Below, in pieces: positions 1-64,000 of a stretch of 64,000 bases of DNA (positions within the stretch are counted from its first letter, which is position 1; each line of letters starts with the position of its first letter). This stretch comes from Ophelia neglecta. Lineage: Eukaryota. The position numbers and the translations under genes are program-made. The stretch covers positions 102,238,001 through 102,302,000 of the forward strand of contig OZ260663.1 in the NCBI GenBank assembly GCA_965285935.1, given 5' to 3'. The notes beneath the pieces are model-generated. The model was not told the DNA's origin. It saw only the letters and a list, made by a program, of their open reading frames with translations, and did no database searches.

Positions 1-21
1 ATTATAAGGCCATTATATCAA

Positions 22-115
22 CGTTCGCAGCAATGAGCTTTAGTTATAAAGCGTCATGACGTCGATGTGTTGCTTTAAATGATTACTAGTCTTATATATG
101 ACTTATAAAACTTGA
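22..115 (+). pseudogene. Decayed RI-type LRR pseudo-exon (copy A)
   Basis: With small indels corrected it reads R-S-N-E-L-S-Y-K..V-M-T..V-A-L-(K)-M-I-T-S-L-I-K-L-GA|GTAAG. It has the same phase-2 'CTx GA|GT' end as the intact exon at 29935. It contains an 11-bp duplication (TATGACTTATA), frameshifts and no clear acceptor AG. Confidence 0.45.
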
Positions 116-470
116 GTAAGGACCATACAACTTCGTATGGGTGTTTAGCTGAACTACCTCCTGTTAATTTAGCTGAATAACATTATGGTAACACTTCAAT
201 ATAACAAATATATAAAAAAGCTACCAGGCCGGGACAATTCGAGTCATTACTTTTGTCAGTGAAGTACCCAGTTAAAAATTCTTTAATCTATCAGCGCACT
301 ACACAACTTAATATAAATTTCCGCAATCCTCAAGCCTAAGCAGTGTTATATTATACTTCGGGTTTACTAGTGATGGGCGACAGCAACACTCGGTAGGAAA
401 CCTGCTCCAACTAGTTCTATCTAGATATTTTAAAAGACAGCTTACTCTAACTTACTTCTTTATTTTACAG

Positions 471-546
471 TTTGTGGAGAAATCGCCTGTCAAATGGTAT
501 GAAGAGTCAAATCACGAAGGAGTTCGGTGACCGGGTCCAATTCTGA
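471..546 (+). CDS. Terminal coding exon of an NLRC3-like/RI-type LRR gene, copy A: (x)LWRNRLSNGMKSQITKEFGDRVQF*
   Basis: Pyrimidine tract and TTTTACAG acceptor at 461-470; phase-2 start T|TTG TGG AGA AAT CGC CTG gives the LxxNxL LRR motif; TGA TAA stops; phase-compatible with the 84-bp LRR exon type at 29935. Confidence 0.7.
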
Positions 547-719
547 TAACGAGATGCAAACCAGGTATACATAAAGACTGAGACTGTACAAATGATGTTT
601 GTGATATGAAAGGTATATCCCTTACTTTGAACATAACAGTTCAGTATATCCTTAACTTTGAATATAACAGTTCAGCATGCGTATATAACGATATATACCC
701 TAGGCTGCCGACACTCTCT

Positions 720-2180
720 AATAAAGCGACAATGAAATGATTCTTAGTAATTACAGGCCTGTTCCCATTCTGTCTGTATTCTCTACAGAGAAGCTAATTA
801 ACACAAGACTTAGGGAATATATATTTAATCATGAAAGAGTATATTATCCATAATTTGGCTTCAATAACACTTCAATTAGGAGTTTGATACTGTGAATCAT
901 AAGATTCTTCTCGATAAGCTGTGTAAATATGTTAGACGAGGTGCAGCATTAAGTAAGTGTCAGAGCTATTTATCTTATTGACAGTCATATATTAAATCAT
1001 CAAAAGATGGTTTTAAATTGTGAAGTGTCACAGAGGTTACAACCAGGAACGCTGTTATTTTATTATATGTTAACGACATCACCAATGCCTCAATTGTGTT
1101 TTTTCCACCTTTTTTGCTGGTGATACATGTGCTTTTATTAATGGTAAATAGTATTCAGCTGATACAAACAATGAATGAAGAACAAGCCAAGTTACTGGTA
1201 AAGTTTCATGCAAATAAGCGTTTTATGTTAAGAAAACAAACTTTATCATTATTGTTATGTGTAGGAAGGAACATGTATTAGTTATTAATGTGGTTCTTGC
1301 AGGCATATCTCTCGACAAGTTTAGTAACATTTTAGGCATCATCATCATAGATAAACAGCTAAAATGGTCAGATCATATTCCTATGCTAAGACCAAAAAAC
1401 TCTATGTGTATAGGTGTTTTGTATTAAGCTACAAAAACCCTTATATATATCGACTCTTGTAACCTTATATTAATCTTTCATTTATCCATTGTATTGAAGT
1501 TTAGTGCGCCGCATGTCCCCATCTTCTGTTGCCAAATTTCAAAATGCAAAAACAGGTTGTGAAATTTCTTTATTCTTCTTCATAATATTATCACCTTGTT
1601 TTAGTAACTTAACGTACAACAAGTTAAGAAGAATAAAACTTCTATTCGATGGCCATACTTATGTTTAGATTAAGCATTAACAACTACCCAAGATTGTCAA
1701 TGATTTTTTACTAGAAATAAGGACATTCACATGTATACTAATACAAGGCAGTCCTCGCAAGTCCATGTCCCTATGTCGAAAACGTCGGCATTTTCAAAAT
1801 CAGTAAAATTTAAAGGTGTAATGCTAAGGAATTTATTGTCATTTAGAGTTGAATGTTTTTGTTGTATTTCAAATTATGAGAATAATATAAAGACCTATCT
1901 TTGGTCAGATGCCATTTTACTGCTTCCCCCTCTATGGACAATTGTTTAATGAAGCTAAATCACTAGGCCTATTTGTTTAAATTTTGTTTTAAATAATACT
2001 AATTGAATGTATTTTTGTACCATCTGTACTGCTTTGCACACACTAATGTATGCTATTATTGTATCTAAGATGTGAACTCATCATCATGCCGTAGAGTCCA
2101 GTGCCCTTTGCTTCTGCTATTTCACGTATATTGTCTTGACCTTTAATATGTATATATGTACAAATCAGGAATAAATAAAC
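720..2180 (+). mobile_element. Degenerate CR1-like LINE, 3' portion (RT region plus tail)
   Basis: Broken-frame remnants of NYRP..IL, FDTVNHKILLDKL, LLF..YVND and FA(D)DT; ends in AATAAATAAAC. ORFs 1096 and 1731 are fragments of it. Confidence 0.75.
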
Positions 2181-2633
2181 ACTTTTTGAAATGAAATTAT
2201 TGCAATTATTTTTATAGTTACATTTTGAACATTGAATTAGTCATATTATTCTTGTCACAATCTGCGTACTTTTCGTCCAGCCGATATGAGAGCCATGTTT
2301 AGTATACAATGCCATTCGACTGTGACAACTTTATGTTCTTTAAAGTTCATAGGTCCCTCTTTGATCTTTTAATGAATTGCAAAATCCATGTTATCATGCT
2401 GAGATATATATGTCATATTAATATGTTGAGGGCATTATAAAATTAATTGAACACTCATGACTAGTAATTTCTATACATATGGTTATATAATATATTGAAT
2501 TAAAGTCTGAATATCGTACGCAATGCATTTCTTTGTTGTTATGTACGGGCTAGCTAATGTTCCAATTTTGAACCCTATAGCTAACAAACCGCAGATAACA
2601 AGGGAACTGACGTGCAGCATCCAACATTATGGT

Positions 2634-2983
2634 TGTGGGCGGGTAGATTCCCGCGCTTTCAAGTCCTAATAGACCGAACGCTAGTGTCCTACTAAAACTA
2701 CTTGATTGACCGCTAGGTGCCGCTCACCGCTACCTAGTCGGCACCTTTAAACCAAGTACAATCTCTTTCTCTACTGACCGGCTAAGAGCCAACATCGCTG
2801 GACAACTGCTCTGCCCAGTGGTGTACTATGTAGTACTGAATCCCGTAACAAACTGGATTCTACAACTCTTCTAATCGTTGTCCGCTTGATCATGTATTCG
2901 CATAACCATCGCCATATTAAACATTAAAACCCACGAAAGGAAATTGTCTTCATTCCCAGTAATGAGCAACCAAATCCCCTACA
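2634..2983 (+). repeat. Complete 350-bp LTR (U3-R-U5), + orientation
   Basis: TG...CA termini, TTTAAA box near 2746, two ATTAAA signals near 2915-2928, followed by TAA and a PBS-like sequence. Confidence 0.93.
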
Positions 2984-2986
2984 TAA

Positions 2987-3008
2987 TGGCGCCCGATGTG
3001 GGGCTCGA
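2987..3008 (+). other. 22-nt sequence complementary to the 3' end of tRNA-Lys(CUU)
   Basis: TGGCGCCCGATGTGGGGCTCGA versus the canonical Lys(CUU) complement TGGCGCCCAACGTGGGGCTCGA (20/22). The element's own PBS shares only the first 12 nt. Confidence 0.85.
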
Positions 3009-3304
3009 TTTTAATGTTTAATATGGCGATGGTTATGCGAATACATGATCAAGCGGACAACGATTAGAAGAGTTGTAGAATCCAGTTTGTTACGGGATTC
3101 AGTACTACACAGTACACCACTGGGCAGAGCTGTTGTCCAGCGATGTTGGCTCTTAGCCGGTCAGTAGAGAAAGAGATTGTACTTGGTTTAAAGGTGCCGA
3201 CTAGGTAGCGGTGAGCGGCACCTAGCGGTCAATCAAGTAGTTTTAGTAGGACACTAGCGTTCGGTCTATTAGGACTTGAAAGCGCGGGAATCTACCCGCC
3301 CACA
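3009..3304 (-). repeat. 3' LTR in - orientation (U3-R, lacking the last ~54 bp)
   Basis: Reverse complement of 2634-2929 with 2 mismatches seen; preceded on the - strand by the PPT. Confidence 0.93.
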
Positions 3305-3315
3305 TACTCCCCTGG
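3305..3315 (-). promoter_or_regulatory. Polypurine tract of the Gypsy element
   Basis: - strand CCAGGGGAGTA immediately before the LTR start TGTGGG. Confidence 0.75.
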
Positions 3316-3620
3316 TTAAAATATTTATGTCCTCATAAACTATATGAAGGTATAGCCAGCATTCATGAGGAAGTCTAACCTTAAGATTTTTTTTTTCCGA
3401 CATATATACATATAATGATGATACCAAGTTTAACAATTGTTTTAAAAACACACATTAATAATAAATCGAAAGTAAAGTGCACCCGGGTACGACAAAGGAT
3501 GGACATGATTAATCAATATCGTCAAACCATCATTTATAGTGTGTAGTATTTGAAATACACAGTGCACACATATAATGCAAGTAAGCTTGAAAAAAAAACT
3601 GTACAGATAATTGAGAGAAT

Positions 3621-6600
3621 TTACACGAAAATTTCTCTAACCACAGCCGAACATGGTAAATGATACGGGTTGCTGTGTTTTCCAAAATTCGCACGTGTTG
3701 ACCTTCGGGGTTGAAACAAGTGATTGTTCTCAGGAAATACATGGTCAACTGTTGGCGTTATAGGTTGAACAATTGGGGCTGCCATGTTATCCATGGCCTC
3801 AATAGCCTCAGTTTCATTTCGTGTCTGATTTGGGTCAGACATGAGAGCTCTTGGCTTTAAAGCCTCAAAAGTACTATGGGATTCATTTGGTGGCTTGCCT
3901 TTGGCTACAGTTATCAAATGTTCCGTGTTTGAGGGTTGTTCTGTCTCCGTTGAGATAACTTCCTTTGGGGGGGTGACCTGTAGAGCAAATTCAATTTCGC
4001 TATTACTATCGTGGTCACTTGCCTCAGAATAGACATCCAATTCTCTAGTACTGTCAATGTCCCTTTCATCAATTACAGGGGGTGTTTGTTGATGAGGCGG
4101 AACAGTAGATCGATCGGGGGTATCAGGAATAACATTGGGCATGGGGTTGTCTTGATACCATACTCTAGCATCTAAAATAGCTGACCTAGACACATTTTTG
4201 CCTTCGCCTTCTCCAGAGGCAGGTACAATGGTATACACATTATTACTTGGTTTGGCAACTACAATGAAAGGGGTTTCCAACCATGTATCCTGTATTTTAT
4301 TCCTACCTAAGGGTCTATTTCTAAGAAATTCACGAGCACCAATGGGGATGGGTTTATCGTCAACTCTGTGCTTGGTATTGTGGAGGTTTCTCCGTTGTTG
4401 GGCGTGTTTCTCAATTTCGTGAGACGCATGTTTATATGCTAATTGTAGGGTTTTCTGGTGATCACTGAGCCACTGGTCAACGTCCGCTACACCGTCCCGG
4501 CAATAAGTGGGACCAACACAACCCAGGGCAATGTCTATAGGAAGTATCGGGTCCCTACCAAACATAAGGAAATAAGGTGATAGGCCCGTTGATTTGTGTG
4601 GGGTGGCATTGTACGTATATGTCAGTTCTGGGAGCAAGGTAGGCCATTTACGTTTTTGCTCGACAGGAAGTGATTTCAACAGGTCATGCAAGGTCCTGTT
4701 GTACCTTTCTGTTTGCCCGTTGCCTTCCGGGTGGTATGGCGTAGTGCGGGTCTTTTTGATTCGATACAATTTACAGAGTTCTTGGATAATTTTACCCTCA
4801 AAACTTCGTCCTTGGTCCGAATGAAGACGGACGGGGACGCCGTATTGCTGGAACCATTCTTTGACCAATAGTTTCGCCACAGTGGTAGCTTTTTGGTCTT
4901 TGCATGGAATTGCTTTAGTAAGTTTGGTGAAAACGTCTGTTAAAATCAACACGTTTTCCAGGCCGTTGGACGCCTTATCGATCAAGGTAAAGTCCATGGC
5001 CAAAATCTCTAACGGTTTTGTAGCAATCAAGTTGGAAATGGTGGGTTTTGTGGGATTGGCTTTCGACACTAGACACCTTTGGCACAGTGTACAGTGTTTT
5101 TCCACATCCCTGTACATAGACACCCAAAAACAATGCTGCCTTATGAGTGAAAAAGTGCGTTCTACGCGTTGATGGCCTGCTTGGTCATGGCAGAGGTTTA
5201 ACATGTGGGCACGCAAAGCTCTGGGGATGACAAGCTGCCAAATATCATGACCATTTGACTGGATAAGTCTGTAAAGCAACTTGTTGCTCAGTTTGAGATT
5301 TTCCCATTTGCCACACAGACGCCTAACTTCCCAATTTTCTCTAGAGAGTTGACGACGTGTTGGCTTTTGTTTGTGAGCAAGAAGTGCTAAGACACGGGAG
5401 ATACAAGGGTCATTAATCTGAGAGTTTATTAATTCATCTTGGGAGTAATGACTTGCCCAGCTTAGGGGAGGGGTAGGAGTTTGCAAAGTAGCGCCCAACT
5501 TGATTGTTGAGATGGGGATACGGGTGGTGCCACTTACAGTGTCAATGAGCGAATTCACCCGGTCCGCTTGTATCTCTTTACACTCAAATCCTGGTACTCG
5601 ACCCAATGCATCAGCATTTGCGTTGGCCTTACCAGCTTTATATGATATGTCAAAGTTAAATTGGCCAAGTTGAGCAACCCAACGTGATTCCGTGGCTCCC
5701 AACTTGGCAGTTTTGAGGTACTTCAAGGGGTTATTGTCTGTAAAGACGGAGAAATGGGGACACCCAATGAGATAGTCCCTGAACTTGTCTGTTACAGCCC
5801 ACTTGAGAGCTAATAGCTCCAGTTTCATCGAGCTATAATTTCGGTCGTTTCTTTCCGCTGGTTTAAGTGAGCGGGAGGCGTAAGAAATAACGACTCTACC
5901 ATTATCCTGTTGCTGACTCAACACAGCACCCAGTCCAGAAAAACTTGCATCTGTCTCCACAATAAACGGCTTAGTAAAATCTGGGTAGCCGAGTACCGGG
6001 GAAGAACACAATTTGTCTTTCAAAGAGTCAAAGGCCGCTTGGCAATCACCTGACCATTTGCTCTGGAAGGTAGCGATTTCTGTGATGTTGCTAGTCTGTT
6101 TCCGCCTTTTTTTGGGTGGTGCTTTTCCTAGTAGGGAGTGCAAGGGATGAGAAATTTTGGCAAAACCTTTCACGAAGCGCCTGTAGAACCCGGCTAAACC
6201 GAAAAAACTTCTAAGTTGTTCTTCAGTCCTAGGTGATGGCCAATTTTTGATAACACTGATCTTTTCTGGATCTGGGGAGACACCTTGTTCGGAAACCACG
6301 TGACCTAAATAGTGAACTTCTTGCATAAAGAAACTACACTTCTTCAATTTAAGTTTTAAGTTGTGTTTTCTCAAAATTTCAAATACTACTCTCAGCCTCT
6401 TAAGGTGATCCTCAAAAGTAGCAGAATATACCAAAATGTCGTCCAGAAAAAAAATCAATGTCTCAAAGTTTTGCACATGAAAACAGGCCTCCATAAGCCG
6501 TGAGAATGTTGCCGGGCTATTGGCAAGACCAAATGGCATTCTCAAATATTCATAGAGATTACCCGTCCCAACACGAAATGCAGTTTTGTGGATGTCTTCC

Positions 6601-7961
6601 TCTGCCATGGGTACTTGGTAGTAACCTTGGCTCAAGTCCATCGAGGAGAAGTATTTTGACCCCTTCAATGCATCAAGAACTTCATCGACCCTTGGGAGAG
6701 GAAAGGCGTCCTTCACTGTTTTAGAATTTAACACCCTATAATCTACACATAAGCGGAGGGAGTTATCGTGATTACGAGCGATAACTATTGGTGCCGCGTA
6801 AGGACTACAGCTGGGTCGAATAATCTTTTGATTCACCAAGCCATCCAGATGCTCCTTTACCTCGGAAATCAAATGAGGAGGAATTTTTCTGTGAGGGATT
6901 TTGACTGGCTTGTCATCAACAAGATGAATTTTGTGAGTCACACTGTGAGTTTGAGAGAGTTGTTCACCCTCTTTGGAAAATACATCTTTGTACTCGCTAA
7001 GCAAGTTAATTGCCTCAGTTTTTTGGGCCAAGTCTAGAGAATTGTTGAATTTTACATCCCTCAACCAATCAGGGTATTCTGTTTCTGAAATAATTGTTGA
7101 GTTCACTTCAGAAAAAGTGTTTCTTTTTACCGACACTGCTATAGTCTCATCTTGAACTGTCACATCAACATAATCAGGGTTGGACAATTCAGCGTCAGTA
7201 TACAATGTGCCAAGTACCGAGCGTGCTGGTAACCAAATATCCTGTTCACTAAGGTTTATCACACTGACTCTAGCATTTTGTTTCTCAATACTTGTGAACG
7301 AATCTATAACAAGGATATTTCTTGGCAGACAAGCGTTATTCCCATTTGGCGCTTGTACTAAGCCTTGTATTTTCTTGTCTTTAGGAAAACATTTTGTCCG
7401 GCCATTGACAACTTTCATAGAGTTGGCAGGAATCATTACCGGTGTTGTCCCTACCCGCACCAAACTAGCTCTGTTCCTTGCAGGCAGAAACAATGATGCC
7501 AAGTTTCTCCATGTTGGAGGCAATAGTGACAAATTGGGACATTTACTGGTAATCTGGTTGAAGATATTGCAGCCTATGGTAACATTGACAAGCTGTTGAG
7601 GGCAACCTGTATCATCCTCAATAAAAAAAACCATATCAGAACAATTAACGCCGCCAATTGTGAGATTAAGTGTTGTAATACCCACATACGGAATGCTGAG
7701 ACCATTAGCAGCGGTGAGTTGGAATTTCGCCAAATCAGTATCAACGTGTTCATTCTCAAAATGTTGCTTAAAGTATGACAGTTTTATGAGGGAGACCTGA
7801 GCCCCAGTGTCAAGGAGACACTTACTTTCGATCCCTGCTAAGGTAGCAGTTTCAATTGGACAGTTTCCATATACCTTTCCATTGGTTTCAAGGCCAGAGT
7901 TATCTCCCTCCCATGGGTGGCCTGTGCTATGGGAGGAATCTAGTTTGGGGAGCCATTTGTA
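3621..7961 (-). CDS. pol: Gypsy Pol (PR-RT-RNase H-IN), expressed by -1 frameshift from gag
   Basis: The frame is open from 7961, upstream of the called ORF start, and includes protease LLDTGAQVS. RT LCVDYR, MPFGL and FLDD; RNase H ETDAS and TDNNPL; IN HHCC (CHDQAGH..CTLC) and core LHSDQG..GNGQTER. No stops. Confidence 0.96.
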   Translation of the reverse strand, partial: YKWLPKLDSSHSTGHPWEGDNSGLETNGKVYGNCPIETATLAGIESKCLLDTGAQVSLIKLSYFKQHFENEHVDTDLAKFQLTAANGLSIPYVGITTLNLTIGGVNCSDMVFFIEDDTGCPQQLVNVTIGCNIFNQITSKCPNLSLLPPTWRNLASLFLPARNRASLVRVGTTPVMIPANSMKVVNGRTKCFPKDKKIQGLVQAPNGNNACLPRNILVIDSFTSIEKQNARVSVINLSEQDIWLPARSVLGTLYTDAELSNPDYVDVTVQDETIAVSVKRNTFSEVNSTIISETEYPDWLRDVKFNNSLDLAQKTEAINLLSEYKDVFSKEGEQLSQTHSVTHKIHLVDDKPVKIPHRKIPPHLISEVKEHLDGLVNQKIIRPSCSPYAAPIVIARNHDNSLRLCVDYRVLNSKTVKDAFPLPRVDEVLDALKGSKYFSSMDLSQGYYQVPMAEEDIHKTAFRVGTGNLYEYLRMPFGLANSPATFSRLMEACFHVQNFETLIFFLDDILVYSATFEDHLKRLRVVFEILRKHNLKLKLKKCSFFMQEVHYLGHVVSEQGVSPDPEKISVIKNWPSPRTEEQLRSFFGLAGFYRRFVKGFAKISHPLHSLLGKAPPKKRRKQTSNITEIATFQSKWSGDCQAAFDSLKDKLCSSPVLGYPDFTKPFIVETDASFSGLGAVLSQQQDNGRVVISYASRSLKPAERNDRNYSSMKLELLALKWAVTDKFRDYLIGCPHFSVFTDNNPLKYLKTAKLGATESRWVAQLGQFNFDISYKAGKANANADALGRVPGFECKEIQADRVNSLIDTVSGTTRIPISTIKLGATLQTPTPPLSWASHYSQDELINSQINDPCISRVLALLAHKQKPTRRQLSRENWEVRRLCGKWENLKLSNKLLYRLIQSNGHDIWQLVIPRALRAHMLNLCHDQAGHQRVERTFSLIRQHCFWVSMYRDVEKHCTLCQRCLVSKANPTKPTISNLIATKPLEILAMDFTLIDKASNGLENVLILTDVFTKLTKAIPCKDQKATTVAKLLVKEWFQQYGVPVRLHSDQGRSFEGKIIQELCKLYRIKKTRTTPYHPEGNGQTERYNRTLHDLLKSLPVEQKRKWPTLLPELTYTYNATPHKSTGLSPYFLMFGRDPILPIDIALGCVGPTYCRDGVADVDQWLSDHQKTLQLAYKHASHEIEKHAQQRRNLHNTKHRVDDKPIPIGAREFLRNRPLGRNKIQDTWLETPFIVVAKPSNNVYTIVPASGEGEGKNVSRSAILDARVWYQDNPMPNVIPDTPDRSTVPPHQQTPPVIDERDIDSTRELDVYSEASDHDSNSEIEFALQVTPPKEVISTETEQPSNTEHLITVAKGKPPNESHSTFEALKPRALMSDPNQTRNETEAIEAMDNMAAPIVQPITPTVDHVFPENNHLFQPRRSTRANFGKHSNPYHLPCSAVVREIFV
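7891..7949 (-). promoter_or_regulatory. Programmed -1 ribosomal frameshift signal
   Basis: Slippery heptamer C CCA AAC (7949-7943) directly before the gag TAG; 6-nt spacer; stem CCTCCCAT/ATGGGAGG; loop AGGCCA can pair with downstream TGGCCT. Pol is in the -1 frame. Confidence 0.8.
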
Positions 7962-9196
7962 TCATTAGTGGACTTACTATGGTTTTTCTTGAAGTTTGGT
8001 TCATAGTTTTCCTTCTGGATTCCCCTCTCTGATGGGCAGTCGGGACTTTTGTGGCCCCTTCCCCCACAGTTATGACACACCCATTCCTTTGGGTTAATTG
8101 AAAATGATTTCTTCTTGGGTTTGGTACGGAACTCACTCTTTTGACTTGGTTGAGAAGGATGAGATTCAAAATTTCTCACTAGTTTCTCCATAAGTTGGGT
8201 CTGTGTAGCCAGCTGTTTCTGCTGTTCTTGAAGCAACTGGGCGAGTATAGGGTCAATATTACCGGACACAACAGAGGATTGAACAGATGAGGCTTTGGTT
8301 ACACTAGTGCAGGGTGGTCTATTACAATCAATAGTCCATTTGATAGCCCTATCCCTAAATTCAAAGAATGATAGAAGTGGAAGGTCTTCCTTGAGTTTGC
8401 GCAACTCTCTGCGTATGTGCTCATCTCGAACCCCTTCTGCAAACTTTTCCTTCAGTGCCTGATTCTTCTCAGAGTCAGAAATTTCATTCAATGAATTAAT
8501 TTTATTCATTATCTCCATCAGGGAAATACAATAGGTGTGAAAGGATTCATCTCTATTCTGGTTTCTAGTATAAAAACTGTTCCAAAGTGCCGAAACCGAA
8601 TAGCAATCTCCAAATACTTCCTTAATAACCTTAAGCATTTCAGAGTCAGAAGCAAATGAATCAAATCTGTATTTTATTTCTTGCTTGGCATTTCCTTTCA
8701 AATGCTCCAGAATGAAAGATTTCTTTTCACACATGGTCATGTTTTGGTTATCTAAGTAATACTTGATATCTTGCACCCAGTCAATGACATCAGGGTCATC
8801 ATTTTTGACTGGTCTACCTGGTAATTTGGGAAATTTCTTCTCCCTTGCTACAACAAATGTTCGGGGTAGAGATGCGTGTGAGGGAGGCGGGCTGGGGCCA
8901 ACTGCGTGACTAGTTCCAAGAGGGTTTGAACTAGGAACGTCAGGTGAAGTCGAGACAAATTGAGACTTCGGTTTAACATCCGGATCATTGTTCTGATATG
9001 ATGACAGGCCGATGGGCTTTCTGCCTGTCTCAACCACATGTCTATAATCCTTAAAGGAAGTAGACAATTGTAGAAATTTGTCCTGTAAGTTCAAAAATTC
9101 CTCCATGGAAACAGTTTTACCCTCAACAGGATTCATTTTCATTGGACCCAGGGCCGCCCCTCCCGCAGCATCGTCTCCACCCTCTTCGCTAGACAT
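7940..9196 (-). CDS. gag: Gypsy Gag (PNMA-like capsid plus CCHC zinc knuckle)
   Basis: About 418 aa from ATG 9196; capsid-like region KKFPKLPG..DWVQD..LKGNAK; zinc knuckle CHNCGGRGHKSPDC. Confidence 0.93.
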   Translation of the reverse strand: MSSEEGGDDAAGGAALGPMKMNPVEGKTVSMEEFLNLQDKFLQLSTSFKDYRHVVETGRKPIGLSSYQNNDPDVKPKSQFVSTSPDVPSSNPLGTSHAVGPSPPPSHASLPRTFVVAREKKFPKLPGRPVKNDDPDVIDWVQDIKYYLDNQNMTMCEKKSFILEHLKGNAKQEIKYRFDSFASDSEMLKVIKEVFGDCYSVSALWNSFYTRNQNRDESFHTYCISLMEIMNKINSLNEISDSEKNQALKEKFAEGVRDEHIRRELRKLKEDLPLLSFFEFRDRAIKWTIDCNRPPCTSVTKASSVQSSVVSGNIDPILAQLLQEQQKQLATQTQLMEKLVRNFESHPSQPSQKSEFRTKPKKKSFSINPKEWVCHNCGGRGHKSPDCPSERGIQKENYEPNFKKNHSKSTNDTNGSPN

Positions 9197-10219
9197 GGTG
9201 TACACATATGTATAGTCACCTCATGAAACCAGGATGAAATGTGATGAAAAGATGAGAACTCTGCAAGGGTCCCAACACCTACGTTGACATTCTCGAACGG
9301 TGGGTATTTTACTCTAGTAACCTACAATCGGAGGCCACCTGAGAACTGTTCAACGTGATCAAATTATTCCAGCCTAGAGTTCTAAGGGATCTTAATTATA
9401 CACATTCAATGATGAAATTGAATAGCTGGTGAGTTGATGAATGGAAATGAAATGGATGCGAGCAGGTGAGTACTCAATAATCAAACATGCATGGTAAATA
9501 TATAGCAGTCAAGCATGGCGACGTAATCCTACATATAAGTCAACATGCAAAATTTCAACAAGCAATCACATAAAGGTTCACATTAACAGTAAATTAAATG
9601 AAGTTCTCAATAATTAATCAACATGCAAACAGCGGGATGTGCAATCAACAAGGGAGCTTCAATGATAATTAGGTTTGCATGCAATCAGTTATTACAAGAC
9701 AGGCAAAAATGTTATTCAAATAGGCTTATTCCTTATTTACATTGAAATGCAAGTATTTGTACAGCACTAGGATTATAATTCAACACGATATACAATTATA
9801 AGATATGAACGCATGTGTGGACATCAGTTGAAGTCTTGAAAAAATGTCAATCTATGATTTATGACGACACCGGGGAACAAACAGCCCATATGAGTTCTCA
9901 ATATCTGAAATTGCAATGGCTCGCTGATGGCCGCTCTCCTTGGTGTACGAACATCGGTCGAAAAGTCTAGAACTAGTGCAGACTGAAGATTTATTACGAA
10001 GCCGGGGAACAAAGTTCTTACTCTTTGAACCTCAGTGGGCTCGCTGACGACCGCTCCCCGACGAAGGTAGCCCTCACGGTCCTTTGTACTGGGAGTTCTG
10101 TGGTCGGCGTAATGGTCAGTGGAGCCTAGCGTGATGTAATTCAGCCGTCGCCTTTGTATGAAGTTCAGATTGCCTTCTTAGGGTCACTATTCAGCACACA
10201 TATAACCATGCCAAAGCTG

Positions 10220-10231
10220 CATCGGGCGCCA
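10220..10231 (-). promoter_or_regulatory. Primer binding site (tRNA-Lys type)
   Basis: - strand TGGCGCCCGATG, 3 nt after the LTR end CCTACA. Confidence 0.88.
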
Positions 10232-10234
10232 TTA

Positions 10235-10417
10235 TGTAGGGGATTTGGTTGCTCATTACTGGGAATGAAGACAATTTCCTTTCGTGGGTTTTAATGTTTA
10301 ATATGGCGATGGTTATGCGAATACATGATCAAGCGGACAACGATTAGAAGAGTTGTAGAATCCAGTTTGTTACGGGATTCAGTACTACATAGTACACCAC
10401 TGGGCAGAGCTGTTGTC
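10235..10417 (-). repeat. Partial 5' LTR (R-U5 portion only, 183 bp), - orientation
   Basis: Reverse complement of 2801-2983; the U3-proximal half is absent. Confidence 0.92.
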
Positions 10418-10442
10418 GTAATGAGCAACCAAATCCCCTACA
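10418..10442 (+). repeat. 25-bp U5 terminus in + orientation forming the right integration end
   Basis: GTAATGAGCAACCAAATCCCCTACA is identical to 2959-2983 and is followed by the TSD TGGT. Confidence 0.9.
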
Positions 10443-10450
10443 TGGTGACA

Positions 10451-11306
10451 TGTGATTATATAAGTTTAATATAGATGAAAATGGGTAAGTACAAATGATA
10501 CTTGCAGGTAACCATTCCAACAACAGAACAACAAGGTCAACAAATTACAATACTGCATTACAAAGAATTACACAGATTGACATAAACATTGAAAATAAAG
10601 CACAAATACTGAGTTTACTTCCTGGCAAAAGGCTGAACTTGCGGGTTGCAATGTCAGAGAACGCGAGGCAAATTGAAAAGGTTTGCTGAAGGATGGGAGA
10701 TGAGATGATCAACGTCCAAATATCCTAGTGGAGGTCGGCAGTGACAGGCGTTGGCGTCGGGAAGCATCCGAGGGTACGTAGACGACCAACCGGGTGTCAA
10801 GATGTGGTGGGCGACCGTTAATAAGCCGAGCGGCGTACAGTCACACACTAACAGAAATAAAGTTATCTTCCTAACCTCAGGCCTGCAAGAGGGCAGACAC
10901 TCAATCACACATCGGAAAGTAAATGGATACCATACTTGCAAGATCACATGGCCGTTATGGCAGATGACACAGTGGGGGCAATGGATGTAATGCCCCCAGC
11001 CTACAGTCTCCTGGTAGTGTCCCGCCGATTACAGTATCTCCACCACAGGAATCGCGAGCACTTTCTCCAACCGAGAATAACTCCACTATAGTGCAGGCTC
11101 CACATAGTGGAAACGACTTACAAGTTTGGGTGGAAAGCCTCGGTTCCACATAGTTGACTATTACACACTAATAAGATTTACATGGCAATATTGCAGTGCG
11201 TAACATTGTTTACTGTTCTAACACCACTCACGTGTTTATAAACGTTTCTAAGCACATCGATAGCTAACTCGTTTGTACAATGATTTCATTAATTTATTTC
11301 ATCACA
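10451..11306 (-). repeat. Possible solo LTR-like repeat (second copy at 44225-45059)
   Basis: TGTGAT...ATCACA inverted termini, ATTAAA near the - strand end, GC-richer than the flanks. No TSD, PBS or PPT found. Confidence 0.35.
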
Positions 11307-11315
11307 CCTGGTATT

Positions 11316-11990
11316 CACTAACTTCATGAAACAAGGCATAGCTTACAAACTCCAGAAAATTATTCACTATATTTCCCACGTATTGAATGTACCCTTCAAT
11401 TATGGTACCAACTACAAAAAACGTTTTCTCTCTCTATACCTGTCAGATTGCACAATTAAGAACTGCTACGCATGTGGAAGAAACTGACCTAATTTTTGCG
11501 TGACACCATCATGGTTCACTGATCTTTAATCTAGTTATTTTTGTTTTTGTTTCCTTTTATTTATTTTTTTTCTCAAATTTGTTGGGGGTGGGGTGGGCGA
11601 CCACCACTTACGGCTTCGGCTATTGGTGGCGTCCTGGCTCAAATATATGCTATGCATTTTCATGCAACCGAGGTATTTTTTTCTCTACTTCATGATTCAC
11701 TATATTACGTCTTCTATTATCATGTGCTTGTCATTGAATAACTGTGGATGGTCTGTGCTACAATGTATGATTTTATGTATTTCTTGTTTATAAAGTGTAC
11801 TATTGTGGTCATTGAGCACATGCTCATGCATTAAAAAAACTCATTTTTTTGCATTGTATTATATGCACTAACAAGGCGAAAATATGTACCATATGTATCA
11901 TATATTGGATTTACTACCTGGTTTAGAGTTTGTATTTCTGTATATATGTTTTATTGAAGCCAAATAAATGAATTACTTACTTACTTACTT
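11316..11990 (+). mobile_element. 5'-truncated LINE 3' end with (TTAC)n tail; copy A only
   Basis: Absent from copy B (GGTATTTGCTG at 45336); AATAAA followed by (TTAC)4; ATT duplicated at both junctions. Confidence 0.75.
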
Positions 11991-14900
11991 ATTTGCTGCA
12001 CATTTGCGATCCGTCGACGTCACATAACAAATGACGTCATTTCAAGTCACCATCAAAGGCTACTCACAACACAAAGATCAAAGCTTAATCGGCTACAATG
12101 AAAACTAGGTGTAGATGGAGGAAATGTAGAATAATAATTTGAGGATTTTTTAATATGGGATGATATAATTGATTATGAGCATGTGCACATGTTCAGAGAT
12201 TCAAAAATGGCTGTTCTGAATATAGTCAACAGTGCTCCATGATGCGAGTAGGTGCACAAAACGAAACCATCACAGTTCAACGAAGGTTAGAAATTAAATA
12301 TGCTCTAGGAGAGCTTAAGATGAACTACTAGCCTAATACTGGTGAGATGAACTCTAACTCGTATCATGAACCTCAGGAATACTTTCACTGCAACACCTAT
12401 ACTGTACTGTAGGGATAGGGATACACAAATAATAAAACAATGACATATAATGAGGCAATTTATACCTGCTGCTGTATGTGGGATTTTATTGCAGCAAATG
12501 CAAATTTCAATAACTAAACCGTTATAGTATCTGTTAAGATCTCTTGAGGAAGAGGGTGGGCGGGGGGGGATGGGCCCTTCGGTTCGGTTGACTTGGATGT
12601 CCCTTGGGTGGCGTATATGGCTAAGAGACCCCAGAGTTAATTGGATTAGGGAGGGAGGGGGGGGGGGCAGTCCCATGTTTGACTGGGAGGCTTCGAGCCG
12701 GTTGGGTTTGATAAACTTCACGGTGAACAGGGAGTTGGGGAGGGGGTATGGTGGAGAGGGCGACCCCAATTGTGCGTCAATCTAGTACAGATTAAGAACT
12801 TGACAGGAGATATAGTCTCTTACTAATTCCGATATCGCTCAAAACGTCTCTCGGGGGCGTTCCACAAATGGACATTATATTTATTGATACTGACAACTTT
12901 ATATGTTTATTAAGTCATATCTACCGTTTGGAAAAATATGTTGGATTTCAACTGCTAGCGACCGGCGAAAAAACAAATTTCAAACTAACTCTGTGTCAAC
13001 TTTTCCTGGGAAAAAAATGTTGTTGCGTGAGCACTTTCTGGTGGGTAGGTGTATATTTGCTTTCTTCGTCATTTTTTTTGCCAATTTGACCTTGAGAATA
13101 TAGTTAAAGATCGGCGGCGAAGGTGTCAGCAGGTCCCCTTGTGCCCTTCTAAGCTATTTCTTTCAAAGCCACTATTTGCGTCTCAATTTTCTGAGTCATC
13201 CAACGTTCTTTTAACGCCTTGAAGTACTATTTACTCTGGTGAAATACCAAGTCCTTGCTGTACAGCGAATAGAAGGCAAACACTTTGCAAGCATATCATA
13301 TGATTTCTTTAATAAGGTTTACAGTCTGAATATAGCTATATTGGGTCAATTGTAAGCTATGTATTTGAAAATCTGACTAAAAACACGATGCCGATAGATG
13401 ATCTCCCAAAAGCATACTTGAATTGTAAGGTCCTCATGATCCAGGTATAGCGCATGGTACATGGAAACCACTTAAGTTATATTCAGATGTGAGGGTTGAA
13501 GTGGTTTTGCTTGGGGGGGGGGGGGGGGGGGCAGGGGGGGGGCAGACACTCACTGGTGTTTGAAGACGGTTATAATAGTATATGCAGCCGTTAAGATCTA
13601 AGATTCGGCTATATTTGTTTTTTTTTGTGAGCATGGCGGAGCTATGACAGGTGAGTAAATGGTATAACAAAGAAACCCACTCTCGTCAAAAGCCGTGCTG
13701 TCATCTATAACCGCTCCACACCGGGCATAATGTCAGTGTGAATAAAACTATCTACATTGGACATTTGTATAGGCGGCGTATTAATAGCGCGATTGATTTA
13801 TTGATTAATTGTAGCGTGCATTAAATACTAGTTAATACAGGTTATAGCCGTTAAGATCTATGAGTCGGCTATATATGTTTTAGTGAGCATATTATTGCGC
13901 GATTGATTGATTGTATCGTGCATTAACCACAATTGGAAAAATTAATACATAAGATAAAACCAGCATTACCAGCTTAAACACATACAAATAGTAGAAGCGT
14001 GCATGAAACTGTTTCAGAGCAGGCATCTCCCCCAGTAAGGGCATACATTTACAAGTCTACATTGCCATCGGGTACAGATACAAATGCAGATGACAAGAAG
14101 ACGTGGAAAAAGGAGAGTTTTCAACCCGTGTTTATATGAGCCCTGGCTTTATCTGCATTTTACCTCCACATCCCCATGCAAATGACTAACTCGTATCTGC
14201 ACTGGAGGTGTATGGTAAATCACTAAATATAAATTCCATGGGACATTAATTGAAATACATTTAATAGCAACATTTGACTGCATAAAATTGACAAACAGTG
14301 CTCAAACATACCCACTACCGTGATTTTATAAACGTTAGGCCGCATCCAGCCGTCAACAAATGGCTAGTATCGCCGAGAAAAAGTGCCCTTTGGCGTAATC
14401 CGTTCTTAGCTTTGCAAGCGAAAATAGAAAAGATATTTCATGACAAACGGTTGAACCTTTTTTTCTACTGGGGGCCCTTGACAAACAGCCGGACTTCTGG
14501 TTGTCTTTACATTACTGACGCATGTTCATAGTGGGCTACAATAATAAGGCGCTTTTTTTCCATTGGAAAAATATGATTGTCATTATTGGTTACATTGTTA
14601 CTCTTATTCAAGCCTTTGCAGGGAGACAAATATATATATTTTCTAAACATCCATCCGAATTGGACTTAACTAGTATCAACGGCTTGTTCACTCATTTATT
14701 TTCAAGGAATCCTGGTACAGTCGGGGCCCCTTTAACAACATTGAAATCTCTGTTTTCCATAGGCAAGGGACAAACCTTAATTTTACAATAGTCCTCCATG
14801 ACCGCATCCCTGTATCAGACTGATTTACAACGAACTTATTTGTACCCTCTGCATAGTTTGTACCTTTTTTAAAAAATAATTATATTGTTTCTCTTAGGTG

Positions 14901-16570
14901 TTAAAACACAGCAGTATGTGAAATAAGAGATGTATGGTTTTAATATATGCGCCAACAACTGGTCATGTTCCTTCATCAAAGGTAATATACTTAATCTAAG
15001 CTTCTAGAAAGTTGTCCGACCCCAAGACACAATAATTAGAGTCGTAAAACCAATGTAATATTTCCAAGCTATAGGCCTATTGTAATAAATGTCTTAATCC
15101 CTTGTTAGAAGATAAATACACGAAAAACCTCACATATGTCTAACAAGACCTAGATATATTGTGACGTTTTGACAGGTATTTAGTGGTCATTAAGCATATC
15201 CTAATGGCATGACTACGATGGATAGCTCATATATTCAATCAATTAAATCATTAGTCGGTTATTGCCTAATAATTTTTGCTATCGTAAAACCTAAATACAT
15301 ATTGCTTATATAGGATTATAATTTGTTATAGCCGTCAGCTGGGCATCACTTGTTTGTTTGATTACTCGTGTCTAGTGATTCAAGGGGGGGGGGGGGTATA
15401 GGTGTATCTTACGCATACCATTTTTCTGACCTGCTATCCCGTCGTTATGGGCCAGTGGTTGGCAGGAAATCAGACTTTCTTAATCAGGGAAGTCATATTA
15501 TATTCGAGGTGAACGTGAATCAATCGTTGCTCTCGATTTGTGACAAGGAAATCTAATTTCTCTTCCCTTGTGAAGAACCAAATTTGTTTGATGTGAATTG
15601 TTCAAGGAATATTTCTATTCACACCCTTTACAAACTGTCACAAAGTTAATAATTGATTAATAAGAAACGTAATAAGAGCACTTTAAGGCCACAACAACTG
15701 TGATAACCCCTCCCTCCTCGCCTCCCCAAGCACCCCCCCCCCCCCCCGCCTCCCCCACCAGTGAATAGGCACATATCGTATGCCTTGAACAAACTATATA
15801 CAATATTAAAATTCAACTTACAATGCGACGCAATAGGAAGAATATCCTTAAATTTCGAATATCACTGGACGAGTAGCCTGGTAGAAACAACCATAAATGG
15901 TCAATCCCAAAACGCCTGGTAGAGACTAACTGGTGTTATTAACCTCGAGACGCCTTGGAAATTACAGTGAAAGCTCCTTGGGTCGGTTGGGTAAGGCGTG
16001 TGATTTCGCCTTGAAATGAGGTCACAGATCTATTATTGGGGATATGTACATATCTCTTAATGATAAAGGATTTACACAGCGCTTGGAAACTACGCAGCCA
16101 AGTTTGCTATGTTCAGGGACGGCACTAGAGAGGCCCCATCGGGCCTGTGACCCATTCAGACAGTGCAGTTTTTGGGGACCGCACCCTTCCGACCCACCTG
16201 CCTCTGTGTCTGAAACATGGCTTGTTCCGAATCGCATATGGTCAGGTAGGGTTGGCATCATGAAAACGTCATAAGAACCACCCTGAAACACTGGGACAGA
16301 TTATGCGGCACATTGTGACATGAACACTTGTTTCTACAGAAAACTCCTGTAAATTAGAATACAAAAACAAATAAATGTACTTAAAATAATTACAGTCCTT
16401 AAATGGCTGTAGGTAACGGGCGTTACCTTATGCAAATTGGTCGTCATACAAATGAGGCTCAGCAATGCTATCTGTGTTCAGGTGTACATGGCCAACTAAG
16501 GAACTGGAGATTGTCCGTATTTCTGATAGTTATTGTCGACACAAGTAACTCGCAAACCCGGGTGCGTGAT

Positions 16571-16690
16571 ATAAAGACAAAACACCGGGAACAATCCTGC
16601 CTGCCTTTATCGGGGCTTTACTCAAAGACAGGATGATGCAGGCAGGTTTGTCCTTCGAAAATTCAAAGCTACCCGGTGTTTTGTCTTTAT
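16571..16690. repeat. Small foldback/MITE-like inverted repeat (also 50066-50185)
   Basis: Outer arms ATAAAGACAAAACACCGGG / CCCGGTGTTTTGTCTTTAT; inner arms ACAATCCTGCCTGC / GCAGGCAGGTTTGT. Confidence 0.7.
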
Positions 16691-19600
16691 CGTATAGTTA
16701 TGATAGTACCGTACACTTGGTACACATGTAGACGGACAGGGCATTGTAGGTACAATTACGACTGCAATGTGAGTAAAATTCTTCATGCTAGATAACAATG
16801 CTAAAAGTTAGGGTAATCGTTGCTTATTAGTACATGAACTTGATTTAACCTATATGTTTATCAGCTACTGAACGAGTTTCCACGTCAACTTTACCTCAAC
16901 TGATTTAACCCCCCTGGATATAATAGGAAATCTTGAACATGGTTAATTAGAATTCAATTTAATATTAACCGATATTATGTCTTCAACCCGATTATTATAC
17001 CATCCAAGGTACCTGAAAGGAAAATGAAGTTAGATGTTTTGTTCCTGGTCACCGGTTGGTACAAATTACTCACCTGTACACATGTACCGAGTTCGTTAAA
17101 TTCTGTCTTGACCATTCTCAACTCTCATGGGTTCATATAACGTACACTCGCTTTAGCCTCAAAGAACGATATGCATGCAACCGCCTGGTGCCCGCTCGTT
17201 TCCTATGTTGAAATGATTTTGACCTTCAGTTAGGCGGCTGACCCCTGGGGGACTATCACATCACCACCTCACAAGGTGTGTGTGTGTGCTTTAATTAGCG
17301 GGGAGAGGGTAGTCATGTTTATGTGTGGGTGGCATGTGCACTCCAAACTTAATCACTTAACAGATATATGCTATAGTGGCATTTAATTTAATACAAAGAA
17401 ATTAACCAGTTTAATGCAAGTTTAGACAGATTTAACCACAGTAATAGACCGAAGTAATATGTAGGGGCTCCAAACAAAGCCAATTTCGTTTGTGGCATTT
17501 ATTGCACAGAAATTGTTCTTATCATATGGATCAAGTGAACTGAAGTGGGACGAACTATTGCTATAATTATAAGCAGGGTCCAGAGACAAAAATTTCCGGT
17601 TTGCTGTCACAAAATTCCAAATTATACGCAAAGAAAACAGAAATACCACAAAAGACTTATGAGGCTGTACATTGCAAGGAATAACCTGCTTACATTTGGA
17701 GGCTGAATGAAAAGAAAAATAGTTGATTCCAAGAGACTAACAGAAGAAGTTCCATATATATTGCACCATGAAGTGTATTTAAAGAAAAGTCCCTCAAACC
17801 ACTCATATGAGAAGTCACTTGTTCCATATCCATGTTTTACTTGTATCATTTGGTATACAACTGGAGTGTGTGTATCCAAATGCCTCACCGCTACAACTGG
17901 TGAAGCGAAGTGCACAATAGAATAAAAAATATTATACACACTGTCCAAATTTGAATTTTGGTTCCTCAAACTTAAAAAAGAGATTTTGCTGTTGATGGGC
18001 TCTGAAAAATGGCCTCAATGAGTATCCGTGATATCATGGTTATGACCAAAAAAAAAGATCTGTAAGCATGTACACTTATATCTTTTCAGATGTGTTAAAA
18101 TACTAACAGATCCTTAAACACTTCTGAGCCCTTCTGATTCCTTCTTGAAGCCAAGTTCAGTATACCGGGTAACAATTTATTAGCGACAAATGTCATTGTG
18201 TGTTTATTTTATTAATTAGTGTATAGTACAGACTTCATATACTGGTACAGATTCCCTAATATTACCAGCCACATCCTGTATTGCCCTCTTTGTTGGTAGT
18301 TTAACTTTAACATTCATCTTTTCTCTATAGATACAATCATGCAAATTTCTTCATAATCATACCATATGTTTCTTAGACATAGAGATCTGAGGAGACAGTG
18401 TAGGTATAAGATGTATAGTCTCAGATTACACCCTGTGATCAAATGCTGTGTATTTAAACATGGCTGCACCTTCAGCCAATGGGAGTGTATGCTATGCCCA
18501 CGTGACCAGACATCACGTGGTTGGTGTTGTAAACAACAACAGTTATGTTCCAAATTTATTTGGCTTATTACCCTTGTTACTGATTGACAACATTTCGATA
18601 TTAATGACAATTTGCACTGTCAGACCATGTTGGATGTTAATCGGATAAAATCTTGGCAATAAAATTGTGGGTTCAGTTGGATTGGGAGAGTTCAAAGAGC
18701 TTCTATTCAGAAGAACAAGAGGGGATACGGTGATTCCTGGCCTCTGTGACTAATATAATCCAGTCATATGACACTCAAAGCAACAGTATACTGTCCTGAG
18801 GAACATTAGGAAAACAGAGAGGGATTGACCAGATACTTTAGGCAATGTTGGAAGAAGTAGGGCGGCATTTATTCGCCTACTATTTAAATGAGTTTTTAAT
18901 ATATATATACACACTCATTTCATGCATTTTTAAGCATTTTTAATCAATTCAAAAAACTTAAAGCTTCATACCAAGCAAAAGTCACATATTAAACCAACAG
19001 AAAGAGAAATATAATTGAATAATTAAAACATCCACCCATGTTTGTTCCAAAATATTTTGGGATGGACCCCCCTACTTGGGTGAAAACCAAAGTAGGTTAG
19101 GATGAAAGGTAGTAAAAAGGTAAATATACCATGGTGGCTATCAAAACTTGTTTAACAGATAGAGGATATTGAGACAGTGCTCCTAGGGGATTATCTTAGA
19201 TAAAAGGCCATTTATAGTAGACTTAGCCCTTTTTAAGTGCATGAGAAAAATCAACTACATAAGCCGCCATTTTGTATTTCATATGGAATCAGTCGATACA
19301 AACTCTTTGTGTGGGAAAATCATTCCAAAGCTGTTGTTTTGTGTACCAGGAATGGCACGGAAACCCCTAAGGTTGTCAGAGTCACTCTAGATGTTACAGC
19401 CATTTTTGTCCCAAATTATTTATTCCATGAACCTGGATAACTGTCATCACAACTCCGGAGTACTTTGATGTGTTTTACTTGATTCAATATTGCCATGAGA
19501 GTTGGGAGTTCTTGTGTTAAGATGTATTGATGGCAAATTTACTCGGGCTGGTGATTCATGTGAGTCATATCATATTTGTACTATTCGTTTTCTACAATAT

Positions 19601-20379
19601 GGGTTAATACTGTTCAGCCATGCTCAGCTATTTTGTTCATTTTGGCCATTTTTCCTGCCTTCCTGCTCAGACTGTTCTGGCATTTGATTGGTCTAGAGCA
19701 GTGACCTATAAAGGTCACCCACCAGCAAGACCTGTCACCGATATAGGTCAGCCACCCGACTGCTTGCGAAAGAAATCACACACTGGCCTATGTCGAAAAG
19801 CGACACCAGGGGGCCGTCCTCCCACACCACTCGGCCACCGTGCCTCCCCTGATATAAGGTATAGATTCCTCACCACACAAACTTCTTTCCCGTGGTGGGC
19901 AAAAAGTGGGTGTTTCTACTTGTACCTTCCCTGTCTTGTTTGACAACATCAGTTGGCGATCCCCTCCTACCATATATATATATACCATATATATATCCCC
20001 TAAAATACCTAAGGGAATAACGTTACATGTATATGCTTTCTAGCTACAACGCTTTATTCTTATCTTGGGTGAAAAACATAGCAGAGCACTAACGGTCGAG
20101 GGCGGAGTTATGTAAGATAAATCATAGTTTAAACCATTTAGAATGGCAAAAATCCCGGCTAGGCATCGGTTTTCCTTTTTTCTGACGGCCACCACACCAT
20201 TTAGTCTCTGGGGATGACATAAGCCCTACGGAGAGACGTGTAAATGGAATAGTGTCCGCTTGCAGTTTAAGGTCACAAGTCAGCCAGTGGCGTCCTCACG
20301 CGAGTGACAACAGAACTCTACCAAGTAGTGCGGACATATGTGATATATACTTCATTACGTTATGCTTTATTGTTGTTTG

Positions 20380-22150
20380 ATTTAGACTTGGGATGCAAGT
20401 TAATTTAACCAAACATCACATAAGGTTGTCTTTTAGTACTCCCATAAAGGAGAGGGCTCGTCGCATCTCCCCATCGATGATAGAGGAAGCGAAAGAACAC
20501 TGGAGAGATGCTAGAACTGGGTGCTAGAACTGGGTGGAATCTCCATATTCCTCTGGAGTGTTGCTTGTTCGAAAGAAATCTGGTTAGCTGAGATTCTTTA
20601 TTGATTTCAGAAAATTAAACGCCCGCATTATACGCGATTCCTATGCTCTACCACATATAGTAGAAACCGTCGATTCCTTGCATGGATCCAAGTGGTACAG
20701 CCCCCAGGATCTTAAAAGTGCCTTTTGGCAGATTGAAGTAGCTGAGGAGGATAAGTGTAAGATTGCATTTACCGTAGGCTCCCTCGGTTTCTGGGAATGC
20801 AATCGTATGTCTTATGGCCGTACAGCTTCTGCCACTTTCCAGAGGCTGGTGGAGGACTGTGTGGGTGAACCCTATCTCACTTATTACTTACTCTATTTGG
20901 ACGACATTATCGTGTACAGTAAAACCTTCAGTGAACATTTAGACAGGTTGGAGGCTATTTTTAGTCGTCTACGCCAGGCTGGACTCAATTTAGATCCTAC
21001 TAAATTCTCTTTCTTTTAAAGGTCTGTGAAGTGCCTAGGATGTGTATTTCTGAGGGGGGATTCTCTACTGATTCTCATAAGATAGAGGCTGTCAAATCAT
21101 GACCGATTCCTCAGTCTGTAAAGGATGTTCAGAGTTTTCTGGATTTTGTAGGCTATTACCGCCGTTTCATTCACGGTTTTTCGTCATCAGCTAGACCGCT
21201 TCTCGAGGTTATGGTTGGATCTGTATGGTCGGGGTTAGGAAGGGCCACAAACGCAAGAATTGTGAGCTCCCAAATTTCTTTTGGGGTAGAGCTCAACAAA
21301 AAGCATTTCAGGAACTTACCAAATCATGTACAGAGGCCCCAATCATTTGCTTTTGAACACAACTGCCAGTGATAAGCGTTTAGGTACAGTGCTGTATCTG
21401 GAGCAAGATTGGAAAAGAACTTGTCATCGTGTGTGCTAGCCGCTCCCTGAAATGTGCTGACAGAAATTACCCGGCTCACTAACAGGAGTTTTTGGATCTC
21501 AAATGGGCAGTAACAGACACATTCCATGATTACCTGTATGGTAATACATTCTTCGTAAGAACTGAAAAATACCCTCAGATAGATATTGACTTCAGCTAAA
21601 CTCGATGCTATATGCTAAGCCTTGAACCATCAAAAGGTGGAATTAGGTGGAAAAGGTGGAACATATCTTGGTAATTACAGATCATTTTACTAGGTATTCT
21701 CAGGCAATTCCAACAAAAAATCAAACAGACCATACGACAGCCAAAAACCTGTATAATGTTTTGTCAAACGCTATGGTTTCCCCGCCCGGTTGCATAGTTA
21801 ACAATATCGATCATTTAAATCATAGATCATCAAACAATTGGCATTTTGGTTTAATTCAGATAAGGAAAATACAGCTACGCATCCCCAATTTGTCGATAAA
21901 TTGAAAAAATGACTGGAATATTCCTATGGTATAGCATCAGCTAAGGGTGATCAGTCCCGTCGGAAACAGAATTATAATGTGAAAAGTCGTTCTGCCGCAC
22001 TTGCTGTAGGTGATCGGGTCTTGGTAAGGAATGTGGTTTTAATGGGAAAAAATACAGAGGAGGTATTTCTTGTTATTTCCCATCCTAATCCCAGTATCTG
22101 TTTATGAACTGAGGCAGAAAGATGGCAATGGTCGTACTCGTTCATTAGTT
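20380..22150 (+). pseudogene. Degenerate Gypsy pol relic (RT-RH-IN fragments), copy A
   Basis: DLKSAFWQI, YLDDIIVYSKTF and ILVITDHFTRYSQAIPTKNQT; many stops and frameshifts. Confidence 0.9.
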
Positions 22151-22999
22151 CAATAAAGCAGGTTGGATCCCCTTCCTTTATAGATCCTGTTCAATCTGGA
22201 AAATCTTTTTAGGGGATGAACTATTCTACATTGAATTTACTACGACTTACCTCAAAAGCCGCCGTGTACTTCTGTCAATGTAGAGAACATCAGACCAATT
22301 GACCTTGATAGGATCACAACTTGAGTACCGTGCGCGAAAGTGACAGGGAACCAATACCACGTGTATAGTTGCCTACAACTGGACAGGCAAGAGCAATTGG
22401 TCCCCCTATGGTTACGATTGAGTAAAGTCCCCTCTCATGTTAGAAGTTGTAGGAGATATTGTTGTAAGGGCAGATACTCCTCAAACTGCGTGTGATAGAA
22501 ATTATGTGTTTAAAAGTGTAATGTTTGGTGAGTACACAAGACATGTTAGGCTGTAGTCGTCATTAGGTGTTAACTTCGAAGTTGTTTGCTATAGATATCA
22601 AGATGAGCAACCAATTTTAATGTGTTTGGCATCCAAATATGTCCAGCCAGACGTGGTTGTGGGTTACTGAATAGTACCTTAAAGGCTTTACAATTATTAA
22701 GATAGTGTACACACAACATATAATGTGTAACTGTTAAGAGTGGACGAAAAGCTCTGCTTTGCAAGAGTCCTGTTGACCTTACGATCTATTATACTGGTGT
22801 TGTACCTCGCTATTTATACCTTATATTATATGGCTTCAAAAGGATTTTTAATTTTGTCTTTAAGCGCATGAGAAAAGCAATGATGAGTGTCCCTTTACAA
22901 TTTGTTTTCTATTTTCATTTGGTATAATTATTAGCCCTTGCCTAGTTTTAAATATATAGAGTTTGGCCTACATCAATCTGTTATCGCCTAAACATCCAG

Positions 23000-25900
23000 C
23001 TTATTCTACCCCAAACTATTGCGGTGAGTTTACGTTGTCCAGGAGAAGCTCGAGTTCGATATCTTCAAGCACTGGGAGACTGTCGAGTTAGTTATTAACG
23101 AAGTCTCTGCCATTATTTTGGAAGAGAGCAACAGCGATTTTCAGTTCAACATTATCGACGATGGCGTCCCAATGAAGGCTACGTATGCCTCTGATGTGTA
23201 GCGGCTCGTCAGATATATCGTGCCGTCACAGAATGTACACGAAGGGTCGGTCCTGGCTCGTGATGCTATAATCCCTTAGCCTGCAAATAATTGAGCAGGA
23301 AGGGATGGAAACCGTGCCGAGGCTGTCCATATCCTGCCCGGCTGTCGCTGATCTTAGAATATGTTCTCATTCAAATATAGAGACTCATCGGCGTGTTGGT
23401 CCGACTCAAAGCTTCTAGGTCGTTTCACTCTATCAGAGCTCGCGGTATGACAAGTATTGACTGTCCGATCGGGTGAAACCCTAGGCCACTGAGTGAGATG
23501 GTTCTTCCTTTAAGGCCATAGCAGGCCTCTTGCACTCTCTCGCAAGGGTTGTTGGCGCTGTTCAGGAGTATGCCTACGAGACTGTCCTCGCTGGAGATTT
23601 CGAGCGTTGTGCAATTCAATGTCTATTTCAGAGTTTAGTTTTCTTGCAGAATGCGTGGATTCAATGAACACCATAACTTTAGTTTTTGCCTCATTAATGC
23701 ATATCACCATTTACACGGGTACTCCTCACAGATATTGATCATGGACTGTAGAGCTCTCGGAGTGAATGCTGCCAAGGTTATATTATCGGCTTGTTGAACC
23801 GATCCGCAGTAGTGCGCGCCTTTTGATGCGCCGAGTTTAATGTCTCGTAGGATATCACTTAGTTGGTGGATAGACGCGGGCTCCCAGCACAGAGCCCTGT
23901 CGGCAGGACTGCCGTATGGATATTGCCTCAGAGGTCCGCCCATTTACTATCACGCTCGCAGTCATGTTCCTAAATGAGTCGCGGAGCAGCGTCCGGATAT
24001 TTCCTAGAACCCCAAACTCGTGCTACTTCAAGAATAGGCCGTCGTGCAAGACAGAGTCAAATGCCGTCGCTGCATCCAACAAACATACAAAGAGTTAAGA
24101 AAGGGTATATTTTGCGAATTACAATACTCCTCCCATCTCCCCAAGACTACTTTTTTTATATATATTTGGAAATTCACAGGAAGGAGAGTTATACACCTTT
24201 GGTTTCTCGGTCGTGTGCGTGCTTGCACTTTCGCTTATGGATTGTAAATATATGACCGTGCTTCATGGCTGCTGAGACTATACATTCCATTTTTCAGAGT
24301 AGTGAGAGCCAGAAGTGTTGCCTCGCTTGTGTATTTGATGTGTTGGTATGTTTGTCAGCATCGCCACAGGAACAGCTTTTAAGAGTTTGGACAATATCCG
24401 CCTCTTCTTTAGTGGTAACAAGTTTCTCCGTGATGGGATCTCTTTCAAATTTAGCATTTTCTTCTATTTTGCACTATTTATACTGCTCGCATAATTTTCG
24501 GCCTTCACTAGAGGATATAATTGCACAAGGTGGACAGTCCATGCTTTCATCACCTCCTCGTAGCTCCTCAGATTCTAGTCATTGATTTTTAGCTGACTGT
24601 CCTCAACAGCCTCCAGAACTTAGGCTGGTTCACGTTTGCAGCCTCATCCACTTTAGCATAAAATAGTTGGTTAGTGTTTGTTTGGAATTGTCGCATTTTA
24701 TTCCATAATATTGTTTTGGCGTCCTTGTACTTTGCAAATGAAGCAACTGTCTTCCCCGAGGGCGACCTTCGCTTATCCATTGTTCGCAGAGAATGAACAG
24801 GTTGCGTTGAAGCTCTTTGAGCCCGCCCGACATCCACAATGCGAAGAGATATGGATGGAAATAAAAGGCTGAGACATTTGATATGGCTGCATTTTCCAAG
24901 GAAAACACAATGGCATTATTCAAATCGTCAGTTTCATTTAGGAAAGAGGGAGTTTGTGCATAGTACGGAAGCATGCTGGTCACAGCGGTTTTAAAGTTAA
25001 GTTTGCCTGAATCATCCATTTTCCACCAAGTCAGTCGTCGCGGGGAAATTAATTGATCCGAATGAGTCCGTTATTGCTCCTGAGCCTAGGATACGGTCTA
25101 CGAATGTCTGAGGCCCACCATCGTACAGGTCGAATGTATAACAGGGGCCTACGGTAAGTGCAGGGGTAAACATCATTTCAAGGTCACGGCGGGTGATGGT
25201 TCATTGATGAGACGTTGGCGTGGGGTAAATTTGCATAAATCACAGTTAATATCGCCGGCGATGATTGTTCTATCGTCTTATGACAGTGTTAACAACAAGT
25301 TACTGAACTGTTCAATGCAATCAGCGAACTCAATAGACTCGCGCTCTATGGACGGAGGTTAACGCCTGTGATGACGATGGAAAGTCACCGTGTTAGTTGA
25401 ATACGAACGGCTAGATACCTATCCGATCGCGTGTGTAGAATGTCTACGAGCTGTATGAGGGTTTTCGTCACATGATAGGCACTCCGCCGACACCCATTCT
25501 GCTACTGGCCAGTTGCAGATTGCGGTTATAACATGTAGTGTGGGCTATAAAGTTTATATCGAGTGAGTCCACAAAGGATTTACTGTTTTCAAAAAGGCAG
25601 TGTTGACTGACGGTCAGATTAGATTGCAGCAGTTAGCTTATGTAGTGCGCCGTCCTACAGTCTTACAGTTATATGCAATTAGAATCAGACAATCCATGTT
25701 TAATTCTAATTCTTTTTTGTTTGTGTTCCAAGACTGAATTTATGGTGGTTGAGAAACTTTTTAATGACTTCATTGGGGATGTTTTGGTCAATACCACCGC
25801 TCAAGGCTTTGCTGAAGTTTCTAGGGGGTACCTCGTTAAATAGGTTCGCGTCTACTTCCTCTGATAGGTCCGGTGGCTATTGGGTGACTTTGTTCGAAAC

Positions 25901-27031
25901 CGGTCCCACTCGTGGAAAATTTGTCTGTTTTACGGGTTGGATATTCGAGATAACTTTCTCTTTTTGGTCCAGGGAGCTAAATTGCGCTTGTTTCGCCTGA
26001 TAGGTTATTGCCTGATCCATGACTTGAGTGTTATTCATTGGCGCGTTTAAAATTAGTTTTCTAGGTGGGTATGAAGGAGGGCCAGTTGTCACGTTATTCA
26101 ACTTGGGACTTTGATTTTGGGAGTGTGGTTTCTGATTTCCAATGTAGGAGGAGGGTAAATTGGAAGTAGTGTAGGTCGCTATAGAGTAGCCACCTTTCCG
26201 TTGGCAAAGGTATGTGTCTGATCAAACTACTTGTTAAGGGAACCAAAGTCTCTACAATGAAAGTCTTCTAAAGATCCTATTCTGGAGTTCATAATTTGAA
26301 CTGCAATGGTAAAAAGACCATATATCGGATCCTCTTCGATATGCCTTCCACTGTCATTGGCGTTGTCACTAAAACTTGGTTGTGGATCGTGAGTAGTTTG
26401 AGTTTGATAGATGCCACAAACGTTAATTCGCTGTTTCGTTGACTCGATTTTTTTCTATGGCTATATTAAGTATGGTCTCCATGTCATTTATTCAAACCGA
26501 CAAAGTTTCCGCCGCTACAGTTGCTAGTTCCTGTGTGAGATTAAGAACGAGGCTGCCATTGGTTTAATTAGTTCCTTAAATCCTTTTAGTGTTTCCTGGA
26601 GTTTAGGTGGTTTGGTTTTGTCATGTTCATTAGGTTGATTAATTGCTGGGTGAGCTTTGTGCCGAGATCCGGCCAAGACTCCATTTTCCATCTGGGCAAG
26701 TCGCTGTAGAATCCTGATATTGTCAGTGTAGATAGCGCAGAGGTCGTCTACGTTATGTTCCTTGCCTAATATTGATGTGATTGCTGCTGTTGCTGTAGTT
26801 GATAGGCTTGGAGGCTGGCTTTTGTTTTGGCAACTAAAGCTCCTCATGCGTGCTTTGCGAGTCTTTTTTATTCAGTTCAAATATAGGGGTTCCTTCCAGT
26901 GCCATACATATACATCATTGACGAGGTATGTGTTGAAATCGGATAAGTCTTTCCTCTTCGTCTCCTATTTTAGAACCCGATCTTGGAGTTCTTCATTAAT
27001 GATATCGGACAGCTGGTTGAACAGTTCTGAC
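23000..27031 (-). mobile_element. Degenerate non-LTR retrotransposon (RTE-X-like), copy A
   Basis: RT remnant GSVQQADNITL..LQSMINICEEY..KW, APE-like remnants near 25100-25700, ORF1-like remnants near 25800-27000, C-terminal CxxC. Interrupted at 27032 by a Gypsy LTR. The clade call is tentative. Confidence 0.7.
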
Positions 27032-27270
27032 TGTAATGATGATTGATAGTCCATTGGCAGGTAACAGTAGGGTTTATTTTCATGTAACTCGGATAGGTAC
27101 AAATCACCGGTGGTCACTAGAATGGCTAACGGCTTGCTCTGACACTAGAGCGTCCCCAAGTGACATCCGACACCGTGACGTCACCAGCCCAGGGGAGCAC
27201 AGGGCAAGTATATATACCATAACCTGGTAAGTATTATATGACATCCTCCTTTCCAAGTATTTAAACAAAT
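27032..27270 (-). mobile_element. 3' LTR (27032-27243, 212 bp) plus PPT remnant of the Mag-like Gypsy seen in copy B
   Basis: - strand GGAAAGGAGGA|TGTCATATA...AATAAA...CATTACA, matching 60218-60456. The internal region is absent here. Confidence 0.82.
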
Positions 27271-28210
27271 CTCTTGATAATGTTCCTTGTTTTTCAAATA
27301 TTCAGGTAAACTTTGAAAAATGCTCTTAATTTACCTTATTTTAGGTAAATTCATGACGGTTCAACAAAGATCTCGATTACAAATATCCTTTGCCGGTGCT
27401 AAACAGACTTCATGTAGTTTCATCCAAGCCCAATAACTTTTCGTGAACAAAGTTATTTTTTCTGGTCTATCTGATATGCTAACGAGTGTAATTTTGGAAG
27501 TTTGATTCCCGTTACCATGGTAACCAAGGATATTCCAGCTTGCCACTGTATCTTGAAATGATTCTACCATCGGCTCCAACATGTGTTCCAAATTTCATGA
27601 CTTCTTCACAATGTGCACACTTATGACCACTATCCACTATACTATTATGCAAACGCAAATCAAATAAAGAAAAGTATGGGCCCCGGGCCATTCAAAAACT
27701 CTGCCGTTTCATGCGAAGGTGACATTTACAAAGGTCTATAGCTCTGGAACTAGCAGTCATAAATATGAGGCGAGATAACCCTCAAGAAGCACGAGATATG
27801 GGCTTTTTGATAATCTGATAATATAAATCCTATACCCGTTTTAAAAAAACTTACTAGAATTTTGATAAAGTGAACATGTCAAAATATTGGAAAGTAAAAA
27901 AACGTTGCATCTGTCATTCCGCTGTGGTAACCATAGCAACTGGTATCAACTTTTTTTGGTAAATGTATGCTATTGGTCTACTCTTATTTCCTCACTATAG
28001 AAATTTTCTATAGAGGGCTCCTTTTAAAAATTTTAGCCCAAATTGTAAAATTGTGGTAATTTCACTAATTTGTTTACATTCTAGGTTACCATGGAAACGG
28101 CACATAAATTTTTATTGAAAACAGGCTTAATCTAAAAGCCGAGGTCATAAGCTTTCTAGTGATACTAATTTTAGCCTTATATACCTGGGGTTCATTTTAC
28201 TTGCAAATTT
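27271..28210. repeat. Probable non-autonomous DNA-element fragment
   Basis: Recurrent palindromic motifs GTTACCATGGTAAC, GGTAACCATAGCAAC and GTTACCATGGAAAC; no termini identified. Confidence 0.35.
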
Positions 28211-28913
28211 AGGCCCTCCTCTCCTCGTCTTCTAGAGGTTTTACGTCGCAATGGGTGCGAAATTGATTGGAGGCCTCCCACGTTTGGTTATGAGAGGAAT
28301 GTCCAAACGACTTCACGAGGGTTTGCAGTGTAAAATAATGGCCTTCTTAGGAAAGTGGCATCCTGCCAGGAACAATTTCTCACACGACTAAAACATTCGT
28401 TTTCTGTTGATTCTGCTCAAACCCGCCAGGCTGTGACAGAGGAAATTGAGAGATCCGATAGAGACGACTGGAAACAACATTAAGAGATTGAAATTATTTA
28501 TCTTATTGTGTCACTTTTTGGACCATGTGGCATATACATATTATGTGTTGGGGGGAAGGGGGGGGGGGGGGGGTCAGTGTGGTATATAGCTACTGGGAGA
28601 GGGGGCCTAACGGCTCGGAAGACGAGAAGGGGAGGCTAACCGGGTAAAAGGTGGACGTTCAGGAGTTTCCGTTTTTGATAAATGCGCACTGAAACCCAAT
28701 TATTCGGAAGTATATGCACAGCAATAAACGTCCAGTTGGGCGAGTTTGGTGTTGACCATCTCCCCCTTCATGTACATCCCACCTCCCCCTTTCCCTCCCC
28801 CTAGACCTTCTCCCCACTCTCTCACAACCACTCTAATCCTTTACCTTCACTTGTCCACATCCCACCATACAATTTATGACGCCTACGCAATCTTGGGACA
28901 AGGGACCCAAAGC

Positions 28914-29012
28914 ATACAACTCCCTTGATTGGATAAAGAGACCCATGCCTACAACTCTAATGATTTGATAAAGAGACCCCTGTCTACAACTCATATGATT
29001 GGATAAGAGGCC
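28914..29012 (+). repeat. About 35-bp minisatellite, roughly 3 units
   Basis: TACAACTC..TGATT(G/T)GATAAAGAGACCC repeated. Confidence 0.7.
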
Positions 29013-29934
29013 CCCTCTCCACAGATCCGGATATCCGAACCCCCCCCCCCCCCGTTACTTTGCTCTCATGTTCATATATTCTGAATATCTGTATTCTGTT
29101 AATCACAACTTTAATATTACTGAGGAATACTAGTAAAATGATAATTTCGAAAAGGTTGACCGGGTTAATTAGATTAAATAGGGGAGATACATGTTTGCCA
29201 AGTTCTGGCCGTGGCATTGCGGGGAAACTTCCATTTCAGGGGTCTCAGATGATTAAAGTGAAGGATTTGTCTTGGAAGCACACATTTAAAATGAAGAGAT
29301 TTGGTCAGGGGAGTATATTGGATATTTTATTTGAACATGAAAGGAATATATATTTTTTTTTTATTGAGGCCAGCTGGATTCTCTCCCCTACAGCTTACCC
29401 CATCTCCCCTCTCCCCCTCTCGAATGTAACAAATAACCATTCCGAAACATCATGAAAAAAGAACAAGTTATTGTTTTTATCACTGAAATGGGTAACAAAC
29501 CATTGCCCTTTTATTTGTGAAAGGACATATAAACACACGCAACTGCCCGAACAAAATCTCCCTTGTCTCCCTCCCTCGATCAATTGCCCCAGCCCCTTCA
29601 GCCATTAATATTGACCGTATGGAATCGACTAGGTGTATTGTACTTTAATATAGCAGCATGTAAATAATAACCTGCATTGAAAAAATCAGTTACAACTGAC
29701 TGATTTGCTTATGTGTGGTCTGGCTATGTGTTGTCATGGCAAAGTCTCATGACAACACTTGACCAATCGCCCTTTCTAATTTCGATCAATGGCACATGAT
29801 AGCATTGAAGATGATTGATATACTGTGCTATCAAAACTTTTGTTGTTTCACACTAATCTTCGTTTCTTGGTTTTACTTGTCTAATTTTGACAAATAAAGT
29901 TAATGTCGCTAATAGATTATTATGTATTTTACAG

Positions 29935-30018
29935 TCTGGGATGGAACAACATAACCGATGCCGGGGCTTATACATTGTCCTCGGCCCTGAGGACGAACTC
30001 CTCTCTGAAGTCACTGGA
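29935..30018 (+). CDS. 84-bp RI-type (NLRC3-like) LRR exon: (x)LGWNNITDAGAYTLSSALRTNSSLKSL(D)
   Basis: TATTTTACAG acceptor, GA|GTGAGT donor, exactly 28 codons, phase 2-2. Matches LxxNxIxDxGAxxLxxALxxNxxLxxL and splices in frame to 41671 (GA+T = Asp). Confidence 0.9.
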
Positions 30019-31339
30019 GTGAGTACCACCATGTTTACTGTATTCACGTAGAATCAAATGTAAAATAATAAGCATGTTTATTATTTCCTACCACCTCTTG
30101 GAAACATTAAACCTCTTACTGGAAATCGTTAATAACCGTTATCTCTTAGCTTAAGAGAAAGATACCATCAGTCCCGAGTTAGTTACTTTAAGACAACAAA
30201 CGTGATGCAAATATCTAGGTACATCCTGGCCTATATTAACAACCGTGTCCGCCCGGGTAGTTTGCGGTCGCACCCATCTAACATACTCATCAGTCCACTC
30301 ATTCTCTTCATATAAGACAATTTGTTAGCCCTCAGCACAATGGAAAAGTCTTGAATCAGCGACATAGCATATAGTGTTCCCTCGAGTTAAGGCATATATA
30401 GTAATAAGGCCGTCGTGTTTTAAGGGCTATTTTGAGATATTAATAAAAAGAAAGAGGCTTCCATTTGTATTGTAATAATAGGAATGCGCGTTTTTTATTC
30501 TTAATTCTGATTGGCTTATAATACAGATGTACATACAAAAACGGTGACTTGACATCAAGTGTTCCTAACTTACGGTGAACACTGTGGCAGTAGTCCTGTG
30601 CGCTGCAAGCAGTTAATGAATATCACAACGGAAACACTGATAGCAATCATGGCCCTAGTGCTTTCCTGGCATGCTTCAATTATATCAGAATCTCCTCTAA
30701 GATGAAGCACCAGTGACCCCACTGCATATACTACTACCGCCGAACCCTGGATTTAGAATATAGCCGCCATTTTAAATTGTTTACAGCGGACAGCTGCAAT
30801 AATAACCGGGGAGCTAGAGAGAATGGCTCCGATTTTGTTTAGGGTGGTTTTTCATACATTTCTGTTCATAAAAATGCTCGATTTCCCAAGAACTTTGTCA
30901 GAGGGAAAGCGACGTCCGAACATTTTTCTACAAAATATCCTAAATCCAGCCATACCCATAAGGCGCCCGAGCTCTGGTTGTACTAGTCAGGAAGTTGATG
31001 ATGGTCTCTATCTTCGCTTCCATCCCTATCATTTCCCCCAATCAAACCACATGAATGGGAAAAAACTACTTTTGTTGGATAAAACTCGATTTAATAAGAT
31101 CAGGTGTTAGAAAAGATTAAAATGCATGAATATGACATTTACATGTATTTTCGTCACGAAAGACATCATCTACAAAGGTTTCACAATTGTTCAAATAACG
31201 AGTAGTATTATGAAGATACCTCTTGAGTTTTAGCAGGACCATTTGCATTCCAACTGCATCGCTTTATATTGGTAAAAAGCATCATGGGTAACCTGGAGGA
31301 CTTGCCGAAAACCTTTCGGTGCGCCGAAAAAGTAAATAA

Positions 31340-32401
31340 TGGTATATAATTATTATAATAATGAAGAATAAAAAGCAAATTTGATCAAAGTACAATAGAG
31401 AACATATATGTGATTATAATGGAAGATGAATGCGATGAAATATGAACCATAAAAGAAAAAGGATGAGTCAATGAGAGTCCACCAAATAAAGCAATCGGCT
31501 ATTGCAAGGTGTACGTGAGACAAAAAAAGACTACATAAGAACAATATTACAGGTCATTAGTGGGACAATGATAGTCCACTACATAAAACAATACAATATT
31601 ACAAACGATAAGGGAGATCACATAGAAACTTTAGATTATCAGCTTTTTGTTGTGGAAATATAAATACAATCATAGCAATTAAGAATATAACATGTTTCAT
31701 CATGCGAGTCTATGAAGTAATTTTTGCGTAATTCGTGAAACCATAGAAGCTATGAGTGGAACTTTATCTAATATAATATTGGGTGTATGATACAGAAACT
31801 CCACGATACTATGCCTGAGCGATTTGCTGGCAAATGTGTGTCTACATCGAGGGGGGGGGGGGGGTAGAATCTTCAAGAATGTCTAGTAGGGTATGAATGT
31901 ATTTCAGATTGGGGTTGCAATGTATAAGAGGTAAAGAAAGATGGTAGTGAATTGTTTGCAAATTTATAGTAGAATTTAAGAAGATTGAGTTTATGTAGAT
32001 CTCGAATTTTCAATAAGGCATTGGTTTAAAGATTGGTTCCGAATGTGCAATATAACTGCTGCCTGTAGCAATACGAATAATATTTTTCTGCAGCTTTTTT
32101 CATCTACCAGTGTTGCGTCCCCATAGCGCAAAATTCCGCAAGTTAAATAAGGAATGACTAACGTGTTATATAAGGTTATTAGTATATTTTGAGGAATGAT
32201 CTTTTTAAATCTGTTTATAATGCCAATTGGCTTTGATAGTTTATTCGAAATTTTATTGATGTGTGCATTCCAGCTTAAATGTCCGTCAATGCATATTCCA
32301 AGAAAATCAAACTCAAGTACCACTTCTATAGGAGTACCGTCAATAACAAGTATTGGGTTTAAAATATTTTTCTGTGGAGAGTGAAATACCATGGCTTTCA
32401 C
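31340..32401 (-). mobile_element. 5'-truncated CR1-like LINE fragment
   Basis: ORF 31991-32401 FLGICIDGHLSWNAHINKISNKLSK..LYNTLVIPYL is a typical CR1 ORF2 C-terminus; AT-rich tail near 31345. Confidence 0.85.
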
Positions 32402-32459
32402 ATCTACTGTGCGTGTGCAGCTTAAATGCCAGATCAGCGAAAAATAAAACTGTTTCTCT

Positions 32460-33095
32460 ATCAGACCACATTCTTACCAATGACAAATATGAGCAACCAC
32501 TGAAACTTGACTAGGCTCAGATATAGACAAAGTCATACTCGGCGAATTAGTGCCTGAAATTTTTTAAATTAAACATGCGCACCACCAAAATGGACAATTC
32601 GGGGAGAACATCAACAATTTTGAGGAGATGTCAACATACCTTGAGCCACTGGAGGATATAAATCCATAGGTGATAATGTTTGAGGAACACAATTTCAACT
32701 TGAGGACGAGGATGCTACAGACTTTGACTCACAAATGATGCTATCACTGTAAGGCCACACAGCCCCTGGTGCACTAATGAGTTTCACTGTAAGTCCCCAT
32801 AACCCCCTGGTAAACAGATGAGCTTCACCGTACGAAGCGTGAATGTAGAAAATGTTAAATGGCTTGAAGGGAATTCAAAAATTGAAGTGGACATTTAGAA
32901 CTATAAACGTGTATGTGAAAAGGTCAAAAGCCTACTTAATAAAACTAAGCAGGCCTATATTATTAACAATTCCCGTACAGGGAAATAAGGAAAAATATTC
33001 AAGATAGCGAAACGTATCACTGGTTCCAAAGGTGAAGTTATACTCCCTAATTATTGTTCAGCTGTTGAATTCGCTAATCATTTAAGTGATTTGTG
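32460..33095 (+). mobile_element. Highly degenerate L2-like LINE remnant
   Basis: Remnant KIAKRITGSKGEVILPNYCSAVEFANHLSD resembles the L2 ORF2 linker (compare YPLHNSSKTLANGFIEF at 34400). Confidence 0.45.
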
Positions 33096-33429
33096 TCTAG
33101 TGGGTGCGGGTCTTTCGGTTGCCAGTGAGCATGTTGTTCATTACATTGGGTATTGGTTTATGTTTGGTTTGAGAATTGTTGATGTTATTGTTTGATTGAA
33201 GCTATCTTTAATTATCTTCATTACATATGTATGGATGTTTGTTGGCAGGCAGTTAGATCATAATTAAGGTACACTTTTTGCTTTTGCTTTTGCTTGGGTT
33301 ATTATTACTACTTTTGTCGAGTTGTTGTATTTTTTGTCTTTTTACACAGTAAGAGAATATGTCTGTATTCGGCGTTATTGTTTGCATTTGTGCACATCTA
33401 CTTTGGGTTAAATAAAACTATGATGATGA

Positions 33430-33844
33430 TACACAGATATACTTGTGTTGAGGTCAAGGTTGGATTTTCTTGCTTCTCCTTGACACCAAATCAGCAGTGT
33501 ATTTCCGATGTACAGGGTTGGATGGAAGCTTACATATTGAAATTGAATGAAGAAAAAAGCAGAAAGTTTCCTCTTTTCATCAGAACAAAAGAAAAGCCAA
33601 ATTGAAATGTCTTTTTCAATTTAGGAGCCAAATAATACTTCCCTCACTTGTGAAAATCCTTGGTAACAACAAGAAAACACATGGAAACACAGTTGTAGGC
33701 ACTAGTAAAATAATGTCATTATCAATTTTGGATAATCAGACATATTAGGTGCTTTCTGACCGAGGATGCCTGTAAAACAATCGACCAGGTGTTGGTGTTG
33801 AGCCGGTTGGATTATGTTAACCTGCCTTTAACAGGCATAACTCA
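33430..33844 (+). mobile_element. Old L2 ORF2 C-terminal fragment (continues at 36296-36370)
   Basis: CISDVQGWM..LKLNEEK and IRCFLTEDACKT..LVLSRLDYVN; resumes after the nested L2 as PALKQLYWLPISRRVDYKVL. Confidence 0.7.
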
Positions 33845-36287
33845 TCAAGACTTTGTCAGTGACATAATGGTACGTGATCTTATGATTGCAGATCATGCGG
33901 CAATTGAATTGTCTTTGGACTTGTTAAAACCACCTCCTGTCAGGAAAAATATAACTTTTAGGAAATTTAAGTCTGTGGATATATGTGATTTCAGGGCTGA
34001 TATAAAGGCCAGTTCGCTCCCTTCAGCACCACCAGGTGTGCTGGTGTTGGATGGTGCATCAGATTTGGCAGGGGAATATGATCAAGTTATCAAGACTGTG
34101 GTGAACAAACATGCACCTGAACAAAGCAAGTCCATTAAAATCAGGCCAATTTCACCCTGGTATAATGAGTCTATCTCGGATGCTAAACGGACTAGGCGGC
34201 AACTTGAGCGGAAATTTCGCAAGACATGTCTATCAGTTCATCGTGAGATGTACGAGACTCAAACGCAGGTAGTACTATCCCTGATTGACAAGGTAAAATG
34301 TCAATATTATCAAGGTGAAATTTTGAATAGTCCCGGGGACCAAAGGGCCATATTTAGGGTAGTGAGCCAGTTGTTCAGTAAAAGAAAAGATCCAGTTTAT
34401 CCGCTCCATAACTCATCTAAGACACTGGCTAATGGTTTCATTGAGTTCATCGATGGTAAAATCTGCAAGATTAGGTCAGAACTTTCTAAGGTGAGAGACA
34501 ACTCCCCACCGACTGGCGGGGGCCATTTCACCGGTCAACAGCTGATGTCATTTGAGCCTGCCACAATAGAAGAGGTAGGGTCCATTTTGAAAAGTGCTGG
34601 TAATAAGTCTTGTGAACTGGATCCATTACCCATTTGGTTATTACGAGAGTAACTTGATGAACTACTTCCAACCATTACAGGCATTGTAAATGAGTCGCTC
34701 CTATCAGGAAGTTTCCCTCAACATTTCAAGTCTGCCTTGGTAAGGCCTCTACTGAAGAAGTCTACACTTTGTAAAGAACAGTTAAAAAATTACCGTCCAG
34801 TGTCAAACCTTGCATTCATTTCCAAGGTGGTAGAGAAGGTAATTTCTGTCAGGCTGAATAAACACCTATCAGAGAATGGCCTTGAAGAGACCTTTCAGTC
34901 TTCCTACAGAAAGGCTCACAGTGTAGAAACTGCACTTCTTCGCGTTCAAGATGACCTGCTTGGCGCCTTGGACCGGGAGGGTGGTGCTTTACTGGTACTC
35001 CTTGACCTATCAGCGGCCTTCGATACGGTCGATCACAGTCTGCTTCTGGACCGTCTGGCCACCACAGTAAGAGTTGGGGGAACAGCCCTCAAGTGGTTTT
35101 CTTCCTATTTGAGTGATCGGCCACAGTCAGTGGTTGTAAACGGAGAGGCTTCTGAATCTCAACCACTTGCATGTGGTGTCCCGCAAGGAAGTGTGCTTGG
35201 ACCACTACTGTTTTCCATATATACCATGGACATTGGTCAGGTCATGAGGCAGCAGGATATGCTTTCATCTCTACGCCGATGACACACAGTTGTATGGTTC
35301 ATTTGCTCCTAAACAACAGGATGGTCTAGTCAAATCTTTAACTAGACTAGAGCAATGCATTTGTGATATCCGCCATGGATGGCAAGAAACCGTCTTCGTC
35401 TGAATGATGATAAAACTACGTTTCTCATACTCACTAGTCCCTGGGCCCGATTCAGCCCAGAGGCCGAACATGCCATTCGTATCGGCGATACAATGGTCAA
35501 GGCTGTTGAATCTGCAAGAAACATCGGCATGGTGTTTCAGTCTGATGGTCAACTGATCAAACAGATAGCTGGCACCTGCAAATCAGCTTTTCACTATCTC
35601 CGTAACATTGGCAGGATAAAAAGACATCTGACTCCTACGGCTCTAAAAACGGTCATGCATGCCTTTGTGACATCCAAGCTGGATCAGTGCAACTCCCAGT
35701 ATCTTGGGCTTCCAGACAAATATATAGATAGGCTGCAGAGGGTCCAGAATGCAGCAGCTAGGATGCTTCCCGGGTCTGGATACATATGTAAGATGACTCC
35801 TGTTCTCCGTGAATTACACTGGCTGCCTGTTCAGTACAGAATTAATTTCAAGGTCTGCCTTCTTGTGTTTAAGGCCCTGAATGGTTTAGCAACAGAATAT
35901 ATATCTGACTTGATCAAACCATACAAGTCTCAGAGAAACTTAAGGTCTAATGACAATTTACTTCTGGTCATTCCAAGATCAAGAACAGTAACATATGTTG
36001 CTCGGAGGTTTTCCACTGGTGTTCCCAAACTATGGAATTCCCTCCCAATTAATATAAAATCTAGTCCATCGGTCACAGTGTTTAAATCTAGGCTTAAGAC
36101 CCACCATTTTAAATGTGCATTTGACTAGTTCATTTGAACTATTGTTAAATTTTAAGTCGTATTTATTGTCAGACTATTTTTATATTTGCGCGTGATTAAC
36201 CTTTTTTTTATCCCTTGTTGTGTTGTAAAGCGCTTTGAGCTGACATGTAGAAGCGCTATAAAAATGCTACGAATAATAATAATAATA
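33845..36287 (+). mobile_element. Younger 5'-truncated L2 LINE (ORF2 pseudogene)
   Basis: [51 protein letters not shown] and LHWLPV; one stop (34650) and one frameshift (near 35260). L2 3' motif TGTAAAGCGCTTTGAG..AAGCGCTATA with (AAT)n tail; TSD ATAACTCA. Confidence 0.93.
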
Positions 36288-37367
36288 ATAACTCAGTCAC
36301 GCATCCAGCGCTGAAGCAGCTTTATTGGTTACCAATAAGCAGGCGTGTAGACTACAAGGTACTTTAAATGACATGCAAAGTGCTGAATAGCTTGGCACCA
36401 TTGTACATTGCCGACCTATTGCAGGTATTTTATGATTATGAATAATGCTTTTAACTAGTTCAGTGCCAGCACACTGCTTTCTTATAGTGGTGTAAGCACA
36501 TGTACATATTCCTTCACTAACAAAGAAGGAATAGGATTTTATGAAGAATGACCTTTATAAAGCCTCAACGTACACCTTGAATCAGTGCGCTTGGACCTGT
36601 TGGTCATTTGTCCAGAGAGTGACAATACGCCCTCTAACGATACAGATTGAGAAGCACCGGTATCTCTTTATATCCACAGAGGCCGTTGGTTTTACTTAAT
36701 ACCTGATGTGAAACAAATCTTTGAGAATAGATAGGCTTAAAGTTCTCATTAATAATAACATCAGAATTAATCAGTTTGCCCATCTACAGTAGCTAATGCA
36801 AGGACTAGACACACAGACACTCTGGAAAAAACTGAGAAAACAAATGCAATAGGGGAAACCTTCCTTTCTTCCGCTCTCTGCCGCTCAAAGCACACTGAAC
36901 TATGATGGCATACCATTTTACAGTATGCACAGGCAGGTTTATACTTGGGCCTAGAAGTGATGACTTTTGGGCATTCATATCCGTATTACACCTCGAGAGT
37001 CTATGTTATCTATCTGTCGCTCCCGGGCCCTGGCCAACTATACCACTGTCTCTAGTTCCCTATTTATTGCTCCCATCCCACCGAACAAATCTATAGCCGA
37101 TTAAAATAGAGCTCCTATATTAATACCCTGTTATAAGGATTTGCCATTTATTATATTTTCATTTCTTTATTTCGCCTCCTCGTGGGAGAGAGTACATCAC
37201 GTAGTATTATAACATACCCGGTGTACACTAAAATCCTGACGAAAGTATGCATGATAATTCTGGATTACGATAAATACAATGACTCAATACGCTTAACTAT
37301 TTGGGCCTATGCAATATCACTAGTGTTTGAGTGGCTAAACATTTACACCAAATATAGTGACATATAA

Positions 37368-37590
37368 GGGGCCGACCATTTGATAATATAGGGGGGGGGG
37401 GGGGGGGTTCAAAACATTTTTTTTCATAATTCCCCTGCAAATATTTTTTCTTCGGTAAGTTCATTCATCATTTTCTCACTTTTTTTTTTCTCAAGTAGTG
37501 TGACAAACATTCTTTTTGGCCAGAGCTGGCCAACAAACTTTTTTTTTCTAAATTTTTCTCCCCCCCTCCTACATTATCAAATGGTCGGAC
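37368..37590. mobile_element. MITE (PIF/Harbinger-like)
   Basis: TIR CCGACCATTTGATAAT / ATTATCAAATGGTCGG with G and C tracts inside; flanked by TAA on both sides; right tip imperfect. Confidence 0.65.
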
Positions 37591-40500
37591 TAAAAGCCAC
37601 TCGGGCGGTAATTAATGAGTTTGGCCCTAGTCGTCATTATGTTGTGAACAATAATGGCGACGTCTGGGTCCCCGCAGGTAAGTATGTCAATACAAACTCC
37701 ATACGCCGTATCCAGTGCTAGTGATTGTGCGAACGCCGCTACTAGTGGCGATTGCTGAGGGGTGAGAACCGGACACATTAAGAGGAGATGCTGGAGGGTA
37801 GGTTGTCCCTTGCATATGCAGCATGATGTCTCTGTGGGCCCGAATCCCTCTCCACAGATCACTCGGACCATTGTTTTGCATGGCTTTAGTATGCGGGGGT
37901 GCCTTTCTGCCGTGCTCCACCAAATGTTTAGTTTACTGCCATCTACTGCGTCTCTGAGAATGGCGAGCTTTGGGTACATGATAATGCGTAGTTTCCAGCT
38001 GTTACATTGTAGATATCTAACAACGTGTTTCACCCTTTTTTTCCAAAGTTCCTTTGTGGGATATTGACCAGTCACTATCATATCTCTAAAGTCCCCGTCC
38101 AGGCCGTATCTGACTGCGGTTTCAAACATAATACTGATGGGACTCCTATGGTTGTTGGCACCATTCTCCAGTATATTTGACATGACTCGGGGGGCTATCT
38201 TCTTATATGTTGTCAGTTGGGAGGGCAATAAGATCCCTGAGAAGAATCAGTCGTCTTTTGTCTACATACATTTCAGGCCGTACAATAACGACGGAATGAC
38301 AATTGTCCAGTATAAGTGAGATGCGGCTGTGGGTAGAAGTCCGCCCCGACTGCAATGGCCAAGACCCCACATTGCATTACACTTCTTTATGGCCTTGTCT
38401 AAACGAGCTTCGACCGCCTCCTTAAGCTTCCTAAAGTCTGTTATTATGGGCACGTCCATGCGCGTTGCTTGTGTCACTTTTTTTATTTGAGAAAATCCGA
38501 GGCGGATATCACCATAGTATTCTGTTTTTGTTCCAAATGTCAATATTTTGCATTTCGAAGCATTAAACTGAAAGCGCCATTTCTTTGAATAATTATTTGC
38601 GAAGTCACACATTTTCTGAATGTTTCTTCGAAAGAGGGCGACAATTGTGACGTCGTCGGCAAAACTAGGGCACCCAACTAGTGTATCGTACACGTGACAC
38701 ACCAGACTCCTCCGGGAGATTCAAAAGATCCGCGAAGTTCAACATGAATAATGGCATTGACATTACGCCCCCTTGGTGCATTTATTCCCTTTGAGAAGCC
38801 TGCATGGGGGAGTGAGTCCCATGCGAGTTTATACATAGAACTTACAACTTCTCCTATCACACTGTCAACATCCACCATATCTTGTCTCTCACCACCTAAA
38901 TATTGACGTCTTATTTCTCTCAATATGTCTTGCATTGGTACAGTGTATTGTTGTTTGGTATCACGAGTGTCTAGTCTTTTCCATGCAATCCTGCTTTTAT
39001 ATCGACCACTGATCTCTGGTTTTAAGCCTTCGATTCTAACCTCTGTTTTGATAGGTAGGTGGTCAGAGGGGTTCAAAGGGTCTTCGATCACATGACACTA
39101 TGCGCTCCTCTAGGATCGCTGATATCGCTACATGGTCAATGTATGATCTGCCTTGGTGGTGACCGCTAGTTCACTCCTGTCCCACATGTCATGTCCACCA
39201 ACACAATACCAAGTTCTCGAGCCATTTTTATCAGCTTACGGCCATTTCTAGTGCCCGTTCCCATACCTCTATTGCCACACGTCCCCACATCTGCATTCAT
39301 GTCCCCAGCTATAAACACTTGGCCTTTGTCTTGTAAGTCTGTTATAAGCTCATACATTTCGCAGAGGCTGTTGTCAAATGATGCTATCCTACAGTCCGTT
39401 TGGGGTAAGTATACACAGACTATATAAATGTTGAGACCTGTTTCTGTAGTGATTTGGATGCAGCACATCCGGTCGTTTTTGTATTTCCCTTTCAGTGTTA
39501 TATCGAATACTCCTGATAAGGACTTTTGCCAGGGGATGGTGACGCCACCGTGACCAATCACACTCCCACAATCGCCATCAGATAATCTTGCACTAGAAAC
39601 AGCTGTAGAGGAAATTGGCATTTATCTCACCAAGCTTATTATGTTCGCATGGATAAAGAAAATATTCTAATAAGCATATTATATCACATTTTTCCATTCA
39701 CTTACAACAACAAAATTTTGAGCCCATAAGCCCGTTCACATTCCGTTCTCACACTCTGAGATTTGCCACAGGATCGTTAGCAGAAATGTTATTATATAAT
39801 TACGATTGTTCATTTTACCTTTACTAGTTTGCCTCGTATTAGACATAGCTATGATAAAACAGATAGTAGTGAGAACAAGGGCTGGGGTAATAAATTTAGT
39901 ATTTGTATTAGCCACTAAAATGTACTTGGTTTGTGTCATGGCGTGACCAGCTATCTTCATACTCGGTATCATAAACATGTCCCCAGTCATCAGTTTCCCC
40001 GTCGTGTCGTTTATATCTCCAACCATACGCATGCTGGCGTAGGTTTCGATTTATCTCCTGCTCGTGTGTTTTCTCTTCTTTGGTTAGCCACACTCTACAT
40101 GTTATGTCCTCAGGCCAGAAGGCCTCATGAAGCAGCTTCTCAACGTCGGATTCAAGGGCATTGATTTTGCAGCCTAACCTTAGCTCCGAGTACCAGTTTT
40201 TTTATTGTTCACCTGCTTAGTAGAACCGCCTTGCCTTTGCCCATTGTTTTATTTCGTTTTCTATGTCACCAGGGATTAGTAGGGTATACTCTCCCCTCGG
40301 AACTGCATGGAGGTTCACCTTTGGGTTGCCCATGATCTGCTTTAATTGACCTGTCCTTGCTGGTCGTTGCAGGACCGATCAGAGGTGACCACCTTTATGG
40401 TACCTGTATCTGCTGTTTCTGTTGTTGTCCTGCTGAAGTCAATCTCAGGTGAGGGGCCGGCCTGGGTGGTCAGTGGCACATCGATTGAACTGGCCGTGTT

Positions 40501-41212
40501 GTTCTCACCTGGGCCGTTTCTAGATGTGGTACCAGACATCTGTTGTACGGGAAATTTGCTTTTTTCCCTATTGTACACTTCTTTCCAACTTTCGTAATTG
40601 GTTGATATCTCACTAACCATTGCCTCCAGATTTAAGATTTTCTGTTCTAGGCTAACTTTGATTTCATTAGATAATTTCACTAAGTTTCTTTCACGTTCGG
40701 CTCCGATAGCTATTACTTCATTTAATCTTATCACAATAGAGAGTTGCTTGACAGACACATTACCTTCATCAGTGCTGTTCTGAACATTTCCGTTAGTTTG
40801 GTTAACTCCAGTCTTAGAGGCAATGGCTAGATTTCCTCCTCCTCCAAATAATTTGTATGGGAAGGAAGGTCTCAGTCCTTCAATATATGTGTAACACTCA
40901 TATATGTCATCCCCTCGTGATGTTTCTTTGTCCTTTCCAGTTCTCCTGCACAACACTAGGTTCGGCACTAGGTCCGCATCAACGCCGTTAGCTATACTCC
41001 ATTGTGAAAATTGGCTTACTGCATAGTTTGCCAATATTTCTCTTGATTCCTTTATGACCTTTTCTGCTATGTCCTCGAGAATAGTTTCGACAAATTCTCC
41101 TTTTGGTTTAACATCAGCCTGTAGAAGAATGTGTCTCAGACCATCGTCTATTTCATGTAGATAGAGGATATTAAGGGTGACCTGAGATTCAAATGCTGCG
41201 CTGGTCGCAGTC
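37590..41212 (-). mobile_element. Degenerate non-LTR retrotransposon (RTE-X-like): ORF1, APE endonuclease, partial RT and CCHC
   Basis: APE motifs GHGGV, VYLPQ, AGDMNA and SDHLP; RT SFADDV..YSKKWRFQFNASK; C-terminal CCICK..HLLLMC. Internal deletion near 38700. The clade call is tentative. Confidence 0.8.
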
Positions 41213-41221
41213 TTATATCAA

Positions 41222-41315
41222 CCATCGCAGTAATGAGCTTTAGTTATAAAGCGTCATGACGTCGATGTGTTGTTTCAAATGATTACCAGTCTTATATATG
41301 ACTTATAAAACTGGA
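41222..41315 (+). pseudogene. Decayed LRR pseudo-exon (copy B)
   Basis: Homolog of 22-115; ends CTT ATA AAA CTG GA|GTAAG. Confidence 0.45.
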
Positions 41316-41670
41316 GTAAGAACCTTACAGCTTCGTATGTCTATTTAGCTGTACTGCCTCCTGATAATTTAGCTGAATGCCATTATGGCGATGCTCCAAT
41401 ATAAGAAATATATCACAAAGATTCCAGGCGGGAACAATTCGAGACATTACTTTTGTCAGTGAAGTACCCAGTTTAAAAGTTATAAAATCTATCAGCGCAC
41501 TACACAACTAAATATAAATTTCGGCAAACCTCAAGCCTAAGCAGCGTTATATTATACTTCGGCTTTGCTAGCGACGGGCGACAGCAACACTCGGTAGAAA
41601 CCTTTTCCAACAAGTTCTAATTATATATGTTAAAAGATAGCTTACTCTAAGTTACTTTCTTTTTTTACAG

Positions 41671-41749
41671 TTTGTCACTAAAAGACCTGTCAGGTGCTTT
41701 GAAAAGAAAAATGAAGAAGGAGTTCGACGATCGGATCACATTCTTGTAA
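41671..41749 (+). CDS. Terminal coding exon of the LRR gene, copy B: (D)LSLKDLSGALKRKMKKEFDDRITFL*
   Basis: TTTTTTACAG acceptor, phase 2, open to TAA; ungapped alignment to 471-549. Confidence 0.65.
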
Positions 41750-42189
41750 CTCGCTTCAAACCACGTATAAATGTAGAGCTTAGACTGTACACATGATGTT
41801 TGTGATATGAAAGGTATATTCTATACTTTGAATAAAACAATTCAGCTTGTGTCTGTGACGATATAAACCCTAGGCTGCTGACACTCTCATATGTGTCTCT
41901 GAGAGTAGATACCATTTATAATTCATTTCAGTCTGTATACACTAAAGTCACTTTTTACAAGCCACGTATATACATACTGAGCTGAGGCTTTTACAAACGT
42001 TCTGATGAGGTACGAGGAATGTAAATACTAAAGTCACTTTTTACAAGCCACGTATATATATTTACTGAGATGAGGCTTTAGAAATGTTGTCATAAGATAT
42101 AAGCAATAAACATTGTACATTGAATGCTTCATTCCACTCTGTGTCTGGGAGATCTGGTTCATAGTTATATTTGGCCTGAATTTGTTCTG

Positions 42190-43765
42190 GTTATGAAAAT
42201 ATATCGTCTAGTATTAAGGCGACCAGTGATGCTTACAATGATGTATTGTATTAGCTTTTAAATGTATCACTTGAACAGGGAGGTTTTCATGATTAATAAA
42301 AGATTGTAAGGGTCATTCCTCTTTATTAAAGCGACAATGAAATGATTCTTAGTAATTACAGGCCTGTTCCCATTCTGTCTGTATTCTCTAAAGTACTGGA
42401 GAAGCTAATTTACACAAGACTTAGGGAATATATATATTTAATCATGAAAGAGTATATTATCCATAATTTGTCTTCAATAACACTTCAATAAGGATTTTGA
42501 TACTGTGAATCATAAGGTTCTTCTCGATAAGCTGTGTAAATATGTTAGACGAGGTGCAGCATTAAGTAAGTGTCAGAGCTAATTATCTTATTGACAGCCA
42601 TATATTAAATCATCAAAAGTTGGTTTTTAATTGTGAAGTGCCACAGAGGTTACAACTAGGAACGCTGTTATTTTATTATATATTAACGACATCACCAATG
42701 CCTCAATTTTGTTTTTTCCACCTTTTTTGCTGGTGATACTTATGCTTTTATTGATGGCAAATAGTATTCAGCTGATACAAACAATGAATGAAGAACAAGC
42801 CAAGTTACTGGTGAGGTTTCATGCAAATAAGCGTTTTATGTTACGAAAACAAACTTTATCATTATTGTTATGCGTAGGAAGGAACATGTGTTAGTTATTA
42901 ATGTGGTTTTTGCAAGCATATCTCTCGACAAGTTTAGTAACATTTTAGACATCATCATCAGAGATAAAAAACTAAAATAGGGTATAGGTGTTTTGTATTA
43001 AGCTACAAAAACGCTTATATATATCGACTCTTGTAACCTTATATTAATCTTTCATTTATCCATACATATACTATTGTATTGAAGTTTAGTGCGCCGCGTG
43101 TCCCTATCTTCTGTTGCCAAATTTCCCTAATGCAAAAACAGGTTGTGAAAATTCTATATTCTTCTTCATAATATTATCACCTTGTTTTAGTAACTTAACG
43201 TACAACAAGTTAAAAAGAATAAAACTTCTATTCGATGGCCATACTTATGTTTAGATTAAACATCAGCAACAACCCAAGATTTTCAATGATTTTTTACTAG
43301 AAATAAGGACATTCACATGTATACTAATACAAGGCAGGCCTCGCAAGTCAATGTCCCTATGTCGAAAACGTCGGCATTTTCAAAATCAGTAAAATTTAAA
43401 GGTGTAATGCTAAGGAATTTATTGTCATTTAGAGTTGAATGTTTTTGTTGTATTTCAAATTATGAGAATAATATAAAGACCTATCTTTGATCAGATGCCA
43501 TTTCACTGCTTCCCCCTCTATGGACAATTGTTTAATGAAGCTAAATCACTAGGCCTATTTGTTTAAATTTTGTTTTAAATAATACTAATTGAATGTATTT
43601 TTGTACCATCTGTACTGCTTTGCACACACTAATGTATGCTATTATTGTACCTAATATGTGAACTCATCATCCTGCCTTAGAGTCCAGTGCCCTTTGCTTC
43701 TGCTATTTCACGTATATTGCCTGGACCTTTAATATGTATATATGTACAAATCAGGAATAAATAAA
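42190..43765 (+). mobile_element. Degenerate CR1-like LINE (copy B of 720-2180, longer at the 5' end)
   Basis: Same RT remnants plus an upstream KIVRVIPL..NYRP region. Confidence 0.75.
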
Positions 43766-45063
43766 CACTTTTTGAATTGAAATTATTGCGATTATTTTTA
43801 CAGTTACATTTTGAACATTGAATTAGTCATATTATTCTTGTCACAATCTGCGTACTTTTCGTCCAGCCGATATGAGAGCCATGTTTAGTATACTATGCCA
43901 TTTGACTGTGACAACTTTATGTTCTTTAAAGTTCATAGGTCCCTCTTTGATCTTTTTATGAATTGCAAAATCCATGTTATCATGCTGAGATATATATGTC
44001 ATATTAATATGTTGAGGGCATTGTAAAATTAATTGAACACTCATGACTAGTAATTTCTATACATATGGTTATATAATATATTGAATTAAAGTCTGAATAT
44101 CGTACGCAATGCATTTCTTTGTTGTTATGTACGGGCTAGCAAATGTTCCAATTTTGAACCCTATAGCTAACAAACCGCAGCATAACAAGGGAACTGACGT
44201 GCAGCATCCAACATTATGGTGACATGTGATTATATAAGTTTAATATAGGTGAAAATGGGTAAGTACAAATGATACATGTAGGCAACCATTCCAACAACAG
44301 AACAACAAGGTCAACAAATTACGATACTGCATTACAAAGACTTACACAGATTGACATAAACATTGAGTTTACTTCCTGGCAAAAGGCTGAACTTGCGGGT
44401 TGCAATATCAGGGAAAGCGAGGCAAATTGAAAAGGTTTGCTGAAGGATTGAATATGAGATGATCGACGTCCAAATATCCTAGTGGAGGTCGGTAGTGACA
44501 GGCGTTGGCGTCGGGAAGCATCCGAGGGTACGTAGACGACCAACCGGGTGCCAAAGATGTGGTGGGCGACCGTTAATAAGCCGAGCGGCGTACAGTCACA
44601 CACTACCAGAAATAAAGTTATCTTCCTAACCTCAGGCCTGCAAGAGGGCAGACACTAAATCACACATCGAAAGTAAATGGATACCATACTTGCAAGATCA
44701 CATGGCCGTTATGGCAGATGACACAGTGGGGGCAATGGATGTAATGCCCCCAGACTACAGTCTCCTGGTAGTGTCCCACCGATTACATTATCTCCACCAC
44801 AGGAATCGCGAGCACTTTCTCCAACCGAGAATAACTCCACTATAGTGCAGGCTCCACATAGTGGAAACGACTTACAAGTTTGGGTTGAAAGCCTCGGTTC
44901 CACATAGTTGACCTTACACACTAATAAGATTTGCATGGCAATATTGCAGTGCGTAACATTGTTTACTGTTCTAAAACCACTCACGTGTTTATAAACGTTT
45001 CTAAGCACACCGATAGCTAACTCGTTTGTACAATGATTTCATTAATTTATTTCATCACACCTG

Positions 45064-45333
45064 CCTTGCGTTCAATAAACGCAAACGTTGGCCTATCCCA
45101 GTTTCCGATACAGATCTCTTTATTGAACGAATCGCGAACGTTTGCTACTAGGCCCCGCCCACAAGATAACAGAACATGTGCACACCCATCCGCCCTTTTG
45201 GTTTTCTTGGCGCACCACCTTCAAATACGTTTGCGATTGGTTGCGAACGTTTTCGGCAAACGAACCATTCAGTTACGGAATTTCGCGAAACGTTTGTGAT
45301 GTTTGCGAACGTTTTCGTTTATTGAACGCAAGG
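45064..45333. mobile_element. 270-bp MITE with CTG (CWG) TSD, PIF/Harbinger-like; copy B only
   Basis: TIR CCTTGCGTTCAATAAACG / CGTTTATTGAACGCAAGG; CTG duplicated at 45061-45063 and 45334-45336; empty site CACACCTGGTATT at 11303; internal GCGAACGTTT repeats. Confidence 0.88.
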
Positions 45334-48300
45334 CTGGTATTTGCTGCACATTTGCTATCCGTCGACGTCACATAACAAATGAAGTCATTTCAAGTCACCA
45401 TCAAAGGCTCCTCACAACACAAAGATCAAAGCTTAATCGGCTACAATGAAAACTAGGTGTAGATGGAGGAAATGTACAATAATAATTTGAGGATTTTTTT
45501 AATTTGGGATGATGTAATTGATTATGAGCATGTGCACATGTTCAGAGATTCAAAAATGGCTATTCTGAATATAGTCAACAGTGCTCCATGATGCGAGTAG
45601 GTGCACAAAACGAAACCATCACAGTTCAACGAAGGTTAGAAATTAAATATGCTCTAGGAGAGCTTAAGATGAACTATTAGCCTAATACTGGTGAGATTAT
45701 ATATGACTTTGTATACAAATAAAATAAAATAAAACCAAGATCAGAGAACTATTGTAAGAGGTCCCTGCATACGGAAGAAAATAGTATTGAGCCTAGTTCA
45801 GTTCTATGAAGTGTTTGAGCTAAGTCCATCACAGTCTCTCTTACGACATATTATATCTTTGTCCATCGTTGGCCACTGATGTGCTCTAACTCATATCATG
45901 AACCTCAGGAATACTTTCACTGCAACACCTATACTGTACTGTAGCGATACAGATACACAAATAATAAAACAATGACATATAATGAGGCAATTTATACCTG
46001 CTACTGCCAGCAAATAGAGACTGTAGAAAGAAGATGCTATTTTGTATGTGGGATTTTATTGCAGCAAATGCAGATTTCAATAACTAAACCGTTATAGTAT
46101 CTGTTAAGATCTCTTTAGGAAGAGGGTGGGGGGGGGGGGGGATAGGCCCTTCGGTTGACTTGGATGTCCCTTGGATGGCGCATATGGCTAAGAGACCCCA
46201 GAGTTAATTGGATTAGGGAGGGAGGGGGGGGGGGCAGTCCCATGTTAGACTGGGAGGCTTCGAGCCGGTTGGGTTTGATAAACTTCACGGTGAACAGGGA
46301 GTTGGGGAGGGGGTATGGTGGAGAGGTCGACCCCAATTGTGCGTCAATCTAGTACAGATTAAGAACTTGACAGGTGATATAGTCTCTTACTAATTCCGAT
46401 ATCGCTCAAAACGTCTCTCGGGGGCGTTCCACAAATGGACATTATATTTATTGATACTGACACCTTTATATGTTTATTAAGTCATATCTACCGTTTGGAA
46501 AATATGTTGGATTTCAACTGCTAGCGACCGGCGAAAAAACAAATTTCAAACTAACTCTGTGTCAACTTTTCCTGGAAAAAAAATGTTGTTGCGTGAGCAC
46601 TTTCTGGTGGGTAGGTGTATATTTGCTTTCTTCGTCATTTTTTTTGCCAATTTGACCTTGAGAATATAGTTAAAAATCGGCGGCGAAGGTGTCAGCAGGT
46701 CCCCTTGTGCCCTTCTAAGCTATTTCTTTCAAAGCCACTATTTGCGTCTCAATTTTCTGAGTCATCCAACGTTCTTTTAACGCCTTGAAGTACTATTTAC
46801 TCTGGTGAAATACCAAGTCCTAGCGAATAGAAGGCAAACACTTTGCAAGCATATCATATGATTTCTTTAATAAGGTTTACAGTCTGAATATAGTTATATT
46901 GGGTCAATTGTAAGCTATGTATTTGAAAATCTGACTAAAAACACGATGCCGATAGATGATCTCCCAAAAGCATACTTGAATTGTAAAGTCCTCATGATCC
47001 AGGTATAGCGCATGGTACATGGAAACCACTTAAGTTATATTCAGATGTGAGGGTTGAAGTGGTTTTGCTTGGGGGGGGGGGGGGGCAGGGGGGGGGGGGG
47101 CAGATACTCACTGGTGTTTGAAGACGGTTATAATAGTATATGCAGCCGTTAAGATCTAAGACTCGGCTATATTTGTTTTTCTTGTGAGCATGGCGGAGTT
47201 ATGACAGGTAAGTAAATGGTATAACAAAGAAACGCACTCTCGTCAAAAGCCGTGCTGTCATCTATAACCGCTCCACACCGGGCCTAATGTCAGTGTGAAT
47301 AAAACTATCTACATTAGACATTGTATAGGCGGCGTATTAATAGCGCGATTGATTTATTGATTAATTGTAGCGTGCATTAAATACTAGTAAATACAGGTTA
47401 TAGCCGTTAAGATCTCAGAGTCGGCTATATATGTTTTTTGTGAGCATATTATTGCGCGATTGATTGATTGTATCTTGCATTAACCACAATTGGAAAATTT
47501 AATACATAAGATAAAACCAGCATTACCAGCTTAAACACATACAAAAAGTATAAGCGTGCATGAAACTGTTTCAGAGCAGGCATCTCCCCCAGTAAGGGCA
47601 TACATTTACACAGTATGTACATAGGGCCATCGAGTACATATAAATGCAGATGTCAAGAAGACGTGGAAGACGTGAAAAAAAGGAGAGTTTTCAACCCGTG
47701 TTTATATTAGCCCTTGCTTTATCTGCATTTTACCTCCACATCCCCATGCAAATGACTAACTCGTATCTGCACTGGAGGTGTATGGTAAATCACTAAATAT
47801 AAATTCCATGGGACATTAATTGAAATACATTTAATAGCAGCATTTGACTGCATAAAATTGGCAAATAGTGCTCAAACATACCCACTACCGTGATTTTATA
47901 AACGTTCGGCCGCATCCAGCCGTCAACAAATGGCTAGTATCGCCGAGAAAAAAGTGCCCTTTGGCGTAATCCGTTCTTAGCTTTGCAAGCGAAAATAGAA
48001 AAGATATTTCATGACAAACGGTTGAACCTTTTTTTCTACTGGGGGCCCTTGACAAACAGCCGGACTTCTGGTTGTCTTTACATTACTGACGCATGTTCAT
48101 AGTGGGCTACAATAATAAGGCGCTTTTTTCCATTGGAAAAATGTGATTGTCATTATTGGTTACATTGTTACTCTTATTCAAGCCTTTGCAGGGAGACAAA
48201 TATATATATTTTCTAAACATCCATCCGAATTGTACTTAACTAGTATCAACGGCTTGTTCACTCATTTATTTCAAGAAATCCTGGTAAAGTCCGGGCCTCT

Positions 48301-51300
48301 TTAACAACATTGAAATCTCTGTTTTCCATAGGCAAGGGACAAACCTTAATTTTACAATAGTCCTCCATGACCGCATCCCAGTATCAGTCTGATTTACAAC
48401 GAACTTATTTGTACCCTCTGCATAGTTTGTACCTTTTTTAGAAAATAATTATATTGTTTCTCTTAGGTGTTAAAACACAGCAGTATGTGAAATAAGAGAT
48501 GTATGGTTTTAATATATGCGCCAACAACTGGTCATGTTCCTTCATCAAAGGTAAAATACTTAATCTAAGCTTCTAGAAAGTTGTTCGACCCCAAGACACA
48601 ATAATTAGAGTCGTAAAACCAATGTAATATTTCCAAGCTATAGGCCTATTGTAATAAATGTCTTAATCCCTTGTTAAAAGATAAATACACGAAAAACCTC
48701 ACATATGTCTAACAAGACCTAGATATATTGTGACGTTTTGACAGGTATTTAGTGGTCATTTAGCATATCCTAATGGCATGACTACGATGGATAGCTCATA
48801 TATTCAATCAATTAAATCATTAGTCGGTTATTGCCTAATAATTTTTGCTATCGTAAAACCTAAATACATATTGCTTATCTAGGATTATAATTTGTTATAG
48901 CCGTCAGCTGGGCATCACTTGTTTGTTTGATTACTCGTGTCTAGTGATTCAAGGGGGGGGGGGGGTATAGGTGTATCTTACGCATACCATTTTTCTGACC
49001 TGCTATCCCGTCGTTATGGGCCAGTGGTTGGCAGGAAATCAGACTTTCTTAATCAGGGAAGTCATATTATATTCGAAGTGAACGTGAATCAATCGTTGCC
49101 CTCGATTTTTGACAAGGAAATCTAATTTCTCTTCCCTTGTGAAGAACCAAATTTGTTTGATGTGAATTGTTCAAGGAATATTTCTATACACACCCTTTAC
49201 AAACTGTCACAAAGTTAATAATTAATTAATAAGAACCATAATAAGAGCACTTTAAGGCAACAACAACTGTGATAACCCCTCCCTCCTCGCCTCCCCAAGC
49301 ACCCCCCCCCCCCCCCCCCGCCTCCCCCACCAGTGAATAGGCACATATCGTATGCCTTGAACAAACTATATACAATATTAAAATTCAACTTACAATGCGA
49401 CGCAATAGGAAGAATATCCTTAAATTTCGAATATCACTGGACGAGTAGCCTGGTAGAAACAACCATAAATGGTCAATCCCAAAACGCCTGGTAGAGACTA
49501 ACTGGTGTTATTAACCTCAAGACGCCTTGGAAATTACAGTGAAAGCTCCTGGGGCCGGTTGGGTAAGGCGTGTGATTTCGCTATGAAATGAGGTCATAGT
49601 TCTATTATTGGGGATATGTTCATATCTCTTATTGATAAAGGATTTACACATCGCTTGGAAACTACGCAGCCAAGTTTGCTATGTTCAGGGACGGCACTAG
49701 AGAGGCCCCATCGGGCCTGTGACCCATTCAGACAGTGCAGTTTTTGGGGACCGCACCCTTCCGACCCACCTGCCTCTGTGTCTGAAACATGGCTTGTTCC
49801 GAATCGTATATTGTCAGGTAGGGTTGGCATCATGAAAACGTCATAAGAACCACCCACAAAAACAAATAAATGTACTTAAAATAATTACAGTCCTTAAATG
49901 GCTGTAGGTAACGGGCGTTACCTTATGCAAATTGGCCGTCATACAAATGAGGCTCAGCAATGCTATCTGTGTTCAGCTGTACATGGCCAACTAAGGAACT
50001 GAAGATTGTCCGTATTTCTGATAGTTATTGTCGACACAAGTAACTCGCAAACCCGGGTGCGTGATATAAAGACAAAACACCGGGAACAATCCTGCCTGCC
50101 TTTATCGGGGCTTTACTCAAAGACAGGATGATGCAGGCAGGTTTGTCCATCGAAAATTCAAAGCTACCCGGTGTTTTGTCTTTATCGTATAGTTATGATA
50201 GTACCGTACACTTGGTACACATGTAGACGGACAGGGCATTGTAGGTACAATTACGACTGCAATGTCAGTAAAATTCTTCATGCTAGATAACAATGCTAAA
50301 AGTTAGGGTAATCGTTGCTTATTAGTGCATGAACTTGATTTAACCTATATGTTTATCAGCTACTGAACGAGTTTCCACGTCAACTTTACCTCAACTGATT
50401 TAACCCCCCTGGATATAATAGGAAACCTTAAACATGGTTAATTAGAATTCAATTTAATATTAACCGATATTATGTCTTCAACCCGATTATTATACCATCC
50501 AAGGTACCTGAAAGGAAAATGAAGTTAGATGTTTTGTTCCTGGTCACAGGTTGGTACAAATTACTCACCTGTACACATGTACCGAGTTCGTTAAATTCTG
50601 TCTTGACCATTCTCAACTCTCATGGGTTCATATAACGTACACTCGCTTTAGCCTCAAAGAACGATATGCATGCAACCGCCTGGTGCCCGCTCGTTTCCTA
50701 TGTTGAAATGATTTTGACCTTCAGTTAGGCGGCTGACCCCTGGGGGACTATCACATCACCACCTCACAAGGTGTGTGTGTGTGCTTTAATTAGCGGGGAG
50801 AGGGTAGTCATGTTTATGTGTGGGTGGCATGTGCACTCCAAACTTAATCACTTAACAGATATATGCTATAGTGGCATTTAATTTAATACAAAGAAATTAA
50901 CCAGTTTAATGCAAGTTTAGACAGATTTAACCACAGTAATAGACCGAAGTAATATGTAGGGGCTCCAAACAAAGGACATTTTTAATTTTTTATGACAAAA
51001 AATAAAGATCTGTAAGCATGTGCACTTATATCTTTTCAGATGTGTTCAAATACTAACAGATCCTTAAACACTTCTGAGCCCTTCTGATTCCTTCTTGAAG
51101 CCAAGTTCAGTATACCGGGTAACAATTTATTAGCGACAAATGTCATTGTGTGTTTATTTTATCAATAAGTGTATAGTACAGACTTTATATACTGGTACAG
51201 ATTCCCTAATATTACCAGCCACATCCTGTATTGCCCTCTTTGTTGGTAGTTTAACTTTAACATTCATCTTTTTCTCTATAGATACAATCATGCAAATTTC

Positions 51301-53369
51301 TTCATAATCATACCATATGTTTCTTAGACATAGAGATCTGAGGAGACAGTGTAGGTATAAGATGTATAGTCTCAGATTACACCCTGTGATCAAATGCTGT
51401 GTATTTAAACATAGCTGCACCTTCAGCCAATGGGAGTGTATGCTATGCCCACGTGACCAGACAACACGTGGTTGGTGTTGTAAACAACAACAGTCATGTT
51501 CCTAATTTATTTGGCTTATTACCCTTGTTACTGATTGACAACATTTCGATATTAATGACAATTTGCACTGTCAGACCATGTTGGATGTTAATCGGATAAA
51601 ATCTTGGCAATAAAATTGTGGGTTCAGTTGGATTGGGTGAGTTCAAAGAGCTTCTATTCAGAAGAACAAGAGGGGATATGGTGATTCCTGGCCTCTGTGA
51701 CTAATATAATTCAGTCATATGACACTCAAAGCAACAGTATACTGTCCTGAGGAACATTAGGAAAACAGAGAGGGATTGACCAGATACTTTAGGCAATGTT
51801 GGAAGAAGTAGGGGGGCATTTATTCGCCTACTATTTAAATGAGTTTTTAACATATATATACACACTCATTTCATGCATTTTTAAGCATTTTTAATCAATT
51901 CAAAAAACTTAAAGCTTCATACCAAGCAAAAGTAACATATTAAACCAACAGAAAGAGAAATATAATTGAATAATTAAAACATCCACCCATGTTTGTTCCA
52001 AAATATTTTGGGATGGACCCCCCTACTTGGGTGAAAACCAAAGTAGGTTAGGATGAAAGGTAGTAAAAAGGTAAATATACCATGGTGGCTATCAAAACTT
52101 GTTTAACAGATAGAGGATATTGAGACAGTGCTCCTAGGGGATTATCTTAGATAAAAGGCCATTTATAGTAGAATTTATAGTAGGCCATTTATAGGAGCCC
52201 TTTTTAAGTGCATGAGAAAATCAACTACATAAGCCGCCATTTTGTATTCCATATGGAATCAGTCGATACAAACTCTTTGTGTGGGAAAATCATTCCAAAG
52301 CTGTTGTTTTGTGTACCAGGAATGGCACGGAAACCCCTAAGGTTGTCAGAGTCACTCTAGCTGTTACAGCCATTTTTGTCCCAAATTATTTATTCCATGA
52401 ACCTGGATAACTGTCATCAAAACTCCGGAGTACTTTGATGTGTTTTACTTGATTCAATATTGCCATGAGAGTTGGGAGTTCTTGTGTTAAGATGTATTGA
52501 TGGCAAATTTACTCGGGCTGGTGATTCATGTGAGTCATATCATATTTGTACTATTCGTTTTCTACAATATGGGTTAATACTGTTCAGCCATGCTCAGCTA
52601 TTTTGTTCATTTTGGCCATTTTTCCTGCCTTCCTGCTCAGACTGTTCTGGCATTTGATTGGTCTAGAGCAGTGACCTATAAAGGTCACCCACCAGCAAGA
52701 CCTGTCACCGATATAGGTCAGCCACCCGACTGCTTGCGAAAGAAATCACACACTGGCCTATGTCGAAAAGCGACCCCAGGGGGCCGTCCTCCCACATCAC
52801 TCGGCCACCGTGCCTCCCCTGATATAAGGTATAGATTCCTCACCACACAAACTTCTTTCCCGTGGTGGGCAAAAAGTGGGTGTTTCTACTTGTACCTTCC
52901 CTGTCTTGTTTGACAACATCAGTTGGCGATCCCCTCCTACCATATATATATATATATATACCATATATATATCCCCTAAAATACCTAAGGGAATAACGTT
53001 ACATGTATATGCTTTCTAGCTACAACGCTTTATTCTTATCTTGGGTGAAAAACATAGCAGAGCACTAACGGTCGAGGGCGGAGTTATGTAAGATAAATCA
53101 TAGTTTAAACCATTTAGAATGGCAAAAAAAATCCCGGCTAGGCCTCGGTTTTCCCTTTTTCTGACGGCCACCACACCATTTAGTCTCTAGGGATGACATA
53201 AGCCCTACGGAGAGACGTGTAAATGAAATAGTGTCCGCTTGCAGTTTAAGGTCACAAGTCAGCCAGTGGCGTCCTCACGCGAGTGACAGCAGAACTCTAC
53301 AAAGTAGTGCGGACATATGTGATATACACTTCATTACGTTATGCTTTATTGCTGTTTGATTTAGACTTG

Positions 53370-55390
53370 GGATGCAAGTTAATTTAACCAAACATCACAT
53401 AAGGTTGTCTTTTAGTACTCCCATAAAGGAGAGGGCTCGTCGCATCTCCCCATCGATGATAGAGGAAACGAAAGAACACTGGAGAGATGCTAGAACAGGG
53501 TGCTAGAACTGGGTGGATGTGCGAATCTCCATATTCCTCTGGAGTGTTGCTTGCTCGAAAGAAATCTGGTTAGCTGAGATTCTTTATTGATTTCAGAAAA
53601 TTAGACGCCCGCACTATACGCGATTCCTATGCTCTACCAAATATAGTAGAAACCGTCGATTCCTTGCATGGATCCAAGTGGTACAGCACCCTGGATCTTA
53701 AAAGTGCCTTTTGGCAGATTGAAGTAGCTGAGGAGGATAAGTGTAAGATTGCATTTACCGTAGGCTCCCTCGGTTTCGGGGAATGCAATCGTTTGTCTTA
53801 TGGCCGTACAACTTCTCCTGCCATTTTCCAGAGGCTGATGGAAGACTGTGTGGGTGACCTCTATCTCACTTATTGCTTACTCTATTTGGACGACATTATC
53901 GTGTACAGTAAAACCTTCAGTGAACATTTAGACAGGTTTGAGGCTATTTTTAGTCGTCTACGCCAGGCTGGACTCAATTTATATCCTACTAAATGCTCTT
54001 TCTTTTTAAGGTCTGTGAAGTGCCTAGGATGTGTATTTCTGAGGGGGGGATTCTCTACTGATTCTCATAAGATAGAGGCTGTCAAATCATGACCGATTCC
54101 TCAGTCTGTGAAGGGTGTTCAGAGTTTTCAGGATTTTGTAGGTTATTACCGCCTTTTCATTCACGGTTTTTCGTCATCAGCTAGACCGCTTCTCGAGGTT
54201 ATGTTTGGATCTGTATGGTCGGGGTTAGAAAGGGCCACAAACGCAAAAATTGTGAGCTCCCAAATTTCTTTTGGGGTAGAGCTCAACAAGAAGCATTTCA
54301 GGAACTTATCAAATCATGTACAGAGGACCCAATCCTTGCCTATGCTGATTATACTAAGCCTTTCCTTTTGAACACAGACGCCAGTGATAAGCGTTTAGGT
54401 ACAGTGCTGTATCAGGAGCAAGATTGGAAAAGAACTTGTCATCGTGTGTGCTAGCCGCTCCTTGAAATGTGCTGACAGAAATTACCTGGCCCACTAACTG
54501 GAGTTTTTGGATCTCAAACGGGCAGTAACAGACAAATTCCATGATTACCTGTATGGTAATTAATTCTTCGTAAGAACTGAAAAATACCCTCACATAGATA
54601 TTGAATTCAGCTAAACTCGATGCTATATGCTAAGCCTTGAACCATCAAAAGGTGGAATTAGGTGGAAAAGGTGGAACATATCTTGGTAATTAAAGATCAT
54701 TTTACTAGGTATTCTCAGGCAATTCCAACTAAAAATCAAACAGCCCATACCACAGCCAAAAACCTGTATAATGTTTTGTCAGACGCTATGGTTTCCCCGC
54801 CCGGTTGCATAGTTAACAATATCGATCATTTAAATCATAGATCATCAAACAATTGTGCCGCTTGGCAAATATAACCAAGTTTAAACCACCCCATATCATC
54901 CTATGGTAAATGGGCAATGTAAACGTTTCAACCGAACACGTCTTGTAATGTTAGGAACACTTGATCATATGCAAAAGTCTGATTAGAAATTTTCTGTGCC
55001 TACACTTGTACACGTATACACTACACTAGAAATGGTTGTACCGGTTTCTCCCATTTCTACTTAATGTGTGGCAGACATCCCAAGCTACCTGTGGACTTGG
55101 CATTTTGGTTTAATTCAGATAAGGAAAATACAGCAACGTATCCCCAATTTGTCGATAAATTGAAAAAAAGACTGGAATATTCCTATGGTATAGCATCAGC
55201 TAAGGGTGATCAGTCCCGTCGGAAACAGAATTATAATGTGAAAAGTCGTTCTGCCGCACTTGCTGTAGGTGATCGGGTCTTGGTAAGGAATGAGGAGGTA
55301 TTTCTTGTTATTTCCCATCCTAATCCCAGTATCTGTTTATGAACTGAGGCAGAAAGATGGCAATGGTCGTACTCGTTCATTAGTTCAATA
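53370..55390 (+). pseudogene. Degenerate Gypsy pol relic, copy B
   Basis: WYSTLDLKSAFWQI, YLDDIIVYS, PILAYADYTKPFLLNTDAS and GRHPKLPVDL; keeps an IN segment that is deleted in copy A. Confidence 0.9.
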
Positions 55391-56239
55391 AAGCAGGTTG
55401 GATCCCCTTCCTTTATAGATCCTGGTCAATCTGGAAAATCTTTTTAGAGGATGAATAATTCTACATTGCATTTACTACGACTTACCTCAAAAGCCGCCGT
55501 GCACTTCTGTCAATGTAGAGAACATCAGATCAATTGACCTTGATAGGATCACAACTTGAGTACCGTGCGCGAAAGTGACAGGGAACCAATACCACGTGTA
55601 TAGTTGCCTACAACTGGACAGGCAAGAGCAATTGGTCCCCCTATGGTTACGATTGAGTCAAGTCCCCTCTCATGTTAGAAGTTGTAGGAGATATTGTTGT
55701 AAGGGCAGATACTCCTCAAACTGCGTGTGATAGAAATTATGTGTTTAAAAGTGTAATGTTTGGTGAGTACCCATGACATGTTAGGCTGTAGTCGTCATTA
55801 GGTGTTAACTTCGAAGTTATGTGCTATAGATATCAAGATGAGCAACCAATTTTAATGTGTTTGGCATCCAAATATGTCCAGCCAGACGTGGTTGTGGGTT
55901 ACTGAATAGTACCTTAAAGGCTCTACAATTATTAAGATAGTGTACACACAACATATAATGTGTAAATGTTAAGAGTGGACGAAAAGCTCTGCTTTGCAAG
56001 AGTCGTGTTGACCTTACGATCTATTATACTGGTGTTGTACCTCGCTATTTATACCTTATATTATATGGCCTCAAAAGGATTTTTAATTTTGTCTTTAAGC
56101 GCATGAGAAAAGCAATGATGAGTGTCCCTTTACAATTTGTTTTCTATTTTCATTTGGTATAATTATTAGCATTAGCCCTTGCCTAGTTTTAAATATATAG
56201 AGTTTGGCCTACATCAATCTGTTATCGCCTAAACATCCA

Positions 56240-59200
56240 GCTTATTCTACCCCAAACTATTGCGGTGAGTTTACGTTGTCCAGGAGAAGCTCGAGCTCGA
56301 TATCTTCAAGCACTGGGAGACTGTCGAGTTAGTTATTAACGAAGTCTCTGCCATTATTATGGAAGAGAGCAACAGCGATTTTCAGTTCAACATTATCGAC
56401 GATGGCGTCCCAATGAAGGCTACGTATGTCTCTGATGTGTAGCGGCCCGTCAGATATATCGTGCCGTCACAGAATGTACACGAAGGGTCGGTCCTGGCTC
56501 GTGATGCTATAATCCCTTAGCCTACAAATAATTGAGCAGGAAGGGATGGAAACCGTGCCGAGGCTGTCCATATCCTGCCCGGCTGTCGCTGATCTTAGTA
56601 TATGTTCTCATTCAAATATAGAGACTCATCGGCGTGTTGGTCCGACTCAAAGCTTCTAGGTCGTTTCACTCTATCAGAGCTCGCGGTAGGACAAGTATTG
56701 ACTGTCCGATCGGGTGAAACCCTAGGCCACTGAGTGAGATGGTTCTTCCTTTAAGGCGATAGCAGGCCTCTTTCACTCTCTCGCAAGGGTTGTTGGCGCT
56801 GTTCAGGAGTATGCCTACGAGACTGTCCGCGCTGGAGATTTCGAGCGCTGTGCCATTCAATGTCTCCTTCAGAGTTTAGTTTTCTTGCAGAATGCGTGGA
56901 TTCAATGAACACCATAACTTTAGTTTTTGCCTCATTAATGCATATCGCCATTTACACGGGTACTCCTCACAGATATTGATCATGGACTGTAGAGCTCTCG
57001 GAGTGAATGCTGCCAGGGTTATATTATCGGCTTGTTGAACCGATCCGCAGTAGTGCGCGCCTTTTGATGCGCCGAGTTTAATGTCTCTTAGGATATCAGT
57101 TAGTTAGTGGATAGACGCGGGCTCCCAGCACAGAGCCCTGTCGGCAGGACTGCCGTATGGATATTGCCTCAGAGGTCCGCCCATTTACTATCACGCTCGC
57201 AGTCATGTTCCTAAATGAGTCGCGGAGCAGTGTCCGGATATTTCCTAGAACCCCAAACTCGTGCTACTTTAAGAATAGGCCGTCTTGCCAGACAGAGTCA
57301 AATGCCGTCGCTGCATCCAACAAACATACGAAGAGTTAAGCTGTTTGCTCTCTGGCGTAAGCTATTGTTTCCTCTAGCACGAAAAAAGTAAGGAGAGTGA
57401 AGCGGTTTCTCTAATGTCCATTTTGGCTATCTCTTGGAAAGGGTATATTTTGTGAATATTACAATACTCCTCCCATCTCCCCAAGACTACTTTTTTTATA
57501 TATATTTGGAAATTCACAGGAAGGAGAGTTATACACCTTTGGTTTTTCGGTCGTGTGCGTGCTTGCACTTTCGCTTATGGATTGTAAATATATGACCGTG
57601 CTTCATGGCTGATGGAACATGACTGAGACTATACATTCCATTTTTCAGAGTAGTGAGATCCAGAAGTGTTGCCTCGCTTGTGTATTTGATGTGTTCGTAT
57701 GTTTGTCAGCATCGCCACAGGAACCGGTTTTAAGAGTTTGGACAATATCCGCCTCTTCTTTAGTGGTAACAAGTTTCTCCATGATGGGATCTCTTTCAAA
57801 TTTAGCATTTTCTTCTAAGCCGGTCACTTGCACTATTACAGACTATTTATACTGCTCGCATAATTTTCGGCCTTCACTAGAGGATATAATTGCACAAGGT
57901 GGACAGTCCATGGTTTCATCACCTCCTCGTAGCTCCTCAGATTCTAGTCATTGACTTTTAGCTGACTGTCCTCAACAGCCTCCAGAACTTAGGCTGGTTC
58001 ACGTTTGCAGCCTCATCCACTTTAGCATATAATATTTGGTTAGTGTTTGTTTGGAATTGTCGCATTTTATTCCATAATATTTTCCAGGGAAAACACAATG
58101 GCATTATTCAAATCGTCAGTTTCATTTAGGAAAGAGGGAGTTTGTGCATAGTACGGAAGCATGCTGGTCACAGCGGTTTAAAGTTAAATTTGCCTGAATC
58201 ATGCATTTTCCACCAAGTCAGTCGTCGCGGGGAAATTAATTGATCCGAATGAGTCCGTTATTGCTCCTGAGCCTAGGATACGGTCTACGAATGTTTGAGG
58301 CCCACCATCGTACAGGTCGAATGTATAACAGGGGCCTACGGTAAGTGCAGGGGTAAACATCATTTCAAGGTCACGGCGGGTGATGGTTCATTGATGAGAC
58401 GTTGGCGTGGGGTAAATTTGCATAAATCACAGTTAATATCGCCGGCGATTATTGTTCTATCGTCTTATGACAGTGTTAACAACAAGTTACTGAACTGTTC
58501 AATGCAATCAGCGAACTCAATAGACTCGCGCTCTATGGACGGAGGTTAACGCCTGTGATGACGATGGAAAGTCACCGTGTTAGTTGAATACGAACGGCTA
58601 GATACCTATCCGATCGCGTGTGTAGAATGTCTACGAGCTGTATGAGGGTTTTCGTCACATGATAGGCACTCCGCCGACACCCATTCTGCTACTGGCCAGT
58701 TGCAGATTGCGTTTATAACATGTAGTGTGGGCTATAAAGTTTATATCGAGTGAGTCCACAAAGGATTTACTGTTTTCAAAAAGGCAGTGTTGACTGACGG
58801 TCAGATTAGATTGCAGCAGTTAGCTTATGTAGTGCGCCGTCCTACAGTCTTACAGTTATATGCAATTAGAACCAGACAATCCATGTTTAATTCTAGTCCA
58901 TTTTGTTTGTGTTCCAAGACTGAATTTATGTTGGTTGAGAAAGTTTTTAATGACTTCATTGGGGATGTTTTGGTCAATACCACCGCTCAAGGCTTTGCTG
59001 AAGTTTCTAGGAGGTACCTCGTTAAATAGGTTCGCGTCTACTTCCTCTGATAAGTCCGGTGGCTATTGGGTGACTTTGTTCGAAACCGGTCCCACTCGTG
59101 GAAAATTTGTCTGTTTTACGGGTTTGATATTCGAGATAACTTTCTCTTTTTGGTCCAGGGAGCTAAATTGCGCTTGTTTCGCCTGATAGGTTATTGGCTG

Positions 59201-60217
59201 ATCCATGACTTGAGTGTTATTCATTGGCGCGTTTAAAATTAGTTTTCTAGGTGGGTATGAAGGAGGGCCAGTTGTCACGTTATTCATTTTGGGACTTTGA
59301 TTTTGGGAGTGTGGTTTCTGATTTCCAATGTAGGAGGAGGGTAAATTGGAAGTAGTGTAGGTCGCTATAGAGTAGCCACCTTTCCGTTGGCAAAGGTATG
59401 TGTCTGATCAAACTACTTGTTAAGGGAACCAAAGTCTCTACAATGAAAGTCTTCTAAAGATCCTATTCTGGAGTTCATAATTTGAACTGCAATGGTAAAA
59501 AGACCATATATCGGATCCTCTTCGATATGCCTTCCACTGTCATTGGCGTTGTCACTAAAACTTGGTTGTGGATCGTGAGTAGTTTGAGTTTGATAGATGC
59601 CACAAACGTTAATTCGCTGTTTCGTTGACTCGATTTTTTTCTATGGCTATATTAAGTATGGTCTCCATGTCATTTATTCAAACCGACAAAGTTTCCGCCG
59701 CTACAGTTGCTAGTTCCTGTGTGAGATTAAGAACGAGGCTGCCATTGGTTTAATTAGTTCCTTAAATCCTTTTAGTGTTTCCTGGAGTTTAGGTGGTTTG
59801 GTTTTGTCATGTTCATTAGGTTGATTAATTGCTGGGTGAGCTTTGTGCCGAGATCCGGCCAAGACTCCATTTTCCATCTGGGCAAGTCGCTGTAGAATCC
59901 TGATATTGTCAGTTTAGATAGCGCAGAGGTCGTCTACGTTATGTTCCTCGCCTAATATTGATGTGATTGCTGCTGTTGCTGTAGTTGATTGGCTTGGAGG
60001 CTGCCTTTTGTTTTGGCAACTAAAGCTCCTCATGCGTGCTTTGCGAGTCTTTTTTATTCAGTTCAAATATAGGGGTTCCTTCCAGTGCCATACATATACA
60101 TCATTGACGAGGTATGTGTTGAACTCGGATAAGTCTTTCCTCTTCGTCTCCTAATTTAGAACCCGATCTTGGAGTTCTTCATTAATGATATCGGACAGCT
60201 GGTTGAACAGTTCTGAC
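56240..60217 (-). mobile_element. Degenerate non-LTR retrotransposon (RTE-X-like), copy B
   Basis: Homolog of 23000-27031. Confidence 0.7.
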
Positions 60218-63200
60218 TGTAATGATGATCGATAGTCCATTGGCAGGTAACAGTAGGGTTTATTTTCATGTAACTCGGATAGGTACAAATCACCGGTGGT
60301 CACTAGAATGGCCAACGGCTTGCTCTGACACTAGAGCGTCCCCACGTGACATCCGACACCGTGACGTCACCAGCCCAGGGGAGCACAGGGCAAGTATATA
60401 TACCATAACCTGGTAAGTATTATATGACATCCTCCTTTCCAAGTATTTAAACAAATTAAACTTTAAAATGTCCAATATCTTTGAACCTCACTTAAATGAT
60501 TTACTTTAAAATGAATTTACAAATGTCTCTGTTTCAGATACACCAGAAGTCCGTAATGTTTCACTGCCATTTAAAAATAGAAATTACACCAATTTTAAAG
60601 TACACTTTATATAAATTGACTGTCATTGATATCTCAGTGGCGGTCTGACTACGCGTCCACTTTTGGTTACAACTGGAGTACCTGGTATTGGACCGACCAA
60701 ACCTGACGGGTGCTGCGGTGATGTTCCACCGGTGTCATGTGTAACAACCGTTTGAGTCGTAGGTGGGTTTGGTACAGGTAATGGCGGCAATGGTGGCGGC
60801 TCTCCAGGTTTTGGAATTGGAAGCATTTGTAGATGGCGCCTATTTCTCCGCAGCTCACCTCCTTGTGGTGTTTGTACCACGAATGATCTGGGTGTGCTGT
60901 GAGTTGATGTTATTGGTACAGGGTTGGACCAAACTTTATCAGAGTCTATTCGGACTCTGACCATATTTCCGGGTTTGACACTTGGGAGTATTCTCACTCC
61001 ATGGCGACGATCATACGACTGTTTATATGCGAACTTATATCGTTTGTCTGCACGCTGAACAGCTTGCCTACTCGGCCATTTGGTGCTAAGTTGCGCTGCA
61101 GCGTTGGTAGAGTGTTATTCAGCTGACGTCCCATGTTGAGCTGACTAGGGCTCCACCCCAGTGGTCCTGGTGTTGTGCGATATACGAGCCATGCATGTAA
61201 GGGATCTGGCTGGCTCAGTATTTTCTTTACCTCCTGAACTCCACGCTCCGCCATTCCATTTGACTGGGGAAAATGCGGACTTGAGGTCACATGTCTGATG
61301 TCTAACTCAATAGAAGTGAACTGTCCACCATTATCCGTGAATAATTCCTCCGGATAGCCCCAGCGAGCAAAGATATATTTGAATTTGCTTATCAGATTTG
61401 TGCTCGTGATGTTGGCCATATAGGGAAATTCTATGTCCCTAGAATACTAGTCGATAACAACCAGATAGTTTTTCCCATTGTATTCACATAAATCTGCAGC
61501 CACTTTCTGGGTTGGTCGTCCTGGCAATTTGCTTGGAATCAAAGGCTCCTTTCGCTGGGCTGCCCTATGAGTTTGGCAAAACTCACAGCTAGCCACAGTC
61601 TCTGCAATATCTTTGTTAATTGTAGGCCACCACACACTAGTTTTTGCTCTCTCTCCACACTTGGTGATGCCTTGATGACCCTCATGTAGTTTTCTCAAAA
61701 GTTCTGCTCTCAATACCTTTGGAACCACTATTCTGTTCTCAAATATAAGTAGTCCTTCTGCTGTTGACAAACTGTTTCTAGCCGCAAAATAAGGCTTCAG
61801 TGATTCCTCTATTTCACCGTAGTTTTCTGGCCACCCTGCTTTTGTTATCTGAATTACTAGTTTCATTACAGCATCACTATCTGTTTCCTTTCTCAGCTTA
61901 GACATCCATTCACCTGTGATAGGCTTGGTAGAAATGACACTGTGCACGTACAGATGTGTGTCACTTTCCAACACGCTGGTTTCTTTCTCACTTCCAGTCG
62001 GGCTTCTTGATAGGGTATCTGCTATGACCAGGTCCTTTCCTGGTACATATTCTGCGACTGGATTGTAGCGCATCAAACGCATTAAAAATCTCTGACAACG
62101 TAGCGGTGCTTTGTTGAGGTCCTGTTTGTTTATAAGTGGAATCAACGGCTTATGGTCAGTCTGTAGTCTGAAGGACTGAAGACCAACTAGATACCTCTCA
62201 AACTTTTCACATGCCCACACGCTTGCCAAAAGTTCCTTCTCTATTTGCGCGTAGTTTTTCTCTGCTGGGGATAACTTCTTTGAGGCAAAAGCTATAGGTT
62301 TCAGCTGATCTCCATGGACCTGAAGGATAGAAGCCCCGAGTCCATAGCTGCTCGCATCAGCTGTGACCACAGTTTCCCTGCCATGACTATAAAAAGCTAA
62401 AACTGGAGCATTTGTAACAAGGTGCTTGAATCTGTTAAACGCCCTGTGTTGATCCGCTCCTCAATGCCATCCTTTGTCTTGCTGTAGCAAATCTGTCAGA
62501 GGTGCTAGTTCTGTTGCCGCTCCTTCCATAAAATTTAGCAAAGCGGCACCCATTCCCAGGACACGCCTTAACTCGCCGACATCCCTCGGTGGATCGAGTT
62601 TCATAATAGCTTCCACCTTCACTGGATCGGCTTTGACTCCATTTTCAGTAATAACGTGACCAAAAAATGGAATTTCAGTTCTCTTATACCGACATTTCTT
62701 GGCGTTCAACTTGAGGCCAAATTCTCGAACGCGCTGCATTGCTGCACTATAATGTCTATCATGGTCTTGTTCACCAGCTCCATGGATTAGCACATCATCC
62801 ATGATAACTTCCACACCTTCTAGATTATCAAAAATTTCTCCCATCTTCTTTTGGAAAATTTCTGGACTTGAGCTGAGCCCAAATGGAACTCTCTTAAAAC
62901 AAAATCTGCCAAAAGGTGTGATAAATGTTGTGAGGCGAGAGCTAGCCTCCTCAAGTGGAATTTGCCAAAATCCACAGCTGGCATCGAGAGTAGAAAATAT
63001 AGTTGAGCCGGCAAGCTTTGGACTGATATCTTCTAATGTTGGCATGATAAGTTTTTCCCGCTCAACAGCTGTATTTAATTTTCTGAGATCCACACAAATT
63101 CGAACCTGTCCAGATTTCTTTAGCACCGGTACCATTGATGCACACCACTCAGTAGACTCACTGACCTCCTCTATAATGTCATCTTTGATCATCCTATCCA

Positions 63201-64000
63201 GTTCTGCCTTCACCTCTTTCAGTAATGGACACGGTACTCTGTATGGACAAGGTATACTGTAAGGCACTGCCCCATCCTTTAGTTTAATTTTAGCAGGTGT
63301 GCATTTAACAAGTCCACTGCTTCCATAACAGTCACTGTATTCTGCCACTATTTCTTCCACTCTGATAATCATACCCATACGCACAGCTGATTCTCTACTC
63401 AGCAAGGATGAACTGACTGCAGGACTTACATAGACTTTAAATGGGTATTTCTCTCCTTTGTGTACTACTTCTGTTATGAAGTATCCAGCACATTGAATAC
63501 TATTTCCTGGGCCTCGTAGTTCACTGTCACTATGGGTTAAAGTGGGTGGTTCTTCCATTTTCTCATACATGTCATTGGATATTAAATTAACATCAGCCCC
63601 TGAGTCAATTTTGAATTTGATTGTGGTCTTACAGACTTCCAGTAAAACATACCATGGCTCCTTGTCTCCTGTATGAGTCAGGTCACCAATGAAAAATTCT
63701 TCCGGCACATAGCTCTGCTGCTCAGGGTTAGTTACACTGGCTGGTAAATTTTCTGTGACTTCATGTAGCCTTCTCCTTTGACCTTGTGGTCTTGACTTAC
63801 ATTGGGATTTGAAATGATTGAAATTTCCACAGCCGTGACATTTCCTACCTTTGGCTGGGCATTTTCCCCTCTGATGACTTGTGCCACATCTCCCACAATG
63901 ATCAACTTCCTGTTGACCCTGTGGTCTTCGTCTATATTGGGCACTGTCTCTTCCCTGACCACTGTCAGATTGACTGCCTCTCTTCCCAAAATGTCGACTC
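60218..64000 (-). mobile_element. Mag/K02A2.6-like Gypsy element (runs off the window); 3' LTR 60218-60429, PPT 60430-60440
   Basis: PPT GGAAAGGAGGA then TGTCAT...ATTACA LTR, preceded on the - strand by the pol region. Confidence 0.9.
60623..64000 (-). pseudogene. pol: Single-frame gag-pol with premature stops and frameshifts
   Basis: Two knuckles (CGRCGTSHQRGKC, CHGCGNFNHFKSQC) in frame with PR FKIDSGAD; RT ICVDLR and IMDD; RH TADAS; IN HEGHQG..CEFC and TDNGGQF..SNGMAER. Stops at 62461 and 61447, frameshifts in IN. Confidence 0.92.

What the first reader, a model, noticed from the sequence alone, without database searches (positions are those of the whole stretch)
471..549. Hypervariable last LRR exon: 30% nucleotide divergence, nearly all amino-acid-changing, inside a high-identity duplication
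Seen: ungapped comparison of 471-550 with 41671-41750 gives 24/80 differences. 14 of 24 residues change and the stop moves by one codon, while only two codons differ purely synonymously (AAG/AAA, GAC/GAT). By eye, the adjacent 50 intronic bases differ at 8/50, 301-360 at 4/60, and downstream DNA at only a few percent. Both copies keep the acceptor and the frame. Established: LRR surfaces of innate-immune NLR-type receptors often evolve under diversifying selection. Inference: strong positive or balancing selection, or conversion from a diverged paralog, focused on the C-terminal LRR/cap of an immune receptor. The ORF track misses this entirely.
Basis: partly seen in the sequence, partly recalled or inferred. 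Interest (0 to 1): 0.82.

Follow-up and report, generated by a model that had tools for sequence, protein, structure and literature searches.

The report
Fast-evolving last exon of NLR paralogs
This is the 24-codon last exon of a large family of NACHT immune-receptor genes; it changes amino acids two to three times faster than its own introns, a pattern already known for immune receptors, and the two copies compared here look like orphan gene ends from different subfamilies.

Summary
In detail: every count was reproduced (24/80, 14 of 24 residues, 8/50, 4/60, stop moved by one codon).

1. The diverged island is about 1.4 kb, not 80 bases. It runs from 666 bases before the window to about 716. 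In it copy A carries a tract of another paralog subfamily (92-98% to copies at the far end of the chromosome). That tract sits in DNA that is 94-99% identical to copy B on both sides, which is the mark of ectopic conversion or recombination.
2. Within the island the exon is still the peak (30% against 12-17%). This holds across 31 paralogs:
   - exon 2.4 substitution steps per site, introns and UTR 1.0;
   - ML omega 1.94, omega=1 rejected (p about 0.003);
   - no stop and no indel in any copy.
   The fast codons are 2, 3 and 5, the x positions of an L-x-x-N-x-L motif, and the tail.
3. For A against B alone dN/dS is 1.0. Neither copy has a NACHT exon upstream, although at least 30 of 56 paralogous exons do. 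B also carries unique changes at conserved positions.

No RNA data exist. This is a new member of a known kind.

The parts
441..470 (+). 3' end of the last intron of copy A: a CTAAC branch-point-like motif, a pyrimidine tract and a CAG acceptor
   Evidence: Kept in all 31 aligned paralogs. It has 0.83 substitution steps per site, against 2.43 in the exon.
471..546 (+). Terminal exon, copy A: one base completing a split codon (phase 2), then 24 codons (472-543) and a TGA stop (544-546). A second in-frame stop lies at 547-549.
   Evidence: Open in all 31 copies with no indel. The phase matches the donor of the NACHT exon of its 97% twin. A has no substitution unique to it within its subfamily.
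547..740 (+). Probable 3' UTR of copy A, with AATAAA at 720-725 and a 30-base tandem duplication (615-644 and 645-675)
   Evidence: Read directly from the sequence. Bases 544-560 are as variable as the exon, at 2.9 steps per site, because the stop shifts among copies. Bases 561-640 have 1.14 steps per site.
1..716 (+). Part of the 'class I' tract of copy A that lies inside the window. The tract starts 666 bases before the window and is the low-identity island against copy B.
   Evidence: It is 92-98% identical to paralogs at C5:0.03-1.75 Mb and 83-89% identical to B and its subfamily. Both sides of it are 94-99% identical to B.
41641..41670 (+). Branch-point-like motif, pyrimidine tract and CAG acceptor of copy B
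41671..41749 (+). Terminal exon, copy B: phase 2, 25 codons (41672-41746) and a TAA stop (41747-41749)
   Evidence: It has five substitutions unique to B in 72 bases, against 0.78 expected from its flanks (P = 0.0013). Four of them change otherwise conserved residues: N4K, M10L, G19D and V22I. It scores lowest of the 35 closest family members against the family profile.
41213..41888 (+). Counterpart in copy B ('class II') of the island 13-718
   Evidence: 84-85% identical to A. About 95% identical over 3 kb to class II paralogs that do have a NACHT exon.
714..27270 (+). High-identity arm of the segmental duplication. Its partner is 42319-60456. It is interrupted in A by a retrotransposon complex at 2634-10442.
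   Evidence: Self-BLAST gives 93-99% identity in ten colinear blocks.
42319..60456 (+). Partner arm of the duplication in copy B
37143..41212 (-). Insertion of about 4 kb, specific to class II, in the last intron just upstream of the point where A and B become alignable again. By eye it holds pieces of LINE-like endonuclease and reverse-transcriptase ORFs on the minus strand.
   Evidence: A's bases -64..-2 match 37081-37142, and base 13 onward matches 41213 onward. The ORFs are listed. The insertion is shared with the class II paralogs. The 291-aa ORF at 40345-41217 has no Pfam hit.
33114..36277 (+). LINE-like element in B's last intron. It is homologous to the element at -3829..-672 upstream of A.
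   Evidence: 96.5% identical to A's copy and colinear with it. Reverse-transcriptase-like ORFs are listed.

Best explanation
471-546 and 41671-41749 are two paralogous copies of the short last exon (24-25 codons) of a large, lineage-specific family of NACHT (NOD2/NLRP3-like) receptor genes. The exon begins in the middle of a leucine-rich-repeat-like motif (L-x-x-N-x-L-S...). Three things add up to the 30% difference. (1) Shown: across the family this exon gains amino-acid changes two to three times faster than the surrounding intron and UTR. The changes fall at a few codons: 2, 3 and 5, which are the x positions next to the conserved Asn, then 8, 11 and the last two residues. The scaffold residues (L1, L6, S7, F18, G19, R21, V22), the frame and the acceptor are kept. 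Inferred: this is diversifying selection on a ligand-facing surface. (2) Shown: copy A sits in a tract of about 1.4 kb of a different subfamily, embedded in DNA that is otherwise 94-99% identical to copy B. Inferred: this is an ectopic gene-conversion or recombination patch. It means A and B are compared across an old subfamily split of 12-17% in non-coding DNA. (3) Shown: copy B has extra changes of its own at conserved positions, and neither copy has a NACHT exon upstream. Inferred: both are orphan 3' ends left by partial duplication, and B at least is no longer under the family's constraint.
For: Family and coding status:
- There are 57 DNA matches and 56 profile matches in the genome, all with an open frame.
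- In 31 aligned copies there is no stop, where 8.5 are expected from 175 substitution steps (P = 2e-4). There is no indel, against 20 gap runs in 295 flanking columns. Every copy has a CAG acceptor.
- At least 30 of 56 copies have a same-strand NACHT exon 7-80 kb upstream with no other terminal exon in between.
- That exon encodes NACHT, NOD2_WH and HD2 domains. Its nearest solved relatives are NOD2 and NLRP3, at E about 1e-19.
- Its donor phase matches this exon's acceptor phase.

Acceleration:
- Fitch steps per site on a tree built from the flanks are 0.98 in the intron, 1.14 in the UTR and 2.43 in the exon. Second codon positions reach 2.9 (conditional binomial p = 4e-18).
- On the exon's own tree the value is still 2.14, against 1.07 for the flanks on their own tree.
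- Codon-level counts are 152 non-synonymous and 23 synonymous changes.
- ML with GY+F3X4 gives omega 1.94. Fixing omega at 1 costs 2dlnL = 9.1, p about 0.003.
- Codons 2, 3, 5, 8, 11, 23 and 24 exceed the flank rate after Bonferroni correction.
- In ten independent sister pairs pN is 7.5%, against about 2.5% in the flanks of nine of them.

Conversion patch:
- In 250-base bins, A against class II is 94-98% from -4000 to -672, 83-89% from -250 to 716, and 94-99% beyond.
- A against class I shows the reverse pattern.

Orphan status:
- There is no NACHT or repeat exon in the 20 kb upstream of A, nor in the 41 kb between A and B.
- There is no NACHT exon of the local type between C5:102012487 and 102347024.

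B's own changes:
-. A has none, while its twin that has a NACHT exon has eight in 89 bases.
Against: - Synonymous change in the exon is also raised: 23 steps against 14.7 expected, p = 0.03. So are the 17 mostly non-coding bases after the stop. Selection on the protein alone does not predict either.
- B's excess of substitutions over its flanks cannot come from relaxed constraint alone, because neutral DNA should not outrun its neighbours.
- In sister pairs the N:S ratio of 1.58 is not significant by itself (p = 0.17).
- The set of fast codons was chosen after seeing the data.
- LRR identity rests on a motif. Pfam gives nothing.
- No transcript evidence exists.
- The NACHT lists are incomplete: 94 of 247 and 40 of 56 candidates were scored. 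A very diverged or distant 5' exon cannot be excluded.
- The penultimate exon was not found in any copy within 8-20 kb.
Confidence: 0.6

Rival explanations
1. A mutational cause rather than selection: the roughly 90 bases from the acceptor to just past the stop are a hot spot. This could be short-tract conversion from many paralogs, templated multi-base replacement, or targeted hypermutation. Selection would then only remove changes at scaffold residues.
For: - Synonymous steps are 1.6 times the flank rate.
- Bases 544-560 after the stop are the most variable stretch, at 2.9 steps per site.
- The twin of A (L002) has six changes within ten bases that remove its stop.
- The apparently orphan copy B has five unique changes where 0.78 are expected.
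Against: - ML omega is 1.94 and significantly above 1. A hot spot with purifying selection would give omega below 1.
- The excess falls on particular codons, while neighbouring codons have no non-synonymous change.
- The exon tree and the flank tree largely agree: 297 against 320 flank steps. That speaks against frequent exon-only conversion.
- B's unique states are found in none of the other 30 copies.
- Very young pairs (L004/L005, L015/L016) show no exon change, so the rate is not uniformly high.
Confidence: 0.2
2. Plain decay: A and B are dead gene fragments, and the exon peak is relaxed constraint after they lost their 5' exons. No positive selection is involved anywhere.
For: - There is no NACHT exon upstream of either copy.
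- B changes four residues that are conserved in 90% or more of the family.
- B scores lowest against the family profile.
Against: - Neutral decay cannot make an exon diverge 2.5 times faster than the adjacent intron.
- A has no unique substitution at all.
- The acceleration is seen family-wide, including in copies linked to a NACHT exon.
- Neither copy has a stop, a frameshift or a damaged acceptor.
Confidence: 0.1
3. The introns are unusually conserved rather than the exon unusually fast. Concerted evolution homogenises the non-coding flanks, while selection preserves old exon lineages, as described for MHC genes.
For: - Both synonymous and non-synonymous exon divergence exceed the flank divergence. 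This is what older exon lineages inside younger introns would look like.
- NACHT exons of the local cluster are 96-100% identical, while the terminal islands differ by 14-17%. Homogenisation therefore acts unevenly along these genes.
- A conversion patch is directly visible.
Against: - Flanks close to the exon are only slightly more conserved than DNA 0.5-1.8 kb away: 2.0-2.7% against 3.4-3.7% for B and L017.
- The exon and flank trees are largely congruent.
- This model still needs diversity-preserving selection on the exon. It is a variant of the best explanation rather than an opponent.
Confidence: 0.1

Closest known systems
Zebrafish NLR-B30.2 (NLR-C) family (Howe et al. 2016, PMC4852459, read)
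   Same: It has hundreds of lineage-specific NLR genes clustered on one chromosome, each with one large NACHT exon. Gene conversion acts differently on the NACHT part and the C-terminal part. NACHT is kept homogeneous within groups, while the C-terminal recognition module shows high dN/dS and exchange between groups. The same contrast is seen here: NACHT exons are 96-100% identical in the local cluster, while the terminal islands differ by 14-17% and one has been swapped.
   Different: In zebrafish the selected module is a B30.2 domain, and the LRRs are reported not to be the selected part. Here the fast part is a 24-codon LRR-like terminal exon and no B30.2 domain was seen. The repeats after the NACHT exon are atypical: LRR_6 does not hit them and the second exon resembles the NACHT exon's tail. 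The last intron is very long, more than 8-20 kb.
Plant NLR (R-gene) clusters: hypervariable solvent-exposed x residues of xxLxLxx, and chimeric paralogs made by sequence exchange. Examples are Cf-4/9, RGC2 and RPP8. This is from my own knowledge of the literature; the RPP8 paper 10.1101/694240 was listed but not read.
   Same: Amino-acid change is concentrated at the x positions around the conserved Leu and Asn of an LRR. Evolution is by birth and death, with partial copies. Patches are exchanged between paralogs.
   Different: Plant and animal NLRs are held to be independent inventions. Here only one half-repeat and a tail are involved. The excess was measured against intron rates and a whole-exon omega, not with site models.
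MHC class I and II genes: introns homogenised by recombination while the peptide-binding exons stay diverse
   Same: The exon is more diverged than the introns on either side, and synonymous sites are raised too.
   Different: In the MHC the pattern is among alleles of one locus under balancing selection. Here it is among paralogs spread over several chromosomes, and no population data were available.
Lamprey VLR loci: an incomplete germline gene flanked by many orphan LRR cassettes that are copied in somatically (my own knowledge)
   Same: There are orphan LRR-coding pieces with intact frames lying near receptor genes.
   Different: No evidence of somatic or germline copying from these orphans was found. 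A is the unchanged partner and its gene-linked twin is the changed one. The cassettes here carry ordinary splice signals.

Membership tests
Terminal coding exon of an animal NLR (NACHT-LRR) gene | A NACHT-domain exon lies upstream on the same strand within gene distance | tested here: not met
   Met for at least 30 of 56 paralogous exons, at 7-80 kb. Not met for A or B. There is none in the 20 kb upstream of A, none in the 41 kb between A and B, and none of the local type between C5:102012487 and 102347024. The NACHT lists are incomplete, so a diverged or very distant exon is not excluded.
Terminal coding exon of an animal NLR (NACHT-LRR) gene | A functional acceptor, a conserved frame, and an intron phase compatible with upstream exons | tested here: met
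   All 31 copies have CAG, a pyrimidine tract and CTAAC, with no stops or indels. The acceptor is phase 2, as is the donor of the NACHT exon in L035.
Terminal coding exon of an animal NLR (NACHT-LRR) gene | Spliced transcripts use the acceptor | not testable with these tools
   No RNA run holds the stretch. The three runs found behave as DNA, and their contigs cross 471 unspliced. A protein search with the NACHT exon found no annotated gene model at E <= 1e-20.
Leucine-rich repeat (RI-like or NLR type) | A match to an LRR profile | tested here: inconclusive
   Pfam gives no hit for the 24-25 residue peptides, which are too short. LRR_6 hits none of this gene cluster genome-wide. Only the motif L-x-x-N-x-L-S-[DG]-x-hydrophobic is present, with L6 and S7 invariant and N4 kept in most copies.
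Sites under diversifying (positive) selection | dN/dS significantly above 1 | tested here: met
   For the family, ML omega is 1.94 with 2dlnL = 9.1 against omega = 1, and counts are 152 N to 23 S with binomial p = 0.01. For the pair A-B alone it is not met, with omega 1.0. For sister pairs omega is 1.58, not significant.
Sites under diversifying (positive) selection | The non-synonymous rate exceeds the neutral rate of linked non-coding DNA | tested here: met
   There are 2.64 non-synonymous steps per non-synonymous site against 1.0 per flanking site, P = 1e-24. This holds on the exon's own tree. Sister-pair pN is 7.5%, about three times the flank divergence of nine of the pairs.
Sites under diversifying (positive) selection | Codon site-model likelihood tests after recombination screening | not tested
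   codeml and HyPhy are not available here. Only a one-ratio model was fitted.
Ectopic gene-conversion or recombination patch | A tract of low identity bounded on both sides by high identity to the same partner, and itself closest to a third paralog | tested here: met
   A against B, L015 and L017 is 94-98%, then 83-89%, then 94-99%. A against L003 and L004 is 92-98% inside the tract and 86-93% outside it. The borders are at about -670 and about 716. Donor and direction were not determined.
Pseudogene or gene relic | Disabling lesions (stop, frameshift, lost splice site) | tested here: not met
   Neither A nor B has any. B does have four replacements at residues conserved in 90% or more of the family. 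A has none.

The most novel reading that the evidence does not exclude
The orphan terminal-exon cassettes (A, B and other copies without a NACHT exon) are not debris. They would be a standing reservoir used to diversify receptor C-termini, either as donors of short conversion tracts into NACHT-linked genes or as alternative last exons reached across very long introns. That would make a germline, cassette-based diversification system for an invertebrate-style NLR family.
Probability: 0.07. Interest if true: 0.7.

Novelty: new member of a known kind. Interest (0 to 1): 0.35.

Why it matters
It adds a clean case, measured against the exon's own introns, of a short C-terminal LRR-like exon being the fast-evolving part of an expanded animal NLR family. 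The NACHT exons of the same cluster are kept nearly identical. It also captures a 1.4-kb exchange between subfamilies that lie about 100 Mb apart on one chromosome. This points to codons 2, 3, 5 and the tail as the likely contact residues in a receptor family whose ligands are unknown. For annotation, terminal exons in this family cannot be assumed to belong to a gene: the two in this window probably do not.

Tried and rejected
- **RNA test:** only three runs hold the stretch. They cover intron and exon alike, and their contigs cross the acceptor, so they are DNA and say nothing about splicing.
- **Penultimate exon:** regex scans for LRR motifs, a profile of the terminal exon, and tblastn with the NACHT exon and its tail found nothing in the window. 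They also found nothing in the 8-20 kb upstream of any copy. A weak hit 955 bases upstream in the L030 group did not look coding.
- **Pfam on the two peptides and on the 291-aa ORF at 40345-41217:** nothing.
- **LRR_6 over the genome:** no hit in these clusters.
- **Word-index protein search with the 580-aa NACHT frame:** nothing at E <= 1e-20, so no public gene model could confirm the C-terminus.
- **Rfam on 1-1000:** nothing.
- **Repeat-element idea:** the common ends at about 9-13 and 644-653 first suggested a mobile unit. I rejected this. The breaks are a class-specific LINE insertion at 13 and a 30-base tandem duplication at 644, and homology continues beyond both.
- **Genome-letter allowance:** Four copies (C5:1214386, 616571, 243688 and C2:110798059) are therefore not in the alignment. 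A later search still returned two loci, which I used. After that I fetched no more genome DNA and did not walk along the genes.
- **Exon joining:** Each piece was searched by reference on its own.
- **Organism:** I did not try to identify it.

Full report
**1. The observation**

The two stretches align without gaps. 471-550 against 41671-41750 differ at 24 of 80 bases. In the frame that starts at 472, copy A has 24 codons and a TGA at 544-546. Copy B has 25 codons and a TAA at 41747-41749. Fourteen of the 24 shared residues differ, and two codons differ only synonymously. The exon is more diverged than its flanks: 24/80 against 70/543, Fisher p = 3e-4. However, 'nearly all amino-acid-changing' carries no information for this pair. 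With 57.2 non-synonymous and 14.8 synonymous sites, the 17.5 and 4.5 differences give pN 0.306 and pS 0.303.

**2. What the exon sits in**

Self-comparison shows a colinear duplication, 13-27270 against 41213-60456. It is 93-99% identical from about 714 onward but only 84.7% over 13-644. With the 20 kb upstream of the window added, A against B and B's closest relatives falls into three zones:
- 94-98% from about -4000 to -672, which is a shared LINE-like element;
- 83-89%, or unalignable, from -666 to 716;
- 94-99% beyond that.

Against a second group of paralogs at the other end of the chromosome (C5:0.03-1.75 Mb, 'class I') the pattern is reversed: 92-98% inside the tract and 86-93% outside it.

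So copy A, together with its 97% twin at C5:101763487 on the minus strand, carries a class I tract of about 1.4 kb inside a class II-like background. This is the signature of ectopic conversion or recombination. The break at base 13 is a class II-specific insertion of about 4 kb (37143-41212). The break at 644 is a 30-base tandem duplication in A. The break at 716 is a segment of about 430 bases that A and its twin lack.

**3. The family**

- The first 700 bases have 57 matches in this 762-Mb genome.
- A profile of the exon peptide finds 56 places, all with an open frame.
- I aligned 31 copies. Every one has the CAG acceptor, the pyrimidine tract, a CTAAC motif, 72 ungapped exon bases and no stop.
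- From 175 inferred substitutions, 8.5 stops would be expected (P = 2e-4). The flanks have 20 gap runs in 295 columns and the exon has none.
- The consensus is L-x-x-N-x-L-S-[DG]-x-M-K-R-Q-M-K-K-E-F-G-D-R-V-x-F.

The genome has at least 247 NACHT candidates, each in an open exon of about 585 residues. At least 30 of the 56 terminal exons lie 7-80 kb downstream of one on the same strand, with no other terminal exon in between. The NACHT exon belonging to A's twin encodes NACHT, NOD2_WH and a weak HD2 domain. It is closest to NOD2 and NLRP3 among solved structures. Its donor splits a codon after two bases, which matches the one-base start of the terminal exon. About 300 bases downstream of it lies a second exon that resembles the NACHT exon's own tail.

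**4. A and B themselves**

No NACHT exon or repeat-like exon is present in the 20 kb upstream of A or in the 41 kb between A and B. A DNA search with the local NACHT exon finds eight copies at 96-100% identity in the C5 93.5 and 100.6-103 Mb region, but none between 102012487 and 102347024. B's upstream 12 kb is colinear at 95-98% with the last intron of class II paralogs that do have a NACHT exon. Both copies therefore look like 3' ends left by partial duplication. The lists are incomplete, so this is likely but not proven.

**5. Is the exon fast, and why**

- On a tree built from the non-coding flanks, Fitch steps per site are 0.98 in the intron, 0.83 in the acceptor region, 1.14 in the UTR and 2.43 in the exon (codon positions 2.4, 2.9 and 2.0). 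The 17 bases after the stop reach 2.9, because the stop shifts among copies.
- The excess survives on the exon's own tree: 2.14 against 1.07. The two trees are largely congruent.
- Codon-level reconstruction gives 152 non-synonymous and 23 synonymous changes.
- A one-ratio codon model gives omega 1.94. Fixing omega at 1 costs 4.5 log-likelihood units, so 2dlnL = 9.1 and p is about 0.003.
- Codons 2, 3, 5, 8, 11, 23 and 24 exceed the flank rate after correction. Codons 1, 6, 7, 18, 19, 21 and 22 have almost only synonymous change.
- By established LRR structure (my own knowledge), the residues just before and after the conserved Asn lie on or next to the concave beta face. Codons 2, 3 and 5 map there. 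This mapping is inference.
- In ten independent sister pairs the exon has 43 non-synonymous and 7 synonymous differences, giving pN 7.5%. Flank divergence in nine of them is about 2.5%. The three youngest pairs show 0-1 change.
- Synonymous change is also somewhat raised, at 1.6 times the flank rate (p = 0.03). This leaves room for short conversion events or older exon lineages.

**6. Lineage-specific changes**

Within class II, B alone has five unique exon substitutions against 0.78 expected (P = 0.0013). Four of them replace residues that 90% or more of the family keep: N4K, M10L, G19D and V22I. B also scores lowest of the close family against the profile. A has no unique change. Its NACHT-linked twin has three in the exon, plus a cluster of six changes in ten bases that removes the stop.

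The 22 exon differences between A and B are therefore mostly old differences between subfamilies at the fast codons, plus B's own changes.

**7. What could not be done**

- No RNA run exists for this stretch. The three runs found are DNA.
- No public protein matched the NACHT exon at E <= 1e-20.
- Pfam, LRR_6 and Rfam add nothing for the exon itself.

**8. Comparison and verdict**

The closest described system is the zebrafish NLR-B30.2 family. There gene conversion keeps NACHT exons homogeneous, while the C-terminal recognition module shows high dN/dS and exchange between groups (PMC4852459). The same division of labour is seen here, but with a 24-codon LRR-like exon as the variable part.

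The finding is real and well measured, but it fits a known kind of immune-receptor evolution.

Noticed in passing
window 32-162 (core 33-72): This piece of the last intron is 100% identical between A and B over 33-72, although the surrounding island is only 85% identical. Solitary copies of 32-162 occur elsewhere at 88-89% identity (C5:101965531, 1170559, 2165776, 2687375; C7:102282830). It is non-coding in all frames and contains a TGACGTC-like palindrome. It may be a small mobile element or a conserved intronic element.
   Followed up: partly
L002:1640-1660 (C5:101763487 locus, minus strand), equivalent to window 541-550: A's 97% twin, which does have a NACHT exon, differs from A by six changes within ten bases at the stop codon. 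This turns TGA into a sense codon and lengthens the protein by two residues. It looks like one complex or templated event rather than six point mutations.
   Followed up: partly
G000:C5, 93.5 and 100.6-103.0 Mb (NACHT exons listed): Eight NACHT exons of the C5 cluster (93.5 and 100.6-103.0 Mb) are 96-100% identical over 1.77 kb. The terminal-exon islands of the same genes fall into classes that differ by 14-17%. Homogenisation is therefore uneven along the gene.
   Followed up: partly
window 2634-10442: A retrotransposon complex is present in A but not in B. It has inverted 296-base repeats (2634-2929 and 3304-3009), a 1446-residue pol-like frame on the minus strand (3624-7961) and a 426-residue frame (7943-9220).
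   Followed up: no
window 60626-63999, minus strand: There are long open frames with a CCHC zinc-knuckle-like stretch and integrase- and RT-like text. This is probably another LTR retroelement just beyond the end of the duplication (60456).
   Followed up: no
L032 around 8825, minus strand (C2:113.18 Mb): A 72-residue open frame reads like a scavenger-receptor cysteine-rich (SRCR) domain. It lies a few kb from a terminal-exon copy.
   Followed up: no
upstream of the window, -5400..-4300 (L014 about 4600-5700), and the matching places in most paralogs: A minisatellite with a unit of about 40 bases lies in the last intron. It is present in nearly all family members, with very variable copy number.
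   Followed up: no
window 27271-41670: The scan's other note on this window (s1-739902) speaks of an LRR exon plus a terminal exon. My scans found only the terminal exon. No second LRR-like exon turned up in this stretch.
   Followed up: partly

Follow-up and report, generated by a model that had tools for sequence, protein, structure and literature searches.

Over-long copies of a tRNA-Lys primer behind an LTR in an inverted gypsy-type element and at other loci of the same genome

The biochemistry that underlies our findings is already known. In HIV, copying of the tRNA primer stops mainly before m1A58, and a second stop, 1 nt before m5Um54, is attributed to m5Um54 and not to pseudouridine 55 (PMC8599865). 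A review gives stops at 58, 55, 54 and 37 together with full read-through (PMC13191261), and the minor HIV-1 plus-strand strong-stop products include P3 and P4, which stop at pseudouridine 55 or m5Um54, and P1, in which the whole tRNA is copied (PMC13191261, PMC8599865). Products that extend beyond 54 are stated to be not integrable (PMC8599865, Fig. 6 legend). In Ty3, the first strong-stop DNA copies 12 nt of tRNA-iMet, is displaced when priming recurs at the polypurine tract (PPT) and builds up as a dead-end product (PMC5371799). In Drosophila Gypsy, an 11-nt primer-binding site (PBS) for tRNA-Lys2 lies directly behind the 5' LTR, and env is present (PMC1635307); the Helenus TRIMs have a tRNA-like part inside their LTRs that is not complementary to the PBS (PMC10886601). 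The inheritance of primer sequence in endogenous retroviruses is discussed in PMC7472051, the available part of which does not describe over-long copies. How the first plus strand ends and is transferred in gypsy elements with an 11-15-nt PBS is known mainly from yeast Ty1 and Ty3. Our literature search, whose range left most subscription and older papers outside it, found no publication that describes over-extended copies of the primer in gypsy elements of animals.

We analyzed a window of 64 kb, by which we mean the whole stretch of DNA under study. An inverted gypsy-type element lies at 2634-10442 of the window and is flanked by a 4-bp target-site duplication (TSD), TGGT. On the + strand, the order is LTR(+), TAA, the tRNA 22-mer, an inverted body and LTR 326-350(+); the body itself runs from LTR 296 back to LTR 1, then PPT, pol, gag and PBS, and then from LTR 350 back to LTR 168. 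Specifically, the left TSD copy (2630-2633, +) is followed by a full-length LTR of 350 bp with TG...CA ends (2634-2983, +; terminal sequence CCCCTACA at 2983), by a TAA spacer between LTR and PBS sequence like that of the native 5' junction (2984-2986, +) and by a 22-nt reverse copy of mature tRNA-Lys(CUU) positions 76-55, including CCA, as aligned to a mature-tRNA reference (2987-3008, +). Past junction J1 (3008/3009), the features lie on the minus strand: positions 1-296 only of the 3' LTR (3009-3304); the PPT (3305-3315), in the same context as in sister elements; a pol open frame of 1446 aa with protease motif DTGA, RT, RNase H and integrase (3621-7961); a PNMA-like gag open frame with a CCHC knuckle (7940-9220), which overlaps pol, with pol in the -1 frame; the native PBS (10220-10231), in which a 12-nt match is followed by CAGC; and positions 168-350 only of the 5' LTR (10235-10417). 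Past junction J2 (10417/10418), the terminal 25 nt of U5 (LTR 326-350; 10418-10442, +) are the source of the right CA end, and the right TSD copy follows (10443-10446, +).

Judged by its predicted protein order of protease, RT, RNase H and integrase, the element is a Ty3/gypsy LTR retrotransposon. Domain matches in pol are RVT_1 (397-555), RT_RNaseH (636-768), Integrase_H2C2 (912-968) and rve (981-1078), with the DTGA motif close to the N-terminus, and upstream of pol the gag frame matches PNMA and zf-CCHC; the TG...CA LTR ends, PBS, PPT and 4-bp TSD are those of the group. A slippery-type heptamer at 7943-7949 (minus), right before the gag stop, predicts a programmed frameshift into the -1 frame of pol. 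No env, as expected of a retrovirus or errantivirus, was found, the ~300 bp between the end of pol (3621) and the PPT holding no ORF of at least 100 aa. This is a difference from Drosophila Gypsy, which does have env (PMC1635307); the two are likened here by their features.

The body and the LTR(+) are 99.1% identical to a normally arranged sister (L109, both LTRs), the three larger LTR pieces differ from one another at two sites, and a base at LTR 87 is common to the left LTR and the 3' LTR and absent from the sisters compared. The shared LTR 87 base places the left and 3' LTRs in one lineage and, together with the identity to L109 and the near-identity of the LTR pieces, indicates that the insertion is young and of a single lineage. 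The ends of the element are confirmed by a paralogous empty site at 44217-44220 with a single TGGT. This site lies in the second copy of a tandem segmental duplication, 94-99% identical, which pairs window 12.5-26 kb with 46-59 kb and 0.8-2.6 kb with 42.4-44.2 kb. The element is a single rearranged copy with no sign of host function. A sister subfamily (L113, L111, L112, L114) has a 674-bp LTR, in which the same 350 bp are enlarged by internal repeats of ~325 bp behind position 223.

Since the 296-nt inverted arms stand only 79 nt apart, we considered a fold-back read at a near-palindrome, that is, an assembly artefact. J1 is known from the assembly, and read-derived contigs (3 runs, one sample) leave 3005-3051 uncovered, which is neutral either way. 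However, the two arms are not identical (2 sites differ), 10 bases specific to the tRNA could not have come from a fold-back, one TSD, in agreement with the empty paralogue, flanks the outer ends, and 15 similar junctions occur at other loci, most of them non-palindromic. An artefact is therefore most improbable.

The tail behind the + LTR matches tRNA-Lys(CUU) from position 76 to 55 with zero mismatches and ends before T54. An earlier note, made from the letters of this DNA, had pointed to the TAA and 22 nt behind the + LTR and to an own PBS that matches 12 nt before CAGC; both sequences are present as described. It had also held that the extra 10 nt were templated by the tRNA and that the primer was tRNA-Lys(CUU), and both views are borne out. 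The PBS 12-mer itself occurs 2 times in the 64-kb window against 0.09 expected. At the base frequencies of the window, the extra 10 nt would match a given continuation with a probability of ~4e-7, and the 19 nt that follow CCA have 64 exact matches in the element's own genome against 0 for a reversed control. Twenty of these 64 matches are joined to LTR-type ends and 44 are not; copies of the host gene for this tRNA were found. The arrangement is that of an over-extended plus-strand strong-stop DNA, in which U3-R-U5 is followed by the 3' end of the primer including CCA, here ending at position 55. We have little doubt that the 22-nt tail was produced by the element's reverse transcriptase. Within the 22 nt of the window, CCA is the one sign of a mature tRNA; ARAGORN called no tRNA within the window.

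Could the 22 nt instead be the native PBS of a second, nested element, such as lenti- and spumaviruses have in their primer over-extension sequence? Complementarity that reaches position 55 does exist among retroviruses (PMC13191261), and two of the other events (L126, L130) are without a close sister, so that a long native PBS is possible there. Nevertheless, as the earlier note had suggested checking, the members of the family do not normally have a native 22-nt PBS: it is 12-13 nt in all close sisters read and 11-15 nt in other Lys-primed families. Of the two outcomes that the note had named as refuting it, a 22-nt PBS as the norm of the family and the lack of a host tRNA for the extra bases, neither was found. 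The native leader of the element matches the tRNA tail at 15/22 nt and the extra nt at 3/10, and no primer over-extension sequence was seen in the element's genome (15/22 here; 12-18/22 among 12 native leaders). In addition, the lineage-specific base common to the left LTR and the inverted body, and the presence of one TSD for the entire structure with no inner TSD or intact inner ends, speak against a nested element, which we regard as barely credible. Membership in the Helenus TRIMs was also rejected. Those are likewise LTR elements with tRNA sequence, and in animals they have 4-bp TSDs and are primed by Lys and other tRNAs (PMC10886601), but the tRNA copy found here stands behind a single LTR and not within it, prolongs the PBS and is that of the element's own primer.

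The earlier note had also suggested a search for further junctions of an LTR with extended tRNA, and 15 similar ones were found beyond the window. Among 42 exact genome matches to CCA plus 11 nt (14 nt in all), the copies end at 14 nt (6), 15 nt (14), 16 nt (1), 20 nt (1), 21 nt (1), 22 nt (11), 23 nt (2), 44 nt (1) and 66-76 nt (5), and none ends at 17-19 nt; the 14-15-nt ends (20/42) are native PBSs. Seven of the 22-nt matches have equal flanks and the TSD TCAG and were counted once, as a single duplicated insertion; a replicating subfamily with a long PBS was rejected for these seven identical junctions because of the common flanks and TSD. This insertion (L115-L121) has a 22-nt tail and a second, partial re-copy of the tRNA, and at 2 of its 3 duplicated loci it has expanded into LTR-sharing triples. 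Two older copies, L137 (a spliced-junction match) and L180, were added to the census. Three of the 13 matches of one search (L182, L185, L188) were dropped as apparent chance matches, a number that agrees with the 3 matches of the control.

After the collapse, 18 independent Lys events remain: 9 at 20-23 nt, 8 at 44 nt or more and one ambiguous 16-mer (L135). The 20-23-nt events (window, L118, L122, L126, L127, L130, L132, L133 and L136) end at tRNA positions 57-54, the ends at 20, 21 and 23 nt being partly blurred by microhomology. Together with seven events of 44-76 nt (L123, L124, L125, L128, L131, L134 and L180), they make up the 16 LTR-adjacent events of at least 20 nt; L137 is a 57-nt copy without a recognizable LTR. 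Three of the 18 events (L126, L130, L137) have no close sister that displays the native PBS. Under a uniform model with a rough correction, 9 of 18 events in a single 4-nt bin has p ~1e-5. LTR-end/PBS junctions that have a 2-nt spacer were counted in a separate census: of 70, 52 have a short match and 18 at least 20 nt of tRNA; without duplicates of one insertion, 12/64 have at least 20 nt. This census relies on exact matches and favors young copies, leaves duplicates in the short class uncollapsed and misses the family of the window, which has a 3-nt spacer.

Since no copy ends at 17-19 nt, 22 nt may be the usual end in this system. It could also be that 18-nt products are made yet never mis-integrated. 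The earlier note had presented the tail as copied past the normal stop. A read-through of A58 to 22 nt is likely, but 18 nt is the stop of retroviruses and is not established for gypsy elements; no end at 17-19 nt was found here, and Ty3 copies 12 nt (PMC5371799). As the cause of the stop, modified U54 is more likely than pseudouridine 55, which the note had named for read-through in retroviruses (PMC8599865). By analogy with HIV, it seems rather likely that a modified U54 causes the stop. The window copy resembles the HIV-1 products P3 and P4 in that a copy of a tRNA-Lys primer passes A58 and ends at 55, matching the second stop, and the second class here, which copies most or all of the tRNA, resembles P1. 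Three differences from HIV-1 are to be noted. Its over-extended products are minor and were seen in vitro and in cells, whereas those here are integrated, with clean TSDs, via aberrant jumps; lentiviral genomes match the tRNA to position 55, whereas the gypsy element here does not; and no 18-nt class is recorded among the copies here. The likeness to Ty1 and Ty3 lies in the short PBS and in a tRNA copied beyond the PBS, and perhaps in most copies keeping the native PBS rather than the tRNA sequence. Unlike in Ty3, where 12 nt of tRNA-iMet are copied, 20-23 or 44-76 nt of tRNA-Lys are copied here, and the product that is a dead end in the yeast elements (PMC5371799) is recovered here in integrated copies.

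The long copies bear on the nature of the template. Of the 44 matches not joined to LTR-type ends, 14 were read, and 14/14 are copies of the tRNA-Lys(CUU) gene with a ~26-nt intron, one of them rearranged. The tRNA copies that reach across the anticodon loop, by contrast, are intronless and CCA-ended, and the spliced anticodon junction has 7 matches in the genome, all in CCA-type copies and 6 of them at LTR ends. Because the long copies are spliced and CCA-ended while the host genes examined carry an intron, the template was the mature tRNA, not the gene; CCA is present in all the over-extended copies. The host genes (L010, L011, L017 and L020-L030; mainly G000:C9:6.83-6.92 Mb) have the ~26-nt intron after position 37 and are clustered with tRNA-Gln and tRNA-Ser genes. 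ARAGORN without its intron option misses these intron-bearing Lys genes, and relaxed settings give mostly noise. Two integrated elements contain a full 76-nt intronless, CCA-ended tRNA-Lys(CUU) (L124, G000:C1:37465396-37465471; L125, G000:C2:95278918-95278993), and ARAGORN calls both as tRNA genes. At tRNA position 58, no copy has a mismatch; such faithful copying of A58, read from genomic copies, is suggestive of a primer without m1A58. A G10-to-A change occurs in 2/5 long Lys copies that cover position 10 (L123, L124). One host Lys gene has A10, but its 3' end is unlike both copies. As for G10-to-A being a footprint of a modification, the changes are too few, and coincidence is quite possible.

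The over-long copies landed in various ways. In L122, L136 and probably L130, the tail lies in or near register and the rest of the element is normal; L122 and L136 have 21-23-nt tails, in or one base off register, and LTRs that are 100% identical. A forward jump cost L118, L123, L124, L128 and L132 the leader, gag or part of pol, and a jump back into the LTR left U5 and PBS duplicated in L125, L134 and L135. Two elements are inverted with a tRNA tail, namely the window element and L133 (22-nt tail); L131, L180 and L127 consist of an LTR and tail alone; and L126 and L137 are unplaced. An exact 4-bp TSD is found in 10 events (window, L118, L122, L124, L125, L131, L132, L133, L134 and L180), that of L136 matches at 3 of 4 positions, and L123 has none. 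At L131 (G000:C12:59.776 Mb) and L180 (G000:C2:58.892 Mb), a solo LTR is followed by ~69 nt of tRNA and a short borrowed LTR end, with exact TSDs; by their structure, both are apparently strong-stop DNA integrated by itself. Deletions by strand-transfer errors, in which strong-stop DNA is transferred aberrantly, were reportedly described in retroviral vectors by Pulsinelli and Temin in 1991. The loss of leader or gag through wrongly landed strong-stop DNA (L118, L123, L124, L128, L132) recalls those deletions; the copies here, however, are natural, inherited gypsy copies and include inversions and solo LTR-tRNA insertions.

Did the tail cause the inversion? The earlier note had suggested that the tail, together with the 12-nt PBS, may have done so, which amounts to saying that 18 nt is the normal stop and that the extra 4 nt blocked second-strand transfer. 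With 3/10 of the extra nt matching the native leader, the 3' end would indeed be unpaired; most over-long events mislanded (L118, L123, L124, L125, L128, L131-L134), and L133 is a second inversion with a 22-nt tail. On a 12-nt PBS, however, an 18-nt copy, like any copy of more than 12 nt, is equally unpaired, 0/42 matches end at 17-19 nt, and L122 and L136 were transferred in register. Moreover, a sister at G000:C7:109710687-109724658 (L111 and L112) is inverted without a tail. The unpaired state of any copy longer than the PBS, the in-register tails and the tail-less inversion together mean that a tail-caused inversion is not needed, and we hold this explanation to be doubtful. Probably the tRNA tail is carried along as a passenger and favors mis-landing, without being a necessary cause of the inversion. 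The C7 sister has an inverted body and two U3 ends; its + LTR is joined to the antisense PPT via 6 nt of microhomology, its near-TSD reads TCTA/TCTG, and its leader contains a 5.7-kb insertion.

We propose a mechanism for the window element that we consider probable as a whole: the reverse transcriptase copied the mature tRNA-Lys(CUU) primer past A58, the displaced strong-stop DNA primed a sense template, and the product was integrated. Directly observed are a tail that matches the tRNA, a native PBS that is short, similar copies in several families, long copies that are spliced and bear CCA, and, at the borders of the element, two integrase-type ends with a 4-bp TSD. In this scheme, the reverse transcriptase would copy the primer through A58 and halt before modified U54. 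The LTR, TAA and 22 nt would represent the first plus-strand strong-stop DNA, presumably displaced, and its unpaired 3' end would land near the 3' end of a sense template, probably a second genomic RNA. Extension of the landed DNA as a false minus strand would yield an inverted body that reaches from LTR 296 to LTR 168. Finally, a jump to a 25-nt minus-strand piece of U5 would restore the CA end, which would make the product insertable by integrase.

The antisense run after the tail (LTR 296 ... LTR 168) calls for a sense template whose two ends are U3-R and R-U5. The LTR contains a TATA-like TTTAAA at 113 and ATTAAA at 283 and 290, and these motifs predict an RNA from ~LTR 140 to ~300-320. 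Since the predicted RNA includes both breakpoints (LTR 168 and 296), which are close to its ends, a second genomic RNA is favored as the template, although it speaks against this that the inverted body ends ~28 nt short of the predicted RNA start. We lean toward this RNA-template path.

The main rival accepts the same origin of the 22 nt but supposes that, before integration, the end-joining of the cell linked pieces of cDNA, namely a strong-stop duplex, a full-length cDNA that had broken and a U5 end. J1, directly past the two ATTAAA hexamers, is blunt and without microhomology, and J2 has only imperfect microhomology, which fits end-joining equally well; the presence of LTR 168-296 three times means that more than one molecule or strand contributed. 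Yet both body breakpoints fall within the short predicted R region and not anywhere in 7.4 kb, and other events (L124, L133, L136 and the C7 sister) show, as is typical of jumps by reverse transcriptase, partial pairing or microhomology of 1-6 nt, so that we find end-joining unlikely. An inversion by autointegration was rejected, as host DNA with a TSD borders the element on either side and the inner joints are not LTR ends.

What this locus contributes beyond the known biochemistry is a test of template maturity by means of the intron, a 22-nt peak without an 18-nt class, the contrast between Lys and Asp primers, and the mirror-image product. The inherited copies give end points for an animal directly: a peak at 20-23 nt, a tail that reaches the tRNA's 5' end and none at 18. 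Over-extended products can thereby be seen to integrate, to lengthen the PBS in register and to deposit processed tRNA copies. Tentatively, and with the balance somewhat against it, we suggest that the m1A58 stop may be inoperative in these animal gypsy elements. The first plus strand would then routinely end at a Lys-specific U54 mark or run through the whole primer, ~1 in 5 young Lys-primed junctions would record this, and the displaced product would prime a second RNA, as a mirror-image reverse transcription, or integrate alone. If so, the genome would be a readable log of primer-tRNA modification and would gain intronless, CCA-ended tRNA copies joined to U5. Such U5-joined copies are reportedly the intermediate once proposed for the origin of tRNA-Lys SINEs; Ohshima et al. 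in 1993 are said to have proposed a retroviral route to tRNA-derived SINEs with a strong-stop intermediate. Two debated questions can be tested from genomes: whether A58 methylation is a general stop for LTR elements, and which base makes the second stop, pseudouridine 55, present in nearly all tRNAs, or modified U54, which predicts a Lys-specific peak.

Such a peak is hinted at by the Asp-primed copies, of which 5/5 run 65-75 nt and none stops near 22. Among events of at least 21 nt, 8/16 Lys copies end at 21-23 nt against 0/5 Asp copies (Fisher p 0.063; the fifth Asp copy comes from a search biased to long copies), so that the Lys-versus-Asp contrast in end position is a hint. In the Asp copies (L198-L202), LTR-type ends are followed by 65-75 nt of CCA-ended tRNA-Asp(GUC), and 2/5 stop right before A9. 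A tandem array of at least 34 tRNA-Asp(GUC) genes with ~580-bp spacing lies at G000:C8:20.000-20.026 Mb. Of additional note, two further LTR-type ends (L181, L187) carry ~25-30 nt of another tRNA, which we take to be tRNA-Leu.

What the first reader, a model, noticed from the sequence alone, without database searches (positions are those of the whole stretch)
27271..41749. Orphan 3' LRR cassette: a duplicated [LRR exon + terminal exon] with no 5' gene, possibly alternative receptor ends
Seen: between terminal exon A (471) and terminal exon B (41671) the only intact host exon I found is one 84-bp phase-2 LRR exon. There is no NACHT or death-domain ORF and no obvious first exon. Homology between the copies breaks at 27270 inside a Gypsy element, as expected for a tandem-duplication junction whose unit starts in an intron. 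Established: symmetric phase-2 84-bp LRR exons can be skipped or swapped without a frameshift. Inference: an upstream NLR-like gene could splice to cassette A or cassette B and make receptors with different C-terminal LRRs, which would be a duplication-built isoform diversification system. The intact splice sites and non-synonymous divergence of B argue against simple decay.
Basis: inference. Interest (0 to 1): 0.78.

Follow-up and report, generated by a model that had tools for sequence, protein, structure and literature searches.

The report
Truncated immune-receptor gene end beside a paralogue
The "orphan cassette" is real, but it is the leftover last two exons of a second NLR immune-receptor gene from a different subfamily. 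It sits just downstream of a neighbouring NLR gene in a fast-rearranging gene cluster, and nothing available shows that it is used as an alternative receptor end.

Summary
The three exons and the homology break at 27270/27271 are confirmed. "No 5' gene" holds only for cassette B.

- **Gene A.** Terminal exon A (471-549) ends an NLR gene body lying upstream of the window. That body has a repeat-module exon and three 84-bp LRR exons. It is colinear with the intact neighbour D until it meets a 100-N assembly gap.
- **Cassette B.** LRR exon 29935-30018 and terminal exon 41671-41749 are not a copy of A's end. They are 95-100% identical to the 3' ends of another subfamily ("X") at five or more loci, whose NACHT exons lie about 46-49 kb upstream. 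A's matching parts are only 63% (amino acid) and 79-85% (nucleotide) alike.
- **Flanks.** Only the distal 3' flanks of A and B are sister copies (96-99%).
- **Junction.** It is unique in the genome. It fuses a truncated gypsy element to a truncated arm of a transposon that had inserted in B's penultimate intron.

Best reading: B is a young, 5'-truncated gene relic in a birth-and-death NLR cluster. Intact splice sites prove nothing at about 1% divergence.

One oddity remains. B's last exon carries six private substitutions, about ten times the rate in its flanks.

No RNA data were available, so alternative 3'-end use is untested and I rate it unlikely. The scan had already called these ends "orphan gene ends from different subfamilies" (s1-739865).

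The parts
471..549 (+). Terminal exon A, the last exon of upstream NLR gene A (Y subfamily). AATAAA lies at 720.
   Evidence: The upstream LRR exons of the same gene are shown.
714..27031 (+). 3' flank of gene A. The proximal part is shared family-wide. The distal block (about 12473-27031) is a sister copy of B's 46043-60217. The flank carries an A-only gypsy insertion at 2634-10441.
27032..27270 (-). Truncated gypsy copy: a 212-bp LTR plus 27 bp of interior. This is the left side of the unique junction.
27271..28230 (.). One arm of a long-inverted-repeat transposon. It is truncated at 27269-27271, where other copies run 105-290 bp further. Its true terminus is at 28230. This is the right side of the junction.
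28229..29934 (+). Remnant of the penultimate intron of an X-subfamily NLR gene, 96-99% identical to paralogues. It includes a B-only piece at 29193-29558 and a short satellite-like stretch at 28894-29016.
29935..30018 (+). Last 84-bp RI-type LRR exon of cassette B. Its protein is identical to those of the X93, X100 and C5:102.89 Mb paralogues.
30019..41670 (+). Last intron of cassette B. It holds a LINE fragment at 33114-36277 (+), shared in position with the X paralogues and gene A, and a decayed LINE on the minus strand at about 37590-39621.
41671..41749 (+). Terminal exon B. It is an open X-type exon with six lineage-private substitutions.
41750..46700 (+). X-type 3' UTR region (to about 42414), followed by the proximal flank that is 94-98% alike in all cluster paralogues.
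46701..60217 (+). Distal flank block. Its last part (57500-60217) occurs only three times in the genome: B, A (99%) and C5:102.87 Mb (95%).
60218..64000 (-). Full gypsy element of copy B. It runs to 64925, beyond the window. Its LTRs are 209/212 identical.

Best explanation
Cassette B (28229-41749 with its 3' flank) is what remains of the 3' end of a second, X-subfamily NACHT-LRR gene. That gene stood downstream of the Y-subfamily gene A in a tandem NLR cluster.

Proposed order of events:
1. A transposon with long inverted arms inserted in B's penultimate intron.
2. A non-homologous rearrangement followed, most simply a deletion. Its left break was 27 bp inside the gypsy element of A's flank and its right break was inside that transposon.
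3. This removed B's NACHT exon, module exons and upstream LRR exon or exons.

The last LRR exon and the terminal exon were left without promoter or start codon. They still look perfect because the whole history lies within about 1% divergence.

Shown: the structure, the subfamily assignment, the unique junction and the lack of 5' exons. Inferred: deletion as the mechanism, and present non-function.
For: - B's LRR exon with 50 bp of flank on each side is 184/184 identical to the X100 copy and 183/184 to X93.
- B 28229-34649 is colinear with X93 at 96-98.5%, including the LINE. B 38446-43766 is about 95% identical to X93 and X100.
- The X paralogues have NACHT exons 46-49 kb upstream of their terminal exons, and so do at least eight other family members.
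- For B, no NACHT, module or further LRR exon exists between A's terminal exon and 29935, nor anywhere from -90 kb to +109 kb apart from gene A's and gene D's own.
- In X93 and X100 the intron continues upstream of the 28229-equivalent at 97% mutual identity, and X100 has its penultimate LRR exon about 460-520 bp further up. In B that sequence is replaced by the transposon arm.
- The arm has a true terminus at 28230 but is cut at 27269-27271 relative to four other copies.
- The 100-bp junction occurs once in the genome. Its two halves occur separately many times and overlap by 2 bp.
- All the ages are about equal: B-private non-coding 0.6-0.8%, transposon-arm private 0.95%, LTR pair 1.4%, and A/B flank near the junction 1.2% pairwise.
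Against: - B has no disabling mutation, although none is expected at this age.
- B's terminal exon carries 6 private substitutions in 79 bp, against 9 in 1322 flanking bp (Poisson P = 2e-5; Fisher P = 6e-4 against five sister paralogues). Five of the six change the amino acid. Pure neutral decay cannot give that excess. It needs selection while the exon was still translated, micro-conversion from an unsampled donor, or a mutation cluster.
- Gene A lies upstream in the same orientation with frame-compatible exons, so read-through splicing is physically possible.
- No RNA data were available.
- The deletion itself is inferred, and no undeleted haplotype was seen.
Confidence: 0.62

Rival explanations
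1. Transcripts of upstream gene A sometimes skip terminal exon A and its poly(A) site. They splice from A's last LRR exon to 29935 and then to 41671. This would make a receptor with a Y-type body and an X-type C-terminal LRR cap, used as an alternative last-exon system.
For: - Gene A's exons lie upstream on the same strand.
- All LRR exons are 84 bp and share one phase, so any join keeps the frame. This is a known property of NLR LRR exons (PMC6642158).
- B's exons and splice sites are intact, and AATAAA follows exon B.
- The excess of private amino-acid changes in exon B suggests it was translated recently.
Against: - There is no transcript evidence of any kind.
- Terminal exon A has a strong acceptor and an AATAAA 171 bp after its stop. 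Transcription would then have to run through 29 kb carrying 20 sense-strand AATAAA and two retroelements.
- The layout is unique. Paralogues show one terminal exon per NACHT exon, and no further cassettes follow B.
- B's intactness is expected by youth alone.
- B has Asp where nearly all other copies found keep Gly in KEFGDR. The only other Asp rows are two 2-mismatch matches on C1, which may be chance.
- Gene A's own NACHT exon is unseen behind an assembly gap.
Confidence: 0.1
2. Origin by a non-homologous tandem duplication of the unit 27271-60456, so that B was an orphan from birth. Gene conversion or crossing-over with Y-type paralogues then rewrote the left copy. Under this model too, B has no function of its own.
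For: - The junction has the form end-of-unit | start-of-unit (27270 matches 60456), with 2-bp microhomology.
- The distal flanks are true sister copies at 96-99% and occur only three times in the genome.
- The cluster is visibly mosaic. The proximal flank and the LINE are 94-98% alike between subfamilies whose exon-proximal DNA is 78-88% alike.
Against: - The left copy should hold the rest of the transposon and X-type sequence upstream of -5140. Instead -33.6 kb to -3.8 kb is colinear with Y-type gene D at 90-95%, and no trace of the transposon is present.
- A's LINE is less like B's (96.5%) than X93's and X100's are (98.5%).
- Several long conversion tracts would be needed.
Confidence: 0.15
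3. Assembly artefact. A and B are alternative haplotypes, or the contig is chimeric at the repeat-rich join 27270/27271.
For: - The join lies between two multi-copy elements.
- In the only three public runs (one sample; Logan contigs of DNA) no listed contig bridges the join.
- B-form letters replace A-form letters at 26938 and 26968 in all three runs. Paralogue letters replace B's at 12 of 24 B-private sites.
- Only 30-34% of B's 31-mers are held by those runs.
Against: - There is no N anywhere in the window. The only gap within -90..+144 kb is at -33.7 kb.
- The repeats at the join total only 1.2 kb, which long reads span easily.
- A and B differ by large indels and by subfamily, not as alleles would.
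- B has 24 private sites against every paralogue over 4.2 kb, so it is a separate copy.
- Logan contigs drop minor variants, so absence there means little.
Confidence: 0.07

Closest known systems
Truncated paralogue fragments (unprocessed partial pseudogenes) in birth-and-death NLR clusters, as discussed for the zebrafish NLR-C family and for plant NLRs (PMC11192531)
   Same: - A large tandem family, with at least 247 NACHT candidates in this genome.
- Unequal recombination, transposon-rich surroundings, copy gain and loss, and patchy sequence exchange.
- A copy that lacks its 5' exons next to intact paralogues.
   Different: - This is an invertebrate family with a NACHT exon, 62-residue junction-module exons, single 84-bp LRR exons and a 24-26-codon hypervariable last exon.
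- The relic is so young that it has no disabling change.
- Its last exon carries an excess of private replacements.
Exon-modular LRR domains of vertebrate NLRs, with alternative splicing of LRR exons (NLRP3 exon 5 skipping; Hoss et al. 2019, PMC6642158)
   Same: RI-type LRRs are encoded by short, strictly frame-preserving exons. Exon skipping or swapping would therefore keep the reading frame.
   Different: - The known cases skip internal exons within one gene.
- Here the proposal is a switch to a second terminal cassette 29-41 kb downstream that comes from another gene. No transcript supports it.
Donor cassettes for gene conversion (lamprey VLR flanking LRR cassettes, chicken pseudo-V genes). 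This comparison rests on my own knowledge and was not tested here.
   Same: Incomplete LRR-coding pieces lying beside a receptor gene, in a family whose copies show mosaic similarity.
   Different: - There is no array of cassettes, only one.
- There is no evidence of somatic assembly.
- The mosaicism here is germ-line and evolutionary.

Membership tests
NACHT-LRR (NLR) gene | A NACHT NTPase exon belonging to the same transcription unit | tested here: not met
   For cassette B, tblastn with neighbour D's 585-aa NACHT exon (Pfam NACHT E = 1e-25) finds only D itself in -90..+144 kb. Paralogues have theirs 46-49 kb upstream of the terminal exon. For gene A, colinearity with D stops at the 100-N gap, so this is undecidable.
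NACHT-LRR (NLR) gene | RI-type 28-residue LRR encoded by a frame-preserving exon with splice sites | tested here: met
   29935-30018 is 84 bp with AG/GT. It scores 55.9 bits against a family LRR-exon HMM and matches Pfam LRR_6 at E = 0.0017, below the cutoff as expected for a single split repeat.
Simple tandem duplication of the unit 27271-60456 | The left copy contains a homologue of the whole unit at similar identity | tested here: not met
   - Only 32398-36277 and 41213-60456 have counterparts in A.
- 27271-32397 and 36278-41212 have none in register.
- Gene-proximal parts are 69-89% alike, against 96-99% in the distal flank.
Simple tandem duplication of the unit 27271-60456 | A unique end-to-start junction | tested here: met
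   The 100-bp junction query is found once in the genome. Its halves are found separately in gypsy copies and transposon copies.
Alternative last-exon system | Upstream donor exons on the same strand, compatible phase, and a poly(A) signal of its own | tested here: met
   Gene A's exons A1-A3 are on the + strand, and all exons are 84 bp in the same phase. AATAAA lies at 720 and at 41831.
Alternative last-exon system | Transcripts that join the common exons to each alternative end | not testable with these tools
   No RNA run holds the stretch, and the three runs found are DNA contigs.
Alternative last-exon system | The arrangement recurs in paralogues, as a designed feature would | tested here: not met
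   34 last-exon copies were found. They pair one-to-one with NACHT exons wherever both were scored. No extra cassette lies between B and gene D.
5'-truncated duplicate (partial pseudogene) | Lacks 5' exons and promoter while being near-identical to the 3' part of intact paralogues | tested here: met
5'-truncated duplicate (partial pseudogene) | Signs of relaxed constraint, such as stops, frameshifts or lost splice sites | tested here: not met
   - Both exons are open with AG/GT.
- About 0.5 neutral changes per exon are expected on B's branch, so this carries no weight.
- The Gly-to-Asp change at a residue kept by nearly all other copies found is a weak hint.

The most novel reading that the evidence does not exclude
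Gene A reads through its own end and splices onto the stranded X-type cassette. A rearrangement would then have created, in one step, a receptor that can swap its hypervariable C-terminal LRR cap between two subfamilies. The tenfold excess of private amino-acid changes in orphan exon B would be the trace of ongoing selection on that second end.
Probability: 0.08. Interest if true: 0.6.

Novelty: new member of a known kind. Interest (0 to 1): 0.3.

Why it matters
As it stands, this is a well-resolved example of how a large invertebrate NLR cluster turns over. The steps seen are a transposon insertion in an intron, a non-homologous break that strands a gene end, flanks that stay homogeneous while exon-proximal DNA stays subfamily-specific, and a last exon that changes much faster than its surroundings.

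It would matter more if the stranded end were spliced onto the neighbouring gene. That would show a one-step route from gene loss to isoform diversity in an innate immune receptor. The excess of private changes in exon B makes that test worth one RT-PCR, but it does not make the idea likely.

Tried and rejected
- **RNA evidence.** The look-up of sequencing runs listed no RNA run. The three holders are DNA contigs of one sample and carry only 30-34% of B's words.
- **Reads on the junction.** Read laying on 26500-32450 gave short Logan contigs. A loose end at 27270 equals B's gypsy continuation. The "other letters" are B's letters on the A side and paralogue letters on the B side. This neither confirms nor refutes the junction, because such contigs drop minor variants.
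- **More paralogue DNA.** D's terminal exon, the middle of X93 and X100, and the other roughly 28 last exons could not be read.
- **Full last exons by pattern search.** The donor test for the first three private sites of exon B is therefore missing.
- **A first regular-expression scan for LRR motifs** missed A's and D's exons. tblastn and an HMM replaced it.
- **LTR-driven transcription of B.** Rejected: the gypsy copies are on the minus strand and the two exons have no start context.
- **Joined exon models.** Frame compatibility was checked only from exon lengths and phases and in a local script.
- **The large protein searches** were not used, because Pfam had already settled the families.
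Full report
**Setting.** The window is G000:C5:102238001-102302000 (+) of a 762-Mb invertebrate assembly. It contains no N. I added 90 kb upstream (L027, L026, L025, L011-L016) and 80 kb downstream (L017-L024). Negative coordinates below count leftwards from window base 1.

**Observation**
- The LRR exon 29935-30018 is 84 bp. It sits between ...ttttacag and gtgagt and reads LGWNNITDAGAYTLSSALRTNSSLKSL.
- Terminal exon A (471-549) reads LWRNRLSNGMKSQITKEFGDRVQF*.
- Terminal exon B (41671-41749) reads LSLKDLSGALKRKMKKEFDDRITFL*.
- Self-comparison shows colinear homology 13-27270 ~ 41213-60456. Identity is 93-99% in most pieces but only 85% over 13-644, the terminal-exon region. Homology ends exactly at 27270/60456.
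- That point lies 27 bp inside a gypsy element. In B the element is complete (60218-64925, LTRs 209/212 identical, RT-RNase H-integrase on the minus strand).
- Between the two terminal exons, tblastn, an LRR-exon HMM, the NACHT exon of the neighbouring gene and the family's repeat-module exon find nothing except the one LRR exon. The larger ORFs are gypsy and LINE.

**What lies upstream**
Upstream of the window, on the + strand, lie:
  - a 331-aa open exon made of 62-residue repeat modules (-30838..-29846);
  - three 84-bp LRR exons with AG/GT: L014:9172-9255, L015:1773-1856 and L016:3144-3227.
- The stretch from -33641 to -3828 is colinear, at about 79-96% by piece (mostly 87-95%), with the intact neighbour D. 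D has a NACHT exon at L021:5036-6790 (Pfam NACHT E = 1e-25), module exons, and LRR exons at 123543, 130030, 136183 and 140631.
- Terminal exon A is therefore the natural end of a gene, here called "A".
- A's colinearity with D stops 105 bp from a 100-N assembly gap (L013:6254-6353). D's NACHT exon ends about 2.2 kb beyond the corresponding point. No NACHT is seen from there to -90 kb.
- Whether gene A has its NACHT exon cannot be decided.

**What cassette B is**
- B is not a copy of A's end. A's last LRR exon is 63% identical in protein, and about 69-78% in DNA, to B's. The terminal-exon regions are 79-85% alike.
- B matches another subfamily, here called "X":
  - 29559-30146 is 98-99% identical to C5:93.435 Mb, 100.690 Mb and 101.973 Mb;
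  - the exon with 50 bp of flank on each side is 184/184 identical to the 100.69-Mb copy;
  - 30145-34649 is 98.5% colinear with the 93.43-Mb copy, including the LINE fragment 33114-36277;
  - 39000-42300 is 95% identical to copies at C5:101.94, 102.885, 100.697 and 93.422 Mb and C12:61.72 Mb.
- Those X genes have NACHT exons 46-49 kb upstream of their last exons. So do D and at least eight further paralogues, giving one NACHT per terminal exon.
- For B, that distance falls inside gene A's last intron.
- B is thus the last two exons of an X-type gene without the rest of the gene.

**How it was stranded**
- In X93 and X100 the intron continues upstream of the point equivalent to 28229. The two are 97% alike there, and X100 has its penultimate LRR exon about 460-520 bp further up.
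- In B that sequence is replaced by 27271-28230. This is one arm of a transposon with about 1-kb inverted arms, of which many copies exist at 91-98%.
- The arm's outer terminus at 28230 is the true element end. Its inner side is cut at 27269-27271, whereas four other copies run 105-290 bp further.
- The left side of the join is the truncated gypsy of A's flank.
- The 100-bp junction is unique in the genome. Its halves occur separately and overlap by two bases.
- So a transposon first inserted in the intron of an X-type gene copy. Then a non-homologous break fused its interior to the gypsy in A's flank.
- A deletion of the intervening DNA, including B's 5' exons, is the simplest event.
- A non-homologous tandem duplication of 27271-60456 gives the same junction. 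But it predicts X-type sequence and the rest of the transposon upstream of A's copy. Instead the Y-type, D-like gene body is there.

**The flanks**
- From about 42415 to 46700 all cluster paralogues, X and Y alike, are 94-98% identical. A/B similarity there says nothing specific.
- The distal block is different. The stretch 57500-60217 exists only three times: B, A (99%) and C5:102.87 Mb (95%).
- A's and B's distal flanks, with the same gypsy at the same site, are real and recent sister copies.
- The cluster is thus mosaic. Flanks and the intronic LINE are homogeneous, while exon-proximal DNA is subfamily-specific. That pattern fits repeated unequal crossing-over and conversion, as proposed for other large NLR families (PMC11192531).
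- All datable events fall within about 1% divergence:
  - B-private non-coding changes, 0.6-0.8%;
  - private changes of the transposon arm, 0.95%;
  - the LTR pair, 1.4%;
  - the A/B flank next to the junction, 1.2% pairwise.

**Does intactness or divergence argue for function?**
- Intactness does not. With about 0.7% change on B's branch, roughly half a substitution is expected per exon, and the LRR exon is identical to its paralogues.
Against five X-type sisters, exon B has 6 private substitutions in 79 bp, while 1322 flanking bp have 9 (Poisson P = 2e-5). The five sisters together have 3 exon and 69 non-coding private changes (Fisher P = 6e-4).
- Five of the six change the amino acid. Three lie in the otherwise conserved tail. 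One is Gly to Asp at a position where nearly all other copies found keep Gly; the only other Asp rows are two 2-mismatch matches on C1 that may be chance.
- Neutral decay cannot produce this excess. The possible causes are:
  - selection while the exon was still part of a translated gene, before or after the break;
  - micro-conversion from a donor not in my sample;
  - a mutation cluster.
- I could not collect the other last exons to look for a donor.

**Alternative 3' ends**
- The idea is physically possible. Gene A is upstream on the same strand, every LRR exon is 84 bp in one phase, and NLR LRR exons are known to be strictly frame-preserving (PMC6642158).
- Against it:
  - Terminal exon A has a good acceptor and an AATAAA 171 bp after its stop.
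  - 29 kb with 20 sense AATAAA and two retroelements follow before B's LRR exon.
  - The layout occurs once in the family.
  - There is no transcript evidence, because no RNA run exists for this organism in the index.

**Assembly**
- The three public runs that hold the region are DNA contigs from one sample.
- They show B's continuation at 27270. They show B's letters on the A side (26728-26968). They show paralogue letters at 12 of 24 B-private sites.
- Such contigs drop minor variants, so this neither confirms nor refutes the join.
- Three things make an artefact unlikely, though not excluded: the lack of any N in the window, the small size (1.2 kb) of the repeats at the join, and B's 24 private sites.

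**Verdict**
- This is a real, well-defined, young gene relic in a birth-and-death immune-receptor cluster.
The duplication model is wrong, and the isoform hypothesis is untested and improbable (about 0.1).
- The same window's last exons had already been described by the scan as orphan gene ends from different subfamilies (s1-739865). My analysis agrees for B and corrects it for A, which has its gene body upstream.

Noticed in passing
window 41671-41749: Terminal exon B carries 6 lineage-private substitutions (5 change the amino acid) in 79 bp, against 9 in 1322 flanking bp. Five sister paralogues have 0-1 each. This is about a tenfold excess over the local neutral rate in an exon that now has no gene.
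   Followed up: partly
L013:6254-6353 (window -33746..-33647): A 100-N assembly gap sits exactly where gene A's colinearity with intact neighbour D ends, about 2 kb short of the expected NACHT exon. Gene A also lacks D's four single-module exons (D 114.3-118.6 kb).
   Followed up: partly
L013:9162-L014:154 and L022:6343-7335: Genes A and D each have a 331-aa open exon made of 62-residue tandem modules (186-bp period). This is the HD2-to-LRR junction repeat noted elsewhere in this genome.
   Followed up: partly
window 27271-28230; L005-L008: A transposon with inverted arms of about 1 kb or more around a roughly 1-kb centre. Many copies exist at 91-98%, often as facing pairs about 1 kb apart. 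It was not classified.
   Followed up: partly
window 42415-46700 versus 41213-42414: The 3' flank is 94-98% alike between NLR subfamilies whose last-exon region is only 78-88% alike. The intronic LINE 33114-36277 is likewise shared at 96-98%. This suggests concerted evolution of flanks around subfamily-specific exons.
   Followed up: partly
window 28894-29016: A short satellite-like stretch whose relatives form long arrays with about 35-bp spacing on C2:108.1-109.24 Mb.
   Followed up: no
L023:6030-6113 and L024:2183-2266: Gene D carries two identical LRR exons 6.15 kb apart, a recent tandem duplication of an exon-plus-intron unit. Gene A has an older copy of such a unit (-14351..-10537) from which the exon is deleted.
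   Followed up: partly
L036 (C5:100686240-100691621): In paralogue X100 the intron piece equivalent to 30145-32519 lies upstream of the B-like LRR exon. This means another local exon-unit duplication or permutation.
   Followed up: no
L018-L019 (window 82674-94000): Three tandem copies of a 4.3-kb unit (93-99%) lie in the intergenic region between B's flank and gene D.
   Followed up: no
L014:1727-1777, minus strand (window -28273..-28223): A 17-residue fragment resembling the end of the NACHT exon (IEGLVLNVGGTLDLRDI), in inverted orientation inside gene A's intron.
   Followed up: no
window 2634-10441: A gypsy insertion present only in copy A, with gag (PNMA/zinc knuckle) and pol (RT, RNase H, integrase) on the minus strand. 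The scan has already described it as an inside-out copy.
   Followed up: partly
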